DNA from: a virus
Lineage: Duplodnaviria; Heunggongvirae; Uroviricota; Caudoviricetes
IMG/VR virus record: IMGVR_UViG_2526164629_000027
DNA: 37,247 nucleotides
Reading direction: 5' to 3' (one strand)
Shown: piece after piece, positions 1-37,247 of the stretch
How the letters are laid out: the number at the start of each line of letters is the position of its first letter
Position numbering within the stretch: position 1 is the stretch's first letter
Notes under the pieces: model-generated
The model's database searches: none
Seen by the model: the letters and a program-made list of their open reading frames with translations, nothing else
Told to the model about the DNA's origin: nothing
Position numbers and translations under genes: made by a program

Positions 1-1002
1 TTACCCTCTATTGTCAAAAGGGTTCAATTCAACAGCAGCCTCTAAATGACCTGGAGCAAAATGCGCATAACGCATAGTCATTTTTATATCGCTATGCCCC
101 AGTATTTTTTGCAACACAAGAATATTTCCGCCCCGCATCATAAAATGACTGGCAAACGTGTGACGTAGCACATGAGTTAATTGCCCATCAGGAAGCTCGA
201 TCTTCGCTCTCTTAATTGCAGCGTCAAAAGCCTCATAACATGGTGAAAATAGCGCTCCTCGTTTTTTAGGAAGCATAGCCTGCAATTGAGGTGAAATCGG
301 TACAGTGCGGTTCTTCTTTCCTTTAGTTTTAACAAATGTGATTCGACCGGGCAGTACTTGAGATTGCTTTAATCCTTCTGCTTCACTCCACCGAGCACCC
401 GTCGCAAGCCCAATACGGACAACAACCCCCAAATCTTTATTCCGTGACTCATCACACGCAATCAGAAGGCGCTCAATCTCATCTACATACAGAAACGCCA
501 GTTCCTTTTCTTCCTCACGAAACTTGCGAATACCAGTCAGGGGGTTTTCACCAGACCACTCCCCAAGGCGCTTCAGTTCGGCAAAAACAGCATGTAGATA
601 TGACTGCTCGCGATTAACGGTTGCTTCACTAAGTTTTTTCTTCCCCTTGGGATTCCATTCTCCAGATAGCCTTCTTTCCCGATAAGTAGCAAACATATTT
701 TTGTCAAACTGAGAAGCAAATGGATCTCCCAGCCTGGAACAAATCGCCTCAAGTTTGACTTTGCGCTCTGCACCAGAGGACAAGGTTTTACCGTACATCT
801 CAAACCAACGAGCAATCAACTCAGAAAGACGAGGACCAGAACCATCTTGAAACTCGTCTCCAACTCTACTATTCATTAAACGGCGCTCATAAGAGAGCGC
901 CTCACTTTTTGTCGCAAACTGTTTACGTATGCGTTTTCCCGATGCCCCGTAGGGATAACATTCGCAAAGCCATTTACCTGATGGAATCTTACGAACCGAC
1001 AT
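1..1002 (-). CDS. int: Tyrosine integrase, coliphage 186/P2 family
   Basis: 333 aa; N-terminus MSVRKIPSGKW and C-terminal catalytic region (TGARWSEA, HVLRHTFASHFMM, MTMRYAHF) closely resemble phage 186 Int as I recall it; ATG at 1000-1002. Confidence 0.9.
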   Translation of the reverse strand: MSVRKIPSGKWLCECYPYGASGKRIRKQFATKSEALSYERRLMNSRVGDEFQDGSGPRLSELIARWFEMYGKTLSSGAERKVKLEAICSRLGDPFASQFDKNMFATYRERRLSGEWNPKGKKKLSEATVNREQSYLHAVFAELKRLGEWSGENPLTGIRKFREEEKELAFLYVDEIERLLIACDESRNKDLGVVVRIGLATGARWSEAEGLKQSQVLPGRITFVKTKGKKNRTVPISPQLQAMLPKKRGALFSPCYEAFDAAIKRAKIELPDGQLTHVLRHTFASHFMMRGGNILVLQKILGHSDIKMTMRYAHFAPGHLEAAVELNPFDNRG

Positions 1003-1007
1003 TTTAG

Positions 1008-1355
1008 TTACTTATCACATAAATCAAATGCAGCCTTAGTGACATCCCCCAGACTCTTTTTTAACCCTGGGGCGGCATCATTATCTAGCCAAAATGGATT
1101 ATTGTTATCTAACGGTAACGCACCAAATGTTTTACCTTTTATTCGAGCCAAACCTGTAAGTGCATATAACTTATTATCGTCAAAATTCATCACATAAGGA
1201 TTACCATCAAGACACTGTAATTGAACCTCATCAGTATTAAATGGCCATACCCCATTGAAACTCTCACGTTCAATAGTTTTAAAAGGCATTGCGAGGGCGG
1301 AAAAAGAAAACATAGATAAAAAAGTAACTAATAGTTGAACCTTTTTTACTTTCAT
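1008..1355 (-). CDS. Hypothetical secreted protein (N-terminal signal peptide), lysogeny-operon cargo
   Basis: 115 aa ORF with hydrophobic signal-like N-terminus (LLVTFLSMFSFSALAMP); AT-rich; lies between repressor and int on the same strand, 6 nt upstream of int. Confidence 0.6.
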   Translation of the reverse strand: MKVKKVQLLVTFLSMFSFSALAMPFKTIERESFNGVWPFNTDEVQLQCLDGNPYVMNFDDNKLYALTGLARIKGKTFGALPLDNNNPFWLDNDAAPGLKKSLGDVTKAAFDLCDK

Positions 1356-1384
1356 ATCATTACCTCAATTTAGCTCAAGTAAGA

Positions 1385-2035
1385 TTACAAATTAAAAAAC
1401 GCCCTAGAAATAACACCTCCTACCAAAACCCCTACGCAGATAAAGAATATTATTTCTTTTGGATAAAGTCGGATTAATTCTGAAGCACGAAGTCGGACTT
1501 CTGGTAAGGTCGAACTCTCTGTGTGGCTTGATGCCGATTGTTGCTCTAACCACGACAATGCAGACTGTAACTGAGAACGAGTAAGATCGTTTAAACGTCC
1601 TGTACCGAAATTGATATGGCAATACCGCAGAAGTTTTTGTCGAAGTCCACAGTCTTCACTGTTACGTAGTAATAAACTTACAAGAGCCTTACAGGCATCA
1701 TGATCTTTACATCGCTCAAGCATTGCATGCAGAAAACTCTCCGCTGTTTTATATTGATTTACTGTCATATCATCAATACCAGCTACACCAATCTCCGCAT
1801 GTACTTTTTGCCAAATAATAAACGCTTCAGTATTGCTAGCTTCTGCAATAGCAGCAACCAAGCTATTTAGCTCCTTACGCTGAGCCTTAAGCAAAGGGCG
1901 ATCGTCATCATCATTATTCGAAGGGATTGCGATATTGACGGTCTGAGAACCATCATATCGCTCTATCTGAATATTCTTTTCGTGAAAATCACGCCCAGCA
2001 ACGCGATTGTTTGAACCGTTTGAGTTGACGGCCAT
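1385..2035 (-). CDS. Hypothetical protein with C-terminal transmembrane anchor, lysogeny-operon cargo
   Basis: 216 aa ORF; strong SD (GGGAGGTG) before the ATG at 2033-2035; C-terminal hydrophobic helix (IIFFICVGVLVGGVI); acidic DDDD stretch; AT-rich. Confidence 0.6.
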   Translation of the reverse strand: MAVNSNGSNNRVAGRDFHEKNIQIERYDGSQTVNIAIPSNNDDDDRPLLKAQRKELNSLVAAIAEASNTEAFIIWQKVHAEIGVAGIDDMTVNQYKTAESFLHAMLERCKDHDACKALVSLLLRNSEDCGLRQKLLRYCHINFGTGRLNDLTRSQLQSALSWLEQQSASSHTESSTLPEVRLRASELIRLYPKEIIFFICVGVLVGGVISRAFFNL

Positions 2036-2050
2036 GTCACCTCCCTACTA

Positions 2051-2455
2051 TCACCTACCCTTAGTTTCGTTATAGTCACGACCAGCGATACGGTTTTTAC
2101 CACCAGAAATATTTAACTCACGTCCTGATGGCTGAGTTTCCTTTTCACTGATCGCACCTTTTAAAGCCCCAATCACCGCGTTTTTCACATCTAACGAAGC
2201 TGCTCGAAAGCGAGTAATCAACTCCTGCTCATCATCGTTATAAGTTTCAGGTGAGTGAATTCCCAACACAACATACTGAACATCAAGGCCAAAACGAGAC
2301 AGCGCTGCCAAATACGCAGCATCAGGAAAGCTATCTCCTTTCTCATATCTAAGCTGAGTTAGCTTTTTGACTCCACCAATGTCGCTCATGGCAACTTGAC
2401 TAAGTCCCAATCTTTCCCTTTCCTCACGCAACCGCTGACCAATATCATTTTTCAT
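2051..2455 (-). CDS. CI-like immunity repressor (XRE-family helix-turn-helix)
   Basis: 134 aa; N-terminal HTH signature (IGQRLREERERLGLSQVAMSDIGGV...YEKG); located between int-side genes and the divergent early operon, the position of the 186/P2 repressor. Confidence 0.8.
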   Translation of the reverse strand: MKNDIGQRLREERERLGLSQVAMSDIGGVKKLTQLRYEKGDSFPDAAYLAALSRFGLDVQYVVLGIHSPETYNDDEQELITRFRAASLDVKNAVIGALKGAISEKETQPSGRELNISGGKNRIAGRDYNETKGR

Positions 2456-2530
2456 ACAAAAACCTTGACAGGTATCTTTTTTGATACCAAAATGATTTCA
2501 CGAGCTATTAGATGATCACAATATACCACT
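2456..2530. promoter_or_regulatory. Immunity switch region: candidate early promoter and operator
   Basis: TTGACA at 2465-2470, then a 6-bp inverted repeat GGTATC-N6-GATACC (2471-2488) in the spacer, then a -10-like CAAAAT; a further ATACC half-site near 2523; sits between the repressor start and the first rightward gene. Confidence 0.5.
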
Positions 2531-2737
2531 ATGAAACAAGTTCTTCACGATACCAGATCACGCATTCCGCGTAACACCGCCACAGGTCCAAGACTGGCAC
2601 TTCGGCTGTCCCTCGAGGAGCGAGCCGTCATTGATGAAATGGCAGCTAAAGAACAACGCTCATCCTCTAACATGGCGCGCATGATCTTCCTTCGCGGCCT
2701 AGAGCTAACCCAGAAAGAACAAAACAAATCTTCCTGA
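2531..2737 (+). CDS. Small DNA-binding protein, first gene of the early lytic operon (Cox/Apl position; possibly ribbon-helix-helix)
   Basis: 68 aa; position immediately after the switch region; basic N-terminus followed by helical segment (LSLEERAVIDEMAAKEQR...MARMIFLRGLEL). Confidence 0.55.
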   Translation: MKQVLHDTRSRIPRNTATGPRLALRLSLEERAVIDEMAAKEQRSSSNMARMIFLRGLELTQKEQNKSS

Positions 2738-2753
2738 TCAGGAGGCTAGTGGG

Positions 2754-2957
2754 ATGTCAGGTATAACCATCAATATCAATGTGAATGCCCCCTATGTATC
2801 CCTGCAGAAATATGCAGAGATAACAGGTATCCCTCTTAATACATGCAAAAAGATGTTGGCTGACGGTCGAATAATTATCCGCCCCAAACGCGCCAAAATG
2901 GAAAAGCCTGAAGTAAACCTTGTGGCGATGTTAAAAGACGCTTTGGCTAACAGCTAA
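2754..2957 (+). CDS. Small putative DNA-binding (excisionase/Cox-like) protein
   Basis: 67 aa; SD GGAGG upstream; helix-turn-helix-like segment (LQKYAEITGIPLNTCKKMLADGRIII). Confidence 0.5.
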   Translation: MSGITININVNAPYVSLQKYAEITGIPLNTCKKMLADGRIIIRPKRAKMEKPEVNLVAMLKDALANS

Positions 2958-2978
2958 AACAATGAACAGAGCACCATC

Positions 2979-3329
2979 ATGAAAAAAAACGCTAATAATC
3001 CATACTCCAAATTTCGTAATGGCGTAGAACGCCATGTACACCACGTCGCTACCTGTGCATCACGTAGTAACAGTCGCTATAACCTGAACGAGACGCACGC
3101 AACACCGGATGGCCACGCTGTAAAACAAATCGGCGAGCATGCCTGGCTGATTGAGAAAGCTGGAATCGTGGTCCACAAATGCCCACGCAATCCGTTTACC
3201 GGAAACCGCATTTTTGCATTGAACTGCGGCGACAATCACTTCGGGCAGGATTTCACATTATACGAAGCACTTCGCACGGTTGATCGTCTGCTTCGCGGGC
3301 AAAGTTTTATTAAACAGGCTGATTTATAA
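2979..3329 (+). CDS. Hypothetical early protein
   Basis: 116 aa ORF in the co-directional early operon; no recognisable motif. Confidence 0.5.
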   Translation: MKKNANNPYSKFRNGVERHVHHVATCASRSNSRYNLNETHATPDGHAVKQIGEHAWLIEKAGIVVHKCPRNPFTGNRIFALNCGDNHFGQDFTLYEALRTVDRLLRGQSFIKQADL

Positions 3330-3339
3330 CAGGTGCTTT

Positions 3340-3618
3340 ATGACCAAAGAGCATGCACAAGGTGTATTTATCCGTTTTATTGATTTTCGCGGTGAACTGT
3401 TATTACGCGCATCAGCCATTGACGGAGTTGTTCCATCCGAAAAAAACGCAGCTACTTACGTTTATCTGAACGGTACGCGCCTGACTGTGGAGCTTCCGTA
3501 CCAGACCGTACGAGAAATCATTAGCGAAGCTGAAAAGGCACGTCAGGTTAATGGCGATGAACCCTATATCGAAATTATTTGTATGGATTCAGAAGCTGAA
3601 ATTCAGAAAGCAGATTAA
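3340..3618 (+). CDS. Hypothetical early protein
   Basis: 92 aa from the internal ATG at 3340 (the listed ORF start at 3280 would overlap the previous gene); AGGTG upstream. Confidence 0.5.
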   Translation: MTKEHAQGVFIRFIDFRGELLLRASAIDGVVPSEKNAATYVYLNGTRLTVELPYQTVREIISEAEKARQVNGDEPYIEIICMDSEAEIQKAD

Positions 3619-3629
3619 AGGGCGTTGCG

Positions 3630-3872
3630 ATGGGCAAAGAATATAAAACTCTCATTAACAAAGCACTTGAACGATTTTATTTTCGCTTAAGTGCATCAGG
3701 CGCTCATGCTGAACATGCAGCCCGTGACTCATTGACCAGGGCAATCCGGAGTTTGTATGACGTTGCTTTTTACGCTGATGATCTGGATGCACTGAACGAA
3801 CTTTCCGAGCTGATCTGTGCCGCAGAATGCGGGGAACACATTGAACCGTATAAGCTGGGGAATATCGCATGA
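3630..3872 (+). CDS. Hypothetical early protein
   Basis: 80 aa ORF, tightly packed in the operon. Confidence 0.5.
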   Translation: MGKEYKTLINKALERFYFRLSASGAHAEHAARDSLTRAIRSLYDVAFYADDLDALNELSELICAAECGEHIEPYKLGNIA

Positions 3873-3982
3873 GTATATTTATCTCATGGCTTGTTCTGAT
3901 TATTTCGGTGGCCTGCGCCATTGGGATTATGCGAATTATTCATTCAGTAAAAAAGATTGAACGCTTTTTCACTGACAAATAA
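3869..3982 (+). CDS. Small hydrophobic membrane peptide (37 aa)
   Basis: ATG overlaps the previous stop (ATGA coupling); translation MSIFISWLVLIISVACAIGIMRIIHSVKKIERFFTDK is one TM helix plus a basic tail; below the ORF-track size cutoff. Confidence 0.35.
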   Translation: MSIFISWLVLIISVACAIGIMRIIHSVKKIERFFTDK

Positions 3983-4115
3983 TAGCTTAAACAAAACACC
4001 AGATTAAACCCGAAAACCTGAAAACTATCCGCATTCGCGGAGGTATTCGCACACGTAAATAACGGAGATATAAAATGAACGCAAAAGAAAAAATATTATC
4101 AATACATTAAAAATA

Positions 4116-4490
4116 GTGTCAGCAGAGCAAGACAAGCTGTCCAGGGCAGCCCAGAAAGATAATCAACATATGGCAGCGCTTTACGCACTGACCATCGCAA
4201 TAGCCACCTCTGAAGCAGCCAAAATTATTGAGGAACAGGGCAAAGAAATCGACACTCTTAAAACACAGTCAACAGTTGCAGCCATGAATCCGTCCAGCAT
4301 TGGACGCCGCATTTACATTCTTGGTTCGGCAATAATGACGCAATACACCATTATTGCCGAACTGCACGGCAACTACCTGATAACGCCTTACCACACAAAA
4401 GAGTCAGAGCTTCTGACAAATCTCCGCCTGATAGAACGATCTCAAGCTGTATTCATTGATGACGCGCAACGTGCCGTATTTCACGCATAG
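4116..4490 (+). CDS. Hypothetical early protein
   Basis: 124 aa ORF with GTG start; preceded by an 11-codon mini-ORF (4075-4110) with a strong SD; the true start may be the ATG at 4170. Confidence 0.45.
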   Translation: MSAEQDKLSRAAQKDNQHMAALYALTIAIATSEAAKIIEEQGKEIDTLKTQSTVAAMNPSSIGRRIYILGSAIMTQYTIIAELHGNYLITPYHTKESELLTNLRLIERSQAVFIDDAQRAVFHA

Positions 4491-4513
4491 GGTTACTGGA
4501 CAAAGGGGGCGCA

Positions 4514-4717
4514 ATGGCAATTAAGCATTTTCCCATCATTCGCTTTACCTCCAGAGGGCGCGAATACGAGGTCGACGAACGCCTGATTACCACTATCGAC
4601 AAACATCGTTCAGAAAAGGATGCACACCACATCTACCTCACTGACGGCACTTACTTCTGCGCCACCAACGTGGCGCGGGTGAATCTTATCCGACAGGTAC
4701 AGGAGCCACGCAAATGA
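4514..4717 (+). CDS. Hypothetical early protein
   Basis: 67 aa ORF with SD AAGGGGG upstream. Confidence 0.5.
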   Translation: MAIKHFPIIRFTSRGREYEVDERLITTIDKHRSEKDAHHIYLTDGTYFCATNVARVNLIRQVQEPRK

Positions 4718-4980
4718 CCATTCTGGACTACATCACTACACATCCGGGTTGTAGCGGCGGAGAAATCGCCGCAGCACTGAACACCCCAACCACAGCTATT
4801 AATGCTGAGTTACGCCGACTTTGGCGCAGCGGCTTAGTCATCAGAACAAACCGCAGCACAGGTGGTCGCGCTCGCAAAACTGGAGGCCAGGCTTCTTACC
4901 ACGTAAACCCGATGCCGTTCGGGTGTAGCAATCCACTTACTCACATGTTTAACCAGCTACTGAAGGAAGCCAGAACATGA
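4714..4980 (+). CDS. Hypothetical protein, possible winged-helix DNA-binding
   Basis: 88 aa; start overlaps the previous stop (ATGA); segment GEIAAALNTPTTAINAELRRLWRSGLV resembles a wHTH. Confidence 0.5.
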   Translation: MTILDYITTHPGCSGGEIAAALNTPTTAINAELRRLWRSGLVIRTNRSTGGRARKTGGQASYHVNPMPFGCSNPLTHMFNQLLKEART

Positions 4981-5276
4981 GCACCATCAACCACCAGAAG
5001 CTACGCGAACTGGCATTTGCCCTGCAACGAATGGCAACTCCTCAAAAATTACTGGCATTTCGCGTAATGCTCTCGCCGTCTGCTGTGCTGGCACTGCTGG
5101 ATCAGCTGGAGCACGCCAAAACCACGGCTCCTGCCATTCGCCTGACGCTCCATCATGAAATCGCTGATTTCTGCGCAACGCTGGGGGCACCTGGCGAACC
5201 GGAAACGCCGGAAGCAATGCAGCAAGAGCTGCTGCAACGCATTGACAAGGTTTTTGATTTTTTTCTGAACCAGTAA
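4977..5276 (+). CDS. Hypothetical early protein
   Basis: 99 aa ORF; start overlaps the previous stop. Confidence 0.5.
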   Translation: MSTINHQKLRELAFALQRMATPQKLLAFRVMLSPSAVLALLDQLEHAKTTAPAIRLTLHHEIADFCATLGAPGEPETPEAMQQELLQRIDKVFDFFLNQ

Positions 5277-5598
5277 GAAACCAGAACATGCACACACAAA
5301 AAAACCGCTTGCCATGTCGCAATCAGTCAGGTTACATTTCCGCTGCACCTCACAAAACGGGTGTCGGGTTTCGCAGCCTGCTGACTACACAAGCGCACAA
5401 CCGCGCCAGCGGTTTTTTTGTGCGTACTGTATTGCCACGTTTTTTTCGCGTCAGAATTATGGCGGGGCGTACGGGGCCGACTTCGGTCGGGCCGGGTTCT
5501 TGTGTAGCCGGTACTGCGAACCTCGTACGTCTCGCCACCCACAGTTTCGCAGCTCTGGATGGTGAGTTTTCACAACTTACTACACAAGGGGCCACACC

Positions 5599-5829
5599 AT
5601 GGCAAACCGCAAACCACACCGCGCTATCGCGGAGCGTCGTCACATCCAGACTGAAATCAACCGCAGACTTTCCCGCGCATCACGCGTCGCGCAAATCATG
5701 CACATCAATATGCTGCATGAGCGCAGCCACGCACTATCAAACATTTATTCCGCCTCTGTTTACAGCTATCTGGCGAATGATCTGCACGAGCTTCAACAGC
5801 TCATCCAGCAGCAAAACAAACACCATTAA
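5599..5829 (+). CDS. Hypothetical small protein
   Basis: 76 aa ORF with AGGGG-type SD; follows a 320-bp structured non-coding stretch. Confidence 0.4.
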   Translation: MANRKPHRAIAERRHIQTEINRRLSRASRVAQIMHINMLHERSHALSNIYSASVYSYLANDLHELQQLIQQQNKHH

Positions 5830-5901
5830 TTCCTGTTCCGGGCCTTTCCTGCACCTTGCGGCGGGAGGCCTTCGCACATCTGTAACAAGAGGATTGCCGC
5901 A

Positions 5902-6267
5902 ATGATTCTCGCCAACGACTTTCTTGAATACCTGCTCAACACAGAACGTGATCTTGCCGCTCGCGTGCGTGATCGTTATGACATGTACCTGAAATCCCTG
6001 CCTGTACCGCAACTCGCTGACGGAAAAATTGTTATTGATGGTCGCTACATGATCGACAGCCACGAGGGAAATTACAGGCTTTACCGCATTGAAGGTGGCA
6101 CCCCGTCCGTTATTGGCATTTACCAGCGCCCATCCTCTGCAATCGTCGATGTGATTGCCGACAGCATCCGCATCACACATCGCCATGCCGACACAGAAGA
6201 CACCGTGCTGGAAATTCAGCGGCTGGCTACCGTCTGCCGCGACACCCTGAATGGCATGACGAAGTAA
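5902..6267 (+). CDS. Hypothetical protein immediately upstream of the replication gene
   Basis: 121 aa ORF with SD AAGAGG; ends 6 nt before gene A. Confidence 0.55.
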   Translation: MILANDFLEYLLNTERDLAARVRDRYDMYLKSLPVPQLADGKIVIDGRYMIDSHEGNYRLYRIEGGTPSVIGIYQRPSSAIVDVIADSIRITHRHADTEDTVLEIQRLATVCRDTLNGMTK

Positions 6268-6273
6268 ATCACT

Positions 6274-9021
6274 ATGACGGCAGAGTACATCAGGGACTGG
6301 CAACAACCGCGCCACGCCGTGGGGCGTGAAGGAACGGGGATCCCCGCTCCTGAATCCGCGCTTTCCTCCTGGCTGGATGCCTACCGGGCAGAGAACGAAC
6401 GCCGCCAGGAAATGGCTGATGCGGCGTTCTCCGCCACGCCGCTGGGCAACCTGATTAATAAAAGCCTGGACGCACAGGAAAAACAGGACAAAACCATCAC
6501 ACTGGCAGGAGACGCCAGAAAACAGGCACGCGGCGCGGTGGATGAAGCCATGGCCTCGCTGCGCCTGCTGCCGTCCTATCTGCGCGATCCGCTTATTCGC
6601 CACCTCTCCTTCCTGCGCAAAAAACAGGAAGCCGATCGCCGGAAAGGCAAAAAGAGCTGGCAGGCGGAACGCTATGCACGCGGAACCCTGCGCAAAATAT
6701 TCGAACGTCTGGATCGCACTGACGGACACTGGCTGACACCGGGTTATCGCTCCCTTGCCGGACGCGAACGCCTGGACGATTTGCTTTACCTGCCGCAGCT
6801 CAACAAACACCAGATACAGACGCTGGCCACCATGACGGCGGCGATGTTCAGCAGCACCTTCGAAAAACTCTGCGATGGCTTTGGCGCGACCGATGGCGAG
6901 CTGACCATGGATGTAACGCTGAAGGCGTATCAGATGCTGGCCCGCATGGCGTTACACCTGCACGCCATGCCTCCACATTATGACGCACTGACAACAGACA
7001 AAGACCGGAGGAACGAACCAGACACGGAGCTGCTGCCGGGCGCAATCCTTCGCCTGACCTGTGCGGAATGGTGGAAACGCAAACTGTGGCTGTTACGTTG
7101 CGAGTGGAGAGAAGAACAACTCCGCGCCGCCTGTCTGGTTTCCAGAAAAACATCACCCTATCTGAGCCAGGACGCGTTAAGCGAGTTTCGCGCACAGCGC
7201 GAGAAAACACGCGATTTCCTGAAAAGTTTCATGCTAGAAAATGAAGACGGGTTCACGATTGATCTCGAGACGGTGTATTACGCGGGAGTAAGTAACCCGG
7301 TTCACCGTAAGGCAGAAATGATGGCCACCATGAAGGGACTGGAACTTCTGGCCGAAGCCCGTGGCGACAGAGCGGTGTTTCTGACTGTCACCTGCCCGTC
7401 AAAATACCACGCAACAACGGAGAACGGTCATCCGAACCCCAAATGGAACGGGGCCACCATGCGCGACTCCAGCGATTACCTGGTTAACACGTTTTTTGCG
7501 GCAGTCCGCAAAAAACTGAACCGCGACGGTCTGCGCTGGTATGGCATCCGCACGGTGGAGCCTCACCATGACGGCACCGTGCACTGGCATATGATGGTCT
7601 TTGCTCATCCGGAAGAAATCGACAGCATCGTGGCCATCACCCGCGATATTGCCATTCAGGAAGACCGCCACGAGCTGGGCAATGATATTACTCCGCGCTT
7701 TAAGGTGGAGTATGTCGACGGCTCAAAAGGCACACCAACCAGCTATATCGCGACCTACATCGGAAAAAACCTGGACAGCCGCGCCGTGGATGGCATCGAC
7801 CCGAAAACGGGCAAGCCACGCGTTGACCACGAAACCGGAAAATCAATGGCCGAGAGCGTGGAACGCGCCATCGGCTGGGCGCGCCTTCACCGGGTCCGCC
7901 AGTTCCAGTTCTTTGGTATCCCCTCCCGTCAGGTGTGGCGTGAACTGCGCCGCCTTGCCAGCCAGATGGCACGCAACCCGGAAGGCCCGCAACGGCTGAA
8001 GGATGACGCAATGGACGCGGTACTCGCTGCCGCTGATGCCGGATGTTTTGCCACCTACATTGAGAAACAGGGTGGCGTACTTGTTCCACGCAAAGACTAC
8101 CTGATTCGCACCGCCTACGACCTCGCAGATGAGCTGAACGATTACGGTGAACAGAGCGTACAGATTTACGGGATCTGGTCGCCGCTCATTGGGGAGTCTT
8201 CCCGCGTATGCACGCATCCGGATAACTGGAAGCTGGTAAGACGCAAACCGGAAGCGGAAGACAGCGCCCGCGAAAATGGTTTTGACCTTCAGGGCGGCCC
8301 TGCCGCCCCTTGGACTCGTGGCAATAACTGTCCCCGTGTACAGGAAACGGACAACAACGGGACAGAACAGCCGGAAGAACGGCCAGCACCGTGGCCGCGG
8401 CTTCCTGAAGGCGTTGACGTGAATGAATGGATGCGCTCACTGAAACGGCACGAACGCCGGGCACTGATGCGTTCGCTGCGTGACAAACAGGCAAAAAACA
8501 GCAGTGATGAAATGCAGAACTGGACACAGAGCCGCAAACAGCCACAGCCTTTGCCTGATAACCACGAGTTACTCGCTAAAGAATGGCGGGAGTCTGCTGA
8601 ATCTCTCGGCCTGCATATCGGTGAACAGCAGATGCAGCACCTGTTACGAGGCGGCAGTCTGTACGTTGGCGGCAGCATCATTGCACCGCAGGGATTTGAA
8701 ATTGTACGCAAACAGGATACCCGCCCGGACAGCCGAATCACGCAGCTCTGGCAACGCCTGAGTCGTAATCACGGCGTAAGCAGCACGGAGATCCGCCATA
8801 ACCCGGTCGCCAGCTATCTGGAACAACTAGAGGCATCAGACCCTGAAGCCGCCGCACGCCTGGCATCCACACTTCAGCAAGACCAGAACACCATGAAAAC
8901 ACCCGTTACCGTACTTTCTGACATGCTGCGCGCCATCCGCGACGCAGAGCACGCACAGAGAATCAGTGAAACCACTAAACATGCTCGCAAAAAAATCAGT
9001 TTATTGCATCGAACACGATAG
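6274..9021 (+). CDS. A: Replication initiation protein A (rolling-circle HUH endonuclease, P2 gpA family)
   Basis: 915 aa; HUH-type motif (HWHMMVFAH) and a tyrosine-pair motif (YIATYIGKN) characteristic of the P2 A family. Confidence 0.9.
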   Translation: MTAEYIRDWQQPRHAVGREGTGIPAPESALSSWLDAYRAENERRQEMADAAFSATPLGNLINKSLDAQEKQDKTITLAGDARKQARGAVDEAMASLRLLPSYLRDPLIRHLSFLRKKQEADRRKGKKSWQAERYARGTLRKIFERLDRTDGHWLTPGYRSLAGRERLDDLLYLPQLNKHQIQTLATMTAAMFSSTFEKLCDGFGATDGELTMDVTLKAYQMLARMALHLHAMPPHYDALTTDKDRRNEPDTELLPGAILRLTCAEWWKRKLWLLRCEWREEQLRAACLVSRKTSPYLSQDALSEFRAQREKTRDFLKSFMLENEDGFTIDLETVYYAGVSNPVHRKAEMMATMKGLELLAEARGDRAVFLTVTCPSKYHATTENGHPNPKWNGATMRDSSDYLVNTFFAAVRKKLNRDGLRWYGIRTVEPHHDGTVHWHMMVFAHPEEIDSIVAITRDIAIQEDRHELGNDITPRFKVEYVDGSKGTPTSYIATYIGKNLDSRAVDGIDPKTGKPRVDHETGKSMAESVERAIGWARLHRVRQFQFFGIPSRQVWRELRRLASQMARNPEGPQRLKDDAMDAVLAAADAGCFATYIEKQGGVLVPRKDYLIRTAYDLADELNDYGEQSVQIYGIWSPLIGESSRVCTHPDNWKLVRRKPEAEDSARENGFDLQGGPAAPWTRGNNCPRVQETDNNGTEQPEERPAPWPRLPEGVDVNEWMRSLKRHERRALMRSLRDKQAKNSSDEMQNWTQSRKQPQPLPDNHELLAKEWRESAESLGLHIGEQQMQHLLRGGSLYVGGSIIAPQGFEIVRKQDTRPDSRITQLWQRLSRNHGVSSTEIRHNPVASYLEQLEASDPEAAARLASTLQQDQNTMKTPVTVLSDMLRAIRDAEHAQRISETTKHARKKISLLHRTR

Positions 9022-9066
9022 AAATATAGAGCTAAGGCCGCCCTAGGAATAAGGAGGCCTTGAAAA

Positions 9067-9876
9067 TCAACCTATCTTCTTATGAAGTAAAATTAATTTC
9101 TGTATTAATTTGGAATGAAACATAGATATATCAGAAATTCTTATTTCATTAGGCGAGTCTATATGATTGGAAACTTCTTCCTCCAAGGAGTCACAAATAC
9201 TTTCTAGATTTTCAATATCTGCATTTAATTCTGGAAAACTATTAAACAAATATAATGAATCCCGTAACTCTCCTAGTTTTGGTAAAAGAGTATTACTGAA
9301 TACACTAAGAAATTCCTCTTCTGATAATGCCATGGAGTTTTTAAAATTTTGCACAACATCGAATGCCAACCCATTAATTTTAGGCATAATTACTTCTCTT
9401 ACCCAATACCCTTCATTAATAGCTTCTTTACGTTCTTTTCTATGTTGAACACAAGGAATAACAAAGGATGAAACTAAAGCAAATAAAGAGATGCCAATAG
9501 AAATCCACTCTGGACCATTTTCCGGAACCTTTACAATATTATATATATCATAGGAATTTGGAACATCTTTGAAATAATTAGCAAATAAATCTTTTTTGTT
9601 ATCCCTTGCCAGAGATAACTTATGAAAGGTGTCGTTTGCCTTTTCACAAAACATCAAGCCATCATTCGGGTTTCCGGATAACAAAAACGGTGATGATATA
9701 CCACCAAGTCCTGAATCGGAAATATAAAAAGGCGTGTTTGGATAAAGTGACTCATTACATTCAATGTTTTCTTTGTTGGAAAAATCTGTCACAGAGCAAG
9801 CTGCGGGGAATATAAAAAAAATGACAGACAGCGCTGTCATTTTGATTTGAAAAATATTTTTAAAAGAAGGGAACAT
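9067..9876 (-). CDS. Cargo gene d: bitopic membrane protein (signal/lipoprotein-like N-terminus, central TM helix), unknown function
   Basis: 269 aa; about 30% GC; N-terminal hydrophobic segment ending in Cys (VIFFIFPAAC), central TM (WISIGISLFALVSSFVIPCV), acidic C-terminal domain; overlaps the end of gene c by 17 nt. Confidence 0.6.
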   Translation of the reverse strand: MFPSFKNIFQIKMTALSVIFFIFPAACSVTDFSNKENIECNESLYPNTPFYISDSGLGGISSPFLLSGNPNDGLMFCEKANDTFHKLSLARDNKKDLFANYFKDVPNSYDIYNIVKVPENGPEWISIGISLFALVSSFVIPCVQHRKERKEAINEGYWVREVIMPKINGLAFDVVQNFKNSMALSEEEFLSVFSNTLLPKLGELRDSLYLFNSFPELNADIENLESICDSLEEEVSNHIDSPNEIRISDISMFHSKLIQKLILLHKKIG

Positions 9877-10204
9877 TTTTATGTAAGCCTCTCCTTACAG
9901 CTCTATCTAATTCAGAAAGCATACCTTCTTTATATTCACGACCATCAAGTACAGTGCGACTATAAAATTCGCTAGGCGAAGAAAATTTCGGCAAAACCGT
10001 TTCAAGCATACCTAGAAAGTATGAGCTTGATACAACAATTCCCTTGGGGATCAATAGATATAATCTATCATTACTGGTTGTGCAAAATTTCCCTATATTA
10101 AAGTAATCATAGGCTTGGCGCCCATTAGAACGTCCTGCAAAAAGTTTCTTGTTACTATCTTTTACTAACTTATTGAAATCTATGGTGATGTCAGCCATTT
10201 TCAT
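9860..10204 (-). CDS. Cargo gene c: small protein with a STAS-like (anti-sigma-antagonist-like) Ser motif
   Basis: 114 aa; ATG with SD GAGGA; segment GIVVSSSYFLGML resembles the conserved phospho-Ser region of SpoIIAA/RsbV-type STAS domains (recognised by eye only). Confidence 0.55.
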   Translation of the reverse strand: MKMADITIDFNKLVKDSNKKLFAGRSNGRQAYDYFNIGKFCTTSNDRLYLLIPKGIVVSSSYFLGMLETVLPKFSSPSEFYSRTVLDGREYKEGMLSELDRAVRRGLHKNVPFF

Positions 10205-10214
10205 GTACCTGTCC

Positions 10215-11282
10215 TCAAGTTCGCTGGGTGGCGTTTTCTGGTAGAGGAAAACGAATATTGATCATAACTCCAGGAAATCGAGCATCCTTCATACGCTTAA
10301 GATAGTTGCGATCCGGTTCAGATTCAAGCCCTACATCATTAAAAGGGTAAGTAAAAATGTCACTTTCCTCGTCATTAACCAACCTTTGCTTTAATTTATA
10401 TGATCCATCAAAGTTAATATGAGTACTACCAGATATTAAAGTCATTTTTATCCCACCTTTAATATCTCTTCCCATTTTTTTAAGATTATCATGCATATCT
10501 TGAAATAACTTCAATAATTCAATTGTTCCGGTGCCAGAACTGTCAGTTTCTTTCTCGTTTTTACAACTCACCCGCCCTTGCAAGGCCGCTACTGTTGTTA
10601 ATCCTTCCTTAAACATACCCTTTTTCTTAATATGCTTATTTATGTATGGATTAACTTGTTGACTTAATGAAAAATGATCCTCAGGTAAATTATCAAAAGT
10701 TTCGCTGATAGTTTTCCCAAAATTGAAAACAGCCAACTCACATATGGGGTTTCGTACGTTATTATTAACAAAACCTCTCAAATACCAGCGTGGGCGTTGC
10801 TCTAACCCACAATGCCGCTCCGCATTATCAAGGAGTTCCCCCATGCAGGAAGTTAAATGCTTTTCTGCCTCATGTACAAGTTTTAAATTATGATCATTTA
10901 AGCATTCGTTTATGTATGCGGTAAATTTTTCAGCAGTGACATTTTTTCTGTCATGGGCAAAGGCAGAAGCATTCTCCTTTCCGATACTATCAGCAGAGAA
11001 GATTCGTTTCTTCGGATTCGCTTTTTTCGATGCTTCAGTAGAGTCCAGAACTTTACCTGGTGCAGCATTACTAATCTCTTTTACAAGCCCGACATCCCTG
11101 ATAATTTCAAGATACTGTTCATCTTTAGGGTAGATACCATTAATCTGAATCATCGTATCTTTGAAATTTATATTACTTTGCCTTGCTGCTGTAAGAGCAA
11201 CACCTAATAGACACTCAAGACCAAGACAGTGTTTTTGTTTTCTTGTAATCAAAAATATATGATTTCCATTTACCTCTTGCAA
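10215..11282 (-). CDS. Cargo gene b: GHKL (histidine-kinase-like) ATPase-domain protein
   Basis: 355 aa as listed (TTG start); the first in-frame ATG is at 11153; N-box-like GELLDNAERH (ExxxNAxxH) and Gly-rich DSSGTGTIELL segment; AT-rich. Confidence 0.55.
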   Translation of the reverse strand: MQEVNGNHIFLITRKQKHCLGLECLLGVALTAARQSNINFKDTMIQINGIYPKDEQYLEIIRDVGLVKEISNAAPGKVLDSTEASKKANPKKRIFSADSIGKENASAFAHDRKNVTAEKFTAYINECLNDHNLKLVHEAEKHLTSCMGELLDNAERHCGLEQRPRWYLRGFVNNNVRNPICELAVFNFGKTISETFDNLPEDHFSLSQQVNPYINKHIKKKGMFKEGLTTVAALQGRVSCKNEKETDSSGTGTIELLKLFQDMHDNLKKMGRDIKGGIKMTLISGSTHINFDGSYKLKQRLVNDEESDIFTYPFNDVGLESEPDRNYLKRMKDARFPGVMINIRFPLPENATQRT

Positions 11283-11688
11283 TTAATTTTGTGGCAGCAC
11301 TAATAAATAGCAGAGATTTCTCTGGATTGTCATATAAGTCAAAATATTTAGGTATTAATATCTTCTCTGCGTCACGACGAAGAATTGATGAGTCATACTC
11401 TTTTATAATCGATATATTTTCAATGAACGTAGCGACTTGGTTTTGGACAGGAGTTGTTTCATCGGAAAAACGAAGACTACCATTTTTCTCTTGCGCAGGC
11501 TTTTTTTTCTTAGCTCTCTCAACGCTACGAAGAAATCGCAACCATCCACGTAAAAAGGTTCTTTTAGAATCTTCTTTATTGATTTTTTTCATTTCCAAAT
11601 GTTCCTGCAAAGTTAACGTAGCCCACAAGGCGCTAAGTATACTTTCTGCTATATTTTTTTCACTATACAAATGCACAATAGTGCACAA
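11215..11688 (-). CDS. Cargo gene a: small basic protein, or N-terminal part of gene b if the two are one frameshifted ORF
   Basis: 157 aa from TTG, or 125 aa from the ATG at 11590-11592; Lys-rich; overlaps gene b by 68 nt in the -1 frame across several A/T runs. Confidence 0.4.
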   Translation of the reverse strand: MCTIVHLYSEKNIAESILSALWATLTLQEHLEMKKINKEDSKRTFLRGWLRFLRSVERAKKKKPAQEKNGSLRFSDETTPVQNQVATFIENISIIKEYDSSILRRDAEKILIPKYFDLYDNPEKSLLFISAATKLIARGKWKSYIFDYKKTKTLSWS

Positions 11689-11700
11689 ATTTGCACAATT
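11671..11700. repeat. Three TGCACAA direct repeats at 10-bp phasing at the 5' end of the cargo operon (candidate operator)
   Basis: Plus strand reads aTGCACAAtagTGCACAAattTGCACAAtt; the repeats also create short palindromes (TGCAC-N4-GTGCA on the gene strand). Confidence 0.5.
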
Positions 11701-12063
11701 TTTTTGAACGATTTTTTGCCCTTCCGGCCCGCATGGTGGCTGGATCCGTCAAGGATCCGTGCGTGCACAAAAAAACGCATTTTTTCTGCGCGCAGGTGAC
11801 GGGGGAACAGCCCGCGTTTCAGGGGGGGTAAACAGCATTCCCTGAACGATGTCGCAGAGACACAACAGAATGGCCATATTTCTCACGCTGAGCATGAAAA
11901 AGGCGTGAGGGCTTTTGATTTGATGGGGTGAAAGGTAAGGCCGTCAAAATCGCACTGAGGCAGCGAGAACATACAGTCAACGCGGTGGGATTGCGTAAGA
12001 GTCTGACCGTCGATGGTGGCGATAAACTGGAAGGCGTCGTGAAATTATCTGATTGATACAGGA

Positions 12064-12108
12064 GCTGCTTCGCCGGGGCATAAATTTTTTATGCCCCGGC
12101 GAAGCAGC
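12064..12108. repeat. Perfect 18-bp inverted repeat with 9-nt A/T loop
   Basis: gctgcttcgccggggcat - aaatttttt - atgccccggcgaagcagc; GC-rich stem in an intergenic region between the cargo operon and the next gene. Confidence 0.8.
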
Positions 12109-12199
12109 AGACAAGCGAAGCGCGTCAGTGATGCGGCACCTTGCCGACCACACTTCATAAGTGCAAAATACGAGCAAAGAAATCAATGGAGGCTGTTTT

Positions 12200-12724
12200 A
12201 TGGTCATTAATTACAAGCAGTTACGAGAAAAACGAGAGCAGGTAAAGGAAAGTTTTCGCCGCAATGAAGATCTGACCCCGCTTGTACACCTTGCTCAGGG
12301 AATTGTAGATGCTTATGAAATCTCTCTGGAGCTGCCATCACAGACATGGACTGATAGCGACGGTAATCGCCAGCATTACGTTTCATGCGGACTGGAAACA
12401 ACTGAAGGGTTTCGCAGAATGCCTTTATCTCAGATTCCTGCCTCTACCCCCAAAGCAAGGGGCGGCAATGATGAGCGAAAACTGATTTTCAGCATTGAGA
12501 CAGTGGTTGACGACACACCTGGCGAAGTCGCCTTCGTGCATACTCCTCTTTCGATCGCAATGTATAACGATGAAATACAGGTTCGCGTTAATAATAATAT
12601 CGTGCCACTTAAAGAAGGTAATTCACCATACACCACCGTTTGTGAAGCCATTCAATATTACGTTCTCTCTGAAATTGATAATCTCAAGCCTGACGGCACC
12701 CAGAAAATGGTTCAACTCTGGTAA
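12200..12724 (+). CDS. Hypothetical protein (orphan cargo gene between the palindrome and the portal gene)
   Basis: 174 aa from the ATG at 12200 with SD GGAGG 8 nt upstream; convergent with the portal gene; no recognisable motif. Confidence 0.55.
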   Translation: MVINYKQLREKREQVKESFRRNEDLTPLVHLAQGIVDAYEISLELPSQTWTDSDGNRQHYVSCGLETTEGFRRMPLSQIPASTPKARGGNDERKLIFSIETVVDDTPGEVAFVHTPLSIAMYNDEIQVRVNNNIVPLKEGNSPYTTVCEAIQYYVLSEIDNLKPDGTQKMVQLW

Positions 12725-12730
12725 AAAGGA

Positions 12731-12755
12731 CAGCCCCATCACGGGGCTGTTTTTT
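12731..12755. terminator. Bidirectional intrinsic terminator shared by the convergent orphan gene and portal gene
   Basis: Hairpin cagcccc-atcac-ggggctg followed by TTTTTT on the plus strand and preceded by an A-run (a T-run on the minus strand). Confidence 0.65.
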
Positions 12756-13758
12756 CATCAAGAAGAGCATAAGAATTAAAACGGATCACCTCTTCGCCAA
12801 GCCAGTCATTGATGTGCTTCATGGCCTCCATAACGGGCATCAGCTCGTTAATTGCATAAACCCGCGCGGCCTTCTCCACATCACCAAACGCACTTTTTTC
12901 GCCCGGCATCGCCCCCATCAGTTGCGGCGGAACACGGTGCGCAGCCAGCACATCATCACGGGATGCCGCCTTAACATTCATGAACTCATCTTTTGCGGTG
13001 ATCTGCTGGAACGGCAAAATTTGCACCCCCTCTTTGCCCCCGTTGGGCGCATGAATGAGCACGTTTTTAAATGCACCACTACCACGTGCACCCTGTAATG
13101 TTTCTTTCAGGGAGTCCATGCTTTCGCGGTTTACCTGCGCTGCACCGATGTAGATGATGCACCCGGCGTGGGATCCGTTGTCGTAATACAGTTTTCTGAA
13201 CATGTCCGCCGAATGAGACAGGCTGGCCGAGAGTAATGCGCCGAGATATTCCGGCATGCCGTAGATTTCCTGGTTAATATCCGGATTCATCAGGTGGCAC
13301 ACTTTGCCAGGGCGAAACTGAAACGCGTCCTTGCCATCCTGCACATACCACCATGATTCAAGATCGCTTCCGCGTCGCATGTATTTCGCCAGTGCGTGCC
13401 GTAATTTAAGCGGTTCGCCGAGCATATTGCTTCGGAGCTCAAGGTATGCGTTACCGAACACAAACCAGTCCAGCGCCAGCGCCGAGAAATCCTGCCGGGA
13501 AAGCAGCGGGTGCGGAATATAGCAGCCGAGCAATACATTGCGCTTAAAGTAAAGCGCAGACTGATGCCAGGACGTTTGCCGGGCGGCTCTTGCCAGACCG
13601 TACCAGTCCACCGGGGTTTCATACCACCGCCCGTTATCAGCACAGTACATATTGTCCAGCAAATCATGCCCGGTCAGGCGATAAGGACCATCAAAAGTGA
13701 ATGCACTGAGCGACGATTCTTTCCTGAGCGCATCAGCGAGATCAATGCGTGAACTCAT
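12739..13758 (-). CDS. Q: Portal protein (P2 gpQ family)
   Basis: 339 aa from the ATG at 13756-13758 (the listed ORF extends upstream from a TTG); size and position (downstream of terminase, divergent from the capsid operon) match P2 Q. Confidence 0.85.
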   Translation of the reverse strand: MSSRIDLADALRKESSLSAFTFDGPYRLTGHDLLDNMYCADNGRWYETPVDWYGLARAARQTSWHQSALYFKRNVLLGCYIPHPLLSRQDFSALALDWFVFGNAYLELRSNMLGEPLKLRHALAKYMRRGSDLESWWYVQDGKDAFQFRPGKVCHLMNPDINQEIYGMPEYLGALLSASLSHSADMFRKLYYDNGSHAGCIIYIGAAQVNRESMDSLKETLQGARGSGAFKNVLIHAPNGGKEGVQILPFQQITAKDEFMNVKAASRDDVLAAHRVPPQLMGAMPGEKSAFGDVEKAARVYAINELMPVMEAMKHINDWLGEEVIRFNSYALLDEKTAP

Positions 13759-13783
13759 GCGCACTTTTTTATTTTTCTGCTCA

Positions 13784-15535
13784 TCAGAACTCCATAACCG
13801 TGAAACGCTCGTTTTCTCCTTCGCCGCCAATTGGTTCGTTAATGACAGCAAGCATGGTTGCCCACGCAAGGTCGCCGTGGCTGATCCCCCTCGCGCGGTC
13901 CGTTTCGTAAGTGATAAAACCGCCCGGTGTTTTCACCTTACGCACGGCGTTAAAGGCCGCGACCAGCTCGCGTTCGGCGCGATCGTATTCCCACCGCCCG
14001 GCACGCATTATTTGCAGCATTTTCAGTACCAGCGACCGTTTTGATGACAGCGTGAAGGTGTACGGAATAGCAGCAGGGAAAAACCGTTTCACTATCTGAT
14101 AAACAGCCTCCCCGTTCCCGCCCGTCACATCAATGCCGATGTGTTCCACGTTGTAGCGACACGTGAACTCTTCAATGACTCTGGCCTGTTCTTCAAACTC
14201 CAGCCCCTGAACGCGTCGCGTCTCCACCGTTCGAAAACGGCCACCAGGAACAGCCGGAGGAACCACCACAGACACAGCGCCGCTGTCGCCGTTGCCACTG
14301 CTGCCGTTTGCGTCATACCCAATCCATACCGGACGATTCCCCATCGGGCGGGGAGCAAAAGGTTTCCAGTCTTTCCAGTCGTCGTATCCGTCAACACCGC
14401 AGCCAATCAGGATATTCAGGTTAAATGCCGATTCCCCTTCGCGGACAAACTCACACATATAGAGATTGAGGAACTCGTCTTCGGTATTTTCATCACGAAT
14501 TTCGTCGATATCGGTGTGTTTCCAGCCGTGATTAACCACATCTTCCAGCGTGACAATTTGCCGCCACGTCCGGTCAGGGCAGATAAGCCCGTTATGCAGC
14601 GTATTCCAGTCCACAGAAAAACGCTGGCGTTTATGCGTGGCCTTTTTCTCGTTCCAGCGGTCGCCGTTCCAGTAGGCGTATGCTTCGTGCGTTTCGGTGG
14701 ATGGCGTGGAGAAGTAGGTGCGCCGCAGTCCGCTGAGGGTTGCCATAGCGCCAGCCACCTTGCGCAGTTCAGCAAAGCGACTGACCCAGAAAAATTCATC
14801 AAAATAAAAATTGCCCGTATAGGACTGCGCCGACGCAGCAGAAGTGCCGAGAAAATGCAGCTCTGCGCCGTTGGAGAGGATGATTTTATCGCCCCCTTTC
14901 AGCTCCACATCAACTTCAGCCGCAGCCTTCTGAATAATGCTTTTAAACTGGAACGCCTGACGACGCGACGCAGACAAAAAAATCTGGTTACGCTGGTAAG
15001 GTTGCGCCACATCGTCACGCAGCGCCATCAGCAGAGCTTCCTGTGCAAAATACCAGGTCGCCCCAATCTGTCGGGATTTCAGGATCATCCTGTTACGTAT
15101 CCCGGCTTCCCTGCAAAGGGTCAGGGAGTCAAACCAGCCCCGCTGATGCCACTCCAACCTGCTGATGATTTTTTCCCGCAGTGCGGAAATCTGTTCCGGC
15201 GTGAAATGATTTTTGAGTTTTTTCGCCCGGCCTTTCTTTCCTGCGGCCATCACATCCGGATGGCCATCATGCAGCTTTTTAAGCTGCCGGGTCAGCAGGT
15301 CTATTTCCTTAAAGTCACCGCCTGTTTTATTCTGTTTTTCAGTAAGCTGGATGAGGCGCGCATCGATGGACTGCGTGACACGCTGCACGGGTGGCGTTTC
15401 ATCCCACTGGTCGCGTTTTTTCCACGCATAAATCGTGTTCGGGTTTATTCCCATCAGACGTGATATTTCTGCGGGCGGATAACCCTGCCAGTAAAGTTGC
15501 CGCGCACGCTGGCGCACAAAAGCGTCCTGAATCAT
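13784..15535 (-). CDS. P: Terminase large (ATPase) subunit (P2 gpP family)
   Basis: 583 aa; N-terminus MIQDAFVRQRARQLYWQGYPPAEISRLMGINPNTIYAWKKRDQWDE matches the P2 gpP family; divergent from the scaffold/capsid operon. Confidence 0.9.
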   Translation of the reverse strand: MIQDAFVRQRARQLYWQGYPPAEISRLMGINPNTIYAWKKRDQWDETPPVQRVTQSIDARLIQLTEKQNKTGGDFKEIDLLTRQLKKLHDGHPDVMAAGKKGRAKKLKNHFTPEQISALREKIISRLEWHQRGWFDSLTLCREAGIRNRMILKSRQIGATWYFAQEALLMALRDDVAQPYQRNQIFLSASRRQAFQFKSIIQKAAAEVDVELKGGDKIILSNGAELHFLGTSAASAQSYTGNFYFDEFFWVSRFAELRKVAGAMATLSGLRRTYFSTPSTETHEAYAYWNGDRWNEKKATHKRQRFSVDWNTLHNGLICPDRTWRQIVTLEDVVNHGWKHTDIDEIRDENTEDEFLNLYMCEFVREGESAFNLNILIGCGVDGYDDWKDWKPFAPRPMGNRPVWIGYDANGSSGNGDSGAVSVVVPPAVPGGRFRTVETRRVQGLEFEEQARVIEEFTCRYNVEHIGIDVTGGNGEAVYQIVKRFFPAAIPYTFTLSSKRSLVLKMLQIMRAGRWEYDRAERELVAAFNAVRKVKTPGGFITYETDRARGISHGDLAWATMLAVINEPIGGEGENERFTVMEF

Positions 15536-15689
15536 TGCTCCCCCTGAGTAATTACAGGAAGATTACCCGCGCGCGAAACCGTTCTCCTTAACCCCCTGTT
15601 CTGGCCGTTTTCTTACAACAAAAGCCCTTTGTATCAGCCTGTTACGCTTTGCCATCATGACTGAAGAACCAGTCAGAGGGGCAAAAACT

Positions 15690-16526
15690 ATGGCTAATGA
15701 AAAAAAGACATCCCGCAAAAAGTTTCGCGTGGCTGTCTCCGGATCAACTGTTGATGGCCGTGAAATCAGTCCGGTGCATCTGCGTGAAGCCGCCGAGAAC
15801 TTCAACCCGGATGTTTACGCTGCCCGCGTGAACGTTGAGCACTATCTCTCGCCATGCCCGTCAAGCGAATTTTCCGCAATGGGCGATGTCACCGCACTGA
15901 GTACGGAAGACATTACGGAAGGTCCGCTGGCCGGACGTACTGCGCTGTATGCAGAAATCGAACCGACCGAGCGCATGAAGCAGCTTGTCGCGGACGGCAA
16001 GAAAATCTATTCCAGTATCGAACTGCACCCGCAGTTCTCCGTTAACGGGCGTGCCTATCTGGTCGGGCTGGCGATGACCGACACCCCGGCAAGCCTGGGC
16101 ACTGAGCGCCTGAAATTCACGGCACAGCAACGTCAGGCGGTAATGACGTTCAACAGTGTCCAGGGTGAAGCGCCGCTTATCTCCGAAGCCATCGAGTCTG
16201 AAATCATCGAAATGGCAGAACAACGCCAGGAAGAAGGCACCCAGTGGTTTAACCGCGTAATGGGGATTATTGGCCGTGGCCGCAAAGCGGATGACGCCAG
16301 TTTTTCCCGTATTCAGGAAGCGGTGGAAGGCGTCGCAACGTCACAGGCCGACATTATCGACCGTTTTAATGTGCTGGAAACCCGCCATCAGCAGGACCGC
16401 CAGAAAATTACGTCACTGACCACAGAGCTGACAGCACTGAAGGAAAAACTGCGCACGCAGGACGGCGATCCGCAGAACCGGTTCACCGCAACGGGCGCAG
16501 CCTCCGACCAGCTGGCTGACTTCTGA
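15690..16526 (+). CDS. O: Capsid scaffolding protein (P2 gpO family)
   Basis: Start at MANEKKTSRKKFRVAVSGSTVDGREIS aligns with the P2 gpO N-terminus; SD AGAGGGG; the listed ORF begins 33 nt earlier. Confidence 0.85.
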   Translation: MANEKKTSRKKFRVAVSGSTVDGREISPVHLREAAENFNPDVYAARVNVEHYLSPCPSSEFSAMGDVTALSTEDITEGPLAGRTALYAEIEPTERMKQLVADGKKIYSSIELHPQFSVNGRAYLVGLAMTDTPASLGTERLKFTAQQRQAVMTFNSVQGEAPLISEAIESEIIEMAEQRQEEGTQWFNRVMGIIGRGRKADDASFSRIQEAVEGVATSQADIIDRFNVLETRHQQDRQKITSLTTELTALKEKLRTQDGDPQNRFTATGAASDQLADF

Positions 16527-16549
16527 TAAGACAAAGGAGCAAATTTTTT

Positions 16550-17602
16550 ATGAATCTGGTGATGTCAGATATTACCCGCAACAAGCTGGGTTGCTATATG
16601 GCGCAGCAGGCGTCGCTTAATAATATCCCGGTTTCTGCGCTGGTATCGCGATTTACCGTAGAACCCTCGGTGCAGCAGCGTTTTGAAAACGCCTCAAAGG
16701 AAAGCACCGAATTTACAAAAAGAATTAACGTGATCGGCGTGACCGACCAGAAAGGCGAAAAAATCCTCCTGGATACCACAGGACCGATTGCGCGCACGAA
16801 TACCAGTTATGACGGCACAAAACGCCGTAACCCGAATAACGTGGTTGATCTGAAAAACCGCAAATACCAGTGCGAACAGGTGAACTACGACACGTTTATT
16901 TCATATCCGCAGCTTGATGCCTGGGCGGCACATCCTGATTTTCAGTCCCGCATCAGCGCACAGATTGCCCGACAGGTGGCGCTTGACCGCATCATGATCG
17001 GTTTCAACGGCACGTCTCACGCGGATGAGTCCAACTTCAGCACCAACAAGCTGCTTCAGGACGTTAACGTGGGCTGGCTGGAGCACATCAGAACCGACGC
17101 CAGCGAACGCGTTATGAATGACGTGACGCTGACCTCCCGCAACATGGACAACACCGTGGCGCACGCGGGTAAGTATGCGAACGCTGATGCACTGGTACAG
17201 GACGCACGCTCATCCCTGCTGGATGAATGGCACAAGGAAGCTGACGACCTCGTGGTGATTATGGGGCGCAACCTGTTTAACTCGCTGCGTCTGCCCGTGC
17301 TGAACAGCATCAGCGGCCAGAATCCCAATGCGGAATTACTTGCCGGGCAGCTCATCCTGTCATCGCGCACCATTGGCGGGCTGGGCGTGTTCCTTGCTCC
17401 GTTCTTCCCGGATGCAACGATGCTGATCACCTCGTTCAACAACCTGTCGATTTACTGGCAGAAAGGTTCAATGCGTCGCCTGATGAAAGACGAACCGGAA
17501 TACAACCGCATCGCCACCTACCAGTCCATCAACGACGCTTATGTCGTTGAAGACTATGGCAAGTGCGCGATGGTCACTGGCCTGAAGTTCGCCGACAGCT
17601 AA
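16550..17602 (+). CDS. N: Major capsid protein (P2 gpN family)
   Basis: 350 aa; position and size match P2 N. Confidence 0.85.
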   Translation: MNLVMSDITRNKLGCYMAQQASLNNIPVSALVSRFTVEPSVQQRFENASKESTEFTKRINVIGVTDQKGEKILLDTTGPIARTNTSYDGTKRRNPNNVVDLKNRKYQCEQVNYDTFISYPQLDAWAAHPDFQSRISAQIARQVALDRIMIGFNGTSHADESNFSTNKLLQDVNVGWLEHIRTDASERVMNDVTLTSRNMDNTVAHAGKYANADALVQDARSSLLDEWHKEADDLVVIMGRNLFNSLRLPVLNSISGQNPNAELLAGQLILSSRTIGGLGVFLAPFFPDATMLITSFNNLSIYWQKGSMRRLMKDEPEYNRIATYQSINDAYVVEDYGKCAMVTGLKFADS

Positions 17603-17611
17603 TCAACTCAC

Positions 17612-17630
17612 GGCGGGCATCATGCCCGCC
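17612..17630 (+). other. GC-rich stem-loop just downstream of the major capsid gene
   Basis: ggcgggca-tca-tgcccgcc hairpin with no strong T-run; possible attenuator or RNA processing element. Confidence 0.35.
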
Positions 17631-17647
17631 TGTAACGGAGAGAAAAA

Positions 17648-18448
17648 ATGATTACTCCTGCACAGCAACACTGGCAGAACGTGATGGCACAGCGCGCAGG
17701 CCGGGCGAATGAAGGCGTGGACCACGCCGCGCGTACCGCGCATGAAGAGGTGCTGTATCGTCTGCGTCTGGCACAGGCCCGCCTTAAGGGCGTACAGGCC
17801 AGAAGCGCGAAAGCCGCCATCAAAAAAGAGTTATTGCCGGACTTTTCCGGCTGGATTGAGGGAACGCTGGAGGCTGACGGCGGGCAGCAGGATGAAGTGA
17901 TTGCCACGCTGATGGTGTGGGCGATTGACTGCGGCGATCTTCCGCTGGCGCTGCGTATTGGTGCGTATGTGGTCCGTCATAACCTCATTATGCCGGATAA
18001 CTTTGGCCGTACTGCTGCCACGGTACTGACCGAAGAAATCTGCAACCCGGTACTGACGCAGGCCGGGACGGATGCCGACGCGGATTTATCCGCCTTTATC
18101 GAACCACTGGATACCCTCCGGGAGATTGTCACCGACCAGGATATGCCGGACGAAGTGCGCGCCAAATTATGCAAGGCGTGCGCCTTTGCCCGTCGTGGTC
18201 TGACCGATGCAGACAACATGGCCTTATCACTGAAGCTGCTGCGCGAAGCGATGCACCTGAACCCGAACGCAGGTGTGAAACGCGAGATTGCAACCCTTTC
18301 CCGCGCCCTGAAAAAAGCCGATTCCGCAGCCGAACCAGAAGACGCCAGCGCACAGCAGGCGCAGGACGAAAGCAGCAAAAGTAAAAAGACAACGCGGAAG
18401 CCTGCAACACGAAAAACCACCGCGACGCAGAAGGCGAAGCGCGGTTAA
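17648..18448 (+). CDS. M: Terminase small/endonuclease subunit (P2 gpM family)
   Basis: 266 aa; basic Lys/Arg-rich C-terminus; position after the capsid gene. Confidence 0.8.
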   Translation: MITPAQQHWQNVMAQRAGRANEGVDHAARTAHEEVLYRLRLAQARLKGVQARSAKAAIKKELLPDFSGWIEGTLEADGGQQDEVIATLMVWAIDCGDLPLALRIGAYVVRHNLIMPDNFGRTAATVLTEEICNPVLTQAGTDADADLSAFIEPLDTLREIVTDQDMPDEVRAKLCKACAFARRGLTDADNMALSLKLLREAMHLNPNAGVKREIATLSRALKKADSAAEPEDASAQQAQDESSKSKKTTRKPATRKTTATQKAKRG

Positions 18449-18541
18449 CGACTGACCCCGTCAGCGGGCGGCGTGCGCGGTGTTCCGGTTTGACTCCGTG
18501 ACCGTTTACACCGCGCACCCACCGCCCGATTTTTTTCAGGA

Positions 18542-19045
18542 GTGAACCCCATGAGTATGGTTGCCAGAACTGAACCCAGACCCGCAGAGGACGACATCAC
18601 CGATACCGATGATGGCGATACCCGCATTTCAGCGGGTGCATTCTGGCCGGATATTGTGCTGCGCGAGCTGCGTCTGGCGGTACGACTGCCGGGCCGCGTG
18701 ACCACCTCCCGCCTGCTGCATACTGCCACCGGGGCTGTGGCACACGTTACCCGCGAGCTGGAAGCATGGCAGCAGGAACAACAGGCGGCTGGCCATCAGA
18801 CGCTGGCCGATGTTCCGGCACCCGTAATTAACGGAGAAAGCGTCAATCTCTGGCACTGGCGCAATGCTGTTTATACCGCCACGCGCGCCCTGATTCTGGA
18901 GCGTTATCGTGATGCAGACACAACGGACAAGGGCGACCGCCGGGCGGACGCACTGGATATACAGACATCGGATTTGTGGCGTGATGTGAGCTGGGCCATC
19001 TCTGACATTCTGTGTCGCCCGCGAATCTTTGCGGAGTTGTGCTGA
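18542..19045 (+). CDS. L: Head completion/stabilisation protein (P2 gpL family)
   Basis: 167 aa; position and size match P2 L. Confidence 0.75.
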   Translation: MNPMSMVARTEPRPAEDDITDTDDGDTRISAGAFWPDIVLRELRLAVRLPGRVTTSRLLHTATGAVAHVTRELEAWQQEQQAAGHQTLADVPAPVINGESVNLWHWRNAVYTATRALILERYRDADTTDKGDRRADALDIQTSDLWRDVSWAISDILCRPRIFAELC

Positions 19046-19245
19046 TGAAAGTGAAGGCACTGGAAGGCGACACCGTGGATTCGCTCTGTTTCCGGTACTA
19101 CGGCACGACGCAGGGCGTCACCGAAAAGGTGCTGGATGCCAACCCCGGACTCTGTCAGCAGGTATTTCTGGACGCCGGGCAGGAAGTTGAGATGCCGGAG
19201 CCGGAGAAGAAGAAACGAGAAATGATTCAGTTGTGGGGGGAGTAG
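19045..19245 (+). CDS. X: Tail protein X (LysM-like, P2 gpX family)
   Basis: 66 aa from MKVKALEGDTVDSLCFRYYG; ATG overlaps the L stop (TGATG). Confidence 0.75.
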   Translation: MKVKALEGDTVDSLCFRYYGTTQGVTEKVLDANPGLCQQVFLDAGQEVEMPEPEKKKREMIQLWGE

Positions 19246-19247
19246 CA

Positions 19248-19571
19248 GTGAGCACCATTCAAACAGGGATCACAGAGCAGGTTATTGCGTGGCTCTTTGA
19301 CCACCTGCCAACGGTGTATGCAGTAGGCGCGGCGGTCAGCATTTCCGCGCTGATGAGTCTTTATGACGGACGAACACTGGTTCAGACCGTAACGGGATCG
19401 CTGGCGTGCGGCGTTCTTGCCATGGCCGTGGCCGGGTCGTTGCGCTTCTTCGGGTTTCCTGAAGATGCCGTGACGTTTATCGGCGCATCAATCGGTTTTA
19501 TGGGTGCAGAGAAAGCACGCGACAAGGTTATTGCGGCCTTTAATCGCAGGGTGAAGGAGAAGGACGAATGA
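19248..19571 (+). CDS. Putative holin
   Basis: About 107 aa from a GTG preceded by GGGGGGAG; two or three hydrophobic TM segments and a charged C-terminus; first gene of the lysis cassette. Confidence 0.6.
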   Translation: MSTIQTGITEQVIAWLFDHLPTVYAVGAAVSISALMSLYDGRTLVQTVTGSLACGVLAMAVAGSLRFFGFPEDAVTFIGASIGFMGAEKARDKVIAAFNRRVKEKDE

Positions 19572-19960
19572 GCAACACATTTAAATTCAGCAGCCGGAGC
19601 GAAAAGAATTTGCAGGGCGTAAATCCTGATCTGGTGAAAGTGACCCGACGGGCACTGGAAATCTCGGAAGTGGATTTTGGTATCACCGAAGGGTTGCGCA
19701 GCCGTTACCGCCAGAAGCAACTGGTGGCCACGGGTAAGAGCCAGACCATGAACAGCCGCCACCTTACGGGGCATGCCGTGGATGTTGTGGCTTATATCGG
19801 CAGCCAGGTGTCATGGGAATGGCCGCTGTACGAAAAAATCGCAGCAGCATTCAGACAGGCCAGCCGGGAACTGAATATTCCGGTGGAATGGGGCGGCGAC
19901 TGGAAGCCCCTGAAAGACGGACCGCATTTTCAGTTACCACACGGAGCCTATCCGGCATGA
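19568..19960 (+). CDS. Endolysin, L-alanyl-D-glutamate peptidase (peptidase M15-like)
   Basis: 130 aa; metal-binding motif context SRHLTGHAVDVV and C-terminal HFQLPH typical of T5-type M15 endolysins. Confidence 0.75.
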   Translation: MSNTFKFSSRSEKNLQGVNPDLVKVTRRALEISEVDFGITEGLRSRYRQKQLVATGKSQTMNSRHLTGHAVDVVAYIGSQVSWEWPLYEKIAAAFRQASRELNIPVEWGGDWKPLKDGPHFQLPHGAYPA

Positions 19961-20364
19961 AGCTCTGGCCCACGCTTGGCGTCGCTTTCCTTCTGATTGC
20001 CGGATGGGGAACATCCATGCGTCTGTCGTGGTCGCTGGGCCGGGAGAACGCCAGAAACGAAGCACAGGCCAGCACCCTGAAAAGTACCGTCGACACCCTG
20101 AATATCATCAGCACCGGGGTACAGGATATGCAGCAGGTGCTGGCGCAACTCCGCGTGGAAAATCAACAGCGAAATCAGGACGGAGAGGCCAGACGTGAAC
20201 AGCTACGCAACGATATTGCAAAAGATGAATGCGCCCTCGCTTTGCCTGACGCTCGTTTTACTGACAGGTTGCGCAGGCACGCAGAACGCGCCACTGCCAG
20301 CGCCGTCAGTCCGGCTTATACCGCAGACGCTGACCATACCGGTAATGCCTCCCCCCTTCCCTGA
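19957..20364 (+). CDS. i-spanin (Rz/LysB-like)
   Basis: Starts at MKLWPTLGVAFLLIAGWG (N-terminal TM) followed by a coiled-coil-like region; ATG overlaps the endolysin stop. Confidence 0.7.
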   Translation: MKLWPTLGVAFLLIAGWGTSMRLSWSLGRENARNEAQASTLKSTVDTLNIISTGVQDMQQVLAQLRVENQQRNQDGEARREQLRNDIAKDECALALPDARFTDRLRRHAERATASAVSPAYTADADHTGNASPLP

Positions 20365-20515
20365 CACTCCCACATGGGGAAATCTCGGTATATGGGGCGA
20401 CCGCCTTCTGGATGCACTGGAAACCTGTAACGCGGATAAACGGGCCATTGAATTACTGGAACAGCGCAGGCTGCAACGACTGAACAACGAGGATAACAAC
20501 CATGCTGAAAACTGA
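20225..20515 (+). CDS. o-spanin (Rz1/LysC-like lipoprotein)
   Basis: Lipobox LLTGC at the start (MNAPSLCLTLVLLTGCAG), Pro-rich; begins inside the i-spanin gene in another frame, as is typical for Rz/Rz1. Confidence 0.7.
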   Translation: MNAPSLCLTLVLLTGCAGTQNAPLPAPSVRLIPQTLTIPVMPPPFPDTPTWGNLGIWGDRLLDALETCNADKRAIELLEQRRLQRLNNEDNNHAEN

Positions 20516-20969
20516 TTCCCTGCGTGAAGCCATGACCCGTTCATGCCGATGGTGTCAGGCTAACCCGGAAAAATTCACCATTTTCGTGGAGAGCGGCAAC
20601 ATTGAAACGACCGGAGAAACGCCCTCGTTTGTTTACCGCTATCAAATGGTGATGTTTGTCATGGATTACGCCGGAGAGCTGGACGACCTCACGCTGCCGC
20701 TGCTGGCGTGGTTATCCGAAAATCAGCCACAGTTGTTGCTCAACCCTGAGCGTAATCAGGACATCAAATTTTCCGCCGTTATCAATGACGATGACAGCGC
20801 CGATCTCCTGTTTACGCTCCCCCTGCGGGAACGCGTTCGCATCACGCGCAGCAGTCAGGGCACACCGCAGGCAGAACACCTGCCGGAGCCAAAACCCCGC
20901 CTGCCATCTCCCGAAGGCGACTGGTCGCATGTATTCCAGGATGTGACGTGGGGTGAAAGCGATGGATAA
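20502..20969 (+). CDS. R: Tail completion protein (P2 gpR family)
   Basis: 155 aa; position after the lysis cassette. Confidence 0.75.
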   Translation: MLKTDSLREAMTRSCRWCQANPEKFTIFVESGNIETTGETPSFVYRYQMVMFVMDYAGELDDLTLPLLAWLSENQPQLLLNPERNQDIKFSAVINDDDSADLLFTLPLRERVRITRSSQGTPQAEHLPEPKPRLPSPEGDWSHVFQDVTWGESDG

Positions 20970-21597
20970 GGCATTCACCCGCGTGGATGAAACCTTTGAG
21001 GCCATCCGCGACAGCCTGAATCAGCAGGCCATCAATAACATCGCCAGAAAGCTGGCACAGGATTTACGCCGCGCCCAGCAGGCGCGTATCCGGTCACAGA
21101 AAGCGCCGGACGGGACCGCGTGGACACCACGCAGACGCCGCGTAACCCGGATACAGGAACGCATTCGCTTTATCTGGAATAACGAAGCACGCACGCTGAA
21201 AAACTGGCATCACGATACGGGGAAATACGGGCGAACCATTACCGGGTGGGATGAGGATAAAAACAATATCCGCACGTTTTACCGGGATGACATCGACCGT
21301 TTTCTGGAAATACGCACCCGGCGCATCAACCAGGACAGCACAAAGCGCGTCCCCATGTTCGTAAAACTGCGCACCGCCCGCTACCTGAAAGCCCGTGCAG
21401 ATGCTTCCGGTGTGACGGTGGGTTACAACGGCGTGGCCGCACGTATTGCCCGCGTTCATCAGTTCGGTGAGCGCGATCAGGTTGCGCCGGGCATTTTCAC
21501 CGATTACCCGGTACGTGAGCTGCTGGGTATCAGCCAGGCAGATGAGCGCCTGATTTATAACACGGTGCTGGGCCGGATTGCGGAGGCTGTACGGTGA
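20953..21597 (+). CDS. S: Tail completion/virion morphogenesis protein (P2 gpS family)
   Basis: 214 aa; synteny with P2. Confidence 0.75.
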   Translation: MKAMDKAFTRVDETFEAIRDSLNQQAINNIARKLAQDLRRAQQARIRSQKAPDGTAWTPRRRRVTRIQERIRFIWNNEARTLKNWHHDTGKYGRTITGWDEDKNNIRTFYRDDIDRFLEIRTRRINQDSTKRVPMFVKLRTARYLKARADASGVTVGYNGVAARIARVHQFGERDQVAPGIFTDYPVRELLGISQADERLIYNTVLGRIAEAVR

Positions 21598-22175
21598 GCG
21601 CAGAACTCATGCGACTGCTGAGCAATATCATCCGCACCGGGATCATCTCTGAAGTTGATGAGAAGTCCTGGCGCGTGCGCGTTCGCAGCGGCGAACTGGA
21701 AACAGGCTGGTTGCGCTGGAACACCACGCGCGCGGGAGCCTTCAATGTGTGGCTGCCGCCATCACCAGGCGAACAGGTGGTAATTGCCTGCATTGGCGGC
21801 AACCCGGAAACCGCCATGATAATTGGCAGCCTGTGGAGTGATGCCAGTCCGGCCCCCGGCAAAAGCCTGAAAGAAATCGTGGTCAGCGCGCCGGATGGCG
21901 CGGTGTTCCGCTACGACGCGGCCGCAGGCGCACTGAGCGCCAGCGGCATGAAAACAGCCACCCTGCAGGCATCCGTCAGCGTGACACTGGATACGCCCGT
22001 CGTGGAATGCACAGACCTTCTGAGAACGGCGACGCTTGACGTCACAAAAGGGGGAAAGATGAGCGGCAATATCACGCACAGCGGCGGCAATTTCACCTCA
22101 AACGGCATCACAGTGCATACGCATAAACACGGTGGCGTTAAAGGTGGCAGCGATTCGACAGGAGGCCCGCAGTGA
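21594..22175 (+). CDS. V: Baseplate assembly/spike protein V
   Basis: 193 aa; synteny with P2; Gly-rich C-terminus. Confidence 0.8.
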   Translation: MSAELMRLLSNIIRTGIISEVDEKSWRVRVRSGELETGWLRWNTTRAGAFNVWLPPSPGEQVVIACIGGNPETAMIIGSLWSDASPAPGKSLKEIVVSAPDGAVFRYDAAAGALSASGMKTATLQASVSVTLDTPVVECTDLLRTATLDVTKGGKMSGNITHSGGNFTSNGITVHTHKHGGVKGGSDSTGGPQ

Positions 22176-22522
22176 CAACCCGCTACACAGGAATGAACCC
22201 GGACGGAACGGGAAACCTGAATGATATGGAGCACCTGAAACAGTCAGCCAGGGACATCCTGACCACCCCGCTGGCCAGCCGGGTTATGCGACGGGAATAT
22301 GGCAGCCTTGTGCCTGATTTGATTGACGAACCCATGAATAACACCACGCGTCTGCAATGCATGAGTGCTGCCGTGATTGCGCTGACGCGATGGGAACCCC
22401 GCATTGCCCTGGATGCCATCGACGTTGTCTGGAAAGCGGGAGGCCGCGCCGGGGTGACGCTGTCGGGCACTGTCATGCAGACCATGCAGAATGTTGAGTT
22501 AACCATCACGCTGAGGGAGTAA
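22172..22522 (+). CDS. W: Baseplate protein W (gp25-like)
   Basis: 116 aa; synteny with P2. Confidence 0.8.
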   Translation: MTTRYTGMNPDGTGNLNDMEHLKQSARDILTTPLASRVMRREYGSLVPDLIDEPMNNTTRLQCMSAAVIALTRWEPRIALDAIDVVWKAGGRAGVTLSGTVMQTMQNVELTITLRE

Positions 22523-22525
22523 ATC

Positions 22526-23422
22526 ATGCCCGCCGTTGACCTTTCCCAGTTACCGGAACCCGCCATCATCGCGGAGCCTGACTTTGAAGCAATTCTGGCT
22601 GACACAAAGGCCATGATGATTGCGTCCTATCCCGCCGAACAGCGTGAAGCCGTTTCCGCCGCGCTGGAGCTGGAGTCGGAACCCCTTAACGTTATCGCTC
22701 AAACCATGTCGTTTCGTGAAATGCTGTTACGCCAGCGGGTTAACGAGGGCGCACGCGCCTGTATGTTAAGCCACGGTTCAGGGACAAACCTGGACAACCT
22801 CGCGGGCAATATGAACACAAAGCGCCTGGTTATCACTCCGGCAACGGATACCACCGACGCGGTGATGGAGAGCGACACCTCGCTGAGACTGCGGGCGCAG
22901 CGGGCGTATGACGGCCTGAGTGTTGCTGGCCCGTCAGGTGCATACGAGTATTTTGCCCGCAGCGCCAGCGGTCTGGTGCGTGATGCGCGGGCTATCAGTC
23001 CGTCTCCGGCAAATGTGACGGTTTCCATCCTGTCCACAGAGGGCGACGGCACAGCAACGGAGGCGTTGCTTAATACCGTTCGCGCCGTTCTGAATGCAGA
23101 GGATACCCGCCCGGTGGCCGACCGCCTGACCGTACAGAGCGCCAGAATCGTGACATGGCGGCTGAATGCAAAACTGTACTTTTACCCCGGCCCGGAATCC
23201 GAACCTATTCTGGCTGCGGCTGAATCGTCATTCAGGAAGTGGCTGGCTGAACAGGGGCTTATCGGTCAGGACGTGGCGTTGTCCGCCATTGCTGCCGCAC
23301 TGCATGTGCACGGTGTGCAACGCGTGGAGATAATCGAACCCACACAGAATATGGCCATCAGCGACATACAGGCGGCGCGCTGTGAGTCATTCACCATCAG
23401 CGAAGGTGGGCGCAATGAGTAA
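22526..23422 (+). CDS. J: Baseplate protein J
   Basis: 298 aa; synteny with P2. Confidence 0.85.
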   Translation: MPAVDLSQLPEPAIIAEPDFEAILADTKAMMIASYPAEQREAVSAALELESEPLNVIAQTMSFREMLLRQRVNEGARACMLSHGSGTNLDNLAGNMNTKRLVITPATDTTDAVMESDTSLRLRAQRAYDGLSVAGPSGAYEYFARSASGLVRDARAISPSPANVTVSILSTEGDGTATEALLNTVRAVLNAEDTRPVADRLTVQSARIVTWRLNAKLYFYPGPESEPILAAAESSFRKWLAEQGLIGQDVALSAIAAALHVHGVQRVEIIEPTQNMAISDIQAARCESFTISEGGRNE

Positions 23423-23945
23423 TTCACTGTTACCGCCATCAGCCAGCAATTTCATGCGTTGCGCCGAAGCTGTCGGAGCGCGCATTACAGACATCCCGGT
23501 AGACCTCAACACGCTGTGGTCACCTGACACCTGCCCGGTGCATCTGCTGCCTTATCTCGCCTGGGCATTTTCCGTTGACCGCTGGGATCGCAACTGGCCG
23601 GAAGAGACAAAGCGACAGGTTATTCGTGATGCATGGCTTATACACCGACACAAAGGGACCATCAGCGCACTGCGCCGGGCCATTGAGCCGCTGGGATACC
23701 TCATTCGCGTGTCTGAGTGGTGGGAGTTCGGCGGAGAACCGGGAACATTTACCGTTGAAGTCGGCACGCTGGACAGTGGCGTGACGGAGGAAATGTATCT
23801 GGAAATGGAGCGGTTGATTGCTGATGCCCGCCCGGTCAGCCGCCACATGACAGGGCTGAATATCATTCAGGAAATTCCGGGGGATATTTTCGCAGCGGCG
23901 GCAACTTATGACGGTGAAGTTATTACCATTTATCCAGGCGATTAA
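23415..23945 (+). CDS. I: Baseplate/tail protein I
   Basis: Start at MSNSLLPPSASNF (ATG at 23415 overlapping the J end); synteny with P2. Confidence 0.8.
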   Translation: MSNSLLPPSASNFMRCAEAVGARITDIPVDLNTLWSPDTCPVHLLPYLAWAFSVDRWDRNWPEETKRQVIRDAWLIHRHKGTISALRRAIEPLGYLIRVSEWWEFGGEPGTFTVEVGTLDSGVTEEMYLEMERLIADARPVSRHMTGLNIIQEIPGDIFAAAATYDGEVITIYPGD

Positions 23946-23947
23946 GC

Positions 23948-24007
23948 ATGAGTACCACAACACGAAAATTTAAAACCGTTATCACCGATACGGGTGCAAA
24001 AAATTAG
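23948..24007 (+). other. H: 5' fragment of the tail-fibre gene H (19 codons) cut off from the main ORF by a frameshift in an A6 run
   Basis: ATG at 23948 gives [19 protein letters not shown]-stop; with one extra A in the run at 23998-24003 the frame continues as [28 protein letters not shown], which matches the P2 gpH N-terminus. Confidence 0.6.
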
Positions 24008-24051
24008 CTCAGGCAGCCGCGCCAGATGGTAAGCCTGTCCGCCTGACTCAT

Positions 24052-26409
24052 ATGGCCGTGGGCGACGGTGGCGGCGCGTTGCCCACACCAGACAGTAAGC
24101 AGACCCGTCTGGTGCATGAGGTGTGGCGACACACTGTTAATCGCGTCATCCTGGACGCAACACATCAGAACCGCATTATTGCGGAGCTGGTTATTCCTCC
24201 AGAAACGGGCGGATTCTGGATCCGGGAAATTGGTGTGTTTGATGAGCACGGCGATTTAATCGCGGTGGGCAATACTGCCGAAAGTTACAAGCCAGCCGTT
24301 GCCGAAGGGTCCGGACGTGCACAAACATTTCGCACCATTCTGACCGTATCCAGCACTGCCACTGTGGCGCTTACCGTGGATAACACCATGGTGATGGCCA
24401 CAGTGGATTACGTGGATAACAAACTGAAAGAGCATGAACAGTCACGATGTCACCCGGATGCCTCGCTGACCGCAAAAGGCTTTGTTCAACTCAGTAGCGC
24501 CACTAACAGCGATTCTGAAACGCTGGCTGCAACGCCGAAAGCGGTTAAGGTCGCGTATGATCTTGCTAACGGAAAATATACAGCGCAGGATGCCACAACA
24601 GCGCGAAAAGGCCTTGTCCAGCTTAGTAGTGCAACCAACAGTACATCTGAAACGCTGGCGGCAACGCCAAAAGCAGTTAAAGCAGCCAATGACAATGCGA
24701 ATAGCAGGGTGCCATCTAACCGAAAAGTTAACGGAAAAGCACTGACTGCGGATATAACATTAACGCCGAAAGATATTGGTACTTTAAATTCAGTAACGAT
24801 GTCTTTCTCTGGCGGGGCTGGGTGGTTCAAACTGGCTACGGTTACCATGCCACAAGCGAGTTCCATCGTTTACATCGCATTGATTGGTGGCGCTGGTTAC
24901 AACGTCGGTTCCCCACATCAGGCAGGCATTTCAGAACTGGTTCTACGAGCAGGCAATGGAAACCCCAAAGGAATTACCGGGGCTTTGTGGAAGCGTACAG
25001 CCGTCGGATTAACGAATTTCGCCTGGATCAACACATCCGGCGATACATATGATATTTACGTTGAGATTGGCAATTATGCGACGAGTGTAAATATCCATTG
25101 GGATTGTACTGCAAATGCGTCAGTTTCTGTTTATACCTCGCCAACATATTCAGCGAGTAAGCCTTCCAGCGTTACCTATGGTGTTGTTTATACGATGTAT
25201 AGCTCACATCAGAAACCTACACCATCAGATATTGGAGCACTGCCAACAACCGGAGGAACAGTTTCAGGTCCGTTGTCTGTTACAGGTGGATTAACTGGTT
25301 CATTGAATGGTAATGCAAGTACAGCCACGAAATTGCAGACGGCAAGATCTATCGGTGGAGTTGTTTTCGACGGTTCTGCAAATATTAACCTTCCAGGTGT
25401 AAACACTACGGGTAATCAGAACACCACTGGTAATGCTGCAACTGCTACAAAACTTCAGACTGCAAGAAAAATATCCGGTGTTCCATTTGATGGTTCTACT
25501 GATATCACTTTAACCGCCGCGCATGTGGCTGCTTTTGCCAGAAGGGCAACGGATACATATGCCGATGCGGATGGTGGCGTTCCCTGGAATGCCGAATCAG
25601 GCGCTTACAATGTCACCCGCTCTGGCGACACCTATATTCTGGTTAACTTCTATACCGGAGTCGGAAGTTGCCGGACCTTGCAGATGAAGGCACATTACAG
25701 AAATGGAGGTCTGTTCTACCGTTCCTCAAGAGATGGCTATGGTTTTGAGGAAGACTGGGCAGAAGTTTATACCTCGAAAAATCTTCCACCAGAAAGCTAC
25801 CCAGTCGGCGCACCAATCCCGTGGCCATCAGATACCGTTCCGTCTGGTTATGCCCTGATGCAGGGGCAGACTTTTGACAAATCTGCATACCCGAAACTTG
25901 CAGTCGCTTATCCGTCAGGCGTGATCCCTGATATGCGTGGCTGGACTATCAAGGGCAAACCTGCCAGTGGTCGTGCCGTATTGTCTCAGGAACAGGACGG
26001 CATTAAATCGCACACCCACAGCGCCAGCGCATCCAGTACTGATTTGGGGACGAAAACCACATCGTCGTTTGATTACGGTACTAAAACGACCAGTTCATTT
26101 GATTACGGCACAAAAACCACAAATAGCGCAGGAGCTCATTCACACAATATACCTGTTGGTCACACTGGCGCGGGGAATGGTGTATCAGCCGGTTATAACG
26201 CTGCGTTAGGTACTGGTACCACGTCGAGCGCAGGAGGGCATGCTCACAATGTACATATCGGTGCCCATAACCACACTATCGGCATTGGTGCTCATGCCCA
26301 TTCTGTCATTATTGGTCCCCACGGACACACCATCACCGTTAATGCTACGGGGAACGCAGAAAACACCGTAAAAAACATCGCATTTAACTATATTGTGAGG
26401 CTTGCATAA
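24052..26409 (+). CDS. H: Tail fibre protein (P2 gpH family); intact ORF from an internal Met, see frameshift fragment upstream
   Basis: 785 aa; N-terminal region MAVGDGGG...IAELVIPPE...AESYKPA matches the conserved P2 H domain; duplicated [21 protein letters not shown] motif; C-terminal tandem repeats and His-rich HxH repeats. Confidence 0.85.
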
Positions 26410-26804
26410 TGACATTCAGAATGAGTGAACAATCACGGACCATAAAAATTTATAATCTACTGACCGGAACCAATGAGTTTATTGGTGAAGGTGATGCATA
26501 CATTCCACCTCATACAGGTCTGCCTGCAAACAGTACCGATATTGCCCCGCCAGATATTCCGGCTGGCTTCGTGGCCGTTTTCAACAGTGATGAGGCATCG
26601 TGGCATCTCGTTGAAGACCATCGGGGTAAAACTGTTTATGACGTGGCATCAGGGGACTCGTTATTTATTTCTGAACTCGGTCCATTACCGGAAAATGTTA
26701 CCTGGTTGTCGCCGTATGGAGAGTATCAGAAGTGGAACGGCACATCCTGGGTGAAAGATGCAGAAGCAGAAAAACTGTTTCGGATAAGGGAGGCGGAAGA
26801 ATAA
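26409..26804 (+). CDS. G: Tail fibre assembly chaperone, N-terminal part (P2 gpG/Tfa family)
   Basis: 131 aa; position immediately after H; its conserved C-terminal Tfa region is in another frame. Confidence 0.7.
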
Positions 26805-26986
26805 AAAACAGCCTGATGCAGGTAGCCAGCGAGCATATTGCGCCACTTCAGGATGCCGTAGATTTGGATATTGCAACGGAGGAAGAGGCATCGTTACTGG
26901 CTGCATGGAAGACATACCGGGTATTGTTGAATCGTGTTAATACAGCGGTAGCAGCGGATGTTGAGTGGCCAGTCGCCCCACAATAA
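26732..26986 (+). CDS. Tail fibre assembly chaperone, C-terminal conserved region in a different frame (frameshifted continuation of G)
   Basis: Translation ...[61 protein letters not shown] matches conserved Tfa C-termini; no credible independent start. Confidence 0.5.
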
Positions 26987-26991
26987 AGAGA

Positions 26992-27019
26992 AAAAGCCAT
27001 CGATTGAAATATAGATGGC
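26992..27019. terminator. Hairpin terminator between tail-fibre genes and the acetyltransferase gene
   Basis: aagccatc-N12-gatggctt stem flanked by A-run and T-rich sequence. Confidence 0.5.
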
Positions 27020-27029
27020 TTTATGTACT

Positions 27030-27635
27030 CTATTTATACAATACAACACCGCTCTTTTTAGTTATATATGTGCAGTTCGATGGTATATCTTTATTTATAA
27101 AAGACATTGCACCTATTTTTACATTATCCCCAATTTTACGTGATAATCCAATGATGCAACAATTAGCTCCGATATCAACGTTACTACCAATTTTTACTCT
27201 TGAACCAGGCATGTCACCATCTATCTGTCCAATGGTAGTATTCTGTCGTAACACCAGATTTTCACCAGCATCAACAGCAAAATGAACAACAATTCCAGCA
27301 TGATGGGGAATTGTTAACCCTTTTCCAATATTTGCGCCCAATCCAATTTCACAACCAAATTTGTTAATTATTTTACTGTTCAACTTTTTGGCTGCTTTCT
27401 TATGTAATTTATTACCATTAATATACATTTCGTTAGCCAACCGCCACCAGAAAAGGAAATTCCGGTTACGCTGTTTTTTCTCTCTTAAAAGCCTCCAGAT
27501 ATCCATACGTTTCCGCCGAATTACTTCATATTTCCAGAAGTTTTTTAAATTAGTAGAGTTCCCAAATAAAACAAAGTGAATTGCCATTAAGTAAGACAGC
27601 ACGATAATCTCCTTAATTATTATTTCAGACCACAC
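27030..27635 (-). CDS. Hexapeptide-repeat acyl/acetyltransferase (left-handed beta-helix family), cargo gene
   Basis: 201 aa (GTG start; alternative ATG at 27587); hexapeptide-like repeats (IGANCCIIGLSRKIGDNVKIG, IGQIDGDMPGSRVKIGSNVDIG); markedly AT-rich. Confidence 0.75.
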   Translation of the reverse strand: MWSEIIIKEIIVLSYLMAIHFVLFGNSTNLKNFWKYEVIRRKRMDIWRLLREKKQRNRNFLFWWRLANEMYINGNKLHKKAAKKLNSKIINKFGCEIGLGANIGKGLTIPHHAGIVVHFAVDAGENLVLRQNTTIGQIDGDMPGSRVKIGSNVDIGANCCIIGLSRKIGDNVKIGAMSFINKDIPSNCTYITKKSGVVLYK

Positions 27636-27758
27636 ATGTTATAAGGTTAAGAGATTATAAAATCCTGTTATTTGTTATTCAAAAACAATTTTCTGAGAAG
27701 GACATACAACAGCAAGTCGCCAGTCACCTTCATCAGGAAATTGGCGACATACGTTAAA

Positions 27759-28253
27759 TCAGAGCAGCCCCTTAACTGAGCTGGCCGCGCTATTAAGGGA
27801 TGATGTCACCTTATCTTTGAAGCCGGACAACATATCGCTGAACGATGAGGATTGCAGGCGCTCCCGCAAATCCTCATCACAGCGTTCAAGAGTCAGTGAA
27901 AATTCTATCTTTTTCGCTTTACCGTAGCGATCAAACTCGGAACGGGTCGTATTCGTTTCGGTCAGGACATACATGCCGTAAATCTGCCCGACGCCATCAA
28001 TCAGAGGCCAGGGCCGTCCTGTATACGCCTGCGTGGTCAGCAGAGACAGCGACACTTCGCCACCTGTAATTTCAGGATAAAGCACACCAGAAAGAACGAT
28101 GCGGTCATCACCTGCACCGATATACTGCCAGCTTGCTGAACGGTTAACGCGTTCATTTTTCACATGCCGCCAGCTTTTATTTTGCTGTAACTGCTGATGC
28201 GGCAATGTGCGCAGCTCAAAAACAAACATGCCGTAGATCATCATCATGGCCAT
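27759..28253 (-). CDS. U: Tail protein U
   Basis: 164 aa; immediately downstream of the tape-measure gene on the same strand. Confidence 0.75.
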   Translation of the reverse strand: MAMMMIYGMFVFELRTLPHQQLQQNKSWRHVKNERVNRSASWQYIGAGDDRIVLSGVLYPEITGGEVSLSLLTTQAYTGRPWPLIDGVGQIYGMYVLTETNTTRSEFDRYGKAKKIEFSLTLERCDEDLRERLQSSSFSDMLSGFKDKVTSSLNSAASSVKGLL

Positions 28254-28259
28254 GACTCC

Positions 28260-31103
28260 TCAATCTTTATCGCAAAAACTGCCACGCCCGGCACGGGCGC
28301 GCCGTTCCATTTCTGCCCTGACCATTTCACCGACCAGTTTCGCCAGTTCGCGGGGATTCTGCGTAACAACGTTATGCAGATGAACATGAATTTCACCGCC
28401 AAATCCGGAGACAACAGGCTCCCGGTTACGGGAAGTTGCAGGAACTGATGCCACTGGCGATCGTATGGCCTCCGCCACCGGGCGGGAGCTGGCCGCAACA
28501 ACAGGGACCAGCGCCGGAGGCAGAGGAGTCGGGACCACGGGTGTGATGTTGATTGCGGAAGCAGGCTTACTGACCTGCGCAATCTTCCGCTCCTGCCACT
28601 CCCCACGAACGGCAAGTGCGCGGGGCAGGTTCTTAAAGACAATATCGCCGGGGCCAATACGTTTTTTCGTCTCATCAACCAGCTTACCTGTGTTATCAGC
28701 AATTTTGCTGAGTCTGCGTAGCGTACCGGTATTGCTGTCTGTGAGCGGTTTGTTGTCTTTGGGTTTATCGCCTCCGGTGCCATTGCCATTTTCCGCAGAC
28801 TTCGGCGGATTGATTTTCGCAATGTCTCCCTGAAACAGAGCAACCTTGTCCTGAAGAATGGCCGCACGCTGTGCGTCTTCGATTTTCTTGCGCGCCCTTT
28901 CCGCTTCATCCGGAAGCACACCGAGCTTTTCAAGTATCCACGCCAGCGTATCCAGCAACATTTTTGCAGGTGTAAGAACAAGTTGTAACGCACCGCCAAG
29001 AACGTTACCGAATATCTCGCCAGCACTGGTACATTTATCCAGCGTTTCCTTGCTGGACTCCATCGGTGACAGCAGCGATTTAAACCAGTTAAACACCTGG
29101 CTTATCCCGCTTCCGATTGCGTCAAAAACAGGACCAAACCGTTCAAAGGTTTCGCGCAACGGGGTCAGCCTTTCCATAATCCCGCTGAACACCCCGGCAA
29201 AAAATGCCCTGATGGGATCCCAGTATTTCCAGATAAGAACGGCAGCTCCGGCAAGCGCAGCCACGATAAGACCAACCGGACTGAACAACGCCCCGATAGC
29301 GCCTCCCAGTAAAGAAACGGAACCCGTCACCATTCCCCATAGTGCTGGCAGAACCCTGACAGCATTCATTGATCCGGTCAGGAGGGAAAAACCAAGACGC
29401 AGTTTTGCCAGCGGGCCAGCAAGCACACCAATAGCCAGCGACAACGAGCCAACCGTTGCAGTCATTGCCAGCAGTGCACCGCCTGCAATCAGTAGCTGGC
29501 GCGTCAGTGCGGGATGGGCCTGCGCCAGCGCCGTCACCTTTGATACCACTCGCGTGAGCCACTGCGTGACAGAACGCAGCGGACCGTCAATCAGATCTGC
29601 AATGCGGATGCGCAACCCTTCCCATGCACTGCTGAGTGATTTCAGATCGCCGTCAAGGTTGTTGGCCATAACCTTTGCCGTGCGTTCAGCCTCACCGCGC
29701 GCGCCTTCAAGTTCTTTTCTCAGTTTGGGTAAGGAGCCGTTACCTGCCGCATCAACGAGGGCCATAAATGATGTGAAAGCCTCTTCTCCTGCAATGTCCT
29801 TAAAGAACGATACCCGGTCAACTTCCCCGTATTTGCGGGTAGCTTTATAAAGGTCAGCCAGCACATCCTCCATCGGGCGCATTTTGCCCCCGGCATCCGA
29901 GACAGACACGCCAAGCTCTTTCAGCGCCTCTGCTGCCGCCTTTGGCGGTGATGCCAGACGAGCCAGGCTGGCACGCATTGCCGTACCAGCATCACTCCCC
30001 CTGATACCCATATTCGCCAGCACGCCCGCCATCGCTGCGGCCTGCTCCAGCGATATTCCCAGCTTACCCGCCACCGGACCTGCATATTTCATGGTTTCGC
30101 CCAGCGCGCGAAGGTCAGTGTTAGTACGGGTAAACGCTGCTGTAAGCGTGTCACCGACCCGGTCCATCTGGTCAGCGGAGAGGCCGAACTGCGTCAGGAT
30201 ATTTGAGCCAATATCCGCCGTCTCGCCAAGGTCCATACCGCCAGCCGTTGCCATGCTCAGCACGCCCGGAAGCGCAGCCTGAATGGCCTGCGGTGTGAAG
30301 CCAGCCATTGCAAGAAATGCCTGCCCACTGGCGGCATCGCCTGCGGTGAACTGCGTTTCAGAGCCAAGTTTTAACGCCTGCTCACGCAGCGCCTTAAACT
30401 GCGGGCTGTTTTTGTCGATTCGCGTCAGTGCCTGAACGCGGGACATCTCTTTCCCGAACCCGATCGCAGGCTGCAAAAAACGCCCGGCAGCATAGCCGCC
30501 CGCCGCTGCCGCACCAATTGCCAGCGCACCACCTGTTTTCAGTTTTTCCGCTGTTTCCTGCGCGCGCGAATACCGCTCACGCGCCCGCGTTACACGCGCA
30601 AGCGCCTGCCGTTCGCGTTCAAGCTGGTTGTTGTATTGTTCGGTGCGTCTGATGGCCTGCTGGATGGTGTTATCGCTGCCTGTCAGGGAAATGCCGTGGC
30701 GTTTCAGCTCTCCGCCAAGCTCCCGCATTTTCTGAATTTCCCGTGTGCGCGATTCATTCAGGCGTTCAAGCCGGGTGCTTAACTGCTGCATCAGCTTTTG
30801 TTGTTTTTCGCTGAGCACTGTACCCGTGCGTTGTAACTGATTAAGGGCGTTAAGCTGGCGTCGTGCTTTCACGATGCCCGCATCCGCTTTACTGACAGCG
30901 TCGCGGGCGCGCTCAAATGATCGCGCCTGACGCTCGAGATTTTTGATCGCCCCCTGCGTTCGCTGGATGGAGTCACCAAACTGCCCCATCAGGCGGCGGG
31001 CGTTTTCGGCAGGCCGGGTCAGCCTGTCAACGGCGCTGAAAGCGACCCGGATATCAAGAGTCTTCATTGTCTGCATTCCCGCTGCGAAGTGCCGCCCGCT
31101 CAC
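28260..31103 (-). CDS. T: Tail tape measure protein (P2 gpT family)
   Basis: 947 aa; long helical/coiled N-terminal region, Gly/Ala-rich hydrophobic middle; true start may be the ATG at 31076 or 31067. Confidence 0.9.
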   Translation of the reverse strand: MSGRHFAAGMQTMKTLDIRVAFSAVDRLTRPAENARRLMGQFGDSIQRTQGAIKNLERQARSFERARDAVSKADAGIVKARRQLNALNQLQRTGTVLSEKQQKLMQQLSTRLERLNESRTREIQKMRELGGELKRHGISLTGSDNTIQQAIRRTEQYNNQLERERQALARVTRARERYSRAQETAEKLKTGGALAIGAAAAGGYAAGRFLQPAIGFGKEMSRVQALTRIDKNSPQFKALREQALKLGSETQFTAGDAASGQAFLAMAGFTPQAIQAALPGVLSMATAGGMDLGETADIGSNILTQFGLSADQMDRVGDTLTAAFTRTNTDLRALGETMKYAGPVAGKLGISLEQAAAMAGVLANMGIRGSDAGTAMRASLARLASPPKAAAEALKELGVSVSDAGGKMRPMEDVLADLYKATRKYGEVDRVSFFKDIAGEEAFTSFMALVDAAGNGSLPKLRKELEGARGEAERTAKVMANNLDGDLKSLSSAWEGLRIRIADLIDGPLRSVTQWLTRVVSKVTALAQAHPALTRQLLIAGGALLAMTATVGSLSLAIGVLAGPLAKLRLGFSLLTGSMNAVRVLPALWGMVTGSVSLLGGAIGALFSPVGLIVAALAGAAVLIWKYWDPIRAFFAGVFSGIMERLTPLRETFERFGPVFDAIGSGISQVFNWFKSLLSPMESSKETLDKCTSAGEIFGNVLGGALQLVLTPAKMLLDTLAWILEKLGVLPDEAERARKKIEDAQRAAILQDKVALFQGDIAKINPPKSAENGNGTGGDKPKDNKPLTDSNTGTLRRLSKIADNTGKLVDETKKRIGPGDIVFKNLPRALAVRGEWQERKIAQVSKPASAINITPVVPTPLPPALVPVVAASSRPVAEAIRSPVASVPATSRNREPVVSGFGGEIHVHLHNVVTQNPRELAKLVGEMVRAEMERRARAGRGSFCDKD

Positions 31104-31217
31104 GCCAGCTAACCACTTCGCCGGGCGTCATCATGAAGATTTCGGCGGGCGACCAGTTAAAAATGGCGGCAATATCCGCCACAAAGTCTTCTATGTACTC
31201 AAAGCACACAACCGTGA

Positions 31218-31583
31218 TCAGGCTTCCGTCGCCTGTTCGTTCTTCCCGCCAGAGTCCGCACCGCTCAAAAAATTTACGGCAACCACACATAACTGAATAA
31301 AGTCACGGGATGCCATTTTTTTGATCGTCACTTCATCCAGTCGCGGTGATGTCACGCGTGACAGCAGCGTAAACATGGATTCCGCTTTCAGATTCAGCAC
31401 ATCAGACAGCGACAAATCTCGCAGAGATCCAGCCTGCTCAATAGCCCCGGTGATCTCCACATACGTGATTTTTTCGCCGCCTCGCTCAATTGGTTGGGTA
31501 AGTTTTACGCCACGCTCACTGGTTTCTTTCACAGTGTCAGTAACTACCGTGTTTTCGGTATCGATGTTTTTCGTCTCTTTCAT
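31218..31583 (-). CDS. E: Tail assembly chaperone E; E+E' extension to 31054 by programmed -1 frameshift
   Basis: 121 aa with SD AGGAG; contains the slippery heptamer T TTT TTG in frame (VNFL); the -1 frame continues as ...FFERCGLWREERTG... to a stop at 31054, overlapping the T start. Confidence 0.8.
   Translation of the reverse strand: MKETKNIDTENTVVTDTVKETSERGVKLTQPIERGGEKITYVEITGAIEQAGSLRDLSLSDVLNLKAESMFTLLSRVTSPRLDEVTIKKMASRDFIQLCVVAVNFLSGADSGGKNEQATEA
31266..31272 (-). promoter_or_regulatory. Programmed -1 ribosomal frameshift slippery site (TTTTTTG) for E/E'
   Basis: Heptamer read as AA-T TTT TTG in the E frame; the same heptamer is used by P2 E/E'. Confidence 0.75.
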
Positions 31584-31637
31584 CAGGAAACTCCTTTCAG
31601 TCAGAGGCGACGCACTGCGCCGCCTGCATATTACTTA

Positions 31638-32150
31638 TCAACCAAGCCCAAGCGCGGAACGGATACGGTCAGGCACAATGTCCTTGCCGTCCTTCCGGTA
31701 AATGAAGTTCAGCAGGTCAATCTCCCACAACGGGCGATCGTTAACACTCAGCTTGTAGTAGGTGTTTTTAATGGCGTAAGTGTGTGATGTGGCTTCGCCC
31801 TGTTTGGCTTCCCCCATATCAATTTCCGTCACACGTCCGCGCATCTCGATTTCATACAGATCGCTTTCTGCATCGGTGTAGTATTCACCCGCAAAACGCA
31901 GCAGCGTGCCGTCAATCGTGCCGCCATATTTAAGGAACAGCGCACGAACAGCTCCCCCCATAACAAAACTCGCATCAAGCGCGGAGTCGTCCAGACCGAG
32001 ATCAATACTTACCGCCCCCATCATGCCACCACCACGATAGCTGTCGGTTTTGCGCGTCAGTTTAGGCAGGGTGACGGACGTCACCTTACCCACTTCGTTT
32101 TCACCATCCACAAACAGCGTAAAAAAGCGAAGATGTTTTGGTACAGCCAT
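31638..32150 (-). CDS. FII: Tail tube protein (P2 gpFII family)
   Basis: 170 aa; follows the sheath gene with start/stop overlap. Confidence 0.85.
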   Translation of the reverse strand: MAVPKHLRFFTLFVDGENEVGKVTSVTLPKLTRKTDSYRGGGMMGAVSIDLGLDDSALDASFVMGGAVRALFLKYGGTIDGTLLRFAGEYYTDAESDLYEIEMRGRVTEIDMGEAKQGEATSHTYAIKNTYYKLSVNDRPLWEIDLLNFIYRKDGKDIVPDRIRSALGLG

Positions 32151-33334
32151 CAGACACCTCCCAGCACCGCAAATGCGGGACCAAAGAATTCATCAGTAAA
32201 CGACTGGTAAAGCTCCATGTCTTCCAGCGGGGGAACAGGCGTATATTTGTAGCGAATACGCACACGCCCCTGACGTAAATTCGTGGTGCCGTTATCCACC
32301 ACGTCATACCAGCACGACGCCCCAATCAGTTTCCCGGCAGTAACCAGTGAATCCAGTTTTGCCCTGATGGCACTGATAACATCTTTCACGTTCGCAGGCG
32401 TCAGTGGACTGTCGATGGTTTCAAACTGCGCTTCCGCAATTGAATCAGCCAGCACCTGTGCGGTTCGGGTATACACCTCAAAGATGTAGGCGTTCGTTTC
32501 CGGTGTGCGGTTGCCCCAGAAGCGGAACCCGTTGCGACGAATAATGGTCGTGATTTCTTTGTTGTTGAGGCTGTTGGCATCGCTGTCTTCGGCCTGCAAC
32601 GACCAGAACACATGCCTGGACATCCCCAGCACATTTTTAACCGGAACGTTGGACAGTGATTTGTGCCATCCCTGCTCATGGTCAATGTACGCACGAAGGC
32701 CGCACGCATAGGCAGGCGCGGGGAACGTTTCGTTTTTGCCACTTTTCGGGTTGTAGGCGATGAAGTCCGGCCATAAGAGCATCACCTCACGTTCGTTGAA
32801 TTTCTGGCGGTAGGTAATCACCTCAGCCATCGTGTTACAGCCGTGACATGAGGCATACACAAACGCGCGCAGTTTACCCGCAATCACGCACAGGGATTTT
32901 GTCACCGCCTCCGTGTCCAGCTCCGGCGCGGCCAGAATACGCGGACGGTATCCGATGCTTTCATCCTGCTCTGCAACAAGCAGCGCATACATCCCCGTAT
33001 AGCTGCCGTCAGATTCAGAACCACCGATAACCAGTTGATCCTGCGTCTTTCCGTCTTCTTCTTTGTGTTCAGCCACGCGAACGACGATCACCTTTGTGCT
33101 CACCTGGTCTGCGATGGCCTTAAGCGCACGATAAAGCGTCCCCGTTGTCCCGCATTTTCCCAGCACGTCATTGACGCGGGTCAGCAGTGTGGGCTTGTTC
33201 AGCGGGAACAGCTTCGCGTCCGCATCATCCGCCGTTGCCACGATACCGATAACGCTGGAATCAACATCGTTAATCGCTGTTACCAGGTCGGTATTTTCCG
33301 TAACACGGGCACCATGAAAACGAGTTTCACTCAT
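32150..33334 (-). CDS. FI: Contractile tail sheath protein (P2 gpFI family)
   Basis: 394 aa; size and position match P2 FI. Confidence 0.9.
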   Translation of the reverse strand: MSETRFHGARVTENTDLVTAINDVDSSVIGIVATADDADAKLFPLNKPTLLTRVNDVLGKCGTTGTLYRALKAIADQVSTKVIVVRVAEHKEEDGKTQDQLVIGGSESDGSYTGMYALLVAEQDESIGYRPRILAAPELDTEAVTKSLCVIAGKLRAFVYASCHGCNTMAEVITYRQKFNEREVMLLWPDFIAYNPKSGKNETFPAPAYACGLRAYIDHEQGWHKSLSNVPVKNVLGMSRHVFWSLQAEDSDANSLNNKEITTIIRRNGFRFWGNRTPETNAYIFEVYTRTAQVLADSIAEAQFETIDSPLTPANVKDVISAIRAKLDSLVTAGKLIGASCWYDVVDNGTTNLRQGRVRIRYKYTPVPPLEDMELYQSFTDEFFGPAFAVLGGV

Positions 33335-33491
33335 AGCTTTAGCCCCTTGTATCCGTTAAATGATTCGGCAACAATCATCACCCACCACGCGCGTAATCTC
33401 ACCCCTGTGCCGTTCTCCCGATCCGGCGACAACAAAAAGCAGTAACCCCCTCCGCACGCACATGCGACCATGCCGCACAGGGAGGGAACAG

Positions 33492-34601
33492 ATGACCGAT
33501 ACCACCATGCAATTGCTCAGTCAGGGCACAGACCCCGTGAAAATGCCGGATTTTGATATTCTCGCGGAGGGTAAAACGCTGTCAGGCGTGGCAGAGCGCC
33601 TGATGAGCCTGTCACTGACCGACAACCGGGGATTTGACGCGGACCAGCTCACCATCACGCTGGATGATGCGGATGGTCAGTTGCAGCTACCGCCACGGGG
33701 CACGCGCCTGACGGTTCTCATTGGCTGGAAAGGAGAACCGCTGACAGAAAAAGGCACTTACATTGTTGATGAAATCGCTCACGAAGGACCGCCGGACAGG
33801 CTGACTGTTTCAGCCAGAAGCGCAGATTTTCGGGATGAATTTAACGTTAAACGTGAGGTGTCCTGGCATGATGTGACCGTTGAGCGTGTGGTATCCGCCA
33901 TCGCTCATCGGTATGGTCTGAAACCGCAAATCAGCGAAATGCTGATGGATATCGAAATCGACCACGCCGACCAGACCGAAGAAAGCGACATGTCCTTCCT
34001 TACGCGCATGGCGGAAATGCTGGGCGCAATCACCACGGTAAAAAGCGGTAATCTGTTATTCATTATGCCAGGCGGTGGCGTGAACGCACAGGGCCAGCCG
34101 TTGCCATCGTTCGCCATCACGCGCAGCAGTGGCGATCGCCATCAGTTCCGCATTGCTGACCGCGAAGCGTATACGGGGGTACGCGCTTACTGGCTTGATC
34201 TTAATTACGGGAAAAAGAAAAAAGTCAGCGTGAAACACCGCAAACCGCCAAAACCCAAAAAGGAGAAAAGCAGCAGCCGTGAAGGTGATTATATGGAAGG
34301 CGCGGAAGGCAATGTGTTTGTGTTACGCAAGACTTATCAGAACGAGCAGGCAGCAAGACGCGCAGCGGCGGCAAAGTGGCAGCAGCTACAACGCGGAGCC
34401 GCATCATTCTCCATCACGCTGGCATGTGGTCGTGCAGAACTCTACCCCGAAATGCATGGCACGGTAACAGGATTTAAAAGCGAGATTGATAATCAGGACT
34501 GGATTATTGCAAAAGCCGAGCACACCATCGATAACAGCGGCTTTACCACGCAGCTTGAGCTTGAGGCAAAAATCCCGGAATGGATAGCAGAAACAGAGTG
34601 A
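33492..34601 (+). CDS. D: Tail protein D (late control gene D family)
   Basis: 369 aa from the ATG at 33492 with SD GGAGGG; the listed ORF begins 132 nt upstream at a non-ATG start. Confidence 0.8.
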   Translation: MTDTTMQLLSQGTDPVKMPDFDILAEGKTLSGVAERLMSLSLTDNRGFDADQLTITLDDADGQLQLPPRGTRLTVLIGWKGEPLTEKGTYIVDEIAHEGPPDRLTVSARSADFRDEFNVKREVSWHDVTVERVVSAIAHRYGLKPQISEMLMDIEIDHADQTEESDMSFLTRMAEMLGAITTVKSGNLLFIMPGGGVNAQGQPLPSFAITRSSGDRHQFRIADREAYTGVRAYWLDLNYGKKKKVSVKHRKPPKPKKEKSSSREGDYMEGAEGNVFVLRKTYQNEQAARRAAAAKWQQLQRGAASFSITLACGRAELYPEMHGTVTGFKSEIDNQDWIIAKAEHTIDNSGFTTQLELEAKIPEWIAETE

Positions 34602-34643
34602 GCAACTTAGAATAGCAGCAGCACCACGTTAAGGGAGGTCGCT

Positions 34644-34904
34644 ATGTTCCGTTGTCCGCTTTGTGGCGCATCTGCCCGTATCCGCACCAGTCGTCCGGAA
34701 AATGATTCAAACACCGTGCGGCAAAAGTATTACCAGTGTAACAACCTGGAATGCGGCGTATGCTTCTCAACACTGGAAGCTTTCCATAAATTCACATCAA
34801 AACACACCTCCGGCGTTCACTCTTCAGAAGGTATCCCGTGGCATGAGCTGCCAGCTTCACACAGGGGAAACAATCAGATGAGTTTGCCTTTACCTCAGAA
34901 TTAA
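34644..34904 (+). CDS. ogr: Ogr/Delta-family zinc-finger late-gene transcription activator
   Basis: 86 aa; MFRCPLCGASARIRTSRP...YYQCNNLECGVCF with C-x2-C-x22-C-x4-C spacing as in P2 Ogr / 186 B. Confidence 0.85.
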   Translation: MFRCPLCGASARIRTSRPENDSNTVRQKYYQCNNLECGVCFSTLEAFHKFTSKHTSGVHSSEGIPWHELPASHRGNNQMSLPLPQN

Positions 34905-35095
34905 CAGGCAGAATTGCCGGAGTAACAAAAAAGCGATAGATTACGCGCGGGTGCCTTTCGGCTGATGGTCGGAGGGAATACCCGAAGGCCAGATGTGGAA
35001 AGGCCCCGGAAAACATTTCTGTTTAACCGAGGCCCTAACATATCTACCTTAAGCAAGTGATAGGTTAGCGCCTCTCCAACAAAGGAGCAAGCGCT

Positions 35096-35236
35096 ATGTC
35101 GCAAAAATCGCTTACGGCCATCACGTTCTGCGTGACGGTAATCCTCATCATCTGGATGCTACACGGTTCGCTGTGTGAAATACGGATGAGCTTCTGGGGA
35201 GCGGAGTTTGCGGCGTTCTTACAGTGTAAGCAGTAA
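35096..35236 (+). CDS. Hok/Gef-family type I toxin (46 aa)
   Basis: Not in the ORF track (below size cutoff); SD AAAGGAG at 35081-35087; translation MSQKSLTAITFCVTVILIIWMLHGSLCEIRMSFWGAEFAAFLQCKQ has an N-terminal TM helix plus SLCEIR...AAF motifs shared with Hok/HokA. Confidence 0.65.
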   Translation: MSQKSLTAITFCVTVILIIWMLHGSLCEIRMSFWGAEFAAFLQCKQ

Positions 35237-35323
35237 GGAAACCGCGACGGGGGAGCAATCCCCCGTCAATCGGTTGCTAAGGTTGGCTGAAGTGGCACCC
35301 TATCTCACAGACATGAACAACAA

Positions 35324-35356
35324 ACCCGCAGCGTAAGAACTGCGGGTTTTCTTTTT
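35324..35356 (+). terminator. Intrinsic terminator downstream of the hok-like gene
   Basis: cccgcag-N9-ctgcggg hairpin followed by ttttcttttt. Confidence 0.6.
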
Positions 35357-35424
35357 GGAACTATCACTAGCTAGTGTACCGTTAACGGCACATAATGCTC
35401 GCACAACAAACCTGTTAAAAGAGA

Positions 35425-35706
35425 TTACTCAGCATTCTCCTGCTTCCATTGCCGGATCATTTCATCGGTAACATCACCCTCATAACATACCACGTCATAC
35501 CCTCCATTACGGCTATATGCACTGCGTCCACCACATCTACTACCATTCCTTGCATGATTATAAGGACACGCACAATTGCCTGGATAAGATTCAATGGATT
35601 CTTTAATTATTTCTTTTTTGATCTGAGCATCAGACTTTCCTGTTGCTGCATATCCGCTAAAAGATACTAAACAAAGGCAGATTGCCATTAATAAACCACA
35701 TCGCAT
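35425..35706 (-). CDS. Hypothetical secreted Cys-rich small protein
   Basis: About 93 aa from MRCGLLMAICLCLVSFSGYAA (signal peptide) with several Cys (NCACPYNH...RCGG...VVCYEG); the listed ORF extends further upstream. Confidence 0.5.
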   Translation of the reverse strand: MRCGLLMAICLCLVSFSGYAATGKSDAQIKKEIIKESIESYPGNCACPYNHARNGSRCGGRSAYSRNGGYDVVCYEGDVTDEMIRQWKQENAE

Positions 35707-36175
35707 ACCGATACACTCTATTACTAACCAATCATAGCCCACATCATAAAATCGAGATGAGGAGTACAATACCTTTAACAAGAAGGTGTCATAACGATAA
35801 TATGTCGTGCAATTCATCAAAAAAAAGATCTATATCAAAGAGATAGAACTCTTATCAGTGCTTCAGACATCGGCATTCGAGGCAGCAGAAAAACAGTAAA
35901 TCTGACGAATTTGCCTTTTCCCAAGATGTTGTCAGATTAAAAAGATAGATTAGCGCAGGTACCTGTTGGTGGATTGCAGGAGGAAAAATGAAGTCGAGTG
36001 GAAAAATCCCAGAAAAATTTTTGTTTAACAGAGGTCCTGGTTCACTATGCGAAATACGGAGGAGCTGCAGAAGAATTCTGCTTCATCCTTAGAGTTTAAA
36101 CAGCACGTGCACTACCATTGTTTCTGCATATCGCCACACCATCGCCACTCAACCGCCATTGCACAAAATACAAAT

Positions 36176-36203
36176 ACAAAAAAACCACCCGAAGGTGGTT
36201 TCA
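36176..36203 (-). terminator. Intrinsic terminator of the tRNA operon
   Basis: On the minus strand a hairpin with tetraloop (accacc-ttcg-ggtggt) followed by a T-run, directly after tRNA-Leu. Confidence 0.7.
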
Positions 36204-36244
36204 CGACACTGCTTATTGCTTTGATTTTATTCTTATCTTTCCCA

Positions 36245-36331
36245 TGGTACCCGGAGCGGGACTTGAACCCGCACAGCGCGAACGCCGAGGGATTTTAAAT
36301 CCCTTGTGTCTACCGATTCCACCATCCGGGC
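36245..36331 (-). tRNA. leuZ: tRNA-Leu (anticodon UAA)
   Basis: 87-nt minus-strand sequence gcccggatggtggaatcggtagacacaagggatttaaaatccc...gggtacca with long variable arm and CCA end. Confidence 0.9.
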
Positions 36332-36343
36332 TCGGGAAGAAAG

Positions 36344-36417
36344 TGGAGGCGCGTTCCGGAGTCGAACCGGACTAGACGGATTTGCAATCCGCTACATAAC
36401 CGCTTTGTTAACGCGCC
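36344..36417 (-). tRNA. cysT: tRNA-Cys (anticodon GCA)
   Basis: 74-nt minus-strand sequence ggcgcgttaacaaagcggttatgtagcggattgcaaatccg...cgcctcca. Confidence 0.9.
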
Positions 36418-36471
36418 AAATTCTTCAGGCCTTTCAGCCAGACATCCGCTTGACGCCGATGTCTTTTAAAC

Positions 36472-36547
<76 letters not shown>

Positions 36548-36698
36548 ATTCATCAAGCAATCAGTTAATCACTTGATTTTATTATCGTCTGGCAATCAGT
36601 GCCGCCGTTCGATGCGTTGCATTCTACTTACCTGGCGCGATGAGTCAACGATATTTTTCACCACTTTTGATCGTTTGCTGAAAATTACGCCGAAACGA

Positions 36699-37247
36699 TC
36701 ACTGATCAAGCAAATCTGCACGCGCAGCGCTCAAATATTGCAACATTGACCACAGAGTCAGTACCGCAGCCACAAAGAAAAGTGCAATACCGGCGTACTC
36801 AACCCAAATGTTCGGACGCCACAGCAGCCAGGCCAACGCCACCATCTGGGCAGTGGTTTTCACTTTCCCAATCCAAGAGACAGCCACGCTACTGCGTTTA
36901 CCCAACTCCGCCATCCATTCGCGTAGCGCAGAAATAATAATTTCACGGGCGATCATCGTTGCCGCCGGTAGGGTCACCCACCAGCTGTGATAATGCTCGG
37001 TTACCAGCACCATGGCGATAGCCACGAGAACTTTATCTGCTACAGGGTCAAGGAAAGCACCAAACCGGGTACTCTGGTTCCAGCGGCGTGCCAGAAAACC
37101 ATCGAACCAGTCAGTCACCGCCGCGACGCAGAAAATGAGCGCGGCGGCAAACGGCGACCAGGTGACAGGCAGATAAAAGACCAATACAAAGAATGGGATA
37201 AGGATGACACGGAACAGTGTAAGCAACGTAGGGATATTAAATTGCAT
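36699..37247 (-). CDS. pgsA: CDP-diacylglycerol--glycerol-3-phosphate 3-phosphatidyltransferase
   Basis: 182 aa; translation [21 protein letters not shown]...[10 protein letters not shown] matches enterobacterial PgsA as I recall it; sits upstream of glyW-cysT-leuZ as in E. coli. Confidence 0.85.

Follow-up and report, generated by a model that had tools for sequence, protein, structure and literature searches.

An inner-membrane protein encoded beside a prophage immunity repressor begins with a peptide resembling the end of the repressor

The window analysed here (the whole stretch of DNA, 37,247 nt), from a P2-like prophage of E. coli, contains two genes, ORF216 and ORF115, between an immunity repressor gene and an integrase gene. 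Our analysis showed that the first approximately 18 residues of ORF216, a predicted tail-anchored inner-membrane protein, resemble the last approximately 18 residues of the repressor, and that the two peptides co-vary among related phages. In the explanation that best accommodates the whole locus, ORF216 is a membrane-anchored partner of the repressor and ORF115 is exchangeable cargo; we put the chance that this explanation is correct at about even.

The four genes are closely packed on the minus strand in the order repressor (2051..2455), ORF216 (1385..2035), ORF115 (1008..1355), and int (1..1002), with successive gaps of 15, 29, and 5 nt. The last of them, which begins 5 nt beyond the ORF115 stop codon, encodes a tyrosine integrase of 333 aa (Pfam Int_N and Phage_integrase). 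The coordinates, strand, and order of the two ORFs thus confirm an earlier note on this DNA, which had placed them on the repressor strand between repressor and int. Good Shine-Dalgarno sequences are present at both ORFs (GGAGG and GAGGT, respectively), and a scan of the minus strand of the operon found no terminator-like site and a single weak promoter-like site, located within ORF115. Because the gaps are short, terminator-like sites are absent, and the lone promoter-like site is weak, co-transcription of ORF216 and ORF115 with the repressor is the natural reading, and the operon structure suggests that both would be expressed in the lysogen. Upstream of the repressor, the divergent switch region (2456..2530) separates it from Arc-like and Cox-like early genes and presumably contains the lysogenic promoter and operators. 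This region has a promoter-like site on the plus strand (2465-2493) and the direct repeats ATACCAAAATGA and ATACCACTATGA, which lie 39 nt apart.

At the 15-nt junction between the repressor and ORF216 (2036..2050, minus strand), reading of the sequence showed that the repressor stop codon TGA is followed by in-frame TAG TAG and then by the ribosome-binding site of ORF216. These three in-frame stop codons therefore rule out a simple read-through fusion of the two proteins. The reading-frame relation between repressor and ORF216 varies among loci, and in the IMG/VR sample described below the partner gene starts between a 4-nt overlap with the repressor and 42 nt after its stop codon. Translational coupling of the repressor and the partner gene is suggested because the two genes are closely spaced or overlapping.

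In the repressor (134 aa; matched by Pfam HTH_31/HTH_3 and PHROG repressor families), an XRE-type HTH occupies residues 1-65 (AlphaFold pLDDT >90) and is followed by a pair of helices at residues 74-105 (about 80) and by a C-terminal tail at residues 105-134 that is disordered (34-47). A motif in this tail, L114-E130 (LNISGGKNRIAGRDYNE; 2066..2116, minus strand), aligns with the N-terminus of ORF216 and is kept among repressors with differing HTH types. ORF216 itself (216 aa, ATG start) belongs to the Flk_N family: it matched PHROG 5825 (phrog_5825) with an E value of 7e-103, and Flk_N (PF27202) has precomputed matches on P0001, a protein 99% identical to ORF216, and on all close homologues. 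Searching PDB sequences with a profile of the ORF216 family returned nothing meaningful. The protein begins with the head motif V3-E19 (VNSNGSNNRVAGRDFHE; 1979..2029, minus strand), in which the tail motif of the repressor is copied. Residues N10, R11, G14, R15, and D16 of the head are unchanged in 18/18 homologues, and AlphaFold models the head of the monomer as disordered (pLDDT about 40). The Flk_N helical domain follows (residues about 45-166; 1538..1903, minus strand) and then a C-terminal transmembrane anchor (residues 192-214; 1394..1462, minus strand). The anchor had been proposed earlier and was borne out by an AlphaFold helix at these residues and by a hydrophobicity scan, in which the hydrophobic window begins at about residue 190. 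ORF216 has no signal peptide, and its predicted topology is that of a single C-terminal anchor with a cytoplasmic N-terminal domain.

In the window, head and tail align with a score of 56 (z = 8.0 against shuffles), and at related loci z ranges from 7 to 16. In an unbiased sample of 80 loci from IMG/VR, for which the repressor HTH was the bait, each distinct type of repressor that has a Gly-rich tail, and for which a downstream ORF could be scored, was followed by a neighbour whose N-terminus resembles that tail; loci L064 and L115 are truncated, and their downstream ORFs were not callable. The six tail-less repressor homologues in this sample had no such neighbour. The match gave z values of at least 6 for most variants and 3.3 for one, and in L097 it was recognizable only by eye. 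Over 11 motif variants (among them NRxAGRD, FNG..GQF, VFHGxVxGG, VFHGQVGQ, and GITQVG), cognate pairs scored 445, whereas permuted pairs scored 291 +/- 28 (p about 2e-5), and the cognate partner ranked top in 7 of the 11 rows; co-variation was weak or not detectable by score for L097, L027, and L032. The head is the constant part of the partner protein, the remainder of which differs among phages and may consist of Flk_N with a transmembrane segment, a Cys-rich form with two transmembrane segments (B3 ORF20 and Ps59 gp18), or Flk_N alone. Despite strong conservation, both the head and the tail peptide are modelled as disordered in the monomers; the class A motif carries charged residues (R, D, and E). 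Because codons differ at 221 of the 378 identical head/tail residues (58%), the match is, as judged from codon usage, maintained at the protein level. A DNA-level repeat behind the motif, such as an operator, a recombination site, or a product of gene conversion, was rejected on account of the synonymous differences between the copies.

In 16 of 17 genome loci the gene directly after the repressor is an ORF216 homologue, and an ORF216-type gene also follows every tailed repressor among the non-redundant IMG/VR loci. The order repressor, Flk_N gene, variable gene, and int was found in Klebsiella, E. coli, and 12 other Enterobacterales genera, among which ORF216 is 60-77% identical, and variant forms of the repressor-partner pair also occur in Mu-like phages of Pseudomonas and Burkholderia. 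The module is present in 521 of 5426 complete E. coli genomes, many of them O157:H7; the Klebsiella-type ORF216 protein is indexed on >1,000 contig blocks, and homologues are common in Klebsiella. A single Flk_N-like gene, that of Ralstonia YO077_2, lacks an adjoining repressor. The GC content of ORF216 (41.2%; window, 50.8%) is near that of its operon neighbours, the repressor (44.0%) and int (45.1%). These comparisons indicate that ORF216 is a conserved lineage gene, not cargo. Because its adjacency to the repressor is fixed, its identity is 60-77%, its GC content is neighbour-like, and the shared peptide co-varies, the evidence points to a role within the immunity module rather than that of a free lysogenic-conversion gene.

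The alternative that survives best is the one proposed in the earlier note, namely that both genes are independent lysogenic-conversion, superinfection-exclusion, or defence cargo on the repressor transcript. ORF216 would then act from the cytoplasmic side of the inner membrane to stop incoming phage DNA or to block some other process, and would leave the repressor untouched. The location is the same as that of known exclusion genes, for example, glo of K139, and in Gram-positive phages sie genes are located between the repressor and int. In addition, ORF216 is a membrane protein with a weak relative, PHROG 6521, that is labelled moron membrane protein, and ORF115 does behave as cargo. However, ORF216 stays beside the repressor while the adjoining slot turns over, its base composition does not set it apart from its neighbours, and the PADLOC defence-system models gave zero matches for ORF216 and for ORF115. 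The co-varying head and tail peptides and their pattern of presence and absence are also left unexplained, and we regard the cargo explanation of both genes as possible but unlikely. The conservation of ORF216 in its lineage, a finding that the earlier note had recognized as contrary to its reading, tells against that reading in part, for this gene; for ORF115, which is AT-rich, occupies a variable slot, and has precedents in K139 and PSP3, the cargo reading stood.

The slot between the ORF216 homologue and int contains at least seven unrelated gene families across 14 sister prophages. Within the operon, ORF115 has the highest AT content, and its GC content (35.3%) falls in the bottom 5% among windows of equal size; the AT-richness previously ascribed to both genes is thus only partly borne out, the GC content of ORF216 being close to that of its operon neighbours. 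By these indications, the slot, which adjoins int on its upstream side, is hypervariable, and ORF115 is ordinary exchangeable cargo within it. Homology searches placed ORF115 (115 aa, ATG start) in the periplasmic DUF2511/YebY family. It scored 28.3 bits against Pfam PF10709 (gathering threshold, 21; profile positions 2-87 of 87), matched phrog_2950 with an E value of 4e-39, and matched the YebY structure 7n0j in the PDB with an E value of 3e-3, with the Trp and both disulfide Cys residues (Cys48 and Cys113) aligned. NCBIfam gave no ORF115 match, and the ORF115 family is small (18 clusters). Reading of the N-terminus revealed basic MKVKK, a hydrophobic stretch, and a cleavage-type site between ALA and MP, and residues 1-22 (MKVKKVQLLVTFLSMFSFSALA; 1290..1355, minus strand) are a predicted signal peptide. 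This signal-like N-terminus, the PF10709 score above the gathering threshold, and the YebY match uphold the earlier description of the 115-aa protein as secreted, and members of the YebY family are periplasmic (PMC8689200).

Several phages have a comparable arrangement. Vibrio phage K139, of the P2 family, has two extra genes on its lysogenic transcript, in the order cI, orf2, glo, and int, and its Glo protein, which is int-proximal, periplasmic, and annotated for phage exclusion, holds the position of ORF115. The K139 genes were rejected as homologues: Glo matched ORF115 with an E value of only 6.8, and orf2 encodes a BRCT-domain protein, not Flk_N. Salmonella phage PSP3 (orf28; gene order cI, DUF2511, and int) and phage SEN1 have DUF2511 between cI and int, and the PF10709 members PSP3 orf28, SEN1, E. 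coli YebY, and MlbQ have a signal peptide and a conserved disulfide pair like those of ORF115, which is about 29% identical to PSP3/YebY-type family members. PSP3 differs from the present locus in having a 186-type cI and no Flk_N gene. To our knowledge, P2 itself has no genes between C and int, as had been stated earlier; PSP3 and K139 show that this does not extend to Peduoviridae generally.

The neighbours of ORF115 are ORF216 and int, not the AZY (yobA-yebZ-yebY) copper operon. YebY works alongside the CopC/CopD-type proteins YobA and YebZ (PMC11923076), counterparts of which are absent at this locus. About half of the DUF2511/YebY family lies outside AZY operons, and yebY homologues between a recombinase and a phage CI repressor have already been recorded (PMC8689200). 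By analogy, the most likely site of action of ORF115 is the periplasm, where it would serve either in exclusion, like K139 Glo, or in ligand or copper handling, like YebY and MlbQ.

A second alternative concerns the shared peptide, which could be a signal to a third party, such as a degron for the host proteases FtsH, Lon, or ClpXP, with ORF216 setting the stability of the repressor as a decoy or competitor located at the membrane. Like degrons, the two peptides are terminal, disordered, and conserved, and the membrane location would place a decoy beside FtsH; the protection of CII from FtsH by lambda CIII provides a precedent. However, recognition by a host factor needs no mutual match, yet the copies co-vary, and a single host genus has phages with three different motif variants (Burkholderia phages KS10, BcepMu, and FUB5a). 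We consider this explanation rather improbable.

The Flk_N domain raises the further alternative that ORF216 is a phage copy of Flk that alters the substrate switch of flagellar type III export and thereby changes the motility or flagellin display of the lysogen. Flk (RflH) of Salmonella and E. coli has a Flk_N helical domain and a C-terminal tail anchor from which the protein faces the cytoplasm, as does ORF216, and some sources call the homologues 'flagella biosynthesis regulator', although such names look like annotation transfer. Flk is a chromosomally encoded protein of about 330 aa with a Pro-rich N-terminus and two Flk_N units, whereas ORF216, encoded in a prophage immunity operon, has 216 aa, a repressor-like head, and one unit, which aligns to both Flk repeats with 23-25% identity. 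Its match to the NCBIfam Flk model NF007987 (58.3 bits; E value, 7.8e-16) covers residues 35-166 only and lies far below the equivalog cut-off of 353 bits. Head-bearing relatives without any Flk_N domain also exist, and the link to the repressor would be unexplained, making a flagellar role very unlikely. Finally, an old duplication or gene fission could have left head and tail similar but without function, with gene conversion between the neighbouring repeats preserving the similarity. The copies are separated by only about 80-100 nt and, in several loci, share a reading frame. We nevertheless find this alternative scarcely credible, since the frame relation is not conserved, the similarity persists across lineages whose partner proteins are just 23-28% identical overall, and the codon differences at 58% of the identical residues mean that conversion is not homogenizing the DNA.

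In the preferred explanation, that of a membrane-anchored repressor partner, ORF216 would act as the second gene of the immunity operon, and its product would be held in the inner membrane by the C-terminal anchor, with the Flk_N domain and the disordered head facing the cytoplasm. We infer that ORF216 contacts the repressor directly because the peptides are similar rather than complementary, co-vary by lineage, and differ within one host genus. Head and tail might pair as in-register beta structure, following the logic of amyloid-type signalling motifs; alternatively, the head might mimic the tail and compete for its docking site on the repressor. By either route ORF216 would tether, sequester, or switch the repressor at the membrane and would be a membrane-anchored lysis-lysogeny modulator, either an anchor or a conditional anti-repressor, made in step with the repressor. 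ORF115 would be transcribed with the operon and secreted as an exchangeable protein of the YebY family.

Besides the weak co-variation of three variants, the Ralstonia gene that lacks an adjoining repressor, and the charge of the class A motif, two further points weigh against this explanation. A partner that inactivates the repressor and is made in step with it would be self-defeating unless its action is conditional. The other concerns O157 Sakai prophage Sp13, which appears to carry the module, as judged from an O157:H7 relative. Sp13 is inducible by mitomycin C through a mechanism that the authors who described this called unresolved, and the O157 Sp13 relative has a P4-epsilon-like 'derepression' gene that could explain induction without ORF216 (PMC2669165).

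The arrangement is similar to that of amyloid motif pairs (fungal HET-S/NWD2, bacterial BASS, and Bab/Agp BASS11), in which a peptide of about 20 residues is located at the C-terminus of the upstream protein and the N-terminus of the downstream protein, and the head and tail peptides are likewise Gly/Asn-rich and disordered in monomer models. In the E. coli prophage Bab/Agp system, the products of adjacent genes have a C-terminal/N-terminal signalling motif in common (bioRxiv 10.1101/2024.11.07.622273). However, the amyloid pairs connect an NLR/STAND-type or other sensor with a pore-forming or membrane-targeting cell-death effector, whereas the pair described here consists of an HTH repressor and a Flk_N tail-anchored protein; moreover, the head/tail motif is more charged than amyloid signalling motifs. 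HTH repressors were not mentioned in the amyloid-signalling literature that we searched.

The proposed logic, in which a partner binds a regulator, is also that of several known systems. Transcription factors are sequestered at the membrane in the anti-sigma RseA/sigma-E and Mlc/PtsG cases, and the phage anti-repressors P22 Ant, 186 Tum, and P4 epsilon bind regulators. ORF216 has no homology to these proteins beyond weak PHROG matches to Ant-type proteins (E values of 0.004-0.02). The anti-repressors known to us are soluble, are expressed from separate regulated promoters, and copy no peptide of their target.

A broader proposal is that, in P2-like and Mu-like phages of Proteobacteria, a class of temperate-phage repressors is controlled by templated beta-assembly. 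The N-terminus of a membrane-anchored sensor would bear the amyloid-like signalling peptide with which the repressor ends. On a cue from the membrane or envelope, this sensor would nucleate co-assembly, and the repressor would be taken off the DNA or locked at the membrane. We offer this as a speculative proposal that is probably wrong; if true, it would provide for RecA-independent induction or immunity control, and the motif variants would be private 'immunity-like' specificities that insulate co-resident prophages.

Our searches of the literature on Flk and prophages, membrane-anchored anti-repressors, P2-like repressor-int genes, and amyloid/HTH combinations found no account of the head/tail relation or of ORF216 function, and this relation points to a physical link, not described before, that would join the lysogeny switch to the cell membrane. 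We know of no RecA-sensitive cleavage domain in P2-type repressors, and the sensing of cell state by P2-type prophages is understood only in part. The variable cargo slot just upstream of int is a useful place to seek exclusion and defence genes. The conserved anchored protein that copies the repressor tail is a concrete candidate for a link from the envelope to the lysogeny switch, and if the pairing of head and tail proves to be beta-templating, amyloid-type signalling would extend from cell death to transcriptional control.

The repressor gene (2051-2455; 134 aa, XRE-type HTH), ORF216 (1385-2035), ORF115 (1008-1355), and the integrase gene int (1-1002) lie in this order on the minus strand, with intergenic gaps of 15, 29, and 5 nt and good ribosome-binding sites before ORF216 and ORF115. 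No terminator-like site was detected on the minus strand of the operon, and the sole promoter-like site there was weak and located within ORF115. The order, gaps, ribosome-binding sites, and terminator and promoter scan thus confirmed the observation in the earlier note that two genes lie between the repressor gene and int on the repressor strand; their expression in the lysogen is predicted, as follows from the operon structure. Both genes had also been described as AT-rich; GC content was 50.8% for the window, 45.1% for int, 44.0% for the repressor gene, 41.2% for ORF216, and 35.3% for ORF115, and of the two genes, ORF115 alone departs from its neighbours. At 2036-2053, the repressor gene and ORF216 share a reading frame, with TGA TAG TAG and the ORF216 ribosome-binding site intervening; this shared frame was not kept in other loci. 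P2-type repressors bind direct repeats, and the repeats ATACCAAAATGA (2484-2495) and ATACCACTATGA (2523-2534), which are spaced by 39 nt within the divergent promoter region and adjoin a GGTATC-A6-GATACC palindrome, are possible operators.

The result of interest here is a peptide shared by the repressor C-terminus (the tail; ...LNISGGKNRIAGRDYNETKGR in the window) and the ORF216 N-terminus (the head; MAVNSNGSNNRVAGRDFHEKN), whose local alignment score was 56 (z = 8.0), whereas shuffling gave 20.6 +/- 4.4. In the AlphaFold model of the repressor, the tail is disordered (pLDDT 34-47) and follows a confidently predicted HTH and two helices; the tail was common to repressors of different HTH (immunity) types. 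The relation was present in every related genome locus, including those of Pseudomonas and a Xanthomonadales genome, and in Ralstonia P2-like phages. Transposable, Mu-like phages also showed it, and it was found in B3 (ORF18 tail, ISVTGDGNRTAGRDFHE; ORF20 head, IEVTGSNNIVAGRDFIE), KS10 (gp13, GNMVASGSGITQVGS; gp12, GTMSASGFGIIQVAG), and BcepMu (gp17, VFHGSVGQAVKVEG; gp18, EFNKPVGQAIQAGE). Most partners consist of Flk_N and a C-terminal anchor; a minority carry either the head, a Cys-rich segment, and one or two transmembrane segments, or Flk_N with no detectable anchor. B3 ORF20 has two transmembrane segments without Flk_N. The repressor of Pseudomonas carbonaria (locus 2926-4591) carries two tandem tail motifs, GDRNRTAGGDYHE ... 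GSGNRTAGRDYHE, and is followed by two genes, both initiated by a head, one encoding a Cys-rich segment with two transmembrane segments and the other Flk_N with an anchor. In Ralstonia phage RS-AB1 (2509-2901), the 68-aa CDS after the repressor gene is annotated from too late a start; the frame extended upstream opens with the head motif, and this sequence, RFEFHGEVKKVINGT, resembles that of the repressor tail, MVFHGAVGDVKNVSG.

In an IMG/VR sample of 80 loci, collected with the repressor HTH as bait to avoid bias, the gene following a repressor with a Gly-rich tail had a tail-like N-terminus in every distinct type with a scorable downstream ORF, and began between a 4-nt overlap and 42 nt past the repressor stop. 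Most variants scored z = 6-16, and one scored 3.3; the match in L097 was seen by eye only, and in the truncated loci L064 and L115, ORF calling yielded nothing downstream. None of the six tail-less repressor homologues in this sample had a head-bearing neighbour, and int was directly next in one. For 11 motif variants, the scores of cognate pairs summed to 445, compared with 291 +/- 28 for permuted pairings (p ~2e-5), indicating that head and tail co-vary. A DNA repeat as the source of the match was rejected, since among 43 distinct loci the codons differed at 221 of the 378 residues that are identical between head and tail. The existence of the shared, co-varying peptide is solid.

ORF115 matched Pfam DUF2511 (28.3 bits; threshold, 21) and PHROG 2950, and when it was aligned to the crystal-structure sequence of E. 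coli YebY (7n0j), the conserved Trp and the two disulfide-forming cysteines coincided. A typical signal sequence and the match to periplasmic YebY bear out the proposal that it is secreted. YebY resembles the lantibiotic-binding MlbQ and dampens YebZ copper import (PMC8689200, PMC11923076), and yebY homologues with a XerD-type recombinase on one side and a phage CI repressor on the other are already on record in Enterobacteriaceae (PMC8689200). In phage PSP3, orf28, also a DUF2511 gene, occupies the corresponding position between cI and int. Among 14 sister prophages, the slot between the ORF216 homologue and int was empty in one and in each of the others held one of at least seven unrelated genes, including DUF2511, DUF8087-like acidic proteins, a ~290-aa BRCT-like protein, ~243-aa membrane proteins, and a 126-aa secreted protein. 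In Klebsiella (locus positions 5647-6513) and Enterobacter soli (locus positions 4635-5513), the ~290-aa protein has an N-terminal segment similar to the C-terminal, BRCT-type part of orf2 of Vibrio phage K139 (BLASTP E 5e-4). The small family of ORF115 (18 clusters), its PSP3 counterpart, and the gene turnover in the slot mark it as unremarkable, exchangeable cargo at a hot spot: a variable periplasmic protein whose family and type of location are both known. The closest architectural precedent is the periplasmic exclusion protein Glo of K139 (cI, orf2, glo, int), although a comparison detected no homology between Glo and ORF115.

Elsewhere in the window, an AT-rich island (9000-11700; GC 0.32-0.38 vs 0.51 overall) separates the replication gene (6274-9021) from the portal/terminase genes, where the tin/old hot spot is located in P2. 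Its minus-strand ORFs of 269, 355, and 157 aa had no Pfam or PADLOC match and are candidate defence cargo. A 201-aa minus-strand ORF amid the tail genes (27030-27635) matched hexapeptide repeats and may be a surface-modifying moron; its O157:H7 counterpart is annotated as a serine O-acetyltransferase.

ORF216 belongs to PHROG 5825 (E 7e-103), and precomputed database matches also place it in Flk_N (PF27202), a new Pfam family; its own family is small, amounting to 92 clusters among 1.84 billion representatives when clustered at 50% identity. An AlphaFold model built with 18 homologues comprised disordered residues 1-40 (pLDDT ~40), a confident all-helical domain (47-172; pLDDT ~90), and a C-terminal transmembrane helix (192-214), in agreement with the membrane anchor noticed earlier. 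The cargo proposal, which stands for ORF115, fails for ORF216: the protein is 60-77% identical across Enterobacterales genera, its disordered N-terminus is likewise conserved, and its homologues directly follow the repressor at the related loci compared. The protein is a fixed component of the immunity module and a conserved repressor partner. An anchorless Flk_N-like gene of Ralstonia phage YO077_2 (2399-2977), located after a DNA methyltransferase gene and not after a repressor gene, is an exception to this adjacency. That ORF216 and ORF115 are independent exclusion or defence cargo is unlikely, and a degron shared with the repressor, for which ORF216 would be a decoy comparable to lambda CIII, is slightly more doubtful. 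Flk is a tail-anchored flagellar export regulator, and ORF216 residues 45-164 were 23-25% identical to each of its two repeats; however, ORF216 scored 58 bits against an equivalog cut-off of 353, which makes it a paralogue and not Flk, and a Flk-like effect on flagellar export is improbable. None of these three explanations accounts for the head/tail co-variation.

Head and tail are terminal, disordered, similar rather than complementary, under protein-level selection, and change together between phages; three motif variants occurred within Burkholderia phages, that is, inside one host genus. Neither chance nor a host recognition factor readily explains this pattern, and that it is a functionless relic is highly improbable. 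As to the mechanism, we infer from these sequences, as the simplest reading, that the repressor would be in direct, phage-specific contact with its membrane-anchored neighbour. In-register beta stacking needs similarity-based pairing, a genomic pattern that is also diagnostic for amyloid signalling motifs, and head and tail might pair in this way. Such pairing likens them to the E. coli prophage defence pair Bab/Agp, for which an amyloid signalling motif has been demonstrated (bioRxiv 10.1101/2024.11.07.622273). Mimicry of the tail by the head, which would compete for the docking site of the tail on the repressor core, fits equally well. In either case, ORF216 would act on the repressor at the membrane by tethering, sequestering, or switching it, with induction, stabilisation, or immunity control as candidate outcomes. 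We found no published description of this relation in the literature searched.

The window is a complete P2-like prophage and shares ~98% identity with Escherichia phage 520873, a Xuanwuvirus (genus) of the family Peduoviridae. Host pgsA, encoding a CDP-alcohol phosphatidyltransferase, occupies its right end (36699-37247), int its far left, and yecA lies beyond int in related genomes; the prophage therefore fills the window, between yecA and pgsA. In the RefSeq record of phage 520873 (NC_049344, 1039-3065), int is broken into two CDS, and the ORF216 and ORF115 homologues are unannotated and match in three pieces each, which points to frameshifts or errors in sequencing. Of 5426 complete E. coli genomes, 521 carried the same gene block, and many of these 521 were O157:H7; in one O157:H7 strain, it lies beside yecA in a head-less P2-like prophage resembling Sakai Sp13. 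Sp13 is inducible by mitomycin C though its repressor is without a peptidase motif, which its authors left unexplained and tentatively attributed to an epsilon-like derepression gene (PMC2669165). Through this O157:H7 relative, a link between the repressor and ORF216 may be relevant to the induction of Sp13.

What the first reader, a model, noticed from the sequence alone, without database searches (positions are those of the whole stretch)
1985..2110. Shared peptide motif N-R-[IV]-A-G-R-D-[YF]-x-E at the repressor C-terminus and the N-terminus of the next gene
The repressor ends ...GGKNRIAGRDYNETKGR and the adjacent downstream protein begins MAVNSNGSNNRVAGRDFHEKN. The nucleotide sequences differ while the peptide is conserved, which argues for selection on the peptide rather than a recent duplication. 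It could be a shared interaction, degradation or processing motif that functionally couples the cargo protein to the repressor.
Basis: seen in the sequence. Interest (0 to 1): 0.4.

Follow-up and report, generated by a model that had tools for sequence, protein, structure and literature searches.

The report
Repressor tail mirrors membrane partner's head
The immunity repressor of this P2-like E. coli prophage ends in a short peptide that is repeated at the start of the membrane-anchored protein encoded next to it, and across many phages the two copies change together, which points to a direct, so far undescribed link between the lysogeny switch and the cell membrane.

Summary
On the minus strand, the XRE-type repressor (2051-2455) ends ...NISGGKNRIAGRDYNETKGR. 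After TGA-TAG-TAG and a Shine-Dalgarno site, the next protein (1385-2035) begins MAVNSNGSNNRVAGRDFHEKN.

It is one case of a general rule. In P2-like and Mu-like prophages of Enterobacterales, Burkholderia, Ralstonia, Pseudomonas and Gilliamella, repressors of this family carry a disordered, N/G/V/Q-rich tail of about 18 residues. The gene immediately downstream encodes a membrane-anchored protein whose first ~20 residues mirror that tail.

- **Co-variation:** the motif differs greatly between lineages, but tail and head change together (44 tail types, z=13.7, 0 of 100,000 permutations).
- **Peptide-level selection:** synonymous sites are randomised (151 identical codons against 165 expected), which excludes gene conversion.
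- **The partner here:** head, then an Flk_N helical domain related to a unit in AntA/Rha antirepressor-type proteins, then a C-terminal anchor.

The best reading is direct homotypic tail-head pairing that couples the repressor to a membrane partner. Its layout and composition match amyloid-signalling gene pairs (HET-S/NWD2, Bell/NLR, Bab/Agp). Binding, fibril formation and the biological output are all untested. I found no prior description.

The parts
2051..2455 (-). Immunity repressor, 134 aa: XRE-type HTH domain plus two C-terminal helices plus a disordered tail
   Evidence: ORF. HTH_31/HTH_19/HTH_3 hits are below the Pfam cut-offs, but PHROG 8 'transcriptional regulator' scores E=2.5e-14. 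It lies divergent from the Arc-like/Cox-like early genes and near int. Relatives in cultured phages are annotated as immunity repressors. AF2 places helices at 5-64 and 74-102 with pLDDT 85-93.
2264..2443 (-). HTH DNA-binding domain of the repressor (residues 5-64)
   Evidence: AF2 model with five helices, pLDDT above 90. Invariant RLxEERERxGxxQ...V...Q..YE in alignment A2.
2150..2236 (-). Two conserved helices (residues 74-102, DEQELIxxFRxAxLxVKxAxxxAL), a presumed dimerisation element
   Evidence: AF2 and conservation in A2/A3. The dimerisation role is inferred.
2066..2119 (-). Repressor tail motif (residues 113-130, LNISGGKNRIAGRDYNE; core NRIAGRDYNE at 2066-2095), followed by the basic end TKGR
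   Evidence: Conserved as INVSGxGNR[VI]AGRD[YF][NH]E[NH]KK* across Enterobacterales. pLDDT below 50 for residues 105-134 in the monomer model.
2036..2053 (-). Junction: three in-frame stop codons TGA TAG TAG (2045-2053), then GGAGGTGA Shine-Dalgarno (2037-2044); 15-nt intergenic gap
   Evidence: No promoter-like or terminator-like site lies between the two genes, so co-transcription is inferred.
1385..2035 (-). Membrane-anchored partner, 216 aa: head motif, Flk_N helical domain, C-terminal transmembrane anchor
   Evidence: ORF. phrog_5825 E=6.6e-103. PF27202 Flk_N precomputed for its homologues. NCBIfam Flk PRK10715 gives a partial match, E=7.8e-16. AF2 model.
1979..2029 (-). Partner head motif (residues 3-19, VNSNGSNNRVAGRDFHE; core NRVAGRDFHE at 1979-2008)
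   Evidence: S5, G7, N10, R11, D16 and E19 are invariant in 27 diverse homologues. pLDDT below 50 for residues 1-27.
1913..1978 (-). Second conserved N-terminal stretch of the partner (residues 20-41, KNIQIERYDGSQTVNIAIPSNN), with no counterpart in the repressor
   Evidence: I24, D28, T32, N34 and P38 are invariant. Low pLDDT. It aligns to the N/I-rich linker of the natural HTH-Flk_N fusion P0377.
1520..1900 (-). Flk_N helical domain (residues 46-172)
   Evidence: pLDDT 84-93, five helices. NCBIfam Flk covers residues 35-166. The unit at residues 46-105 is homologous to a unit of an AntA-type protein (hhalign 95.5%, E=1.4e-8).
1391..1462 (-). C-terminal transmembrane anchor (residues 192-215)
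   Evidence: Hydropathy window 193-209 scores 2.24. Helix 192-215 in the AF2 model. This is the same tail-anchored design as host Flk (PMC13344023).
2456..2530 (.). Divergent control region between the repressor and the early operon
   Evidence: Sigma-70-like site TTGACA-17-CAAAAT at 2465-2493 on the plus strand. Operators were not mapped.
2531..2957 (+). Early lytic regulators: Arc-like repressor (2531-2737) and Cox-like excisionase/repressor (2754-2957)
   Evidence: phrog_3431 E=9.8e-29 and phrog_575 E=1.2e-27.
1..1355 (-). Downstream end of the lysogenic arm: variable-slot gene DUF2511 (1008-1355) and integrase (1-1002)
   Evidence: Pfam hits. In related loci the slot between the partner gene and int holds unrelated genes.

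Best explanation
The two peptides are the two halves of a co-evolving recognition pair. The prophage immunity repressor carries a disordered C-terminal tail. The protein translated next from the same lysogenic transcript carries the same ~18-residue N/G/V/Q-rich sequence at its cytoplasmic N-terminus. That protein is membrane-anchored and has a domain related to antirepressor-type proteins. The most likely mechanism is direct like-with-like (homotypic) beta-strand association of tail and head. This would be in-register stacking of the kind used by amyloid-signalling gene pairs, or a simpler beta-zipper. Through it the membrane protein could capture, nucleate or convert the repressor, tying repressor availability, and so immunity or induction, to a membrane-located partner. 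Shown here: the motif pair, its position, its conservation, its lineage-specific co-variation, peptide-level selection, membrane anchoring of the partners, predicted disorder of both motifs in monomer AF2 models, and domain homologies. Inferred: physical binding, its structural mode, co-transcription, and the direction of the effect (sequestration and derepression, or reinforcement of repression).
For: 1. Generality. In 9 of 9 genome loci, and in Salmonella and Yersinia loci, the tail-bearing repressor is followed directly by a head-bearing Flk_N protein. The same holds in viral and metagenomic loci and in cultured phages such as BcepMu gp17/gp18, phiE202 gp22 and KS5 gp12.
2. Co-variation. 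Quite different motifs are mirrored within each pair. Examples: PQIFNGDISGQFAGNQIINN / RQEFNGTAQGQFSSRDIINI; KQTFHGSVGQSVAGNVTN / SQDFHGDVGQAAAGDINN; NFESEINGGQFSTGTIHNHYKEK / RFEKDIHGGQFGNIHNHYEQK. With one representative per tail type (n=44), the cognate score sum is 1589 against 975 +/- 45 for permuted pairings (z=13.7, 0 of 100,000), and 14 cognate heads rank first where about 1 is expected. Within the AGRD class alone (31 pairs) z=3.7, p about 1e-4. Independently evolving paralogous segments would not be closer within a pair than between pairs, so this is concerted evolution.
3. Not gene conversion. 151 identical codons at 378 identical residues against 165 expected.
4. Similarity, as opposed to complementarity, between partners is what in-register homotypic stacking requires. 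The repressor core helices stay conserved while tails diverge, which argues against a co-evolving docking site on the globular part.
5. Composition. N is 4.0-fold and G 2.2-fold enriched, V and Q are up, L is at 0.13-fold, P at 0.30-fold, K at 0.58-fold, and there is no W or C. This is the bias published for bacterial amyloid-signalling motifs (bioRxiv 10.1101/2020.01.06.895854).
6. Gene layout. The layout [protein-motif][motif-protein] in adjacent collinear genes is the defining signature of amyloid signalling. It has been demonstrated in an E. coli prophage system, Bab/Agp (bioRxiv 10.1101/2024.11.07.622273).
7. Both motifs have pLDDT below 50 in monomer models next to confident domains.
8. 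The constant features of the partners are the head and membrane anchoring. 31 of 37 pass a strict hydropathy test, and 4 more have a C-terminal hydrophobic anchor just under threshold. Their middle domains vary (Flk_N, zinc ribbon, longer forms).
9. Flk_N residues 46-105 are homologous to a unit in AntA/Rha antirepressor-type proteins. A natural fusion of XRE-HTH, an N/G/I-rich linker and an Flk_N domain exists (P0377; hhalign 90.8%, E=1.2e-6).
10. A tail-less relative of the repressor has no head-bearing neighbour.
Against: - There is no experimental or structural evidence of binding. The only structure predictions possible were monomers, and they leave both motifs unstructured.
- The in-frame pseudo-fusion could not be folded.
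- Several tail-bearing repressors have no mirrored partner within 2.5 kb (L093/L095/L161, L109 = phage Komp_PAO1_1, L163, L170). The tail must therefore also have a function of its own.
- The E. coli (AGRD) version is rather charged (R, D, E, K) for an amyloid core.
- Permanent co-expression of a repressor with something that captures it needs an extra control layer, which I could not identify.
- The motif profile found nothing in the PDB. Identity with the published BASS11 motif could not be checked because the Bab sequence was not obtainable.
- The Rosetta-stone fusion is a single metagenomic protein with a marginal primary E-value (7.2e-4).
Confidence: 0.55

Rival explanations
1. Tail and head pair directly but as a stable, stoichiometric, non-amyloid complex: a two-stranded beta-zipper or beta-augmentation. 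This tethers part of the repressor pool to the inner membrane. It could act as a titrating buffer that sharpens the lysogeny switch, or it could concentrate repressor at the DNA entry site. No templating or switch-like conversion is involved.
For: All evidence for direct pairing applies. The AGRD-type motif is short and charged. The two genes have tightly coupled translation signals, with gaps of -4 to +32 nt in most pairs, which suits a fixed stoichiometry. Constant co-expression is easier to reconcile with a reversible complex.
Against: The N/G-rich, L/P-poor composition and the longer multi-strand versions (for example KQVFHGSVGQVVEGSITNEAGVSFNFG) look like beta-arch or solenoid repeats, not a single strand. 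A simple hetero-complex does not require the two partners to be alike.
Confidence: 0.25
2. The two peptides never touch. Both are recognition sites (a degron or docking peptide) for a third factor, such as a host protease or chaperone (ClpXP, Lon, FtsH) or a phage protein. Repressor and membrane protein would then be degraded or handled together.
For: Terminal, disordered, exposed peptides are typical degrons. Tails end in basic residues, 2.5 of the last 6 against 1.2 in control XRE proteins. From established knowledge, the C-terminal tail of phage Mu repressor governs ClpXP degradation. Some tails exist without a mirrored partner.
Against: A host-factor site should be conserved within a host, yet many motif types occur in related hosts and each matches only its own neighbour. 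No third gene is constant in the module: the neighbours are Arc/Cox in P2-like phages, transposition genes in Mu-like phages, and a variable slot downstream.
Confidence: 0.15
3. Each motif is only a self-association module used separately: repressor oligomerisation for cooperativity, and partner oligomerisation in the membrane. The resemblance would reflect common origin with no cross-talk.
For: Tails occur without partners. The tail sits where cooperativity elements of other repressors lie.
Against: Without cross-talk there is no reason for the two copies to track each other through more than 14 distinct sequence types while synonymous sites are randomised.
Confidence: 0.07
4. The match is a neutral remnant of a duplication or gene fission, a DNA-level repeat, or the trace of a read-through fusion protein.
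For: The two ORFs are in the same frame in this window. One fused homologue exists (P0377).
Against: There are three consecutive stop codons. Frame and spacing are not conserved among relatives. Codon identity is at chance level. The motifs have been conserved at the amino-acid level across orders of bacteria.
Confidence: 0.02

Closest known systems
Amyloid-signalling gene pairs: fungal HET-S/NWD2, bacterial Bell/NLR pairs with BASS1-10 motifs, and the E. coli prophage Abi system Bab/Agp (BASS11)
   Same: A motif of about 20 residues sits at the C-terminus of the upstream product and the N-terminus of the product of the adjacent collinear gene. Motif families are diverse, but each matches within its pair. 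The composition is N/G/Q/V-rich and L/P-poor. The motif is unstructured in the monomer. Occurrence in prophages of E. coli has precedent. The Bab residues named in the preprint (T85, G88, S89, V90, Q92, N100) fall in register with tails such as T-F-H-G-S-V-G-Q-S-V-A-G-N-V-T-N. This is a lead only.
   Different: The partners here are a DNA-binding immunity repressor and a membrane-anchored Flk_N or zinc-ribbon protein. There is no NLR/STAND/TPR sensor and no Bell/HeLo pore-forming effector. The expected output is transcriptional (lysogeny switch), not cell death. Amyloid formation is untested. The AGRD variant is more charged than typical motifs.
Antirepressors that inactivate phage repressors by binding or aggregation (P22 Ant, P1 Ant, 186 Tum, CTXphi RstC, VP882 Qtip), and membrane sequestration of transcription factors (Mlc by PtsG, PutA)
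   Same: A second phage protein targets the immunity repressor. The Flk_N core unit is homologous to a unit found in AntA- and Rha-type proteins. A membrane location of the captor is a known way to inactivate a repressor (established knowledge).
   Different: Known antirepressors are soluble, are expressed from separately controlled promoters, and do not share a sequence with their target. Here the candidate is co-transcribed with the repressor, is membrane-anchored, and recognises it (by inference) through a mirrored peptide.
Host Flk (Fluke/RflH), the tail-anchored inhibitor of the flagellar type III secretion specificity switch
   Same: It has the Flk_N helical domain and a C-terminal membrane anchor with a cytoplasmic body (PMC13344023).
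   Different: Host Flk has a Pro/Gly-rich N-terminus (MIQPISGPPPGQ...), two Flk_N units and about 330 residues. It has no mirrored head and no adjacent repressor. The window protein scores 58 bits against a 353-bit equivalog cut-off.
Lysogenic-conversion genes co-transcribed with the repressor (lambda rexAB, sieB-type exclusion genes)
   Same: The position is immediately downstream of the repressor, the gene is expressed in the lysogen, and the product is a membrane protein.
   Different: Those genes share no sequence with their repressor. No PADLOC defence model matches the partner.
Type II toxin-antitoxin pairs with an XRE-HTH antitoxin whose C-terminal tail binds the toxin
   Same: An HTH protein with a disordered C-terminal tail is followed by a tightly coupled downstream gene. 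Weak MqsA/HipB-type HTH hits were seen.
   Different: Antitoxin tails are complementary to their toxins, not copies of the toxin's N-terminus. The genomic role here is prophage immunity: the gene lies divergent from cox/arc or ner and next to int or the transposase.

Membership tests
Amyloid-signalling motif pair (BASS/FASS type) | Same short motif at the C-terminus of one protein and the N-terminus of the product of the adjacent, collinear gene | tested here: met
   Window. In 37 non-redundant pairs the motif ends a median of 3 residues from the C-terminus and starts at a median residue 4 of the partner. Gaps are mostly -4 to +32 nt.
Amyloid-signalling motif pair (BASS/FASS type) | Conserved matching stretch of at least about 15 residues, typically 20-25 | tested here: met
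   The median aligned length is 18 and reaches 28-31 in FHG-type pairs. It is 17 residues in the window.
Amyloid-signalling motif pair (BASS/FASS type) | Composition enriched in N, G, Q, V, I and depleted in K, P, L | tested here: met
   N 4.0-fold, G 2.2-fold, V 1.4-fold, Q 1.3-fold, I 1.0-fold; L 0.13-fold, P 0.30-fold, K 0.58-fold.
Amyloid-signalling motif pair (BASS/FASS type) | Predicted beta-arch or amyloid propensity of the motif (ArchCandy-type prediction, or a multimer model) | tested here: inconclusive
   Only monomer AF2 was possible, and both motifs have pLDDT below 50 with no assigned strands. No amyloid predictor was available.
Amyloid-signalling motif pair (BASS/FASS type) | Fibril formation, prion-like foci and cross-seeding between the two motifs | not testable with these tools
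   This needs peptides or GFP reporters, as was done for Bab/Agp.
Amyloid-signalling motif pair (BASS/FASS type) | Partners are a sensor with oligomerising architecture (NLR/STAND, TPR) and a membrane-targeting death effector (HeLo/Bell) | tested here: not met
   The upstream partner is an XRE HTH protein. The downstream partner is Flk_N plus a TM anchor, or a zinc ribbon plus TMs. No NACHT, NB-ARC, TPR or Bell domain was found.
Amyloid-signalling motif pair (BASS/FASS type) | Match to a described motif family (BASS1-11) | not testable with these tools
   Neither the motif profiles nor the Bab/Agp sequences were obtainable. There is only a register-level compatibility with the eight Bab residues named in the preprint.
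Flk (flagella biosynthesis regulator) orthologue | Full-length match above the NCBIfam PRK10715 equivalog cut-off, with two Flk_N units and a Pro-rich N-terminus | tested here: not met
   58.3 bits against a cut-off of 353. Only residues 35-166 match profile positions 18-149. Host Flk was compared.
Flk_N domain family (PF27202) | Presence of the Flk_N helical domain followed by a C-terminal membrane anchor | tested here: met
   PF27202 is precomputed for homologues and neighbours. The helical domain at 46-172 and the TM helix at 192-215 appear in AF2. The family has 138 representative clusters among 1.84 billion proteins.
CI/C-type prophage immunity repressor | HTH DNA-binding protein encoded divergently from the early lytic operon, next to the integration or transposition genes | tested here: met
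   Searches cover the window (Arc-like and Cox-like genes opposite, int downstream). One search shows a Mu-like locus. Searches show BcepMu gp17, Mana and Carl1 annotated as immunity repressors. Repressor activity itself was not tested.
LexA/lambda-CI-type self-cleaving repressor | C-terminal S24 peptidase domain | tested here: not met
   The protein has 134 aa and no Peptidase_S24 hit. The C-terminus is two helices plus a disordered tail.
Known anti-phage defence systems (PADLOC) | Match of the partner protein to a defence-system model | tested here: not met
   There were no PADLOC hits for the 216-aa protein and only weak HTH-level RmrA hits for the repressor.

The most novel reading that the evidence does not exclude
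A lysis-lysogeny switch may be wired by prion-like (amyloid) templating. The membrane-anchored partner would act as the sensor. On activation it would oligomerise, and its N-terminal heads would nucleate a cross-beta fold that converts the tails of the immunity repressor. The repressor would be polymerised or sequestered, and the prophage would be derepressed without SOS or RecA. This would be the first case of amyloid signalling acting on a transcription factor and the first controlling phage induction. It would be present in Peduoviridae and Mu-like prophages, including those of E. coli O157:H7.
Probability: 0.25. Interest if true: 0.9.

Novelty: new variant of a known kind. Interest (0 to 1): 0.72.

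Why it matters
P2-like and Mu-like prophages with this repressor type have no self-cleaving repressor domain. In this window I found no canonical SOS box and no tum-like ORF at the prophage end (one GC-rich LexA-pattern match inside a gene, at chance level). A second immunity-type RNA module is present and was not analysed. How such prophages sense when to leave the host is poorly understood.

A peptide shared and co-evolving between the repressor and a membrane protein gives a concrete, cheaply testable handle on that question. Possible tests are two 20-mers, point mutants and tail swaps. The module is common: this particular prophage region is in 525 of 5,426 complete E. coli genomes, including O157:H7, O103 and O111 strains. 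Versions occur in Salmonella, Klebsiella, Yersinia, Burkholderia pseudomallei phages, Ralstonia and Pseudomonas.

If the pairing is amyloid-like, it extends amyloid signalling from cell-death effectors to gene regulation. If it is a plain tether, it is a new way of titrating a repressor. Either way, the rule 'C-terminus mirrors the next gene's N-terminus' proves useful beyond NLR systems for predicting protein partnerships from sequence alone.

Tried and rejected
- **Read-through or fusion product.** The ORFs are in frame, but three consecutive stops intervene, and frame and spacing vary among relatives. Rejected.
- **Recent duplication, gene conversion or a DNA repeat.** Codon identity is at chance level. 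Rejected.
- **Chance similarity.** Shuffles and family-wide conservation exclude it.
- **Known defence system.** PADLOC gave nothing for the partner.
- **Other carriers of the motif.**
  - The profile search of the 5.8-billion-protein set needed a query of at least 40 aa. It then collected only 171 candidates and one hit. Uninformative.
  - The PDB profile search found nothing.
  - tblastn of a consensus motif against cultured phages hit the partner next to the repressor in nearly every record and, in Komp_PAO1_1, the repressor's own tail.
- **Retrieving Bab/BASS11 for a direct comparison.**
  - A degenerate DNA pattern built from the eight residues named in the preprint found one false positive, a structural protein.
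  - No supplements are held.
- **SOS-linked induction route.** There is one GC-rich LexA-pattern match inside a gene, at chance level, and no tum-like ORF at the prophage end.
- **Literature.** Searches for Flk with prophage, amyloid with repressor or prophage, and amyloid signalling with helix-turn-helix found no prior description.
Full report
**1. What is in the window**

The window is a P2-like (Peduoviridae) prophage of E. coli. The stretch 1000-2800 is at least 99% identical in 479 of 5,426 complete genomes and present in 525, including O157:H7, O103 and O111 strains. It is 97.8% identical to Escherichia phage 520873.

The left end reads, on the minus strand:
- integrase, 1-1002
- a DUF2511 secreted protein, 1008-1355
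- a 216-aa protein, 1385-2035
- a 134-aa XRE-type HTH protein, 2051-2455

Opposite these, on the plus strand, lie an Arc-like repressor (2531-2737) and a Cox-like excisionase/repressor (2754-2957). The 134-aa protein therefore sits where the immunity repressor (C/CI) of P2/186-type phages sits. Its relatives in cultured Burkholderia phages are annotated as immunity repressors.

**2.

The repressor ends ...ELNISGGKNRIAGRDYNETKGR. Then come TGA TAG TAG, GGAGGTGAC and ATG. The next protein starts MAVNSNGSNNRVAGRDFHEKN.

- The alignable stretch is 17 residues with a BLOSUM62 local score of 56. Only 5 of 20,000 shuffles reach that score.
- These are the only two such sites in coding frames of the window.
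- No promoter-like or terminator-like signal separates the genes, so co-transcription is likely but inferred.

**3. Both motifs are family features, and the pair is a module**

About 120 homologues of the 216-aa protein, from Escherichia, Klebsiella, Serratia, Erwinia, Enterobacter, Kosakonia and others, begin M-x-V-N-S-x-G-x-x-N-R-x-A-G-R-D-F-N-E-N. S5, G7, N10, R11, D16 and E19 are invariant in 27 diverse members.

About 60 repressor homologues, from Yersinia, Serratia, Klebsiella, Salmonella, Dickeya, Pectobacterium, Erwinia and Hafnia, end INVSGxGNR[VI]AGRD[YF][NH]E[NH]KK.

In 9 of 9 species-representative genome loci, and in Salmonella and Yersinia loci, the two genes are adjacent in the order repressor, partner, variable gene(s), integrase. 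In a degenerating endosymbiont (L009), both motifs have decayed and the partner gene is frameshifted.

**4. The key result: tail and head co-vary**

A Pectobacterium Mu-like prophage has a repressor of the same family with a quite different tail...PQIFNGDISGQFAGNQIINNGVVSNKKNK. Its downstream Flk_N protein begins MRQEFNGTAQGQFSSRDIINIHPP.

I collected 230 loci from viral, metagenomic and genome collections. For each I compared the last 40 residues of the repressor with the first 60 of the next ORF. Many distinct mirrored types appear:

| Tail | Head |
|---|---|
| KQTFHGSVGQSVAGNVTNKSGVTFNVG | MSQDFHGDVGQAAAGDINNYGVSISLV |
| VKQVFHGAVSGGVAARDIINN | MQEFQGNVDGGVAGRDIVNQ |
| QQFNGPVGGVTSGDVVN | QQFNGAVKQVAAGDIKN |
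| VTQHINSSGGQVAGRNIINK | VTQEINRNDGQVAGRDINNY |
| NFESEINGGQFSTGTIHNHYKEK | RFEKDIHGGQFGNIHNHYEQK |
| VIQTNTGQGAVQIG | QQKNTGNGALQIG |

- **Between types.** With one representative per tail type (n=44), the summed cognate score is 1589 against 975 +/- 45 for permuted pairings (z=13.7, 0 of 100,000). Fourteen cognate heads are the best match of their tail, where about one is expected.
- **Within the AGRD class.** Among 31 distinct pairs, cognate pairs are still more alike than non-cognate ones (z=3.7, p about 1e-4). Examples are RDFHEN/RDFHEK, RDYHEK/RDYKEN, NRAAGRD/NRAAGRD and NRTAGRD/NRTAGE.
- **Why this matters.** Segments that diverged independently after an old duplication should be no closer within a genome than between genomes. 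The excess therefore means concerted evolution.
- **Negative controls.** Chromosomal XRE proteins fetched by the same search, which lie next to a response regulator, score 13-30.

**5. The concerted evolution is at the peptide level**

Over 37 non-redundant pairs, 378 aligned identical residues with degenerate codons use the identical codon 151 times. Codon usage alone predicts 165. There is thus no trace of gene conversion or recent duplication. Selection keeps the two peptides alike.

**6. Anatomy of the two proteins**

The repressor model (AF2, 29-sequence alignment) shows a five-helix HTH at residues 5-64 and two helices at 74-102, with pLDDT of 85-93. Residues 105-134 are unstructured, with pLDDT below 50.

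The partner model shows residues 1-41 unstructured, a confident helical domain at 46-172, a linker, and a C-terminal transmembrane helix at 192-215.

The helical domain is Flk_N:
- PF27202 is precomputed for homologues.
- NCBIfam Flk gives E=7.8e-16 for residues 35-166 but is far below the equivalog cut-off.

Host Flk ('Fluke') is a tail-anchored cytoplasmic inhibitor of the flagellar secretion-specificity switch (PMC13344023). It has a Pro/Gly-rich N-terminus and two Flk_N units, and no head motif.

An exhaustive HMM search of 1.84 billion representatives finds only 138 clusters. These fall into two groups:
- host Flk orthologues, starting MQP.SGP...
- phage-type proteins of 130-330 aa, nearly all of which begin with an N/G-rich head of the AGRD, FHG or VGQV kinds

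**7. What the partners have in common**

Across the mirrored pairs, the downstream proteins differ in their middle parts:
- Flk_N plus anchor, the most frequent form
- a CxxC zinc ribbon plus two TM helices, 118-142 aa
- two-TM proteins of about 150-180 aa
- longer forms of 260-349 aa with a TM segment and a periplasmic Cys-containing module

They share the head at the extreme N-terminus and membrane anchoring. Of 37 partners, 31 pass a strict hydropathy threshold, and 4 more have a hydrophobic C-terminal anchor just under it. The constant partner of the head is therefore the repressor, and the constant property of the head's carrier is membrane location.

Cultured examples include BcepMu gp17/gp18 (tail RQEQVFHGSVGQAVKVEGN..., head GKQEFNKPVGQAIQAGEAN...), phiE202 gp22, KS5 gp12, AP3 and phiE255 gp47. 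A consensus motif queried against 50,697 phage records hits the membrane partner next to the repressor in nearly every record. In one record (Komp_PAO1_1) it hits the repressor's own tail.

**8. Further correlations**

- A tail-less member of the same HTH family, in an E. coli 186-like prophage, is followed by proteins without any mirrored head.
- One metagenomic protein (P0377) fuses an XRE HTH, an N/G/I-rich linker and an Flk_N-like domain (hhalign 90.8%, E=1.2e-6 over 140 columns). This is Rosetta-stone-type support for a physical partnership, but it rests on a single case.
- Conversely, several tail-bearing repressors have no mirrored partner within 2.5 kb. The tail probably has a function of its own, such as self-association, which the partner exploits.

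**9. How it most likely works**

Partners that recognise each other through ordinary interfaces evolve complementary surfaces, not identical sequences. Likeness is what in-register, homotypic beta-strand stacking demands.

Several features point the same way:
- The motif is N 4.0-fold and G 2.2-fold enriched, V and Q are up, L is 0.13-fold, P 0.30-fold and K 0.58-fold, and it has no W or C. This is the bias reported for bacterial amyloid-signalling motifs.
- The motif is about 18-28 residues long and lies at the C-terminus of the upstream product and the N-terminus of the downstream one.
- It is flanked by charged 'gatekeeper' residues. The tails end in K/R-rich stretches.
- It is unstructured in the monomer.

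This is the architecture of amyloid-signalling pairs (HET-S/NWD2, Bell/NLR). It was recently shown to operate in an E. coli prophage-borne Abi system, Bab/Agp, through a 20-residue motif called BASS11 (bioRxiv 10.1101/2024.11.07.622273). The few Bab residues named there (T85, I87-G88-S89-V90, Q92, D99, N100) fall in register with FHG-type tails (T-F-H-G-S-V-G-Q-x-x-x-G-x-x-x-N). I could not obtain the sequence to test this, so it remains a lead.

By analogy, the carrier of the N-terminal motif (the membrane protein) would be the trigger, and the carrier of the C-terminal motif (the repressor) the target. The outcome would be sequestration or polymerisation of the repressor at the membrane.

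I commit to direct tail-head pairing as the mechanism, at about 0.55-0.6 overall. An amyloid-like templated switch (about 0.25-0.3) and a plain stoichiometric tether (about 0.25) are the two structural versions. The sign of the effect on repression and the activating signal are unknown. A shared third-party recognition site is the main rival (about 0.15). The lineage-specific co-variation and the lack of any constant third gene argue against it.

**10. Comparison with what is known, and novelty**

The gene-pair logic is that of amyloid signalling. However, the defining sensor and effector classes (NLR/TPR sensor, Bell/HeLo effector) are absent and fibril formation is untested, so I do not file it as a member of that family.

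The partner is not Flk, and it is not a known antirepressor or defence protein. Literature searches found no description of a repressor/membrane-protein mirrored motif.

I rate it a new variant of a known kind: a mirrored-motif pair applied to a prophage immunity repressor. The computational evidence for co-evolution is strong. The mechanism is unproven.

Noticed in passing
window 5345-5542 (+), with ORF 5902-6267 and gene A 6274-9021: Rfam finds an isrK-like Hfq-binding sRNA (5345-5419, 61.9 bits) and a C4 antisense RNA (5455-5542, 83.2 bits). They lie inside the early operon, just upstream of a 121-aa ORF of unknown function (phrog_3237) and the replication endonuclease. C4 RNAs control icd/ant in the P1 immI region, so this P2-like prophage may carry a second, RNA-based immunity or antirepressor module.
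   Followed up: partly
window 9067-11282 (-): Three minus-strand genes after gene A (269, 114 and 355 aa) have no informative PHROG match (only a weak hit to a family of unknown function) and no PADLOC match. They may be cargo at a P2-type hotspot.
   Followed up: partly
window 1008-1355 (-), compared with L002, L004, L006, L010: The slot between the partner gene and int is variable. Here it holds a DUF2511 secreted protein, while related prophages carry unrelated genes of 102-292 aa. This, and not the Flk_N gene, is the real moron position.
   Followed up: partly
window 26752-26949 (+): There is a strong match to the Rfam family IS009 (184 bits) within the late region.
   Followed up: no
window 36245-37247 (-): A tRNA-Leu, tRNA-Cys, tRNA-Gly cluster and a 182-aa ORF sit at the right end. 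In L238 a 182-aa gene on the host flank of a related prophage carries PF01066 (CDP-OH_P_transf), the pgsA type. These are host flanking genes, so the window spans the whole prophage.
   Followed up: no
L241 767-2801 (Salmonella enterica subsp. salamae): There are three tandem XRE repressor paralogues. Two have intact AGRD tails and one has a degenerate tail. They are followed by a single Flk_N partner with an AGRD head, so several tails share one head.
   Followed up: partly
P0377 (239 aa, metagenomic representative): This is a natural fusion of an XRE HTH, an N/G/I-rich linker (KGVNIAGSNSGNINIDNSKTTNIIESN) and an Flk_N-like domain, without a membrane anchor.
   Followed up: partly
BcepMu gp18 (L234 2214-2996) and the partners in L081, L083, L166: The longer partners share a small periplasmic module after the TM segment, C-x-[FY]-x-G-x-x-[YF]-[SA]-x-G...C. 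It has no Pfam match and could be a sensing domain.
   Followed up: partly
L237 (phage 520873) against window 1380-2060: The deposited phage 520873 genome has single-base deletions in homopolymer runs of the Flk_N gene, and the gene is left unannotated there. These are either real frameshifts or sequencing errors.
   Followed up: partly
L175 3159-3593: A second ORF in the same locus ends with a tail very like the repressor's (SIGQQINGNVYGDIIF...KRK, score 60). This is a tail-tail pair, not a tail-head pair.
   Followed up: no

What the first reader, a model, noticed from the sequence alone, without database searches (positions are those of the whole stretch)
5280..5598. 320-bp structured non-coding stretch inside the early operon
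This gap between early genes contains a 14-bp perfect inverted repeat pair (cacaaaaaaaccgc at 5295-5308 and its complement at 5409-5422), a short hairpin plus T7 run at 5401-5419 resembling an intrinsic terminator, a UUCG-loop hairpin (ccgacttcggtcgg), and two copies of GTTTCGCAGC each followed by ACTACACAAG (around 5372-5397 and 5543-5590). The listed ORFs here are low-complexity and overlapping. It may encode a small RNA, an attenuator controlling entry into the replication genes, or protein-binding iterons.
Basis: seen in the sequence. Interest (0 to 1): 0.4.

Follow-up and report, generated by a model that had tools for sequence, protein, structure and literature searches.

The report
Phage antisense-RNA immunity switch (IsrK–C4)
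The "structured gap" is a known kind of phage RNA switch, best studied in phages P4 and P1. A small antisense RNA (C4/CI) pairs with two matching sites on its own transcript to keep an anti-repressor gene, and probably the replication genes behind it, switched off in the dormant prophage. It is an ordinary though unannotated member of that kind.

Summary
Rfam finds two curated RNA families above threshold: an IsrK/seqA-type leader RNA (5345-5419) and a C4/CI antisense RNA (5455-5542).

They are exactly complementary to two unpaired segments of C4. Site b2 abuts the ribosome-binding site of the next gene, a homologue of the P4 epsilon anti-repressor.

Across about 100 related loci, including P4 and P1, the C4 segments and both target pairs change together. 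At least 14 specificity alleles were seen, which is decisive evidence for RNA-RNA pairing and against iterons.

The UUCG hairpin is a C4 stem-loop. A conserved promoter (5309-5338) sits directly upstream of the IsrK-like RNA.

A 205-codon ORF spanning the module corresponds to P4 "eta" (Pfam Phage_ASH).

The host is a P2-like Xuanwuvirus (P88-like) prophage. The module occurs in 21% of complete E. coli genomes, where it is never annotated as RNA.

The 14-nt inverted repeat is real, non-random and specific to this lineage, but its function remains unexplained.

Verdict: new member of a known kind; low interest.

The parts
5288..5905 (+). ORF205, the positional analogue of P4 eta. It starts upstream of the internal promoter, spans both RNA genes, overlaps orf76 out of frame, and ends in ATGA with the start of orf121.
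   Evidence: Pfam Phage_ASH matches residues 16-109 (24.9 bits, just under the cut-off of 26). The P4 eta ORF hits the same family at 82 bits. The frame is open with an in-frame ATG in 77 of 84 related loci.
5292..5312 (+). Left arm of the long-range inverted repeat (core 5295-5308). It lies just 5' of the -35 box, so it is present only on transcripts that come from upstream.
5309..5338 (+). Internal sigma-70-type promoter, TTGCCA-18-TACATT. The predicted start is near 5345, which is the 5' end of the IsrK-like RNA. It is the positional analogue of P4 PLE and Gifsy-1 PisrK.
   Evidence: The hexamers are invariant in 44 unique relatives. They are also kept in L095-L100, where the spacer sequence has diverged. 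Promoter-like boxes sit at the same place in all 9 distant loci.
5345..5419 (+). IsrK / P4-seqA-type leader RNA: two 5' hairpins, a single-stranded linker and an intrinsic terminator.
   Evidence: Rfam RF01394, 61.9 bits against a threshold of 50, full length.
5370..5376 (+). a1 target site (TTCGCAG), in the loop of IsrK hairpin 2.
5385..5393 (+). b1 target site (CTACACAAG), in the single-stranded linker of the IsrK-like RNA.
5399..5419 (+). Intrinsic terminator of the IsrK-like RNA: stem 5399-5414, U-run 5413-5419. It is flanked by a conserved outer stem, 5393-5397 / 5420-5424.
5405..5425 (+). Right arm of the long-range inverted repeat. It covers the terminator loop, the 3' half-stem, the U-run and the 3' strand of the outer stem.
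5455..5542 (+). C4 / P4-CI-type antisense RNA. It has a long closing stem, a UUCG hairpin (5477-5490), a second hairpin whose loop carries b' (5499-5507), and an unpaired segment a' (5514-5520).
   Evidence: Rfam RF01695, 83.2 bits against a threshold of 45. Of 27 pairs, 14 show compensatory changes and none is broken in 14 sequences. Complementarity to the targets is shown.
5546..5552 (+). a2 target site (TTCGCAG), 4 nt after the 3' end of C4, as in P1.
5580..5591 (+). b2 target site (5580-5588), overlapping the Shine-Dalgarno sequence AAGGGG (5586-5591) of orf76.
   Evidence: The spacing from b2 to the ATG is 10 nt, the same as P1 b2 to icd.
5599..5829 (+). orf76, the first gene controlled by C4. 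It is a homologue of the P4 epsilon helper-derepression (anti-repressor) protein.
   Evidence: Pfam PF25738 Derepression, 29.2 bits against a cut-off of 27. BLASTP against P4 epsilon gives 27% identity, E = 3e-8. It matches phrog_3688.
5902..9021 (+). Downstream genes presumed subject to polarity: orf121 (5902-6267) and the P2-type replication initiator gene A (6274-9021).
   Evidence: Pfam Phage_GPA, E = 1.6e-130. Gene order is the same in P88, P884B11 and Shae_phiSM.

Best explanation
The stretch is a P4/P1-type antisense-RNA immunity module, sitting in the early operon of a P2-like Xuanwuvirus (P88-like) prophage.

Shown at sequence level:
- A promoter at 5309-5338 lies directly upstream of an IsrK/seqA-type leader RNA (5345-5419). 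That RNA carries target sites a1 and b1 and ends in an intrinsic terminator.
- Downstream lies a C4/CI-type RNA (5455-5542). Its hairpin loop b' and unpaired segment a' are complementary to a1/b1.
- They are also complementary to a second site pair, a2/b2, just 3' of C4. Site b2 overlaps the ribosome-binding site of orf76, a homologue of the P4 epsilon anti-repressor.

Inferred from P1, P4 and Gifsy-1 precedent:
- In the lysogen, most transcripts from the internal promoter stop at the terminator and give the short IsrK-like RNA.
- Read-through transcripts are processed into stable C4.
- C4 pairs with a2/b2, blocks translation of orf76, and so exposes the untranslated RNA to Rho-dependent termination. 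This keeps the anti-repressor, orf121 and replication gene A silent.
- It does the same in trans to an incoming phage that carries the same a/b allele.
- The a1/b1 leader pairs with the same C4 segments, in cis or as a free small RNA, and so tunes or titrates C4.
- When the main early promoter fires, transcripts from upstream carry the start of the Eta-like ORF205. Ribosomes translating through the module override termination, as eta does in P4.
For: - Rfam C4 and isrK match at full length above their curated thresholds.
- The same tandem isrK-C4 pair is found in P4, where it corresponds to seqA and CI, and in P88, Shae_phiSM, Stx phages, mEp460, and Klebsiella, Salmonella and Hafnia phages. 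P1 has the C4 match plus a c4-a1b1 match.
- In the window there is exact 9-nt and 7-nt complementarity between the C4 segments and both site pairs.
- The three elements covary. At least 10 alleles occur among 83 near-identical Xuanwuvirus loci, with 7-9 of 9 positions paired in every cognate set. More alleles appear, and in distant phages.
- Predicted cognate duplexes average -29 and -32 kcal/mol against -18 and -20 for non-cognate ones. The cognate is the best partner in 16 of 17 and 15 of 17 cases.
- The C4 fold is supported by 14 compensatory pairs and no broken pairs.
- The layout and spacings match the curated P1 immI annotation, promoter-a1-b1-c4-a2-b2-icd.
- Promoter hexamers are conserved across a diverged spacer.
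- orf76 belongs to the Derepression family and is homologous to P4 epsilon.
- ORF205 matches P4 eta / Phage_ASH.
- Literature: IsrK and C4 are structural homologues of P4 seqA and CI (PMC3632133; PMC4825925). The eta/kil/CI mechanism is summarised in PMC10111431. C4 control of icd and ant in P1 is described in PMC8198154.
Against: - No expression data exist for this phage. Transcript ends, C4 processing, repression of orf76 and Rho polarity are all inferred by homology.
- Downstream content differs from every characterised system. There is no kil nested in frame, no icd or ant, and the replication gene is P2 type A.
- ORF205 is out of frame with the gene that follows b2, unlike eta and kil in P4. 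Its Pfam score is just below threshold.
- An open +1 frame across orf76 is expected by chance in 6-12% of cases.
- Two draft genomes each carry two loci of the same allele. The pair from one genome differs in sequence, but the other pair lies at contig ends and may be one prophage. So the heteroimmunity prediction is untested rather than supported.
Confidence: 0.85

Rival explanations
1. The interval is simply a protein-coding gene, an 'Ash family' transcriptional regulator (ORF205, 5288-5905). On this view the repeats and hairpins are incidental.
For: - The ORF is open with a conserved in-frame ATG in 77 of 84 relatives.
- Pfam Phage_ASH matches at E = 2.9e-5, and PHROGs labelled 'transcriptional regulator' match at about E = 1e-14.
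- GenBank and RefSeq records annotate it as ash family protein, transcriptional regulator or hypothetical protein.
Against: - The Phage_ASH match covers exactly the RNA module (nt 5333-5614). The same family is hit by the P4 eta ORF where eta overlaps seqA and CI.
- According to the literature, what matters for eta is that it is translated (PMC10111431).
- Variation among relatives is concentrated in the a/b sites and preserves three-way RNA complementarity.
- The C4 stems show compensatory changes.
- The ORF overlaps the well-supported orf76 out of frame along its whole length.
- 7 of 84 loci are truncated.
- A second frame (5314-5565) is also open across the module, so an open frame here is weak evidence.
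Confidence: 0.07
2. The direct repeats are iterons or operator sites, bound by a replication or repressor protein.
For: Two direct copies of a bipartite motif lie just upstream of the replication genes.
Against: - There are only two direct copies, plus a third in inverted orientation that falls exactly in the unpaired segments of a covariance-model-supported RNA.
- Alleles change in all three copies so as to preserve complementarity, which a DNA-binding site would not require.
- No motif is shared with the main early promoter/operator region.
Confidence: 0.02
3. The module is an inactive evolutionary remnant in this P2-like phage. It would be homologous to the P4 and P1 systems but no longer regulating anything.
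For: - There are no functional data for Xuanwuviruses.
- P2-type phages already have a C repressor/Cox switch.
Against: - Promoter hexamers, terminator, C4 stems and all six pairing segments are intact in about 100 loci.
- They diversify by coordinated triple changes, which requires ongoing selection for pairing.
- One genome even carries a tandem duplicate of the module with a different allele.
Confidence: 0.05

Closest known systems
Satellite phage P4 immunity region (PLE - seqA - CI RNA/seqB - seqC, with the overlapping eta/kil ORF, followed by epsilon)
   Same: - Both RNA genes hit the same Rfam families in P4: isrK corresponds to the seqA region and C4 to CI.
- Two target pairs flank the RNA gene and are complementary to its unpaired segments.
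- There is a constitutive-type promoter inside a long ORF that spans the RNA genes. The P4 eta ORF and the window's ORF205 both match Pfam Phage_ASH.
- A homologue of epsilon, the derepression protein, lies downstream, followed by the replication gene.
   Different: - The host element is a complete P2-like phage, not a satellite.
- The replication gene is the P2-type nickase A, not the alpha primase-helicase.
- The epsilon homologue is the first gene after b2. There is no kil.
- The Eta-like ORF is out of frame with the gene after b2.
- The spacer between IsrK and C4 is 35 nt, against 107 nt in P4.
- The long-range inverted repeat is absent from P4.
Phage P1/P7 immI operon (P51 promoters - a1 b1 - c4 - a2 b2 - icd - ant1/2)
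   Same: - The order is identical and the spacings nearly so. C4 end to a2 is 4 nt in both. b2 end to the start codon is 10 nt in both. a1 to b1 is 14 nt in P1 and 15 nt here.
- Both have a C4 Rfam match.
- The logic is the same: an antisense RNA blocks the ribosome-binding site of the first ORF upstream of an anti-repressor (PMC8198154).
   Different: - The downstream genes are unrelated. A Derepression-family protein stands in place of Icd and Ant.
- The P1 leader scores below threshold for isrK (35 bits) and fits c4-a1b1 instead. The window does the reverse.
- No operator shared with the main early promoter region was found at the internal promoter.
Salmonella Gifsy-1 isrK - orf45/STnc1160 - anrP locus
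   Same: - An IsrK small RNA with its own promoter and a leaky terminator is followed by a processed C4-like RNA and an anti-repressor gene.
- The predicted fold of the read-through transcript pairs the middle of IsrK with the C4 region in cis. This resembles the experimentally supported 'structure A' (PMC4825925).
   Different: - Gifsy-1 is lambdoid.
- Its anti-repressor AnrP is translationally coupled to a 45-codon ORF that overlaps the C4-like RNA.
- Its output is the AntQ antiterminator.
- In Gifsy-1, IsrK was shown to activate in trans. Whether the leader activates or assists repression here is unknown.

Membership tests
Rfam RF01695 C4 antisense RNA (P1/P7 C4, P4 CI) | Full-length match to the covariance model above the curated gathering score | tested here: met
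   83.2 bits against 45, model positions 1-87 of 87, at 5455-5542 on the + strand.
Rfam RF01695 C4 antisense RNA (P1/P7 C4, P4 CI) | Long closing stem enclosing two hairpins, supported by covariation | tested here: met
   There are 27 pairs. 14 have compensatory double changes and none is broken, across 14 diverse sequences including P4.
Rfam RF01695 C4 antisense RNA (P1/P7 C4, P4 CI) | Unpaired segments a' and b' complementary to one site pair upstream (a1/b1) and one downstream (a2/b2) on the same transcript | tested here: met
   Exact 7-nt and 9-nt complementarity. Three-way covariation over at least 14 alleles. Cognate duplexes are more stable than non-cognate ones.
Rfam RF01695 C4 antisense RNA (P1/P7 C4, P4 CI) | b2 overlaps the ribosome-binding site of the first downstream ORF | tested here: met
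   b2 is 5580-5588, the Shine-Dalgarno sequence AAGGGG is 5586-5591, and the ATG is at 5599. The arrangement is the same in all loci and in the P1 annotation.
Rfam RF01695 C4 antisense RNA (P1/P7 C4, P4 CI) | A stable RNA of about 77-90 nt is processed from a longer transcript and represses downstream expression | not testable with these tools
   Needs Northern blots or RNA-seq, and reporter fusions, in a lysogen.
Rfam RF01394 isrK / P4 seqA leader | Covariance-model match above the gathering score, ending in a Rho-independent terminator | tested here: met
   61.9 bits against 50 at 5345-5419. Terminator stem 5399-5414 plus T7 run.
Rfam RF01394 isrK / P4 seqA leader | Own promoter immediately upstream | tested here: met
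   TTGCCA-18-TACATT at 5309-5338 places the start near 5345. The hexamers are conserved although the spacer has diverged. This is sequence-level evidence only.
Rfam RF01394 isrK / P4 seqA leader | Hfq binding and trans-acting regulatory activity | not testable with these tools
   Experimental property, described in PMC4825925.
P4-type left-operon immunity cassette (eta/kil, CI, epsilon) | A long ORF that begins upstream of the internal promoter and spans the RNA genes (eta; Pfam Phage_ASH) | tested here: inconclusive
   ORF205 has the right position and is open in 77 of 84 loci. Its Phage_ASH score is 24.9 bits, below the cut-off of 26, whereas P4 eta scores 82 bits. BLASTP of ORF205 against eta is not significant.
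P4-type left-operon immunity cassette (eta/kil, CI, epsilon) | The gene after seqC (kil) is nested in frame within eta | tested here: not met
   orf76 is in a different frame from ORF205 in the window, P88 and Shae_phiSM. The two are in frame in P4, mEp460 and ASU11.
P4-type left-operon immunity cassette (eta/kil, CI, epsilon) | An epsilon (helper derepression) homologue lies downstream | tested here: met
   PF25738, 29.2 bits against 27. 27% identity to P4 epsilon, E = 3e-8.
P1 immI operon | icd and ant genes downstream of b2 | tested here: not met
   There is no Icd or Ant family hit. orf76 belongs to the Derepression family and orf121 has no Pfam family.
Replication iterons | Several same-orientation repeats that act as double-stranded DNA binding sites for an initiator | tested here: not met
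   There are only two direct copies. A third, inverted copy lies in the RNA's unpaired segments. The covariation preserves complementarity.

The most novel reading that the evidence does not exclude
In Xuanwuvirus (P88-like, P2-type) phages, the P4/P1-type module may have acquired wiring of its own.

(1) A left arm of 14-21 nt is present only on transcripts from the main early promoter. It can replace the IsrK terminator hairpin, so termination would depend on which promoter the transcript came from.

(2) The Eta-like ORF is shifted out of frame. Ribosomes translating it would be delivered to orf121 and gene A, while the epsilon-like anti-repressor would stay under C4 control.

(3) At least 14 a/b alleles reassort freely, and one locus carries tandem double cassettes. 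Together they could form a combinatorial RNA immunity code, used in competition among co-resident P2-like prophages and P4-like satellites.
Probability: 0.2. Interest if true: 0.5.

Novelty: new member of a known kind. Interest (0 to 1): 0.25.

Why it matters
- It explains a 320-bp "gap" that is present in about a fifth of complete E. coli genomes. Public records label it as a hypothetical protein, an Ash-family protein or a transcriptional regulator, never as RNA.
- It shows that a whole genus of P2-like phages carries the RNA immunity cassette usually associated with the satellite P4 and with P1. That adds a second, RNA-based layer to the classic P2 C/Cox switch.
- It links that RNA layer to a homologue of the P4 epsilon anti-repressor.
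- The natural allele series, with three sites changing together in otherwise near-identical DNA, is a ready-made set of orthogonal antisense/target pairs. It is also a clean example of co-evolution between an RNA and its targets.
- None of this changes what is known about the mechanism, so the finding is mainly useful for annotation and comparison.

Tried and rejected
- Iterons or operator sites: rejected on covariation and orientation. No motif is shared with the main early promoter region, and there is no LexA-like box.
- Second promoter-like site, 5432-5460 (TTGCCA-17-AATTAT): judged probably fortuitous. Its -10 box is the conserved 5' leader of C4, its -35 box varies among relatives (TTGCCA, TCGCCA, TTGCTA), and the distant loci have only a 24-nt spacer with no such site.
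- Covariation test of the long-range inverted repeat: not informative. Both arms are invariant in 83 Xuanwuvirus loci and in 3 species-level hits. A more divergent sub-lineage (L097, L099, L100) has a shortened left arm (A5, no ATG) while the right arm is unchanged. So the perfect repeat is not universally conserved.
- ORF205 as a real protein: BLASTP against P4 eta is not significant. An open frame across orf76 is expected by chance in 6-12% of cases.
- orf121 against P4 ORF151: no similarity.
- Heteroimmunity of co-resident prophages: only two draft genomes had two loci, and each pair carried the same allele. One of those pairs lies at contig ends and may be a single prophage. The test is inconclusive. 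The other copies in complete genomes with 2-4 places could not be retrieved with the tools.
- Original P4 papers (Sabbattini 1995; Forti 1999): not held. Their content is cited through PMC10111431, PMC3632133 and PMC4825925.
- The genome-contig scan returned only 3 loci.

Full report
**The observation.**
- The 14-nt perfect inverted repeat lies at 5295-5308 / 5409-5422. It extends to 19/21 complementary over 5292-5312 / 5405-5425. It is the only non-local inverted repeat of at least 14 nt (arms up to 300 nt apart) in the 37-kb window.
- The hairpin plus T7 run is at 5399-5419, and the terminator scan picks it up.
- The UUCG hairpin is at 5477-5490.
- The bipartite repeat GTTTCGCAGC ... ACTACACAAG occurs at 5368-5393 and at 5544-5588.
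The 9-mer CTACACAAG occurs exactly three times in the window, all here.

**What it is.** A scan of the whole window against Rfam gives two full-length matches above curated thresholds.
- isrK (RF01394): 5345-5419, 61.9 bits against a threshold of 50.
- C4 antisense RNA (RF01695): 5455-5542, 83.2 bits against a threshold of 45.

The reverse-complement copies of the repeat halves fall in the two unpaired parts of the C4 fold. CUUGUGUAG is in the loop of the second hairpin (b'). CUGCGAA is in the single-stranded segment before the closing stem (a').
- a1 sits in the loop of the second IsrK hairpin, and b1 in the single-stranded linker before the terminator.
- a2 starts 4 nt after the end of C4.
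- b2 (5580-5588) overlaps the Shine-Dalgarno sequence AAGGGG (5586-5591) of the next ORF, whose ATG is at 5599.

The curated annotation of phage P1 gives the same map: promoters, a1, b1, c4, a2, b2, icd, ant. The spacings are the same too: 4 nt from C4 to a2, and 10 nt from b2 to the start codon.

**Context.**
- The window is a P2-like prophage of the genus Xuanwuvirus. The stretch is 98-99% identical to PhiR44_2 and P884B11, and about 87-89% identical to P88 and Citrobacter phage Shae_phiSM.
- The integrase and an XRE-type repressor lie on the minus strand at the left end. A long rightward early operon follows.
- The module lies between an Ead-like ORF (4977-5276) and orf76 (5599-5829).
- orf76 belongs to the Pfam Derepression family (29.2 bits against a cut-off of 27). 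It is 27% identical to the P4 epsilon helper-derepression protein, E = 3e-8.
- orf121 and the P2-type replication initiator A (Phage_GPA, E = 1.6e-130) follow.

**Comparative evidence.**
- The isrK-then-C4 tandem is found in the same order and on the same strand in nine other phages: P88, Shae_phiSM, an Stx phage, mEp460, ASU11, Klebsiella, Salmonella and Hafnia phages, and P4. In P4, the C4 match is the CI RNA and the isrK match is the seqA region. P1 has the C4 match plus the related c4-a1b1 family.
- In every one of these, the C4 unpaired segments are complementary to a site pair inside the leader and to a site pair just downstream that abuts a Shine-Dalgarno sequence and an ATG. The sequences differ from phage to phage.
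- Among 83 Xuanwuvirus-type loci (44 unique sequences), the flanks are almost identical, yet there are at least 10 different a'/b' alleles. In each allele a1, a2, b1 and b2 have changed in step, with 7-9 of 9 positions paired. The a and b halves reassort independently. Further alleles appear in E. albertii, Salmonella and more divergent E. coli loci.
- Predicted cognate duplexes average -29 kcal/mol (leader) and -32 kcal/mol (downstream), against -18 and -20 for non-cognate pairs. The cognate is the best partner in 16 of 17 and 15 of 17 cases.
- The C4 fold has 27 pairs. 14 show compensatory changes and none is broken.

This three-way covariation is the strongest evidence that the repeats act as RNA-RNA pairing sites. 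It excludes iterons.

**Promoter.** TTGCCA-18-TACATT at 5309-5338 places the start near 5345, which is exactly the 5' end of the isrK match. The hexamers are invariant in the 44 unique relatives. They are also retained in a sub-lineage whose spacer sequence has diverged (L095-L100). The position corresponds to P4 PLE and to the Gifsy-1 isrK promoter. A second promoter-like site at 5432-5460 is probably fortuitous: its -10 box is the conserved C4 5' leader and its -35 box is variable.

**The overlapping ORF.**
- ORF205 (5288-5905) starts 21 nt upstream of the -35 box, spans both RNA genes and orf76 (in another frame), and ends in ATGA with the start of orf121.
- It is open with an in-frame ATG in 77 of 84 related loci, despite five different upstream flanks.
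- Residues 16-109, which are exactly the RNA module, match Pfam Phage_ASH (24.9 bits, just below the cut-off of 26). They also match PHROGs named 'transcriptional regulator'.
- The P4 ORF that spans seqA and CI is eta, with kil as its C-terminal part. It hits Phage_ASH at 82 bits. So do the N-terminal extensions of the annotated anti-repressor of mEp460 and the 'Ash family protein' of Hafnia phage yong2.
- According to the summary of Forti et al. 1999 in PMC10111431, eta is translated only from an upstream promoter, and its translation prevents immunity-specific termination. ORF205 is the positional analogue.
- Unlike P4, mEp460 and ASU11, the three Xuanwuviruses have this ORF out of frame with the gene after b2.
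- An open +1 frame across orf76 alone is not remarkable, with a 6-12% chance expectation.

I therefore treat ORF205 as a probable 'translated for its own sake' ORF and not as a regulator protein.

**Mechanism.** The anatomy above is shown at sequence level. The following steps are inferred by homology with P1, P4 and Gifsy-1.
1. In the lysogen, transcripts from the internal promoter mostly stop at the terminator, giving the IsrK-like RNA of about 75 nt.
2. Read-through transcripts are processed to C4.
3. C4 pairs with a2/b2 and occludes the orf76 ribosome-binding site.
4. The untranslated RNA is then terminated. Rho is responsible in P1 and P4.
5. As a result the epsilon-like anti-repressor, orf121 and gene A stay off, both in cis and on an incoming phage of the same allele.
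6. The leader's a1/b1 pairs with the same C4 segments. The minimum-free-energy fold of 5345-5612 forms exactly this cis helix. It resembles the experimentally supported inactive 'structure A' of Gifsy-1 (PMC4825925).
7. Transcripts from the main early promoter carry the ORF205 start, and ribosomes would override the block.

The logic is the same as in P1: C4 blocks the anti-repressor, which blocks the repressor (PMC8198154).

**The inverted repeat.**
- Its right arm consists of the terminator loop, the 3' half-stem, the U-run and the 3' strand of an outer stem. That outer stem is conserved and covaries across phages: window CGCAC/GTGCG, P4 GCGACA/TGTCGC, F039 CGATACA/TGTATCG, P1 CGGACA/TGTCCG.
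- Its left arm lies just 5' of the -35 box, so only transcripts from upstream contain it. It also covers codons 2-8 of ORF205.
- Folding 5285-5430 replaces the terminator hairpin by the long-range helix (-55 kcal/mol, z = -4.3). Folding 5345-5430 keeps the terminator.
- The arms are invariant in 86 loci, so covariation cannot be tested.
- The repeat is absent from the P4, P1 and lambdoid versions.
- A divergent E. coli sub-lineage has an opposite-strand gene just upstream in two of its three loci. All three have a shortened left arm (A5) and no ATG, while the right arm is unchanged.
- Possible roles are promoter-selective anti-termination, occlusion of the ORF205 start, a processing site, or an A-tract promoter element. 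None is established. On kinetic grounds, a distal competitor for the 3' half of a terminator stem is a weak anti-terminator.

**Comparison and novelty.** The closest known system is the P4 immunity region, followed by P1/P7 immI and the Gifsy-1 isrK locus. The equivalence of IsrK with seqA and of C4 with CI, and the presence of such modules in lambdoid prophages, are already published (PMC3632133; PMC4825925). At least one GenBank Stx-phage record annotates the isrK/C4 pair. Three things are not described in the papers I could find:
- the module's presence in P2-like Xuanwuvirus phages;
- its coupling there to an epsilon-like gene and a P2-type gene A;
- the large allele series.

The stretch occurs in 1148 of 5426 complete E. 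coli genomes, with up to four copies per genome. None of the sampled records annotates it as RNA. This is a new member of a known kind, and its interest is low to moderate.

Noticed in passing
window 5333-5614; L007 (P4) 8168-8812 minus strand; L005 2141-3292; L010 2288-2971: Pfam PF10554 'Phage_ASH', and PHROGs 6928, 995 and 821 ('transcriptional regulator'), match the translation of the isrK-C4-a2/b2 RNA module. Many records therefore annotate this RNA region as an Ash-family protein, a transcriptional regulator or an anti-repressor N-terminus. No record sampled from 1148 E. coli genomes annotates it as ncRNA.
   Followed up: partly
L099 (GCA_900448625.1, UGAA01000001.1) 1247-1722 and 2076-2500: Tandem duplication of the whole cassette (isrK + C4 + epsilon-like ORF), with two different specificity alleles. 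Unit 1 has a' GTGGAAA and b' CTTCGTTTG. Unit 2 has a' CTGCGAA and b' CTTTGCTAG.
   Followed up: partly
L078 (IMGVR_UViG_2582580934_000004), C4 region: A 17-nt insertion gives C4 two tandem b' hairpins that carry the loops of two different alleles (CTTTGCTCT and CTTGTGTAG). It is either a recombinant with dual specificity or an assembly artefact.
   Followed up: no
window 5393-5397 / 5420-5424, and the equivalent positions in L004, L006, L007, L008, L010 and L091: A conserved, covarying outer stem encloses the IsrK terminator hairpin and its U-run as an internal loop. It lies beyond the 3' end of the Rfam isrK model and can form only on read-through transcripts.
   Followed up: partly
window 26752-26949 (+): Full-length match to Rfam IS009 (RF02111, 184 bits) in the late-gene part of the prophage.
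   Followed up: no
window 36245-36547 (-): Three tRNA genes (Leu-TAA, Cys-GCA, Gly-GCC) lie at the right end of the window, presumably host DNA flanking the prophage. The integrase ORF lies at the opposite end, 1-1002 on the minus strand.
   Followed up: no
window 12064-12108: A perfect 21-bp hairpin with a 3-nt loop (GCTGCTTCGCCGGGGCATAAA / TTTATGCCCCGGCGAAGCAGC). It is the strongest local inverted repeat in the window. There is also a 14-bp perfect inverted repeat at 4324-4362.
   Followed up: no
L094 (NZ_JBQPOM010000071.1, labelled Vagococcus sp. WN89Y): A 226-kb contig labelled as a Firmicute carries a typical enterobacterial P88-like module: 84% protein identity for orf76, and an identical promoter and terminator. 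The assembly is probably contaminated or mislabelled.
   Followed up: no
window 9098 onward; L001 8974-10249: Genes annotated as plasmid-partition-like (ParA/ParB-type) follow replication gene A in these P2-like phages.
   Followed up: no

Follow-up and report, generated by a model that had tools for sequence, protein, structure and literature searches.

A three-gene cassette encoding a STAS-GHKL kinase-like protein, a DUF4325-like protein and a membrane protein in the A/portal hotspot of a P2-like Escherichia coli prophage

The cargo block and its genes

The stretch of DNA analysed here, hereafter the window, comprises 37,247 nucleotides of a caudoviricete genome (IMG/VR record IMGVR_UViG_2526164629_000027). 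The host element is a P88/P2-like E. coli prophage, and the slot between its replication gene A and its portal gene is a known variable hotspot of P2-like phages. Here, we describe the block that occupies this slot, positions 9067-11700. Both flanking genes were matched to Pfam (Phage_GPA and Phage_portal), which confirms the location given by a first-pass annotation of the same DNA, and gene A is convergent with the cassette. The GC content is 0.349 in the block and 0.520 in the remainder of the window, while the lowest value for any other 2634-nt segment of the window is 0.424. The contrast in composition that had been noticed at first pass is real, but it is one of about 35% against 52%, not of 30% against 55%. 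The interval is also variable, as had been expected. The whole block is found in 23 of 5,426 complete E. coli genomes; 850 match it at least in part, nearly always through its conserved portal-proximal end alone. In a related phage, the slot is occupied by a partition-like cassette. Lying between gpA and gpQ, varying among related phages and being of atypical composition, the block has the attributes of P2-like A/portal hotspot cargo. On its portal side, matches to 14 phage records begin at about position 11672, the locus L001 is colinear with the window as far as 12133, and the first part of this segment is common to P88-like phages. The segment is probably the cos-proximal region, the cos assignment being taken from published work on the hotspot (PMC9122126).

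Table 1 Features of the cassette and its surroundings, in positions of the window.
Feature	Position	Strand	Remarks
Replication gene A (GPA), left boundary	6274..9021	+	Pfam Phage_GPA, E 1.6e-130; PGAP 'replication endonuclease'
Terminator-like hairpin	9027..9046	-	Just downstream of gene M stop codon
Gene M ('gene d'), 269-aa membrane protein	9067..9876	-	Overlaps gene S by 17 nt
Gene S ('gene c'), 114-aa divergent DUF4325 (STAS-like) protein	9860..10204	-	Begins 10 nt after K stop codon
Gene K, STAS-GHKL kinase-like protein, 459 aa when intact	10215..11592	-	Start ATG at 11592
'Gene a', N-terminal fragment of K	11218..11592	-	Basic helix and first half of STAS domain
Frameshift site in gene K	11236..11237	-	One A lost from each of two adjacent A-runs
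Promoter-like site GTGAAA-16-TATACT	11636..11663	-	Consensus scan; 44 nt upstream of K start codon
Conserved non-coding backbone segment, portal side of cargo	11672..12133		Phage matches and L001 colinearity
Portal gene, right boundary	12739..13785	-	Pfam Phage_portal, E 1.1e-17; PGAP annotation

The four minus-strand ORFs reported at first pass exist (11215-11688, 10215-11282, 9860-10204 and 9067-9876), and the two strings quoted from them, GELLDNAERH and GIVVSSSYFLGML, are present in the window ORFs. However, they do not make a four-gene operon; there are three genes only, named here K, S and M. 'Gene a', taken for a separate small Lys-rich protein, and 'gene b' are the halves of the single gene K, which is split because one A is lost from each of two adjacent A-runs. 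On the coding strand, the change is from GAAAAACAAAAAAC to GAAAACAAAAAC. It falls in a loop of the STAS domain, between strand [111-115] and helix [124-139], and leaves a 125-residue N-terminal product, which ends in the out-of-frame tail KTKTLSWS, and a C-terminal ORF. In loci of 99.6% identity, K is one gene encoding 459 residues. The three genes form a tight operon, with a short K-S gap and overlapping S and M (Table 1). Terminator-like sites were found 12 times in the scan, with 3.3 expected; promoter-like sites were no commoner in the window than in shuffled sequence, and the one upstream of K is weak evidence of a promoter.

The frameshift in this assembly is probably a homopolymer sequencing error. 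If the two losses were instead real mutations, the window would hold a pseudogenised remnant and the cassette would be dead in the source strain. The double deletion is indeed found in the deposited assembly and recurs when the reads (SRR096436) are assembled independently, and a second lineage of 98.4% identity (NCTC GCA_900449865.1) has it too. Yet both changes are single-base losses in homopolymers, A5 and A6, and the NCTC assembly has four further 1-nt deletions in K and fragmented adjoining phage genes. The window itself departs from two other genomes at two more homopolymers, and one of these differences removes the portal start codon. At the frameshift, each of the 21 complete E. coli genomes with this stretch carries the intact 82-nt allele, and the intact protein is encoded on about 970 public contigs, against three contigs for the truncated product. 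A dead cassette is, on this evidence, rather unlikely. Since the apparent fourth gene is a homopolymer-frameshift artefact, draft genomes should be annotated with care at this locus.

Folds and motifs of the three proteins

As they stand in the window, the ORFs gave nothing significant against Pfam, NCBIfam, PADLOC 2.0 and PHROGs except PHROGs of unknown function. The PADLOC comparison proposed at first pass matched no described system: intact K, 'gene c' and the fragments had no match in PADLOC-DB 2.0, and gene M had one at chance level only (E 0.034). Sequence searches of the PDB, with single proteins and with family profiles of K, S and M, gave no significant match.

K can be described as a cytoplasmic protein that starts with a strongly basic helix, continues with a STAS domain and has a GHKL domain of the SpoIIAB/RsbW serine-kinase type, with putative kinase activity. 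The net charge of its first 45 residues ranges from +3 to +22 in 44 homologs, with a median of +10.5. The predicted model is structurally closest to the anti-sigma factors SpoIIAB and RsbW, and STAS antagonists match as well, so that the STAS fold and the ATP-binding GHKL fold are both recovered from one model; the positions of the motifs set the STAS domain before the GHKL domain. This STAS domain of the kinase itself had been overlooked at first pass. The nucleotide-binding motifs are invariant in the 44 homologs, down to 28% identity. The N-box, E-x3-N-(A)-x2-H, with its invariant residues E253, N257 and H261, is located in helix [241-262] of the model and aligns with E156, N160 and H164 of VapK, the kinase of the VapKSC system described below. 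The G2 box, G354-T-G356-T357, is also invariant and lies directly before helix [356-373]. The G1 box D-x-G-x-G, however, is absent from K, which has N291-F-G293-K-T aligned with D190-F-G-V-G of VapK, the Asn being invariant across the homologs. The G1-box Asp of GHKL enzymes contacts adenine; its replacement by an invariant Asn therefore makes it uncertain whether K uses ATP, and whether it acts as a kinase or by binding only. No Pfam family, HATPase_c and HATPase_c_2 included, matched K at E-values up to 1. The GHKL nature ascribed to 'gene b' was thus upheld by the fold, the N-box and the G2 box, but not by the G1 box or by a Pfam HATPase_c match. In a loop that is putatively equivalent to the interface loop of VapK, a conserved C-L-G is often preceded by an aromatic residue or His.

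S has two invariant motifs, K-LFAGR-x-NG and S59-S60-S61-Y-x-x-G, and a conserved C-terminal helix. In the AF2 model (pLDDT 90), segment [S59-S61] is located at the junction of a strand and a helix, and the structural neighbours of the protein in BFVD include DUF4325 proteins, with TM-scores of 0.61-0.72. None of 37 members of the S family matched the Pfam profile of DUF4325, PF14213, even at E-values up to 10. Nevertheless, a profile search with S gave 121 relatives, and of the 120 scanned, seven match PF14213 (best E 3.7e-8), with no other Pfam family recurring in the set. These relatives, with the consensus GRxNG...I-x-SSFFLGLF, have in common with DUF4325 the motif G-R-x2-G ... S-S-F-x-x-x-G. 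The best PDB match of the S profile is the anti-sigma antagonist TM1081, which is non-significant (E 0.42) and has its phospho-Ser motif in register. The STAS-like nature proposed for 'gene c' is supported by the link of its distant relatives to PF14213, and its fold may resemble that of its DUF4325 neighbours; its Ser-rich segment occupies the putative phospho-acceptor position, S60 being aligned with S48 of VapS.

M begins with a lipobox signal peptide (cleavage before C27), followed by a hypervariable periplasmic segment, about residues 28-110, a transmembrane (TM) helix [125-143] and, last, a cytoplasmic domain [145-269] that is conserved. The protein spans the inner membrane once, is anchored in the manner of lipoproteins and exposes its conserved domain to the cytoplasm, in agreement with the membrane protein that had been named as third partner; one member of its UniRef cluster bears the name 'Lipoprotein'. 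In the related locus L010, the periplasmic segment has 48% identity to that of the window, compared with 92% for K, 89% for S and 69% for the cytoplasmic domain of M; in L011 the corresponding values are 21%, 71%, 75% and 58%. The homologs from Klebsiella and Vibrio have only the TM and cytoplasmic parts in common with M, the periplasmic segment being swapped for unrelated sequence. In Alphaproteobacteria, and in a P4-hotspot system (#69, see below), the third protein consists of an N-terminal TM helix and a cytoplasmic domain, and has no periplasmic domain, which places the conserved core of the system in the cytoplasm. No relative of known function was found for M in Pfam, NCBIfam, PADLOC 2.0 and PHROGs or by profile search of the PDB, and there was no PIN match.

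Linkage, distribution and related systems

The three genes are strictly linked. In all 23 species-representative loci the kinase gene is followed by a homolog of S, and in at least 21 of them the third gene encodes a single-TM protein; a VapC-like PIN nuclease is the third gene in none of 23 related loci. The trio ranges over Alpha-, Beta- and Gammaproteobacteria, with one further occurrence in a metagenome bin labelled Bacteroidota. It is found in P2-like A/portal hotspots, in a lambdoid prophage beside methyltransferase, HNH, NERD and HipA genes, on a plasmid amid toxin-antitoxin genes (VapC/PrlF/Fic), and in an island beside HsdR and AAA_15/21 ATPases.

The combination had been put forward at first pass as a candidate undescribed system. 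It is unnamed, but it was already catalogued by Rousset et al. 2022 as system #19 of the P2 hotspot, 'HATPase_c | DUF4325', with 155 occurrences (Table S5B; PMC9122126). System #19 is this very cassette, with an identical kinase sequence (WP_000723541 + WP_000763711 + WP_001548207). A second entry, #69 of the P4 hotspot (Table S1B), has a like layout, with a kinase showing a weak N-terminal STAS match, a Pfam DUF4325 protein and a single-TM protein. It is related only distantly: the K profile scores 8.0 bits against its kinase, a score reached by 0 of 300 shuffles, while the hhalign match to its DUF4325 protein covers only the N-terminal GR..NG motif and is non-significant. Its membrane protein differs from M in lacking the periplasmic domain. 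Both #19 and #69 are catalogue entries with HHpred labels only, among them the HATPase_c label of the kinase, and stand outside the tested set of that study (PMC9122126). In a literature search, the three accessions were found in no main text, and 'DUF4325' in three papers only, none of them about defence.

The closest characterised relative of the cassette is VapKSC (Chambers et al., EMBO J 2026), composed of the STAS-GHKL kinase VapK, the DUF4325-type protein VapS and the PIN toxin VapC (PMC13373217). In VapK, ssDNA acts as activator by way of an aromatic residue where the STAS and GHKL domains meet, and the kinase phosphorylates S48 of VapS, whereupon VapC is released; protection against phage Bas42 is about 2-log (PMC13373217). 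VapS itself matches PF14213 (E 2.7e-17). Both systems are three-gene operons that run from the kinase through the small STAS-type protein to the effector, and K-S-M too is located in mobile or defence contexts. K resembles VapK in having a STAS and then a GHKL domain with an E-x3-N-x3-H N-box, and S resembles VapS in its length of about 115 residues, its DUF4325 type, its invariant Ser at a strand-to-helix junction and its conserved C-terminal helix. However, the effector position of K-S-M is taken by a single-pass membrane protein instead of a VapC PIN nuclease, K is longer than VapK (459 against 302 residues) and has insertions and an additional, strongly basic helix at its N-terminus, and its G1 box is N-x-G-x-T where VapK has D-x-G-x-G. 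Alignments by hhalign are non-significant (E 0.15 for K and VapK, 0.098 for S and VapS) with the key motifs in register: the N-box and G1 box of K fall on their VapK counterparts, and Ser60 of S on Ser48 of VapS. Against VapK, the K profile did no better than shuffles; the S family profile scored 7.7 bits against VapS, reached by one of 300 shuffles.

The CapK/CapS pair likewise has a STAS-GHKL kinase, CapK, which phosphorylates a conserved Ser of its STAS-domain partner, CapS, and is associated with immune operons (PMC13373217). CapK has an N-terminal HTH and CapS, a transcriptional repressor, a wHTH, whereas K and S have no DNA-binding domain; furthermore, the third gene of K-S-M lies within the operon and is not a regulated downstream system. 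SpoIIAB-SpoIIAA and RsbW-RsbV share with the cassette the GHKL Ser-kinase/anti-sigma fold and a STAS partner with a Ser at the equivalent position. They differ from it in their sigma factor target and PP2C phosphatase, both missing from the cassette, in which K is fused to its own STAS domain and the third place is taken by a membrane protein. Rst_3HP ('hp + hp + hp', pFR109) is also a set of three P2-hotspot genes without direct Pfam matches, but its proteins, of about 330, 360 and 226 residues, are unrelated in sequence to K-S-M. The newer P4/P2-hotspot systems Crouga, Bandua, Aernus, Toga, Reve and Hailong are set apart by their descriptions.

Possible functions of the cassette

We propose, with a probability of roughly 0.45, that K-S-M is a horizontally acquired accessory cassette, and most likely an anti-phage module of the abortive-infection type working as VapKSC does. 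The partner-switching logic suggested at first pass is the best available model, and VapKSC is its characterised precedent (PMC13373217). In the uninfected cell, S would bind the cytoplasmic domain of M and keep it inactive. An infection cue, possibly nucleic acid that binds to the basic N-terminus or within the STAS-GHKL cleft, would activate K, which would phosphorylate the invariant Ser (S60/S61) of S. Phosphorylated S would release M, and freed M might then damage the membrane or arrest growth, so that the infecting phage fails. The cassette has no phosphatase gene, which counts against a VapKSC-like model.

The hypervariability of the periplasmic domain of M suits a sensor, or a surface turned towards the phage, no less well than a pure effector. 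M could be the sensor or acting component of superinfection exclusion and not a toxin: the lipid-anchored domain would detect or block phage DNA entry or envelope perturbation, and the cytoplasmic domain would signal through S to K, or K and S would merely tune M, the phage being excluded at the envelope in either case, without cell death. The conservation of K, S and the cytoplasmic domain beside a hypervariable periplasmic segment (L010, L011), one that is unrelated in Klebsiella and Vibrio, agrees with such a role, as does the lipobox, given the part that prophage lipoproteins, T5 Llp and phi80 Cor among them, play in exclusion. But the third protein of Alphaproteobacteria and #69 lacks the periplasmic domain altogether, and an exclusion protein has no obvious need of a kinase and a STAS partner; we regard exclusion as unlikely. 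Somewhat less probable still is a kinase-controlled toxin-antitoxin or stress module that stabilises the prophage or plasmid, or answers DNA damage, with any anti-phage effect a by-product. VapKSC was described by its own authors as a toxin-antitoxin system answering a general DNA-damage signal (PMC13373217), the plasmid copy lies amid toxin-antitoxin genes, and such loci typically form tight operons whose genes overlap. On the other hand, the P2 A/portal hotspot and islands of restriction-modification and ATPase genes are typical places of defence cargo, and several cargos from this slot and from its P4 counterpart protected against phage when tested (PMC9122126, PMC13586616); the two roles are also compatible with each other. 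K might, finally, be an anti-sigma factor or anti-regulator of host or prophage transcription, acting for example on lysogeny or induction; S would then be its antagonist and M its anchor in the membrane. The structural matches of K to SpoIIAB, RsbW and the STAS antagonists favour such classical partner switching, but the cassette contains no sigma factor, DNA-binding domain or PP2C phosphatase, and none is conserved next to it in eight sampled contexts. Its movement among unrelated elements and hosts argues against a dedicated target in trans, and we consider this regulatory role highly improbable.

A wider version of the sensing idea, which we put forward as a speculation with little probability, is that K-S-M is a widespread defence family in which the hypervariable, lipid-anchored periplasmic domain of M senses adsorption or DNA injection, the signal passes through the membrane to the conserved cytoplasmic domain, and the DUF4325 protein and the Asn-G1 STAS-GHKL kinase turn it into phosphorylation. 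If true, an immune pathway of the partner-switching kind would for the first time be tied to an extracytoplasmic sensor. In its mirror image, the kinase may open a new type of single-pass membrane effector. Should the cassette protect, the kinase and DUF4325 switch of VapKSC would be a general, exchangeable trigger for very different effectors, and a function would be given to Pfam DUF4325 and to the cargo catalogued at 155 E. coli P2-hotspot loci. The conserved three-gene unit, the hypervariable periplasmic domain of M and the Asn that invariably replaces Asp in the nucleotide pocket provide experimental handles.

The gpA-gpQ interval and its three genes

The block at 9067-11700 has a GC content of 0.349, compared with 0.520 in the remainder of the window, and the lowest value for any other 2634-nt stretch of the window is 0.424. 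The AT-rich operon described by the first-pass annotation is thus real as a compositional feature, and the peptide strings quoted from it are present in four minus-strand ORFs of the block. Its neighbours are the replication protein A gene and the portal gene, beyond which are found terminase, scaffold and P2-family capsid genes. The gpA-gpQ interval has been defined as a defence hotspot of P2-like phages (Rousset et al. 2022, PMC9122126). Given these two neighbours, the block sits in this interval, in agreement with its earlier reading as hotspot cargo. The query was matched at least partly in 850 of 5,426 complete E. coli genomes, nearly all of them only at the conserved end by the portal gene. 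The whole block is present in 23/5,426 genomes, none of the phage records carries it, and in the related phage PhiR44_2 a partition-like cassette occupies the same slot instead. The slot is therefore variable across related phages, as had been anticipated.

Features of the cassette and of the window
Feature	Position	Strand	Remarks
Integrase	1-1002
AT-rich pocket, GC 0.38	1008-2035	-	between integrase and HTH repressor-like gene
HTH repressor-like gene	2051-2455
Replication protein A, left neighbour	6274-9021	+	Pfam Phage_GPA, E 1.6e-130
M, membrane protein	9067-9876	-	269 aa
S, small DUF4325 protein	9860-10204	-	114 aa (112 aa as annotated in WS1933D)
K, kinase-like protein	10215-11592	-	459 aa when intact
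N-terminal K fragment ("gene a")	true start ATG at 11592	-	125-aa product
Portal gene, right neighbour			Phage_portal, E 1.1e-17
ORF in 630-bp insert	12161-12724	+	187 aa, phrog_5091 (unknown function), GC 0.45
AT-rich pocket, GC 0.38	27030-27635	-	between tail-fibre-assembly-like and tail genes
N-box of K	E253-x3-N257-A-x2-H261		helix 241-262
G1 box of K	N291-x-G293		after strand 284-292
G2 box of K	G354-x-G356-T357		before helix 356-373
M periplasmic stretch	residues about 28-110		variable
M motif NIVKVPESGPEW	residues about 113-124		conserved
M TM helix	residues 125-143		conserved
M basic stretch, then cytoplasmic domain	residues 145-269		conserved

The operon was initially read as four genes, a to d. 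At the 99.6% identical locus of E. coli WS1933D, PGAP gives three CDSs of 459, 112 and 269 aa, here named K, S and M. Relative to WS1933D, two adjacent A-runs of the window, at about 11236/11237, are each shorter by one A, which changes the coding strand from GAAAAACAAAAAAC to GAAAACAAAAAC. This double loss falls within the STAS domain of K and cuts its gene into the former genes a and b, so that the count is three. The intact K allele is found in 21/21 complete E. coli genomes containing this stretch, and about 970 public contigs encode the intact K protein, compared with three for the truncated product. The window shows 100% identity both with contig AIGY01000034.1 of GCA_000250175.2 and with the re-assembled run SRR096436. 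The same two A deletions are present in a second lineage, NCTC GCA_900449865.1 (L014), which is 98.4% identical and has four further single-base deletions in the K gene. This long-read assembly contains many single-base deletions, with terminase, portal, gene A, kinase and gene d all fragmented, and its protein calls (e.g. STK94828.1) should not be read as real truncated genes. Furthermore, the window differs from two other genomes at two more homopolymers. At 13771, an A/T run is short of a base, with loss of the portal start as annotated (MSRKNKK... becomes DEQKNKK... in the window) and an internal ATG left. At the intergenic site 11822-11823, G7 stands against G5. Both differences suggest homopolymer errors of the window's assembly. 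The double A loss in K is itself probably a sequencing error, and a real inactivating mutation is less likely. Under either of these, "gene a" is not a gene.

Architecture of K, S and M

Homologs of K form 59 clusters, nearly all of 435-482 aa, from Enterobacterales, Aeromonas and Vibrio. No name and no Pfam domain is attached to any of these clusters, and searches with K against Pfam and PDB by sequence methods alone reached nothing. The invariant N-box, G1 and G2 motifs put a GHKL domain in the C-terminal half of K, and the proposed resemblance to SpoIIAB-like kinases is good as structure. That description was incomplete, as K also has its own STAS domain. The latter is preceded by a strongly basic N-terminus that contains a helix (residues 6-29); across 44 homologs, the first 45 residues have a net charge of +3 to +22 with a median of +10.5. 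In GHKL enzymes, the Asp of the G1 box contacts the adenine amino group. In K it is replaced by Asn291 (window about 10721-10723, minus strand), which is invariant in 44/44 aligned homologs and may indicate an altered nucleotide specificity or a binding-only role.

S belongs to a compact family of 41 clusters, no member of which has a Pfam match. Its invariant motifs are K-LFAGR-x-NG and S59-S60-S61-Y-x-x-G. The AF2 model of S is confident (pLDDT 90), and its significant neighbours among viral predicted structures include annotated DUF4325 proteins, with TM-scores of 0.61-0.72. A profile search of 1.84 billion representatives gave 121 relatives; PF14213 (DUF4325, "STAS-like") was matched by 7 of the 120 that were scanned (best E 3.7e-8) and was the sole recurrent family. 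Because of these structural neighbours and distant relatives, S is a divergent member of the DUF4325 superfamily, which agrees with the STAS-like partner proposed earlier. The Ser-rich segment to which attention had been drawn is the signature motif of the family and lies at a strand-to-helix junction. In SpoIIAA-type proteins, the phospho-serine is located at such a junction.

M, correctly recognized as a membrane protein, has a signal peptide followed by a TM helix. The signal peptide is found in 14/14 aligned homologs and in most of them ends in a lipobox (L/I-T/S-A/G-C); one cluster member is a "Lipoprotein" in UniRef. M is the fastest-evolving of the three proteins, chiefly in its periplasmic part. 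At two related loci, L010 and L011, the identities are 92% and 71% for K, 89% and 75% for S, and 62% and 46% for M overall, respectively, with 48% and 21% in the periplasmic part of M and 69% and 58% in the TM helix and cytoplasmic domain. In Klebsiella and Vibrio, the third gene shows homology to M only in the TM helix and cytoplasmic domain (35% identity; profile E 2e-11).

Genomic contexts and related systems

Contigs around diverse kinase and M homologs were sampled for context. The trio occupies the A/portal hotspot of P2-like prophages in E. coli, Klebsiella and other Enterobacteriaceae. It was also found in a lambdoid Aeromonas prophage (beside an MTase, an SRA-HNH protein, a NERD protein and HipA), on a Pantoea plasmid amid PIN/PrlF/Fic genes, and in a Vibrio island adjoining HsdR and AAA_15/21 ATPases. 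Species-representative genomes contributed 24 loci from Gamma-, Beta- and Alphaproteobacteria and one Bacteroidota-labelled bin. Among the 23 with downstream sequence, an S-family gene directly follows the kinase in all 23, and a single-TM protein is encoded next in at least 21. Gamma- and Betaproteobacteria have an M-like third protein that includes a periplasmic domain; in Alphaproteobacteria the third protein has about 170-190 aa and an N-terminal TM helix, without a periplasmic domain. Thus, the conserved core consists of the kinase, the DUF4325 protein, and a TM helix plus a helical domain in the cytoplasm. In a P2-like prophage (L009; Logan SRR30476403, 7001-9340), a kinase and DUF4325 pair lies between the CI repressor and integrase, outside the A/portal slot; a 93-aa ORF comes third, with no M-like gene there, and may represent a distinct third component or a degraded one. 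A 3.1-kb contig from a Firmicutes-labelled bin (DEQA01000158.1, "Planococcaceae bacterium UBA3378" MAG) carries the cassette with a kinase 92% identical in protein sequence to that of E. coli; this contig is almost certainly a fragment of an enterobacterial prophage placed in the wrong bin. Three consecutive genes of the Francisella prophage KIRK encode a protein of 293 aa, one with DUF4325 and a TM protein.

The cassette had been considered undescribed. However, the identical kinase sequence is catalogued under P2-hotspot system #19, "HATPase_c | DUF4325", for which 155 occurrences are given (Rousset et al. 2022, PMC9122126, Table S5B). P4-hotspot system #69 of the same study has the same layout; its small protein matches Pfam DUF4325 (E 2.5e-14), and there is a weak STAS match at the N-terminus of its kinase. 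The systems tested there include neither #19 nor #69, and those tested in a 2026 NAR study of P2/P4 hotspots were others. No PADLOC 2.0 model covers any of the three proteins. Rst_3HP, the validated "hp + hp + hp" system, was ruled out as the identity of the cassette, since its proteins are unrelated. In Table S5A of Rousset et al. 2022, the kinase WP_000723541 is listed with WP_000484450 and WP_000781351, and also with WP_000763711 and WP_001548207. These alternative accessions point to an unchanged kinase whose small and membrane partners have been exchanged by recombination or allele swapping.

The closest characterized system is VapKSC, a sibling that the earlier account lacked. Chambers et al. 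(EMBO J 2026, PMC13373217) reported that CapK (HTH-STAS-GHKL), once activated by ssDNA, phosphorylates CapS (STAS-wHTH) on a conserved Ser. The related VapKSC operon encodes VapK (STAS-GHKL), VapS (STAS with a C-terminal helix) and the PIN toxin VapC, and protects against phage Bas42 by about 2 logs; the phosphomimetic VapS S48E loses VapC binding and neutralization (PMC13373217). Using the VapK and VapS sequences of the deposited AlphaFold3 file, we found that VapS matches Pfam DUF4325 (E 2.7e-17), in line with a note from 2017 according to which DUF4325 genes are coupled with one clade of VapC. Profile alignments of K with VapK (N-box and G1 box aligned) and of S with VapS (S60 opposite VapS S48) are in register and statistically not significant.

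Transfer of the VapKSC logic is the best-supported reading of the trio. By this analogy, S would keep the cytoplasmic domain of M inactive; K, activated by an infection cue, would phosphorylate S at S60/S61, and M, set free, would damage the membrane or stop growth. The analysis shows folds, motifs, gene linkage and contexts, and from these we infer the kinase activity of K, the interactions, the trigger and a protective phenotype by the VapKSC analogy. A simple transfer may not hold. The G1 box of K has an Asn where VapK and the P4 #69 kinase, unlike the K family, retain the Asp, and a phosphatase is absent; both count against it. So does the hypervariable periplasmic domain of M, which suggests that M may sense or face the phage in enterobacteria. 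This domain is missing from the alphaproteobacterial and P4 versions, and hence lies outside the conserved core.

Other possible cargo of the window

The window has a 630-bp insert at 12134-12763, flanked by the probable cos-proximal segment and the portal gene, which the locus of E. coli WS1933D, colinear apart from this, lacks; it may mark a second small cargo slot. Its 187-aa ORF has no Pfam match and is 95% identical to hypothetical proteins of four P88-like phages. The pocket at 27030-27635 encodes a protein of 201 aa whose matches to hexapeptide-repeat transferases are weak (Hexapep E 3.8e-5, below the Pfam cut-off) and which could be an acyltransferase moron, e.g. a surface polysaccharide modifier. 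Two proteins are encoded in the pocket next to the integrase, a secreted DUF2511 protein of 115 aa and one of 216 aa with a hydrophobic segment at its C-terminus; their genes are candidates for lysogenic conversion or exclusion.

Follow-up and report, generated by a model that had tools for sequence, protein, structure and literature searches.

In phages P2 and 186, the tail fibre protein (gpH and K, respectively) is encoded after gene I and before the tail-fibre assembly gene, and combines an N-terminal PF12571 domain with PF03406 repeats. A slippery run in a tail gene, at which a –1 shift gives a longer product, is described for lambda G/GT and P2 E/E′ (PMC5009743). Homopolymer contingency loci and the fibre switching of the Mu Gin/P1 Cin type offer a further parallel, inasmuch as expression of a host-range gene might, in principle, be turned on and off by a repeat tract within it. 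A parallel of another kind is provided by the under-call errors of 454-type sequencing, which produce 'pseudo-pseudogenes'. Here, we compare with these systems a P2-like prophage in which the homologue of P2 gene H is interrupted, as deposited, by a frameshift at a homopolymer.

The window, by which we mean the whole 37,247-nt stretch of DNA that was analysed, is contig AIGY01000034.1 of assembly GCA_000250175.2, a 2012 draft of E. coli DEC11D from the DEC collection; three of the loci retrieved (L034, L040 and L051) are slices of this contig and are 100% identical to the window. It comprises a complete P2-like prophage, beginning exactly at the integrase gene and ending in host DNA (tRNA-Leu/Cys/Gly and pgsA). 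As deposited, H opens at an ATG at position 23948, three bases past the stop of the baseplate gene I, and runs for 19 sense codons through an A6 homopolymer (23998–24003) to a TAG at 24005–24007 (fragment 23948–24007, + strand). The remainder (24004–26409, + strand) lies in the –1 frame, which is open from 24004 to a stop at 26407–26409; the first ATG, GTG or TTG in it is the ATG at 24052, which would give a product of 785 aa, and a Shine–Dalgarno sequence was sought upstream of this ATG and none was found. When one A was added to the run, a single ORF of 820 aa resulted. Both the layout and the repair had been described in the first-pass annotation of this DNA, which reported a 19-codon opening followed by a stop and a continuation in another frame and stated that one further A at 23998–24003 restores a continuous P2-like protein, and both were confirmed by re-reading the sequence and its translation.

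The repaired protein matched PF12571, PF03406, PF12604 and PF07484. The PF12571 match was full-length, extending over residues 6–153 and profile positions 3–149 of 150 (Pfam, E = 7e-54), and was followed by PF03406 repeats, gp37_C and Collar. In the deposited sequence this domain does not lie in one reading frame and is split at codon 19; the break therefore falls inside the conserved N-terminal domain. Residues 1–179 of the repaired protein aligned in one piece with the P2 tail fibre protein (67% identity) and with K/H of phage 186 (62% identity). The gene shares with P2 gpH and 186 K its position between gene I and the tail-fibre assembly gene, as well as the N-terminal PF12571 domain and the PF03406 repeats. 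However, its C-terminal receptor-binding part differs, being of the gp37_C/Collar type with His-rich repeats, and as deposited it also differs by the interruption at codon 19.

The first-pass annotation had left three alternatives unranked: a homopolymer error in the assembly, a genuine inactivating mutation that makes the prophage defective for adsorption, and a slippage-prone switch that controls fibre production. Our comparisons favour the first, and the other two were not supported. Judged from sequence comparison, the A6 run in H is probably a homopolymer under-call in the DEC11D draft (we put the probability at roughly 0.87), in which case the real prophage would carry A7 and an ordinary intact H of 820 aa.

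This reading is based chiefly on copies of the same prophage in other genomes, comparison with related prophages having been one of the checks suggested in the first-pass annotation. Such clone-mates were found by look-up of the terminase and tape-measure proteins, which are nearly strain-specific for this prophage. At least four other assemblies contained this prophage at the same chromosomal site and with the same host DNA alongside, with 0–1 substitutions over 19–33 kb, and all of these carry A7 and an 820-aa H. They are AIGZ01 (L057/L060), which follows directly in accession order within the project, GCA_026221475.1 (L050/L059), GCA_007647635.1 (L061) and GCA_052646055.1 (L062); several Logan assemblies likewise carry the same prophage beside the same flank. 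Because identical prophage copies in other genomes all have an intact H, A6 is likely to be an artefact. The copy in GCA_026221475.1 has an intact H whose protein is 100% identical to the repaired one. More widely, A7 was found in 35 of the 36 homologous loci that were fetched, as well as in all clone-mates.

The closest of these comparisons also showed that the H lesion does not stand alone. Aligned with the copy in GCA_026221475.1, window positions 3788–37247 contained 0 substitutions and six 1-nt gaps, at positions 4088, 11232, 11238, 13772, 23998 and 26800; in 6/6 cases the window was the shorter sequence and the gap lay in an A/T run. Against AIGZ01 (both loci), GCA_007647635.1 and GCA_052646055.1, the window showed 0–1 substitutions over 19–22 kb each. 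The H lesion is accordingly one among six window-specific 1-base homopolymer shortfalls in the prophage, the other five being absent from the first-pass annotation, and the genes disrupted by the six gaps together number five: H, those for tail-fibre assembly and the portal, and two hypothetical genes. The proportion of A/T runs that were under-called was 2/17 for 7-mers, 2/38 for 6-mers, 1/93 for 5-mers, 0/224 for 4-mers and 1/662 for 3-mers, and none of the 617 G/C runs was affected; two run starts in this tally were adjusted manually. As a rough density, this corresponds to one apparent false frameshift per 5–6 kb in the region, mostly in A/T runs of at least five bases.

The same lesions were seen at the level of genes. 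When all annotated genes of two relatives were translated and searched against the window, about 45 were intact and three were broken. The broken ones were H, the gene for tail-fibre assembly and, near 11237 on the – strand, a hypothetical gene of 459 aa. Two more lesions emerged from nucleotide alignment, one at codon five of the portal gene (13772–13776) and one at 4088–4093, within a small hypothetical gene. The tail-fibre assembly gene (26409–26986, + strand) has AA instead of AAA at 26800–26801, leaving ORFs at 26409–26804 and 26732–26986 in place of the 192-aa protein of relatives, and the repaired protein is 100% identical to that of the copy in GCA_026221475.1. In the portal gene (12739–13786, – strand), the run at 13772–13776 is one base short (A6 to A5 on the coding strand), so that the ATG at 13784 now hits a stop after 9 codons, and the longer run was present in all 19 other loci; the source annotation starts the gene at a GTG at 13764, giving 341 aa compared with 348 aa in relatives. 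The 459-aa hypothetical accessory gene (10215–11592, – strand), carried by only approximately 21 complete E. coli genomes, is broken at 11232–11241, where two neighbouring runs are each one base short (T5-G-T4 compared with T6-G-T5 in relatives). Finally, the hypothetical gene with A6 at 4088–4093 (+ strand) has A7 in L003 and in the copy in GCA_026221475.1, and its protein is shortened from 138 to 106 aa. This A6 is common to the window and the sibling draft AIGZ01, and is either a systematic error common to both drafts or a real change common to both.

Some comparisons were tried and set aside. A tally of window-private substitutions and indels against a distant panel gave 33 'private' substitutions, which was uninformative because the panel was 2–5% diverged, and it was superseded by the clone-mates. 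Genomes of the L004 type, whose right flank is 100% identical to that of the window, were rejected as an isogenic control because a different P2-like prophage lies inside; in L004 itself (NZ_CP027766.1, 25441–29283, strain 2013C-3342), this prophage occupies the same yecA/tRNA-Leu attachment site, and its W and H genes are both annotated as 'frameshifted'. The gene S protein proved too common (339 blocks) to serve as a strain-specific marker. We also observed a near-identical prophage remnant, truncated by IS3/IS30, at a different chromosomal site, in the pdxB-flk region of NZ_CP027591 and NZ_CP023673 (L001/L002). It keeps W to FI, part of D, ogr and hok, and its tail-fibre region is 99.5% identical to that of the window, with H and the tail-fibre assembly gene intact.

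To see how common the deposited alleles are, 76-nt queries, each with one lesion at its centre, were run against 5,426 complete E. coli genomes. The exact A6 76-mer of H occurred at 0 of 799 places in these genomes, and the exact lesion 76-mers of the tail-fibre assembly gene, the portal gene and the 459-aa gene were likewise absent (0/468, 0/1174 and 0/22, respectively); the best matches were always one or two bases longer. In IMG/VR, the ratio of A6:A7:A8 at the H site was 1:26:0. The sole A6 contig there (L005) is a different prophage, with approximately 150 substitutions, and its draft contains three extra 1-base insertions in G/C runs inside gene S; the draft of L005 is therefore itself error-laden. 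Look-up of exact proteins gave the same contrast between truncated and intact products: the 788-aa H and the 341-aa portal protein were each found on 1 contig, compared with 110 contigs for the repaired H, 190 for the intact tail-fibre assembly protein and at least 1000 for the intact portal protein. Matches to the 785-aa H were rejected as independent A6 alleles because the contigs start 33 nt upstream of the ATG at 24052 and are contig-edge truncations, and 3/5 matches to the 131-aa fragment of the tail-fibre assembly protein were likewise truncated at contig ends.

Evidence on the reads themselves was provided by Logan assemblies. In that of the DEC11D run SRR096436 (L035/L064), the prophage showed 0 substitutions relative to the window and the same AA in the tail-fibre assembly gene. 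It also had T6 for T7 at 31316, breaking gene E, and A5 for A6 at 34218, breaking gene D, whereas at both positions the longer run is found in the deposited contig and in 12–17 other loci. The A5 at 34218 recurs in the sibling draft AIGZ01 and in its run SRR096435, with A6 in twelve other loci; gene D is accordingly split (246 + 123 aa) in L060, L064 and L065, that is, in the sibling DEC draft and both 2010-era Logan assemblies, and is intact in the window and 12 other loci. The lengths of long A/T runs thus cannot be trusted in these read sets. H itself is fragmented in the Logan assembly of SRR096436, and neither the 785-aa nor the 820-aa product was found on any Logan contig. The deposited consensus is not uniformly poor, since it has the right length for T7 (31316) and A6 (34218), both of which the k-mer assembly got wrong.

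These observations resemble 454-type under-call errors in several respects. The window departs from its clonal relatives in run length only, always towards fewer bases and more often in longer runs. In one place, two neighbouring runs each fall short, and separate assemblies of the same reads have their miscalls at other runs. The shortfall at 26800 is atypical in that it sits in a 3-mer. We infer that a flow-based (454-type) chemistry, in which long homopolymers are counted short, produced the reads; the under-count would then have passed into the consensus where A/T runs are longest. A change from T6-G-T5 to T5-G-T4, as in the 459-aa gene, is a routine under-call for flow chemistry; if mutational, it would represent two separate events. 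Similar unexplained frameshifts have been reported in other genomes of the same DEC project (PMC5592225).

We considered the possibility that the DEC11D prophage truly lost one A from A7 by replication slippage and that H is a null allele. The deposited sequence does read A6, homopolymer frameshifts are a common route of prophage decay, and frameshifts in W and H are annotated in other P2-like prophages at the same attachment site, as mentioned above. Genuine replication slippage, like under-calling, favours long runs. Furthermore, the AA in the nearby tail-fibre assembly gene was reproduced in the independent assembly of the strain's own run, although ten other loci have AAA, so that at least one lesion is read-supported; this change, in a 3-mer, may be a genuine mutation, and if so it would raise the prior that the prophage truly decays, in which case A6 could be genuine as well. 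On this account the 19-aa peptide would simply end, and the 785-aa remainder, whose ATG at 24052 has no Shine–Dalgarno sequence, would have neither a ribosome-binding site nor the initial 35 residues of the baseplate-attachment domain; particles, if produced, would be fibreless and unable to adsorb. However, the window differs from its clone-mate by six single-base deletions, all in one direction, and by zero substitutions over 33 kb, a pattern that is very improbable as decay because real decay should leave substitutions too. In E. coli mutation accumulation, indels arise at approximately a tenth of the substitution rate, and perhaps at a fifth in mismatch-repair mutants; at these rates, even a mismatch-repair mutator would be very unlikely to acquire six indels without a single substitution. 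Two events in neighbouring runs would be needed for the lesion in the 459-aa gene, the reads demonstrably cannot be relied on where A/T runs are long, and the A6 allele of H is a singleton, with A7 and an intact H in all clone-mates. We therefore regard an adsorption-defective prophage as unlikely, and homopolymer error as the better account of the A6 run.

Another reading is that the A tract is functional, either as a reversible phase-variation switch or as a site at which full-length H is made from A6 by –1 ribosomal frameshifting or transcriptional slippage, at a low fibre dose. The sequence A_AAA_AAT at 23998–24004, in the frame of the ATG at 23948, is an X_XXY_YYZ heptamer with the stop TAG directly after it, and shifting by –1 at this point yields precisely the normal H protein. 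The A-site codon of this heptamer, AAU, differs from AAG, the codon of the efficient type in E. coli. Phages do employ programmed –1 shifting in tail genes (PMC5009743), and the window itself contains an example: the genuine P2-type E/E′ slip site, T_TTT_TTG at 31272–31266 (– strand), beyond which the –1 frame stays open as far as the E′ stop. The T7 at 31316–31322 was rejected as the E/E′ slip site, because it encodes two lysines in frame (Lys-Lys) and the actual site is the T6G approximately 45 nt downstream. The E/E′ genes belong to an FI-FII-E-E′-T-U tail block (27759–33334, – strand) that is opposite in strand to V-W-J-I-H-G and D-ogr; in P2, all these tail genes share one direction. This inverted FI-U block, which parts D from its usual operon, is common to every E. 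coli relative examined (L001, L003, L004 and L039–L062).

The two-frame layout of P2 E/E′ is conserved in all relatives, whereas at H every relative has a single in-frame ORF; no frameshift is therefore needed for H. The two-ORF layout of the deposited H was found in no relative, A7 being in frame at 35/36 loci and in all clone-mates. Tract-length polymorphism, as expected of a contingency locus, was not seen among the relatives checked: A8 was absent from IMG/VR, exact A6 was absent from the 799 places in complete genomes, and the clone-mates all have A7. The folding of the 93 nt downstream was no better than that of shuffled sequences (z = –0.74; 48/200 shuffles equal). A tract of 7 A's also falls short of the length usual for contingency loci or for efficient transcriptional slippage (PMC5009743), and the five other run shortfalls in the prophage cannot all be switches. 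Fibre switching of the Mu Gin/P1 Cin type does occur in related prophages (L003, L042–L044 and L047), by means of an invertible alternative-fibre segment with its recombinase. The window prophage has no such invertase segment. In its place, between the tail-fibre assembly gene and U, lies a serine-acetyltransferase-like accessory gene (27030–27602, – strand, 190 aa), in which the Hexapep match is faint. Taken as a whole, a slippage switch or programmed frameshift at this tract is very improbable, and slightly more so the specific version in which a real A6 at codons 18–19 is a reversible off state with a trickle of H supplied by leaky –1 frameshifting or transcriptional slippage.

What the locus means depends on which of these readings is correct. 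It would be of wider interest only if the tract were a switch, and a real A6 acting as a null allele would merely add one more defective prophage. Under the homopolymer under-call that we favour, confirmation from the reads is needed before the apparent pseudogenes of this draft, and probably those of the sister DEC drafts, are interpreted as prophage decay, lost function or recoding. There would then be no biology particular to this site, and H would be an ordinary intact P2-type tail fibre gene.

Follow-up and report, generated by a model that had tools for sequence, protein, structure and literature searches.

The tail-fibre assembly gene tfa of a P2-like prophage lacks a single adenine that all its intact relatives carry, and the resulting split of the gene is very probably a homopolymer sequencing artefact of an old draft assembly in an ordinary gene. 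This judgement draws on sequence comparisons across the window (the whole stretch of DNA that was analysed, 37,247 nucleotides). If the small share due to a repeat-induced consensus error is counted in, we hold an artefact of one kind or the other with still somewhat greater confidence. In the living strain, tfa would most likely be a single ORF of 192 codons. One A of the run GAAGAAATAAAAAAC was very probably under-called in the draft assembly; the loss creates a TAA and puts the conserved C-terminal domain in the -1 frame. This would be one of six single-base A/T homopolymer under-calls in the 37-kb window.

The tfa gene and its two pieces

The window is a P2-like prophage with an integrase gene at its left end and ogr, hok, three tRNA genes and pgsA at its right end (Table 1). 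Gene tfa lies directly downstream of the tail-fibre gene gpH, which ends at position 26409 where tfa starts (TAATG overlap). The ORF opens with ATG at 26409 (plus strand) and runs for 131 codons to a TAA at 26802-26804, while the conserved C-terminal region of Tfa is read in the -1 frame as 61 codons and a stop. The preliminary description had placed the stop of the gene at 26804 and the C-terminal region in another frame, and both the ORF reading and the Pfam halves bear this out. The first ATG of the 3' frame is at 26816, and a 56-aa product is for this reason annotated separately in the deposit; this piece matches Caudo_TAP (PF02413) positions 76-131 with E=8.8e-23. Both pieces, as well as the repaired protein, exceed the gathering cut-off of PF02413 (22.1 bits). 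Because the two pieces cover complementary parts of a single Pfam profile, the 3' piece is no chance ORF and the split is a true feature of the deposited sequence.

With one A restored, the gene encodes the 192-aa protein of its relatives (...REAEE-I-KNSLMQ..., REAEEIKNSLMQ), which spans the whole Caudo_TAP profile with 133.4 bits. Its C-terminal 65 residues align to residues 113-174 of Mu gpU (PDB 5YVQ chain B), and the repaired gene is 88% identical in DNA to tfa of lambda. In the deposited window, the two stretches of the profile (positions 1-69 and 76-131) stand in different frames; in the isogenic assembly GCA_026221475.1 and in all complete genomes examined, they lie in one continuous ORF. 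Judged by its sequence, tfa appears to be an ordinary tail-fibre assembly chaperone gene of the lambda-Tfa, P2-gpG and Mu-gpU type in a P2-like E. coli prophage. As outlined in a summary of work on this family, such chaperones consist of a variable N-terminal domain, which binds the fibre, and a conserved helical domain at the C-terminus, which brings about trimerisation and correct assembly (PMC9608196, summarising North et al. 2019). If the deletion were true, the stop after residue 131 would delete the conserved C-terminal domain, and an inactive chaperone would be expected.

Table 1 Coordinates of the features of the prophage and of the one-base deletions (true run length -> run length in the window)
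Feature	Position	Strand	Description
Integrase gene	4-1002		left end of the prophage
A7 -> A6	4088-4093	+	about codon 4 of the 138-aa early-region (cargo) gene
Three cargo genes	9070-11592	-	269, 112 and 459 aa; between replication gene gpA and the portal gene
T6 -> T5	11233-11237	-	459-aa cargo gene
T5 -> T4	11239-11242	-	459-aa cargo gene
T6 -> T5 (coding strand A6 -> A5)	13773-13777	-	portal gene, codons 4-5
J-I-H-tfa block	22526-26986	+	
gpH tail-fibre gene	23948..26409	+	split near its 5' end at the A6 run; stop after 19 codons, remaining frame open to 26409
A7 -> A6	23999-24004	+	gpH
tfa 5' part	26409..26804	+	variable N-terminal domain and start of the Caudo_TAP profile; PF02413 positions 1-69, 33.4 bits
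A3 -> A2, site of the missing base	26800..26801	+	tfa; AA in the window, AAA in all intact relatives, GAAGAA[A]TAAAAAAC
tfa 3' part	26801..26986	+	-1 frame; conserved C-terminal helical domain; PF02413 positions 76-131, E=8.8e-23, 81.3 bits
A6 run adjoining the junction	26803..26808	+	unaltered in the window; cut to A5 in the DEC8C-labelled draft AIGH01
Serine-acetyltransferase-like gene	27033-27602	-	190 aa, hexapeptide repeat; between tfa and gpU
Sheath, tube, E, tape-measure, U block	27762-33334	-	inverted relative to the J-I-H-tfa and D-ogr blocks
D-ogr block	33492-34901	+	

Position of the missing base

Alignment with intact relatives places the indel in the short run GAAGAAATAAAAAAC, which reads GAAGAATAAAAAAC in the window; it alters the length of this one mononucleotide run and nothing else. 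The preliminary description had pointed to an A5 and an A6 run at the junction. Both runs are present (26770-26774 and 26803-26808), but neither is altered relative to the relatives, and the comparison with intact Tfa homologues that it had proposed for locating the junction led instead to the three-base run at 26800-26801. The closest complete genome, that of E. coli 2014C-3011, is 99.89% identical over 6.6 kb with just two gaps, namely the A3 -> A2 change in tfa and an A7 -> A6 change near the start of gpH. The suspicion that the adjacent fibre gene is frameshifted as well was therefore correct. At the 5' run of gpH (window 23948-24052), the window has A6, where the isogenic assembly and near relatives have A7, or C plus A6. 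A gpH product of 785 aa in other assemblies was rejected as evidence, being a contig-start effect.

Many unrelated short-read assemblies have contig ends or starts no more than about 15 nt from the tfa domain junction (window 26801-26815), the ends at ...GAAGAAA or at 26804 and the starts at 26815. These breaks suggest a repeat or mosaic boundary, and they generate large numbers of partial Tfa entries in protein databases. The conserved C-terminal half of tfa is common to different prophages of one genome and the N-terminal half is specific. Such a boundary might itself produce an error, if reads from paralogous tfa copies of other prophages, diverging exactly here (ATA versus ACA), had been mixed into the consensus and had led to the loss of one base. 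The contig breaks within 15 nt of the site agree with this explanation, as do the median of two tfa-like places per E. coli genome and the presence of T or C at position 26802 among close tfa copies. We nevertheless regard it as quite unlikely: a k-mer re-assembly gives the same sequence with no break, its contig L006 spanning the tfa site, and the other five deletions resemble that of tfa in kind and lie away from repeat boundaries, so that a single common cause is more economical.

Six one-base deletions relative to an isogenic assembly

Over the compared positions 3784-32804, the window is 100% identical to the draft contig AIGY01000034.1 (GCA_000250175.2), whose H and tfa-fragment proteins bear the strain label E. 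coli DEC11D. We compared window positions 3788-36067 (32.3 kb) with contig DAJXQS010000001.1 from the independent assembly GCA_026221475.1 and found no substitution and exactly six one-base gaps. The base is always absent from the window and always belongs to an A/T run, the true run lengths being 7, 6, 5, 6, 7 and 3 (in the order of Table 1). A/T runs of four or more account for 5.2% of the bases, and five of the six deletions fall in them. All five broken genes are intact in GCA_026221475.1, where they encode a Tfa of 192 aa, a gpH of 820 aa, a portal protein of 348 aa and proteins of 459 and 138 aa. The 459-aa gene is split by two adjacent runs on the minus strand that are each one base short (T6-G-T5 -> T5-G-T4). 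In the portal gene (window 13757-13785, minus strand), one A is lost in codons 4-5 (ATGAGCAGAAAAATAAAAAAGTGCGCATGA), and the portal protein of the deposit consequently starts at an internal Met, with 339-341 aa instead of 348. Thirteen relatives carry A7 at 4088-4093. The window has A6 there, as do some indel-rich assemblies and the AIHI01 draft, which belongs to the neighbouring accession series, and one Logan contig shows A8; mis-sizing recurs at this hot spot and gives rise to the same 124-aa ORF in data sets unrelated to one another.

Six indels without a single substitution, all of them deletions in A/T runs, form by their sequence pattern a signature of homopolymer under-calling and not a pattern of natural divergence. 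The alternative of systematic homopolymer errors, which the preliminary description had raised, gains support from these deletions and from the disagreements between assemblies of the strain's reads described below. Co-inactivation of the fibre module, its other suggestion, is left unsupported, since only two of the six deletions lie in fibre genes and the rest lie in the portal gene and two cargo genes. The six-deletion pattern is typical of pyrosequencing-type data; the DEC collection was, we presume, sequenced at least partly by 454.

Not every difference in run length is an error. The runs G7 (11823-11829) and T6 (at about 16544, 16544-16549), both in intergenic DNA, differ from 98%-identical relatives (G5 and T5) yet are common to the isogenic assembly; they are genuine run-length polymorphisms, which count against the artefact reading of tfa to that extent and served as a control against calling every run difference an error. 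A first run-length census against the 98%-identical relatives was discarded as an over-count, as the differences at 2458, 11822 and 16544 were found in other relatives or in the isogenic assembly.

Distribution of the deletion among data sets

A stop-terminated Tfa of 131 aa was found in two places only, the AIGY01 deposit and a Logan re-assembly of the run SRR096436, which by its sequence identity appears to be the strain's own read set. Other exact matches to the 131-aa Tfa were rejected as independent occurrences: they are contig-end partials ending ...GAAGAAA and are therefore uninformative on the frameshift. The possibility that homologues naturally end at this position with a separate gene downstream thus found no counterpart, because the 131-aa database proteins are such partials, apart from the strain's own data. 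Neither of the two tfa deletion alleles (DEC11D and DEC8C) occurred among 5,426 complete E. coli genomes. The junction was present in 397 and 220 complete genomes in the two allele searches, with best matches 98.8% identical and one gap, and all of these genomes are annotated with a single tail fiber assembly protein. The AAA allele is also found in independent data sets with zero to four substitutions (Logan SRR25477052, ERR144904, GCA_034369145.1 and strain 2014C-3011). Among isogenic or near-identical prophages, tfa is intact in GCA_026221475.1, AIGZ01, SRR25477052 and ERR144904, and the lesion was reproduced in none of these four data sets, which are separate from that of DEC11D. We observe directly the deletion, its exact site, its restriction to the data of this strain and the assembly's error signature; from here we infer that the reads, rather than the DNA, are wrong.

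The run length is unstable in the SRR096436 reads, since the Logan re-assembly and the deposit disagree at three homopolymers: T7/T6 at about 5258 (5258-5264), T7/T6 at about 31316 (31316-31322) and A6/A5 at about 34223 (34218-34223). At all three, the deposit matches the close and isogenic assemblies compared. Two drafts with neighbouring accession prefixes each carry a different private homopolymer deletion of their own. The AIGZ01 draft differs from the window by one SNP in 12.8 kb and has intact gpH and tfa, with a private A6 -> A5 change that splits gpD. In the AIGH01 draft, where the tfa fragment bears the label DEC8C, comparison with a complete genome over 6.2 kb gave one indel only, an A6 -> A5 change in the tfa run next to that of the window. 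As a side observation, two chromosome-scale assemblies show the same false-pseudogene problem, LR134238.1 (L028) with at least 17 one-base indels in short runs and UGFH01000002.1 (L033) with at least one and a split tyrP; integrase, gpA and tyrP are among the genes hit.

The main rival explanation is a true, strain-private 1-bp deletion, which would make tfa a genuine pseudogene. Without its conserved C-terminal domain, Tfa would no longer support fibre folding, and with gpH frameshifted as well the fibre module would be dead. The Logan re-assembly of SRR096436, an independent k-mer re-assembly of apparently the same read set, reproduces the A2 of the deposit unbroken across the site; A2 is therefore the majority call in the reads and no slip of an assembler. 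Furthermore, the run is three bases long, an unusual place for a consensus-level homopolymer error and much less error-prone than the 5-7-mers hit elsewhere, so that tfa is the least typical of the six events. Prophage fibre genes do decay, as in the stf frameshift of lambda PaPa, annotated in database matches and cited in the portion of the literature drawn on here (PMC9608196). Against a real deletion stand the six deletions without substitution in 32.3 kb relative to an otherwise identical assembly, which are far from a natural mutation spectrum and all of one type and in one direction. The A2 allele is moreover absent from all complete genomes and all other data sets, both fibre genes are intact in the very similar AIGZ01 assembly, and homopolymer length is demonstrably unstable in the SRR096436 reads. 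With no substitution in 32 kb, we estimate that well below 0.1 real private indels would be expected, and with an error of about 3% in A/T runs of at least five, one error among the approximately 630 three-base A/T runs is plausible. On this balance a real deletion is unlikely.

Recoding and phase variation

A biological role of the split was also considered. The A-rich interdomain linker might serve for programmed frameshifting or slippage, or act as a contingency locus, in which case the split form would be an OFF or alternative state under regulation. The 1-bp deletions of DEC11D and DEC8C differ and lie no more than 8 nt apart, and in intact tfa an in-frame A_AAA_AAC heptamer lies at the domain linker, followed by a -1 frame that is open for 43 codons (L041 9082-9660, minus strand; window 26799-26809). 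However, an open -1 frame of 43 codons is expected by chance at about 10%, and the heptamer with its open frame is probably fortuitous, as no other observation speaks for a function. In the window allele, no slippery X_XXY_YYZ heptamer precedes the TAA in the zero frame (context GCG GAA GAA TAA), and recoding was rejected from the sequence itself on this ground. The frame change needed is -1, so that a +1 shift at the stop would be no help, and slippage in the A6 run cannot remove the stop because the run lies after the T of TAA. Shifted alleles were found in 0 of the 397 and 0 of the 220 complete genomes that hold the junction, homologues do not conserve the two-frame layout, and the drafts in which the two shifted alleles occur have neighbouring accessions and are labelled as DEC strains. 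Recoding or phase variation is accordingly extremely unlikely. We give very little credence to the reading that the linker GAAGAAATAAAAAAC is truly hypermutable (a contingency tract) or a site of recoding, switching the full chaperone on and off, with the DEC11D (A3 -> A2) and DEC8C (A6 -> A5) alleles as two real OFF states.

Other regions of the prophage

The interval between gpA and the portal gene is a variable cargo region in P2-like phages, and in the window it holds three cargo genes for which the gene tables record no Pfam match and PADLOC gave no hit. The serine-acetyltransferase-like gene occupies a further cargo position between tfa and gpU, and the PADLOC scan of the cargo genes, including this one, likewise returned no hits. 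The order of the P2 genes is colinear, unlike the block from sheath to U here, which is inverted relative to its neighbours (Table 1). Because this arrangement is common to every relative whose tail region was retrieved, and because gpD is an intact ORF of 369 aa in the window, the inverted tail block is a lineage feature and not damage. An inverted FI-U block with a truncated gpD was for the same reasons rejected as a sign of a dead prophage.

Consequences for the use of the draft records

The comparison serves as a quality flag for AIGY01000034.1, AIGH01 and AIGZ01, in which homopolymer under-calls would create false pseudogenes; in the window alone these would be tfa, gpH, the portal gene and two cargo genes. 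A defective prophage, an inactivated fibre module or recoding deduced from these records would be wrong, and the truncated proteins of these drafts persist in protein databases, where they form short, spurious entries for tail fiber assembly proteins. Were the deletion true after all, it would amount to no more than an ordinary loss-of-function mutation, private to the strain, in the chaperone of a prophage.

Comparison with known systems

The repaired tfa resembles lambda Tfa, P2 gpG and Mu gpU in matching the whole PF02413 profile, in its modular plan and in its position directly after, and overlapping, the fibre gene. The deposited tfa differs from them in having its two domains in different frames, and in nothing else. 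Its tail-morphogenesis chaperone in two overlapping frames is reminiscent of the programmed -1 frameshift of tail assembly chaperones such as lambda G/GT and P2 E/E'. In contrast to these, tfa has no slippery heptamer before its stop, and its two-frame layout is not conserved in homologues. Tfa also belongs to a different protein family, with a role in fibre folding and not in chaperoning of the tape measure.

The stf gene of lambda PaPa is a parallel in that there too, in a strain kept in a laboratory or collection, a one-base deletion has left a gene of the fibre module as two ORFs (Hendrix and Duda 1992). That case is a verified heritable lesion in the fibre gene itself, whereas the tfa lesion is confined to one data set and stands among five other homopolymer deletions. 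The pattern as a whole shares most features with the homopolymer under-calls of 454, Ion Torrent or unpolished long-read data: single bases are lost from A/T runs in one direction with no substitutions, conserved genes are broken, the losses are not reproduced in other data sets, and run lengths vary between re-assemblies. Other assemblies, some of them visibly indel-rich, likewise mis-size the A7 run at 4088 (A6 or A8). The tfa event departs from such under-calls in one respect, its three-base run being shorter than is typical.

Follow-up and report, generated by a model that had tools for sequence, protein, structure and literature searches.

A single gene on the minus strand of a P2-like E. 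coli prophage, named serine acetyltransferase in the databases, is read here, with a probability of roughly one half, as an O-acetyltransferase of the LPS core (or of another lipid-linked glycan) that acts as a lysogenic-conversion gene. The window analysed was the whole stretch of viral DNA, 37,247 nucleotides in length (IMG/VR virus record IMGVR_UViG_2526164629_000027). AT-rich acyltransferase morons in the fun(Z)/neaT slot and prophage-encoded surface acetylation are well known, and the gene would add a further example to an established pattern, in which temperate phages have envelope-modifying genes next to those for the tail fibre. The link of this acetyltransferase family to LPS-core clusters appears to be new. 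The analysis also corrects a systematic annotation error and offers a single-gene hypothesis.

The cargo cassette and its position in the prophage

The features of the locus are listed below with their coordinates, strand and the evidence used.

26409..26986, plus strand: tail-fibre assembly gene tfa (P2 G / TfaR-like), left flank (ORFs, annotated twin)
26987..27750, no strand assigned: exchangeable cargo cassette (homology breaks against sister prophages, GC)
26993..27022, no strand assigned: hairpin between the convergent tfa and acetyltransferase genes (folding)
27030..27602, minus strand: predicted 190-aa left-handed beta-helix (LbH) O-acetyltransferase CDS (ORF, profile, alignment, model, PGAP relatives, dN/dS)
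27603..27635, minus strand: 5' extension of the 201-aa ORF, probably 5' UTR, with AAGGAG at 27610-27615 (sequence)
27654..27682, minus strand: sigma-70-like promoter TTGAAT-17 nt-TATAAT (consensus match)
27716..27748, minus strand: hairpin just past the stop codon of gpU, where the inverted F (tail) operon ends (folding)
27759..28253, minus strand: tail protein gpU, right flank, last gene of the inverted FI-FII-E-T-U block (ORFs, relatives)

The ORF list of the window showed a GTG-initiated ORF at 27030..27635 on the minus strand, encoding 201 aa. The true start is probably the GTG at 27602, because an AAGGAG Shine-Dalgarno sequence precedes it by 6 nt, and the product would then have 190 aa. 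PGAP gives the same 190-aa protein, from a 573-nt gene model, in relatives that include near-identical prophages. The N-terminal residues of the 190-aa form were conserved across 72 homologues and had high confidence in the AlphaFold model, so the shorter start annotated in phage JL22 seems unlikely for this gene. The GTG at 27635 has no Shine-Dalgarno sequence, and the transcript from the predicted promoter would begin only about 12 nt upstream of it. The gene noted at 27030-27635 in the preliminary description is real, and the 5' end of the 201-aa ORF overshoots the likely start.

The GC content was 34.6% for the acetyltransferase gene and 34.1% for the cassette, against 50.8% for the window, 47.4% for tfa and 50.1% for gpU. 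An equally low GC content was found in only 2.2% of the 573-nt sliding windows across the whole stretch, and those of still lower GC fell in the other cargo locus of the prophage, at 8.7-11.3 kb. H-NS often silences AT-rich foreign genes. The predicted promoter matched the consensus at 10 of 12 positions, by sequence match only. The P2 late-promoter dyad TGT-N12-ACA was not found upstream of the gene, and the window contained 5 exact matches to it, below the chance expectation of 8.8. A search of Rfam gave no RNA family inside the cassette itself.

Folding showed a hairpin on each side of the gene. The one at 26993-27022 had a free energy of -16.6 kcal/mol on the minus strand (z -3.7) and is followed by UUUUUCUCUUUAUU. 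Because this U-run comes next on the minus strand, the hairpin is predicted to be the intrinsic terminator of the acetyltransferase gene, possibly a bidirectional one, and it was kept in the copies of P1-like phages. The hairpin at 27716-27748 had a free energy of -22 kcal/mol (z -4.3), with no clear U-run after it.

On the left, homology to sister prophages with other cargo broke off at the tfa stop codon; the right-hand break fell at about 27740-27755, shortly before the stop codon of gpU. In the window, tfa is split by a 1-nt deletion in an A-run near 26803. An annotated twin prophage in E. coli O26:H11 11368 has the order V-W-J-I-H-tfa on the plus strand, the acetyltransferase on the minus strand, U-T-E'-E-FII-FI on the minus strand and D on the plus strand. 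The twin prophage and the ORFs of the window showed that the FI-to-U block is inverted relative to P2 and that D is not, and in a related record ogr lies downstream of D on the plus strand.

In the P2 reference record, G is followed on the opposite strand by fun(Z), which is a non-essential gene of lysogenic conversion. Wiles et al. (2013) defined "moron position 2" between G and FI, and in CFT073 this position holds neaT, an acyltransferase gene of 30% GC that runs in the reverse direction from a promoter of its own (PMC3573123). The acetyltransferase gene has the same layout, lying on the minus strand between tfa (plus) and gpU (minus), with the inversion of the F block putting U rather than FI against the slot. 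In sister prophages the slot was occupied by a family-9 glycosyltransferase (GT9, the heptosyltransferase family), a version found in 48 genomes, or by a Cin-type invertase with alternative fibre tips. The variable content, the own promoter and terminator and the atypical GC of 34.6% are traits of cargo in moron position 2. The gene is a phage moron of the classical kind: AT-rich, foreign in origin, alone in its cassette and equipped with a predicted promoter and terminator of its own.

The preliminary description had seen an AT-rich, non-structural gene, bracketed by hairpins and set next to the fibre assembly gene at the P2 Z/fun variable locus. This picture was borne out by the GC values, by the two hairpins, by the P2 record together with PMC3573123 and the differing cargo of the sister prophages, and by the finding of an acyltransferase as cargo in an accessory slot.

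Fold, catalytic residues and family of the protein

Analysis on Pfam gave a Hexapep match of 23.6 bits, below the gathering score of 27 (E 3.8e-5), and nine hexads of the [LIV]G type were found in residues 86-168. The AlphaFold monomer model had a pLDDT of 96 and contained five N-terminal helices (residues 2-82) and a left-handed beta-helix (residues 84 to about 180). Foldseek matched the model to LbH acetyltransferases with a probability of 1.0, its best matches being serine acetyltransferases at a TM-score of about 0.7, and the best solved-structure matches by phmmer against the PDB were CysE enzymes. The viral fold search in BFVD gave weak generic LbH matches only. With 31 K+R against 12 D+E the protein is strongly basic, and its N-terminal helix is hydrophobic. 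The Pfam search showed no match to PF01757, the acyltransferase-3 membrane domain, and the model consists of a soluble helical domain and the LbH. The product is predicted to be a soluble, probably trimeric LbH O-acetyltransferase.

The top NCBIfam models were EpsC, CysE and WcaB, in that order, and all were matched far under their cut-offs. The EpsC-type EPS serine acetyltransferase model NF041874 gave 75.2 bits against a cut-off of 150, the cysE model TIGR01172 gave 61.5 bits against 210.65 and PRK11132 36.7 against 397, and the WcaB models TIGR04016 and NF007564 gave 53-54 bits against 195-196. A full-length match was obtained to PHROG 2154, a family of unknown function (E 1.6e-87; residues 24-201 of the 201-aa ORF, profile positions 3-181 of 185). 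The family profile was 36% identical to WcaB over 104 columns (E 1e-23) and 27% identical to CysE (E 9e-18), and by these alignments it is closer to the polysaccharide O-acetyltransferase WcaB than to CysE.

Alignment to CysE mapped His158 and Asp143 of that enzyme to His100 and Glu85. His100 was conserved in at least 90% of the 72 family members, and position 85 was Asp or Glu in all 24 displayed rows of the 72-sequence alignment, so a putative catalytic pair, Glu85/His100, is retained. The serine-binding side of the CysE site was different. The alignment covered only residues 112-236 of CysE, and the protein has no SAT N-terminal domain and thereby no counterpart of the Asp92 region. Pro99 stands in place of Asp157, His193 meets a gap, and family members differ at the position of Arg192. 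In the E. coli and H. influenzae SAT structures, the serine/cysteine-binding residues are Asp92, Asp157, Arg192 and His193 (E. coli numbering). The C-terminal Ile tail that binds CysK was also absent, the protein ending in ...VVLYK.

These results bear on the reading of the gene as a true serine O-acetyltransferase, an auxiliary metabolic gene that would raise O-acetylserine/cysteine supply or alter CysB signalling for phage or host. The PGAP name "serine (O-)acetyltransferase" and the CysE enzymes at the head of the solved-structure matches speak for it. The TIGR01172 score, the missing SAT N-domain, the replaced or unconserved binding residues and the lack of the CysK-binding tail speak against it and make it very improbable. 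The alignments and profiles do not support the database name "serine acetyltransferase", because the CysE cut-off is missed, the serine-binding residues are lost and the profile lies nearer to WcaB. We strongly infer a sugar O-acetyltransferase activity.

The hexapeptide-repeat, left-handed beta-helix acyltransferase proposed at the outset was thus recovered by NCBIfam, phmmer against the PDB, AlphaFold and Foldseek, with Pfam Hexapep below threshold. The HMM and structure comparison suggested for assigning a subfamily was carried out, and by sequence the protein groups as a CysE/WcaB-clade O-acetyltransferase in a subfamily of its own. This subfamily is small, with 74 clusters at E <= 1e-30 among 1.84 billion representatives. 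Literature searches on the protein accessions, on IncI backbone genes, on anti-phage serine acetyltransferase and on prophage or superinfection hexapeptide acetyltransferase returned nothing relevant.

Relatives, distribution and proposed function

Three homologues were located in LPS-core clusters. In Leminorella grimontii the acetyltransferase is the last gene of the waa operon (WaaP, GT4, GT8, WaaY, an ORF, acetyltransferase), with WaaL convergent. In Pseudomonas sp. two WaaP-family kinases lie upstream, followed by an opposite-strand ORF and then a GT2 gene directly before the acetyltransferase. The order in Halopseudomonas was HldE, MsbA, one ORF and the acetyltransferase, and hldE-msbA is the beginning of the Pseudomonas core cluster (PMC8005017). 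The core-cluster homologues were 43-50% identical to the protein with E 1e-40 to 1e-48, against 1e-15 for WcaB. A Xenorhabdus prophage has the homologue paired with a gene of GT25, an LPS-core family, which comes 58 bp after it; the pair lies between the integrase and the tail fibre.

A neighbour census of 14 species-level loci showed that the commonest Pfam family was the Kdo/WaaP LPS kinase (3 loci), with several families at 2 loci each, including EptA/B with Sulfatase. A core-cluster location was found in only 3 of the 14 loci, and some others had unrelated neighbours (autotransporter, Crp/Usp, sulfate permease). The core-cluster context holds for the Leminorella, Pseudomonas and Halopseudomonas homologues, the window gene itself being on a prophage. 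From these neighbourhoods we take the LPS core as the best-supported candidate acceptor. Since the copies on mobile elements are only 43-50% identical to the core-cluster copies, the acceptor may differ between them.

An unlikely though real possibility is that the enzyme acetylates a different Und-P-built envelope polysaccharide (colanic acid, O-antigen units, ECA or capsule) at the cytoplasmic face, which would still be lysogenic conversion. A prophage-encoded LbH enzyme, NeuO of CUS-3, acetylates the K1 capsule. WcaB was the closest characterised relative of the LbH domain, the top NCBIfam match was the EPS-associated EpsC model, and prophage-borne acetyltransferases are suspected modifiers of the Klebsiella capsule (PMC13123978). 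The scores, however, were far under the WcaB (54 against 196 bits) and EpsC (75 against 150 bits) cut-offs, and none of the family members examined was in a wzx/wzy-type cluster, against the three in core clusters. The gene is also solitary and occurs in hosts of many O-types (O26, O103, O111, O157, O104). That it is found in Pseudomonas, Xenorhabdus and Orbus as well speaks for an acceptor that is conserved.

Outside the core clusters, close and mid-range relatives were almost always solitary genes on mobile elements. One was found at the end of an HP1/P2-like prophage beside hok/gef and one on a Pseudomonas plasmid, and another, on an E. coli plasmid, adjoined type IV pilus genes with a Pfam content like that of the EPEC bfp cluster. 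Relatives adjoined an integrase in Salmonella, with VapBC-like genes also near, and in Proteus, and a Pantoea relative lay in an island near a Wadjet JetD gene. On I-complex conjugative plasmids a fixed backbone order was found, namely rep, toxin-antitoxin, acetyltransferase and ProQ/FinO (4 of the 4 sampled with an I-type mating apparatus), and an IncFIB plasmid had the same gene neighbourhood.

Some of these neighbours would suit an intracellular defence or competition gene that leaves the surface as it is and instead acetylates small molecules, nucleotide-sugars or components of an invading phage or plasmid. The hok/gef, plasmid type II toxin-antitoxin, Wadjet JetD and VapBC-like genes near relatives fit such a role, and so does fun(Z), the P2 occupant of the same slot, which blocks T5. 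Against it, the gene is single, with no sensor or effector partner, NCBIfam gave no match to CatB- or Vat-type xenobiotic acetyltransferases, and the chromosomal LPS-core operon contexts are hard to square with a dedicated defence role. Identity with a known defence system was also rejected. No PADLOC-DB 2.0 family matched at E <= 0.1, and neither the gene nor any acetyltransferase appeared in the supplementary tables of the P2/P4 hotspot study, which concerns the A-Q locus and not the acetyltransferase slot. A defence role of this kind is quite improbable.

The preliminary description had named two candidate roles for the gene. Acetylation of LPS or surface polysaccharide was backed by the relatives in waa and core clusters, by the GT25 pairing in Xenorhabdus and by GT9 as alternative cargo. 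Small-molecule modification in defence found no support, with no PADLOC match, no partner gene and no match to an antibiotic-acetylating LbH family. Superinfection exclusion, named with the first role, would be one possible benefit.

Of 5,426 complete E. coli genomes, 510 had the cassette, and STEC strains (O157:H7, O26, O103, O111) were numerous among them; the reading frame was intact in about 500 genomes. Comparison with a 91%-identical P1-like copy gave a dN/dS of 0.18. The gene is under purifying selection and is selectively maintained. The cassette recurs in P1-like phage-plasmids, where it is more than 95% identical and is accompanied by the fibre tip, tfa and the terminator. Differences between the P1-like and P2-like copies were confined to the 5' third of the gene and the promoter, and the 3' two-thirds were shared at 95% identity or more. 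Phage JL22 has the gene in its fibre region, a short way downstream of cin and flanked by two convergent fibre-assembly genes, a location which by analogy with P1 may be the invertible C segment.

The tip, tfa, the terminator and the 3' two-thirds of the gene are at least 95% alike in P2-like and P1-like phages, and this recombination-prone linkage could have spread the gene as a functionless passenger of recombination in the adjoining tail-fibre genes. The dN/dS value, the conserved catalytic residues and the intact frame in about 500 genomes, across diverse mobile elements and in chromosomal operons, make this reading extremely improbable.

In a small sample, the P2-like and P1-like phages that carry the acetyltransferase had a 90-95% identical fibre tip, which the GT9 and invertase prophages did not have. 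A strict coupling of the gene to one fibre tip was rejected on the larger sample, in which tip and gene occurred together in only 202 genomes, against 510 with the gene. The O157:H7 copies of the gene have another tip, and the tip was found in thousands of genomes that do not have the gene. Since the gene is not tied to one fibre-tip type, a strict logic by which the phage modifies its own receptor is weakened.

In the preferred reading, LPS-core acetylation, the gene would be expressed in lysogens and its product would use acetyl-CoA as donor, His100 acting as the general base and Glu85 as the acidic residue paired with it. A core-sugar hydroxyl of nascent lipid A-core would be acetylated before MsbA flips the molecule; another lipid-linked envelope glycan is the less likely acceptor. 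At that stage the core would be within reach of a soluble LbH enzyme that depends on acetyl-CoA, and the basic charge and hydrophobic first helix of the protein count in favour of this reading. The exported LPS would gain an extra acetyl group, and lysogens would display a modified core, which is lysogenic conversion. The standard core structures of E. coli (R1-R4 and K-12) are not known to contain an O-acetyl group, which counts against this reading. A plausible pay-off, drawn by analogy, is that other phages, conjugative pili or host factors would recognise the LPS core differently. This could be receptor masking against P1/P2-type phages or I-pili, or a changed host recognition like that of neaT.

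If LPS-core acetylation holds, the "serine acetyltransferase" of hundreds of pathogenic E. coli genomes would be a surface-remodelling factor, adding an acetyl group to LPS in lysogens of the O157, O26, O103, O111 and O104 types. Core-dependent phage sensitivity, the ability to act as an IncI-type recipient and perhaps serum or immune recognition could shift, and the family would be a candidate for the unidentified Pseudomonas core O-acetyltransferases (PMC8005017).

A wider and more tentative reading is that this compact family is the long-missing cytoplasmic LPS-core O-acetyltransferase, captured repeatedly by core-docking P2-like and P1-like phages and by I-complex plasmids as a shared receptor-masking or entry-exclusion device; we consider it possible and rather doubtful as a whole. 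PilV thin-pilus adhesins of I-complex plasmids bind the LPS core. If this wider reading were true, a non-canonical acetylated core would be encoded by about 9% of complete E. coli genomes, STEC being over-represented among them, and phage typing, phage therapy, conjugation and immune recognition would be affected.

Comparison with known systems

The nearest parallel in genomic position is NeaT of CFT073, which also occupies the slot after G, in reverse orientation to the flanking tail genes and as a single gene with its own promoter. Like the gene described here, neaT is strongly AT-rich and "unameliorated" (30% GC), encodes a predicted envelope-altering acyltransferase and has homologues across unrelated phages (PMC3573123). 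The two differ in that NeaT is a membrane acyltransferase-3 protein (PF01757), whereas the protein here is a predicted soluble LbH enzyme, and in that the right-hand neighbour here is gpU, the F operon being inverted, and not FI. Infection phenotypes are known for NeaT. P2 fun(Z) has the same position and strand relative to G and is likewise non-essential lysogenic-conversion cargo, but it encodes an unrelated 528-aa protein (1,587-nt CDS) with a phenotype of T5 block and FUdR sensitivity.

WcaB, the E. coli colanic-acid O-acetyltransferase, is the closest characterised relative of the LbH domain and likewise a short CysE-like enzyme. It acts on Und-PP-linked sugar intermediates in the cytoplasm, and the product names of its pathway show acetylated Und-PP-linked intermediates. 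These are intermediates of colanic acid, not of the core. The protein here differs from WcaB in its longer and different N-terminal domain, in the location of its gene in a prophage, outside the wca cluster, and in the motifs FWWRLA and IRQNTTIG, which are specific to the acetyltransferase family and absent from WcaB. With CysE the protein shares the fold and the catalytic His/acid pair; it differs in lacking the SAT N-domain, the serine-binding Asp157 and His193 and the CysK-binding tail, and in scoring far below the model cut-off.

Among prophage-encoded acetylases, NeuO of CUS-3 in E. coli K1 is a soluble LbH enzyme that is encoded next to a tail gene and carries a phase-variable heptanucleotide tract. 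The sequence search of the PDB at E <= 0.01 did not bring up NeuO, and a phase-variable tandem repeat of the NeuO kind was not found in the acetyltransferase gene. Oac of Sf6 is an O-antigen acetylase and a membrane acyltransferase-3 protein. GtrC is the O-antigen acetylase of P22-like phages (PMC7067206) and differs from the protein here in being a membrane acyltransferase-3 protein as well. What NeuO, Oac and GtrC would have in common with the acetyltransferase of the window is prophage-encoded O-acetylation of a surface glycan as lysogenic conversion.

Cargo slot between convergent operons

The FI-FII-E-E'-T-U tail block (27759-33334) was inverted relative to phage P2, while the P2 orientation was kept by D (33360-34601) and, in the related prophage record L002, by ogr as well. 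With the block inverted, the F operon runs towards the V-to-G operon, and the two meet at the cargo slot. Two sister prophages carried a 392-aa family-9 glycosyltransferase (GT9) in the same slot (L008 3704-4882; L009 3744-4922). This protein belongs to the heptosyltransferase family (PHROG 36326) and is probably another LPS-core modifier; 48 complete E. coli genomes carry it.

Fibre-assembly gene beside the cassette

The tail-fibre assembly gene tfa (26409-26986) lacked one nucleotide of an A-run near 26803, which split it into two ORFs of 131 and 84 aa; at this point the window reads GGAAG-AATAAAAAAC and the O26 and P1-like copies read GGAAGAAACAAAAAAC. Relatives carried an unbroken tfa of 192 aa. 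The missing nucleotide reflects a sequencing error or else a lesion that would be expected to cripple assembly of the fibre. A full-length match (184 bits) to the Rfam family IS009 (RF02111) was also recorded at 26752-26949 (+), wholly inside tfa, at the 3' end of its coding sequence, and adjoining the cassette; this "sRNA" family may merely represent conserved tfa sequence.

Other loci of the window

Further features located in the window were as follows:
5345-5419 (+), isrK, Rfam match
5455-5542 (+), C4 antisense RNA, Rfam match
9067-12724, second P2 cargo locus (A-Q locus), bounded by replication gene A and portal Q, with five ORFs
35425-35820 (-), small ORF of 131 aa, between the prophage right end and the tRNA cluster
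36245-36547 (-), cluster of tRNA-Leu(taa), tRNA-Cys and tRNA-Gly, at the right end

The isrK and C4 matches both overlapped an ORF (5288-5905) with Ash/repressor-like matches, and are P1/P4-type immunity RNAs within a P2-like prophage. The A-Q locus is the one that Rousset et al. 2022 described as an anti-phage hotspot. Its ORFs encode 269, 114, 355 and 157 aa (-) and 187 aa (+), and its GC content fell as low as 30%. None of the five matched Pfam, NCBIfam or PADLOC, and the only two PHROG matches among them were to families of unknown function; the locus is a candidate uncharacterised defence system. The small 131-aa ORF, which lies in a region of low GC, matched PHROG 27544, a family of unknown function; a weak match to a moron family named "membrane associated protein" was also recorded. 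The tRNA cluster, just past the D gene and ogr region, probably marks the integration neighbourhood of the prophage.

Distribution in plasmids and phage-plasmids

Homologues of the acetyltransferase (52-55% identical) were found in four I-complex conjugative plasmids (L025, L116, L117 and L118) of the IncK2/Z, IncI-gamma/K1 and IncI1/B/O types. The gene held a fixed backbone position there, in the order rep, type II toxin-antitoxin, acetyltransferase, ProQ/FinO. In PLSDB, 492 plasmid records had a match.

The cassette itself was present in two P1-like phage-plasmids:
L030 (phage JL22), 5097-5573
L029 (pTX376-2), 5041-5613

Compared with the window, the fibre tip, tfa, the terminator and the 3' two-thirds of the acetyltransferase gene were at least 95% identical, while the 5' end of the gene and the promoter differed. 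In these phage-plasmids the cassette was flanked by both convergent fibre-assembly genes immediately downstream of cin, a site that, by analogy with P1, would be the invertible C segment.
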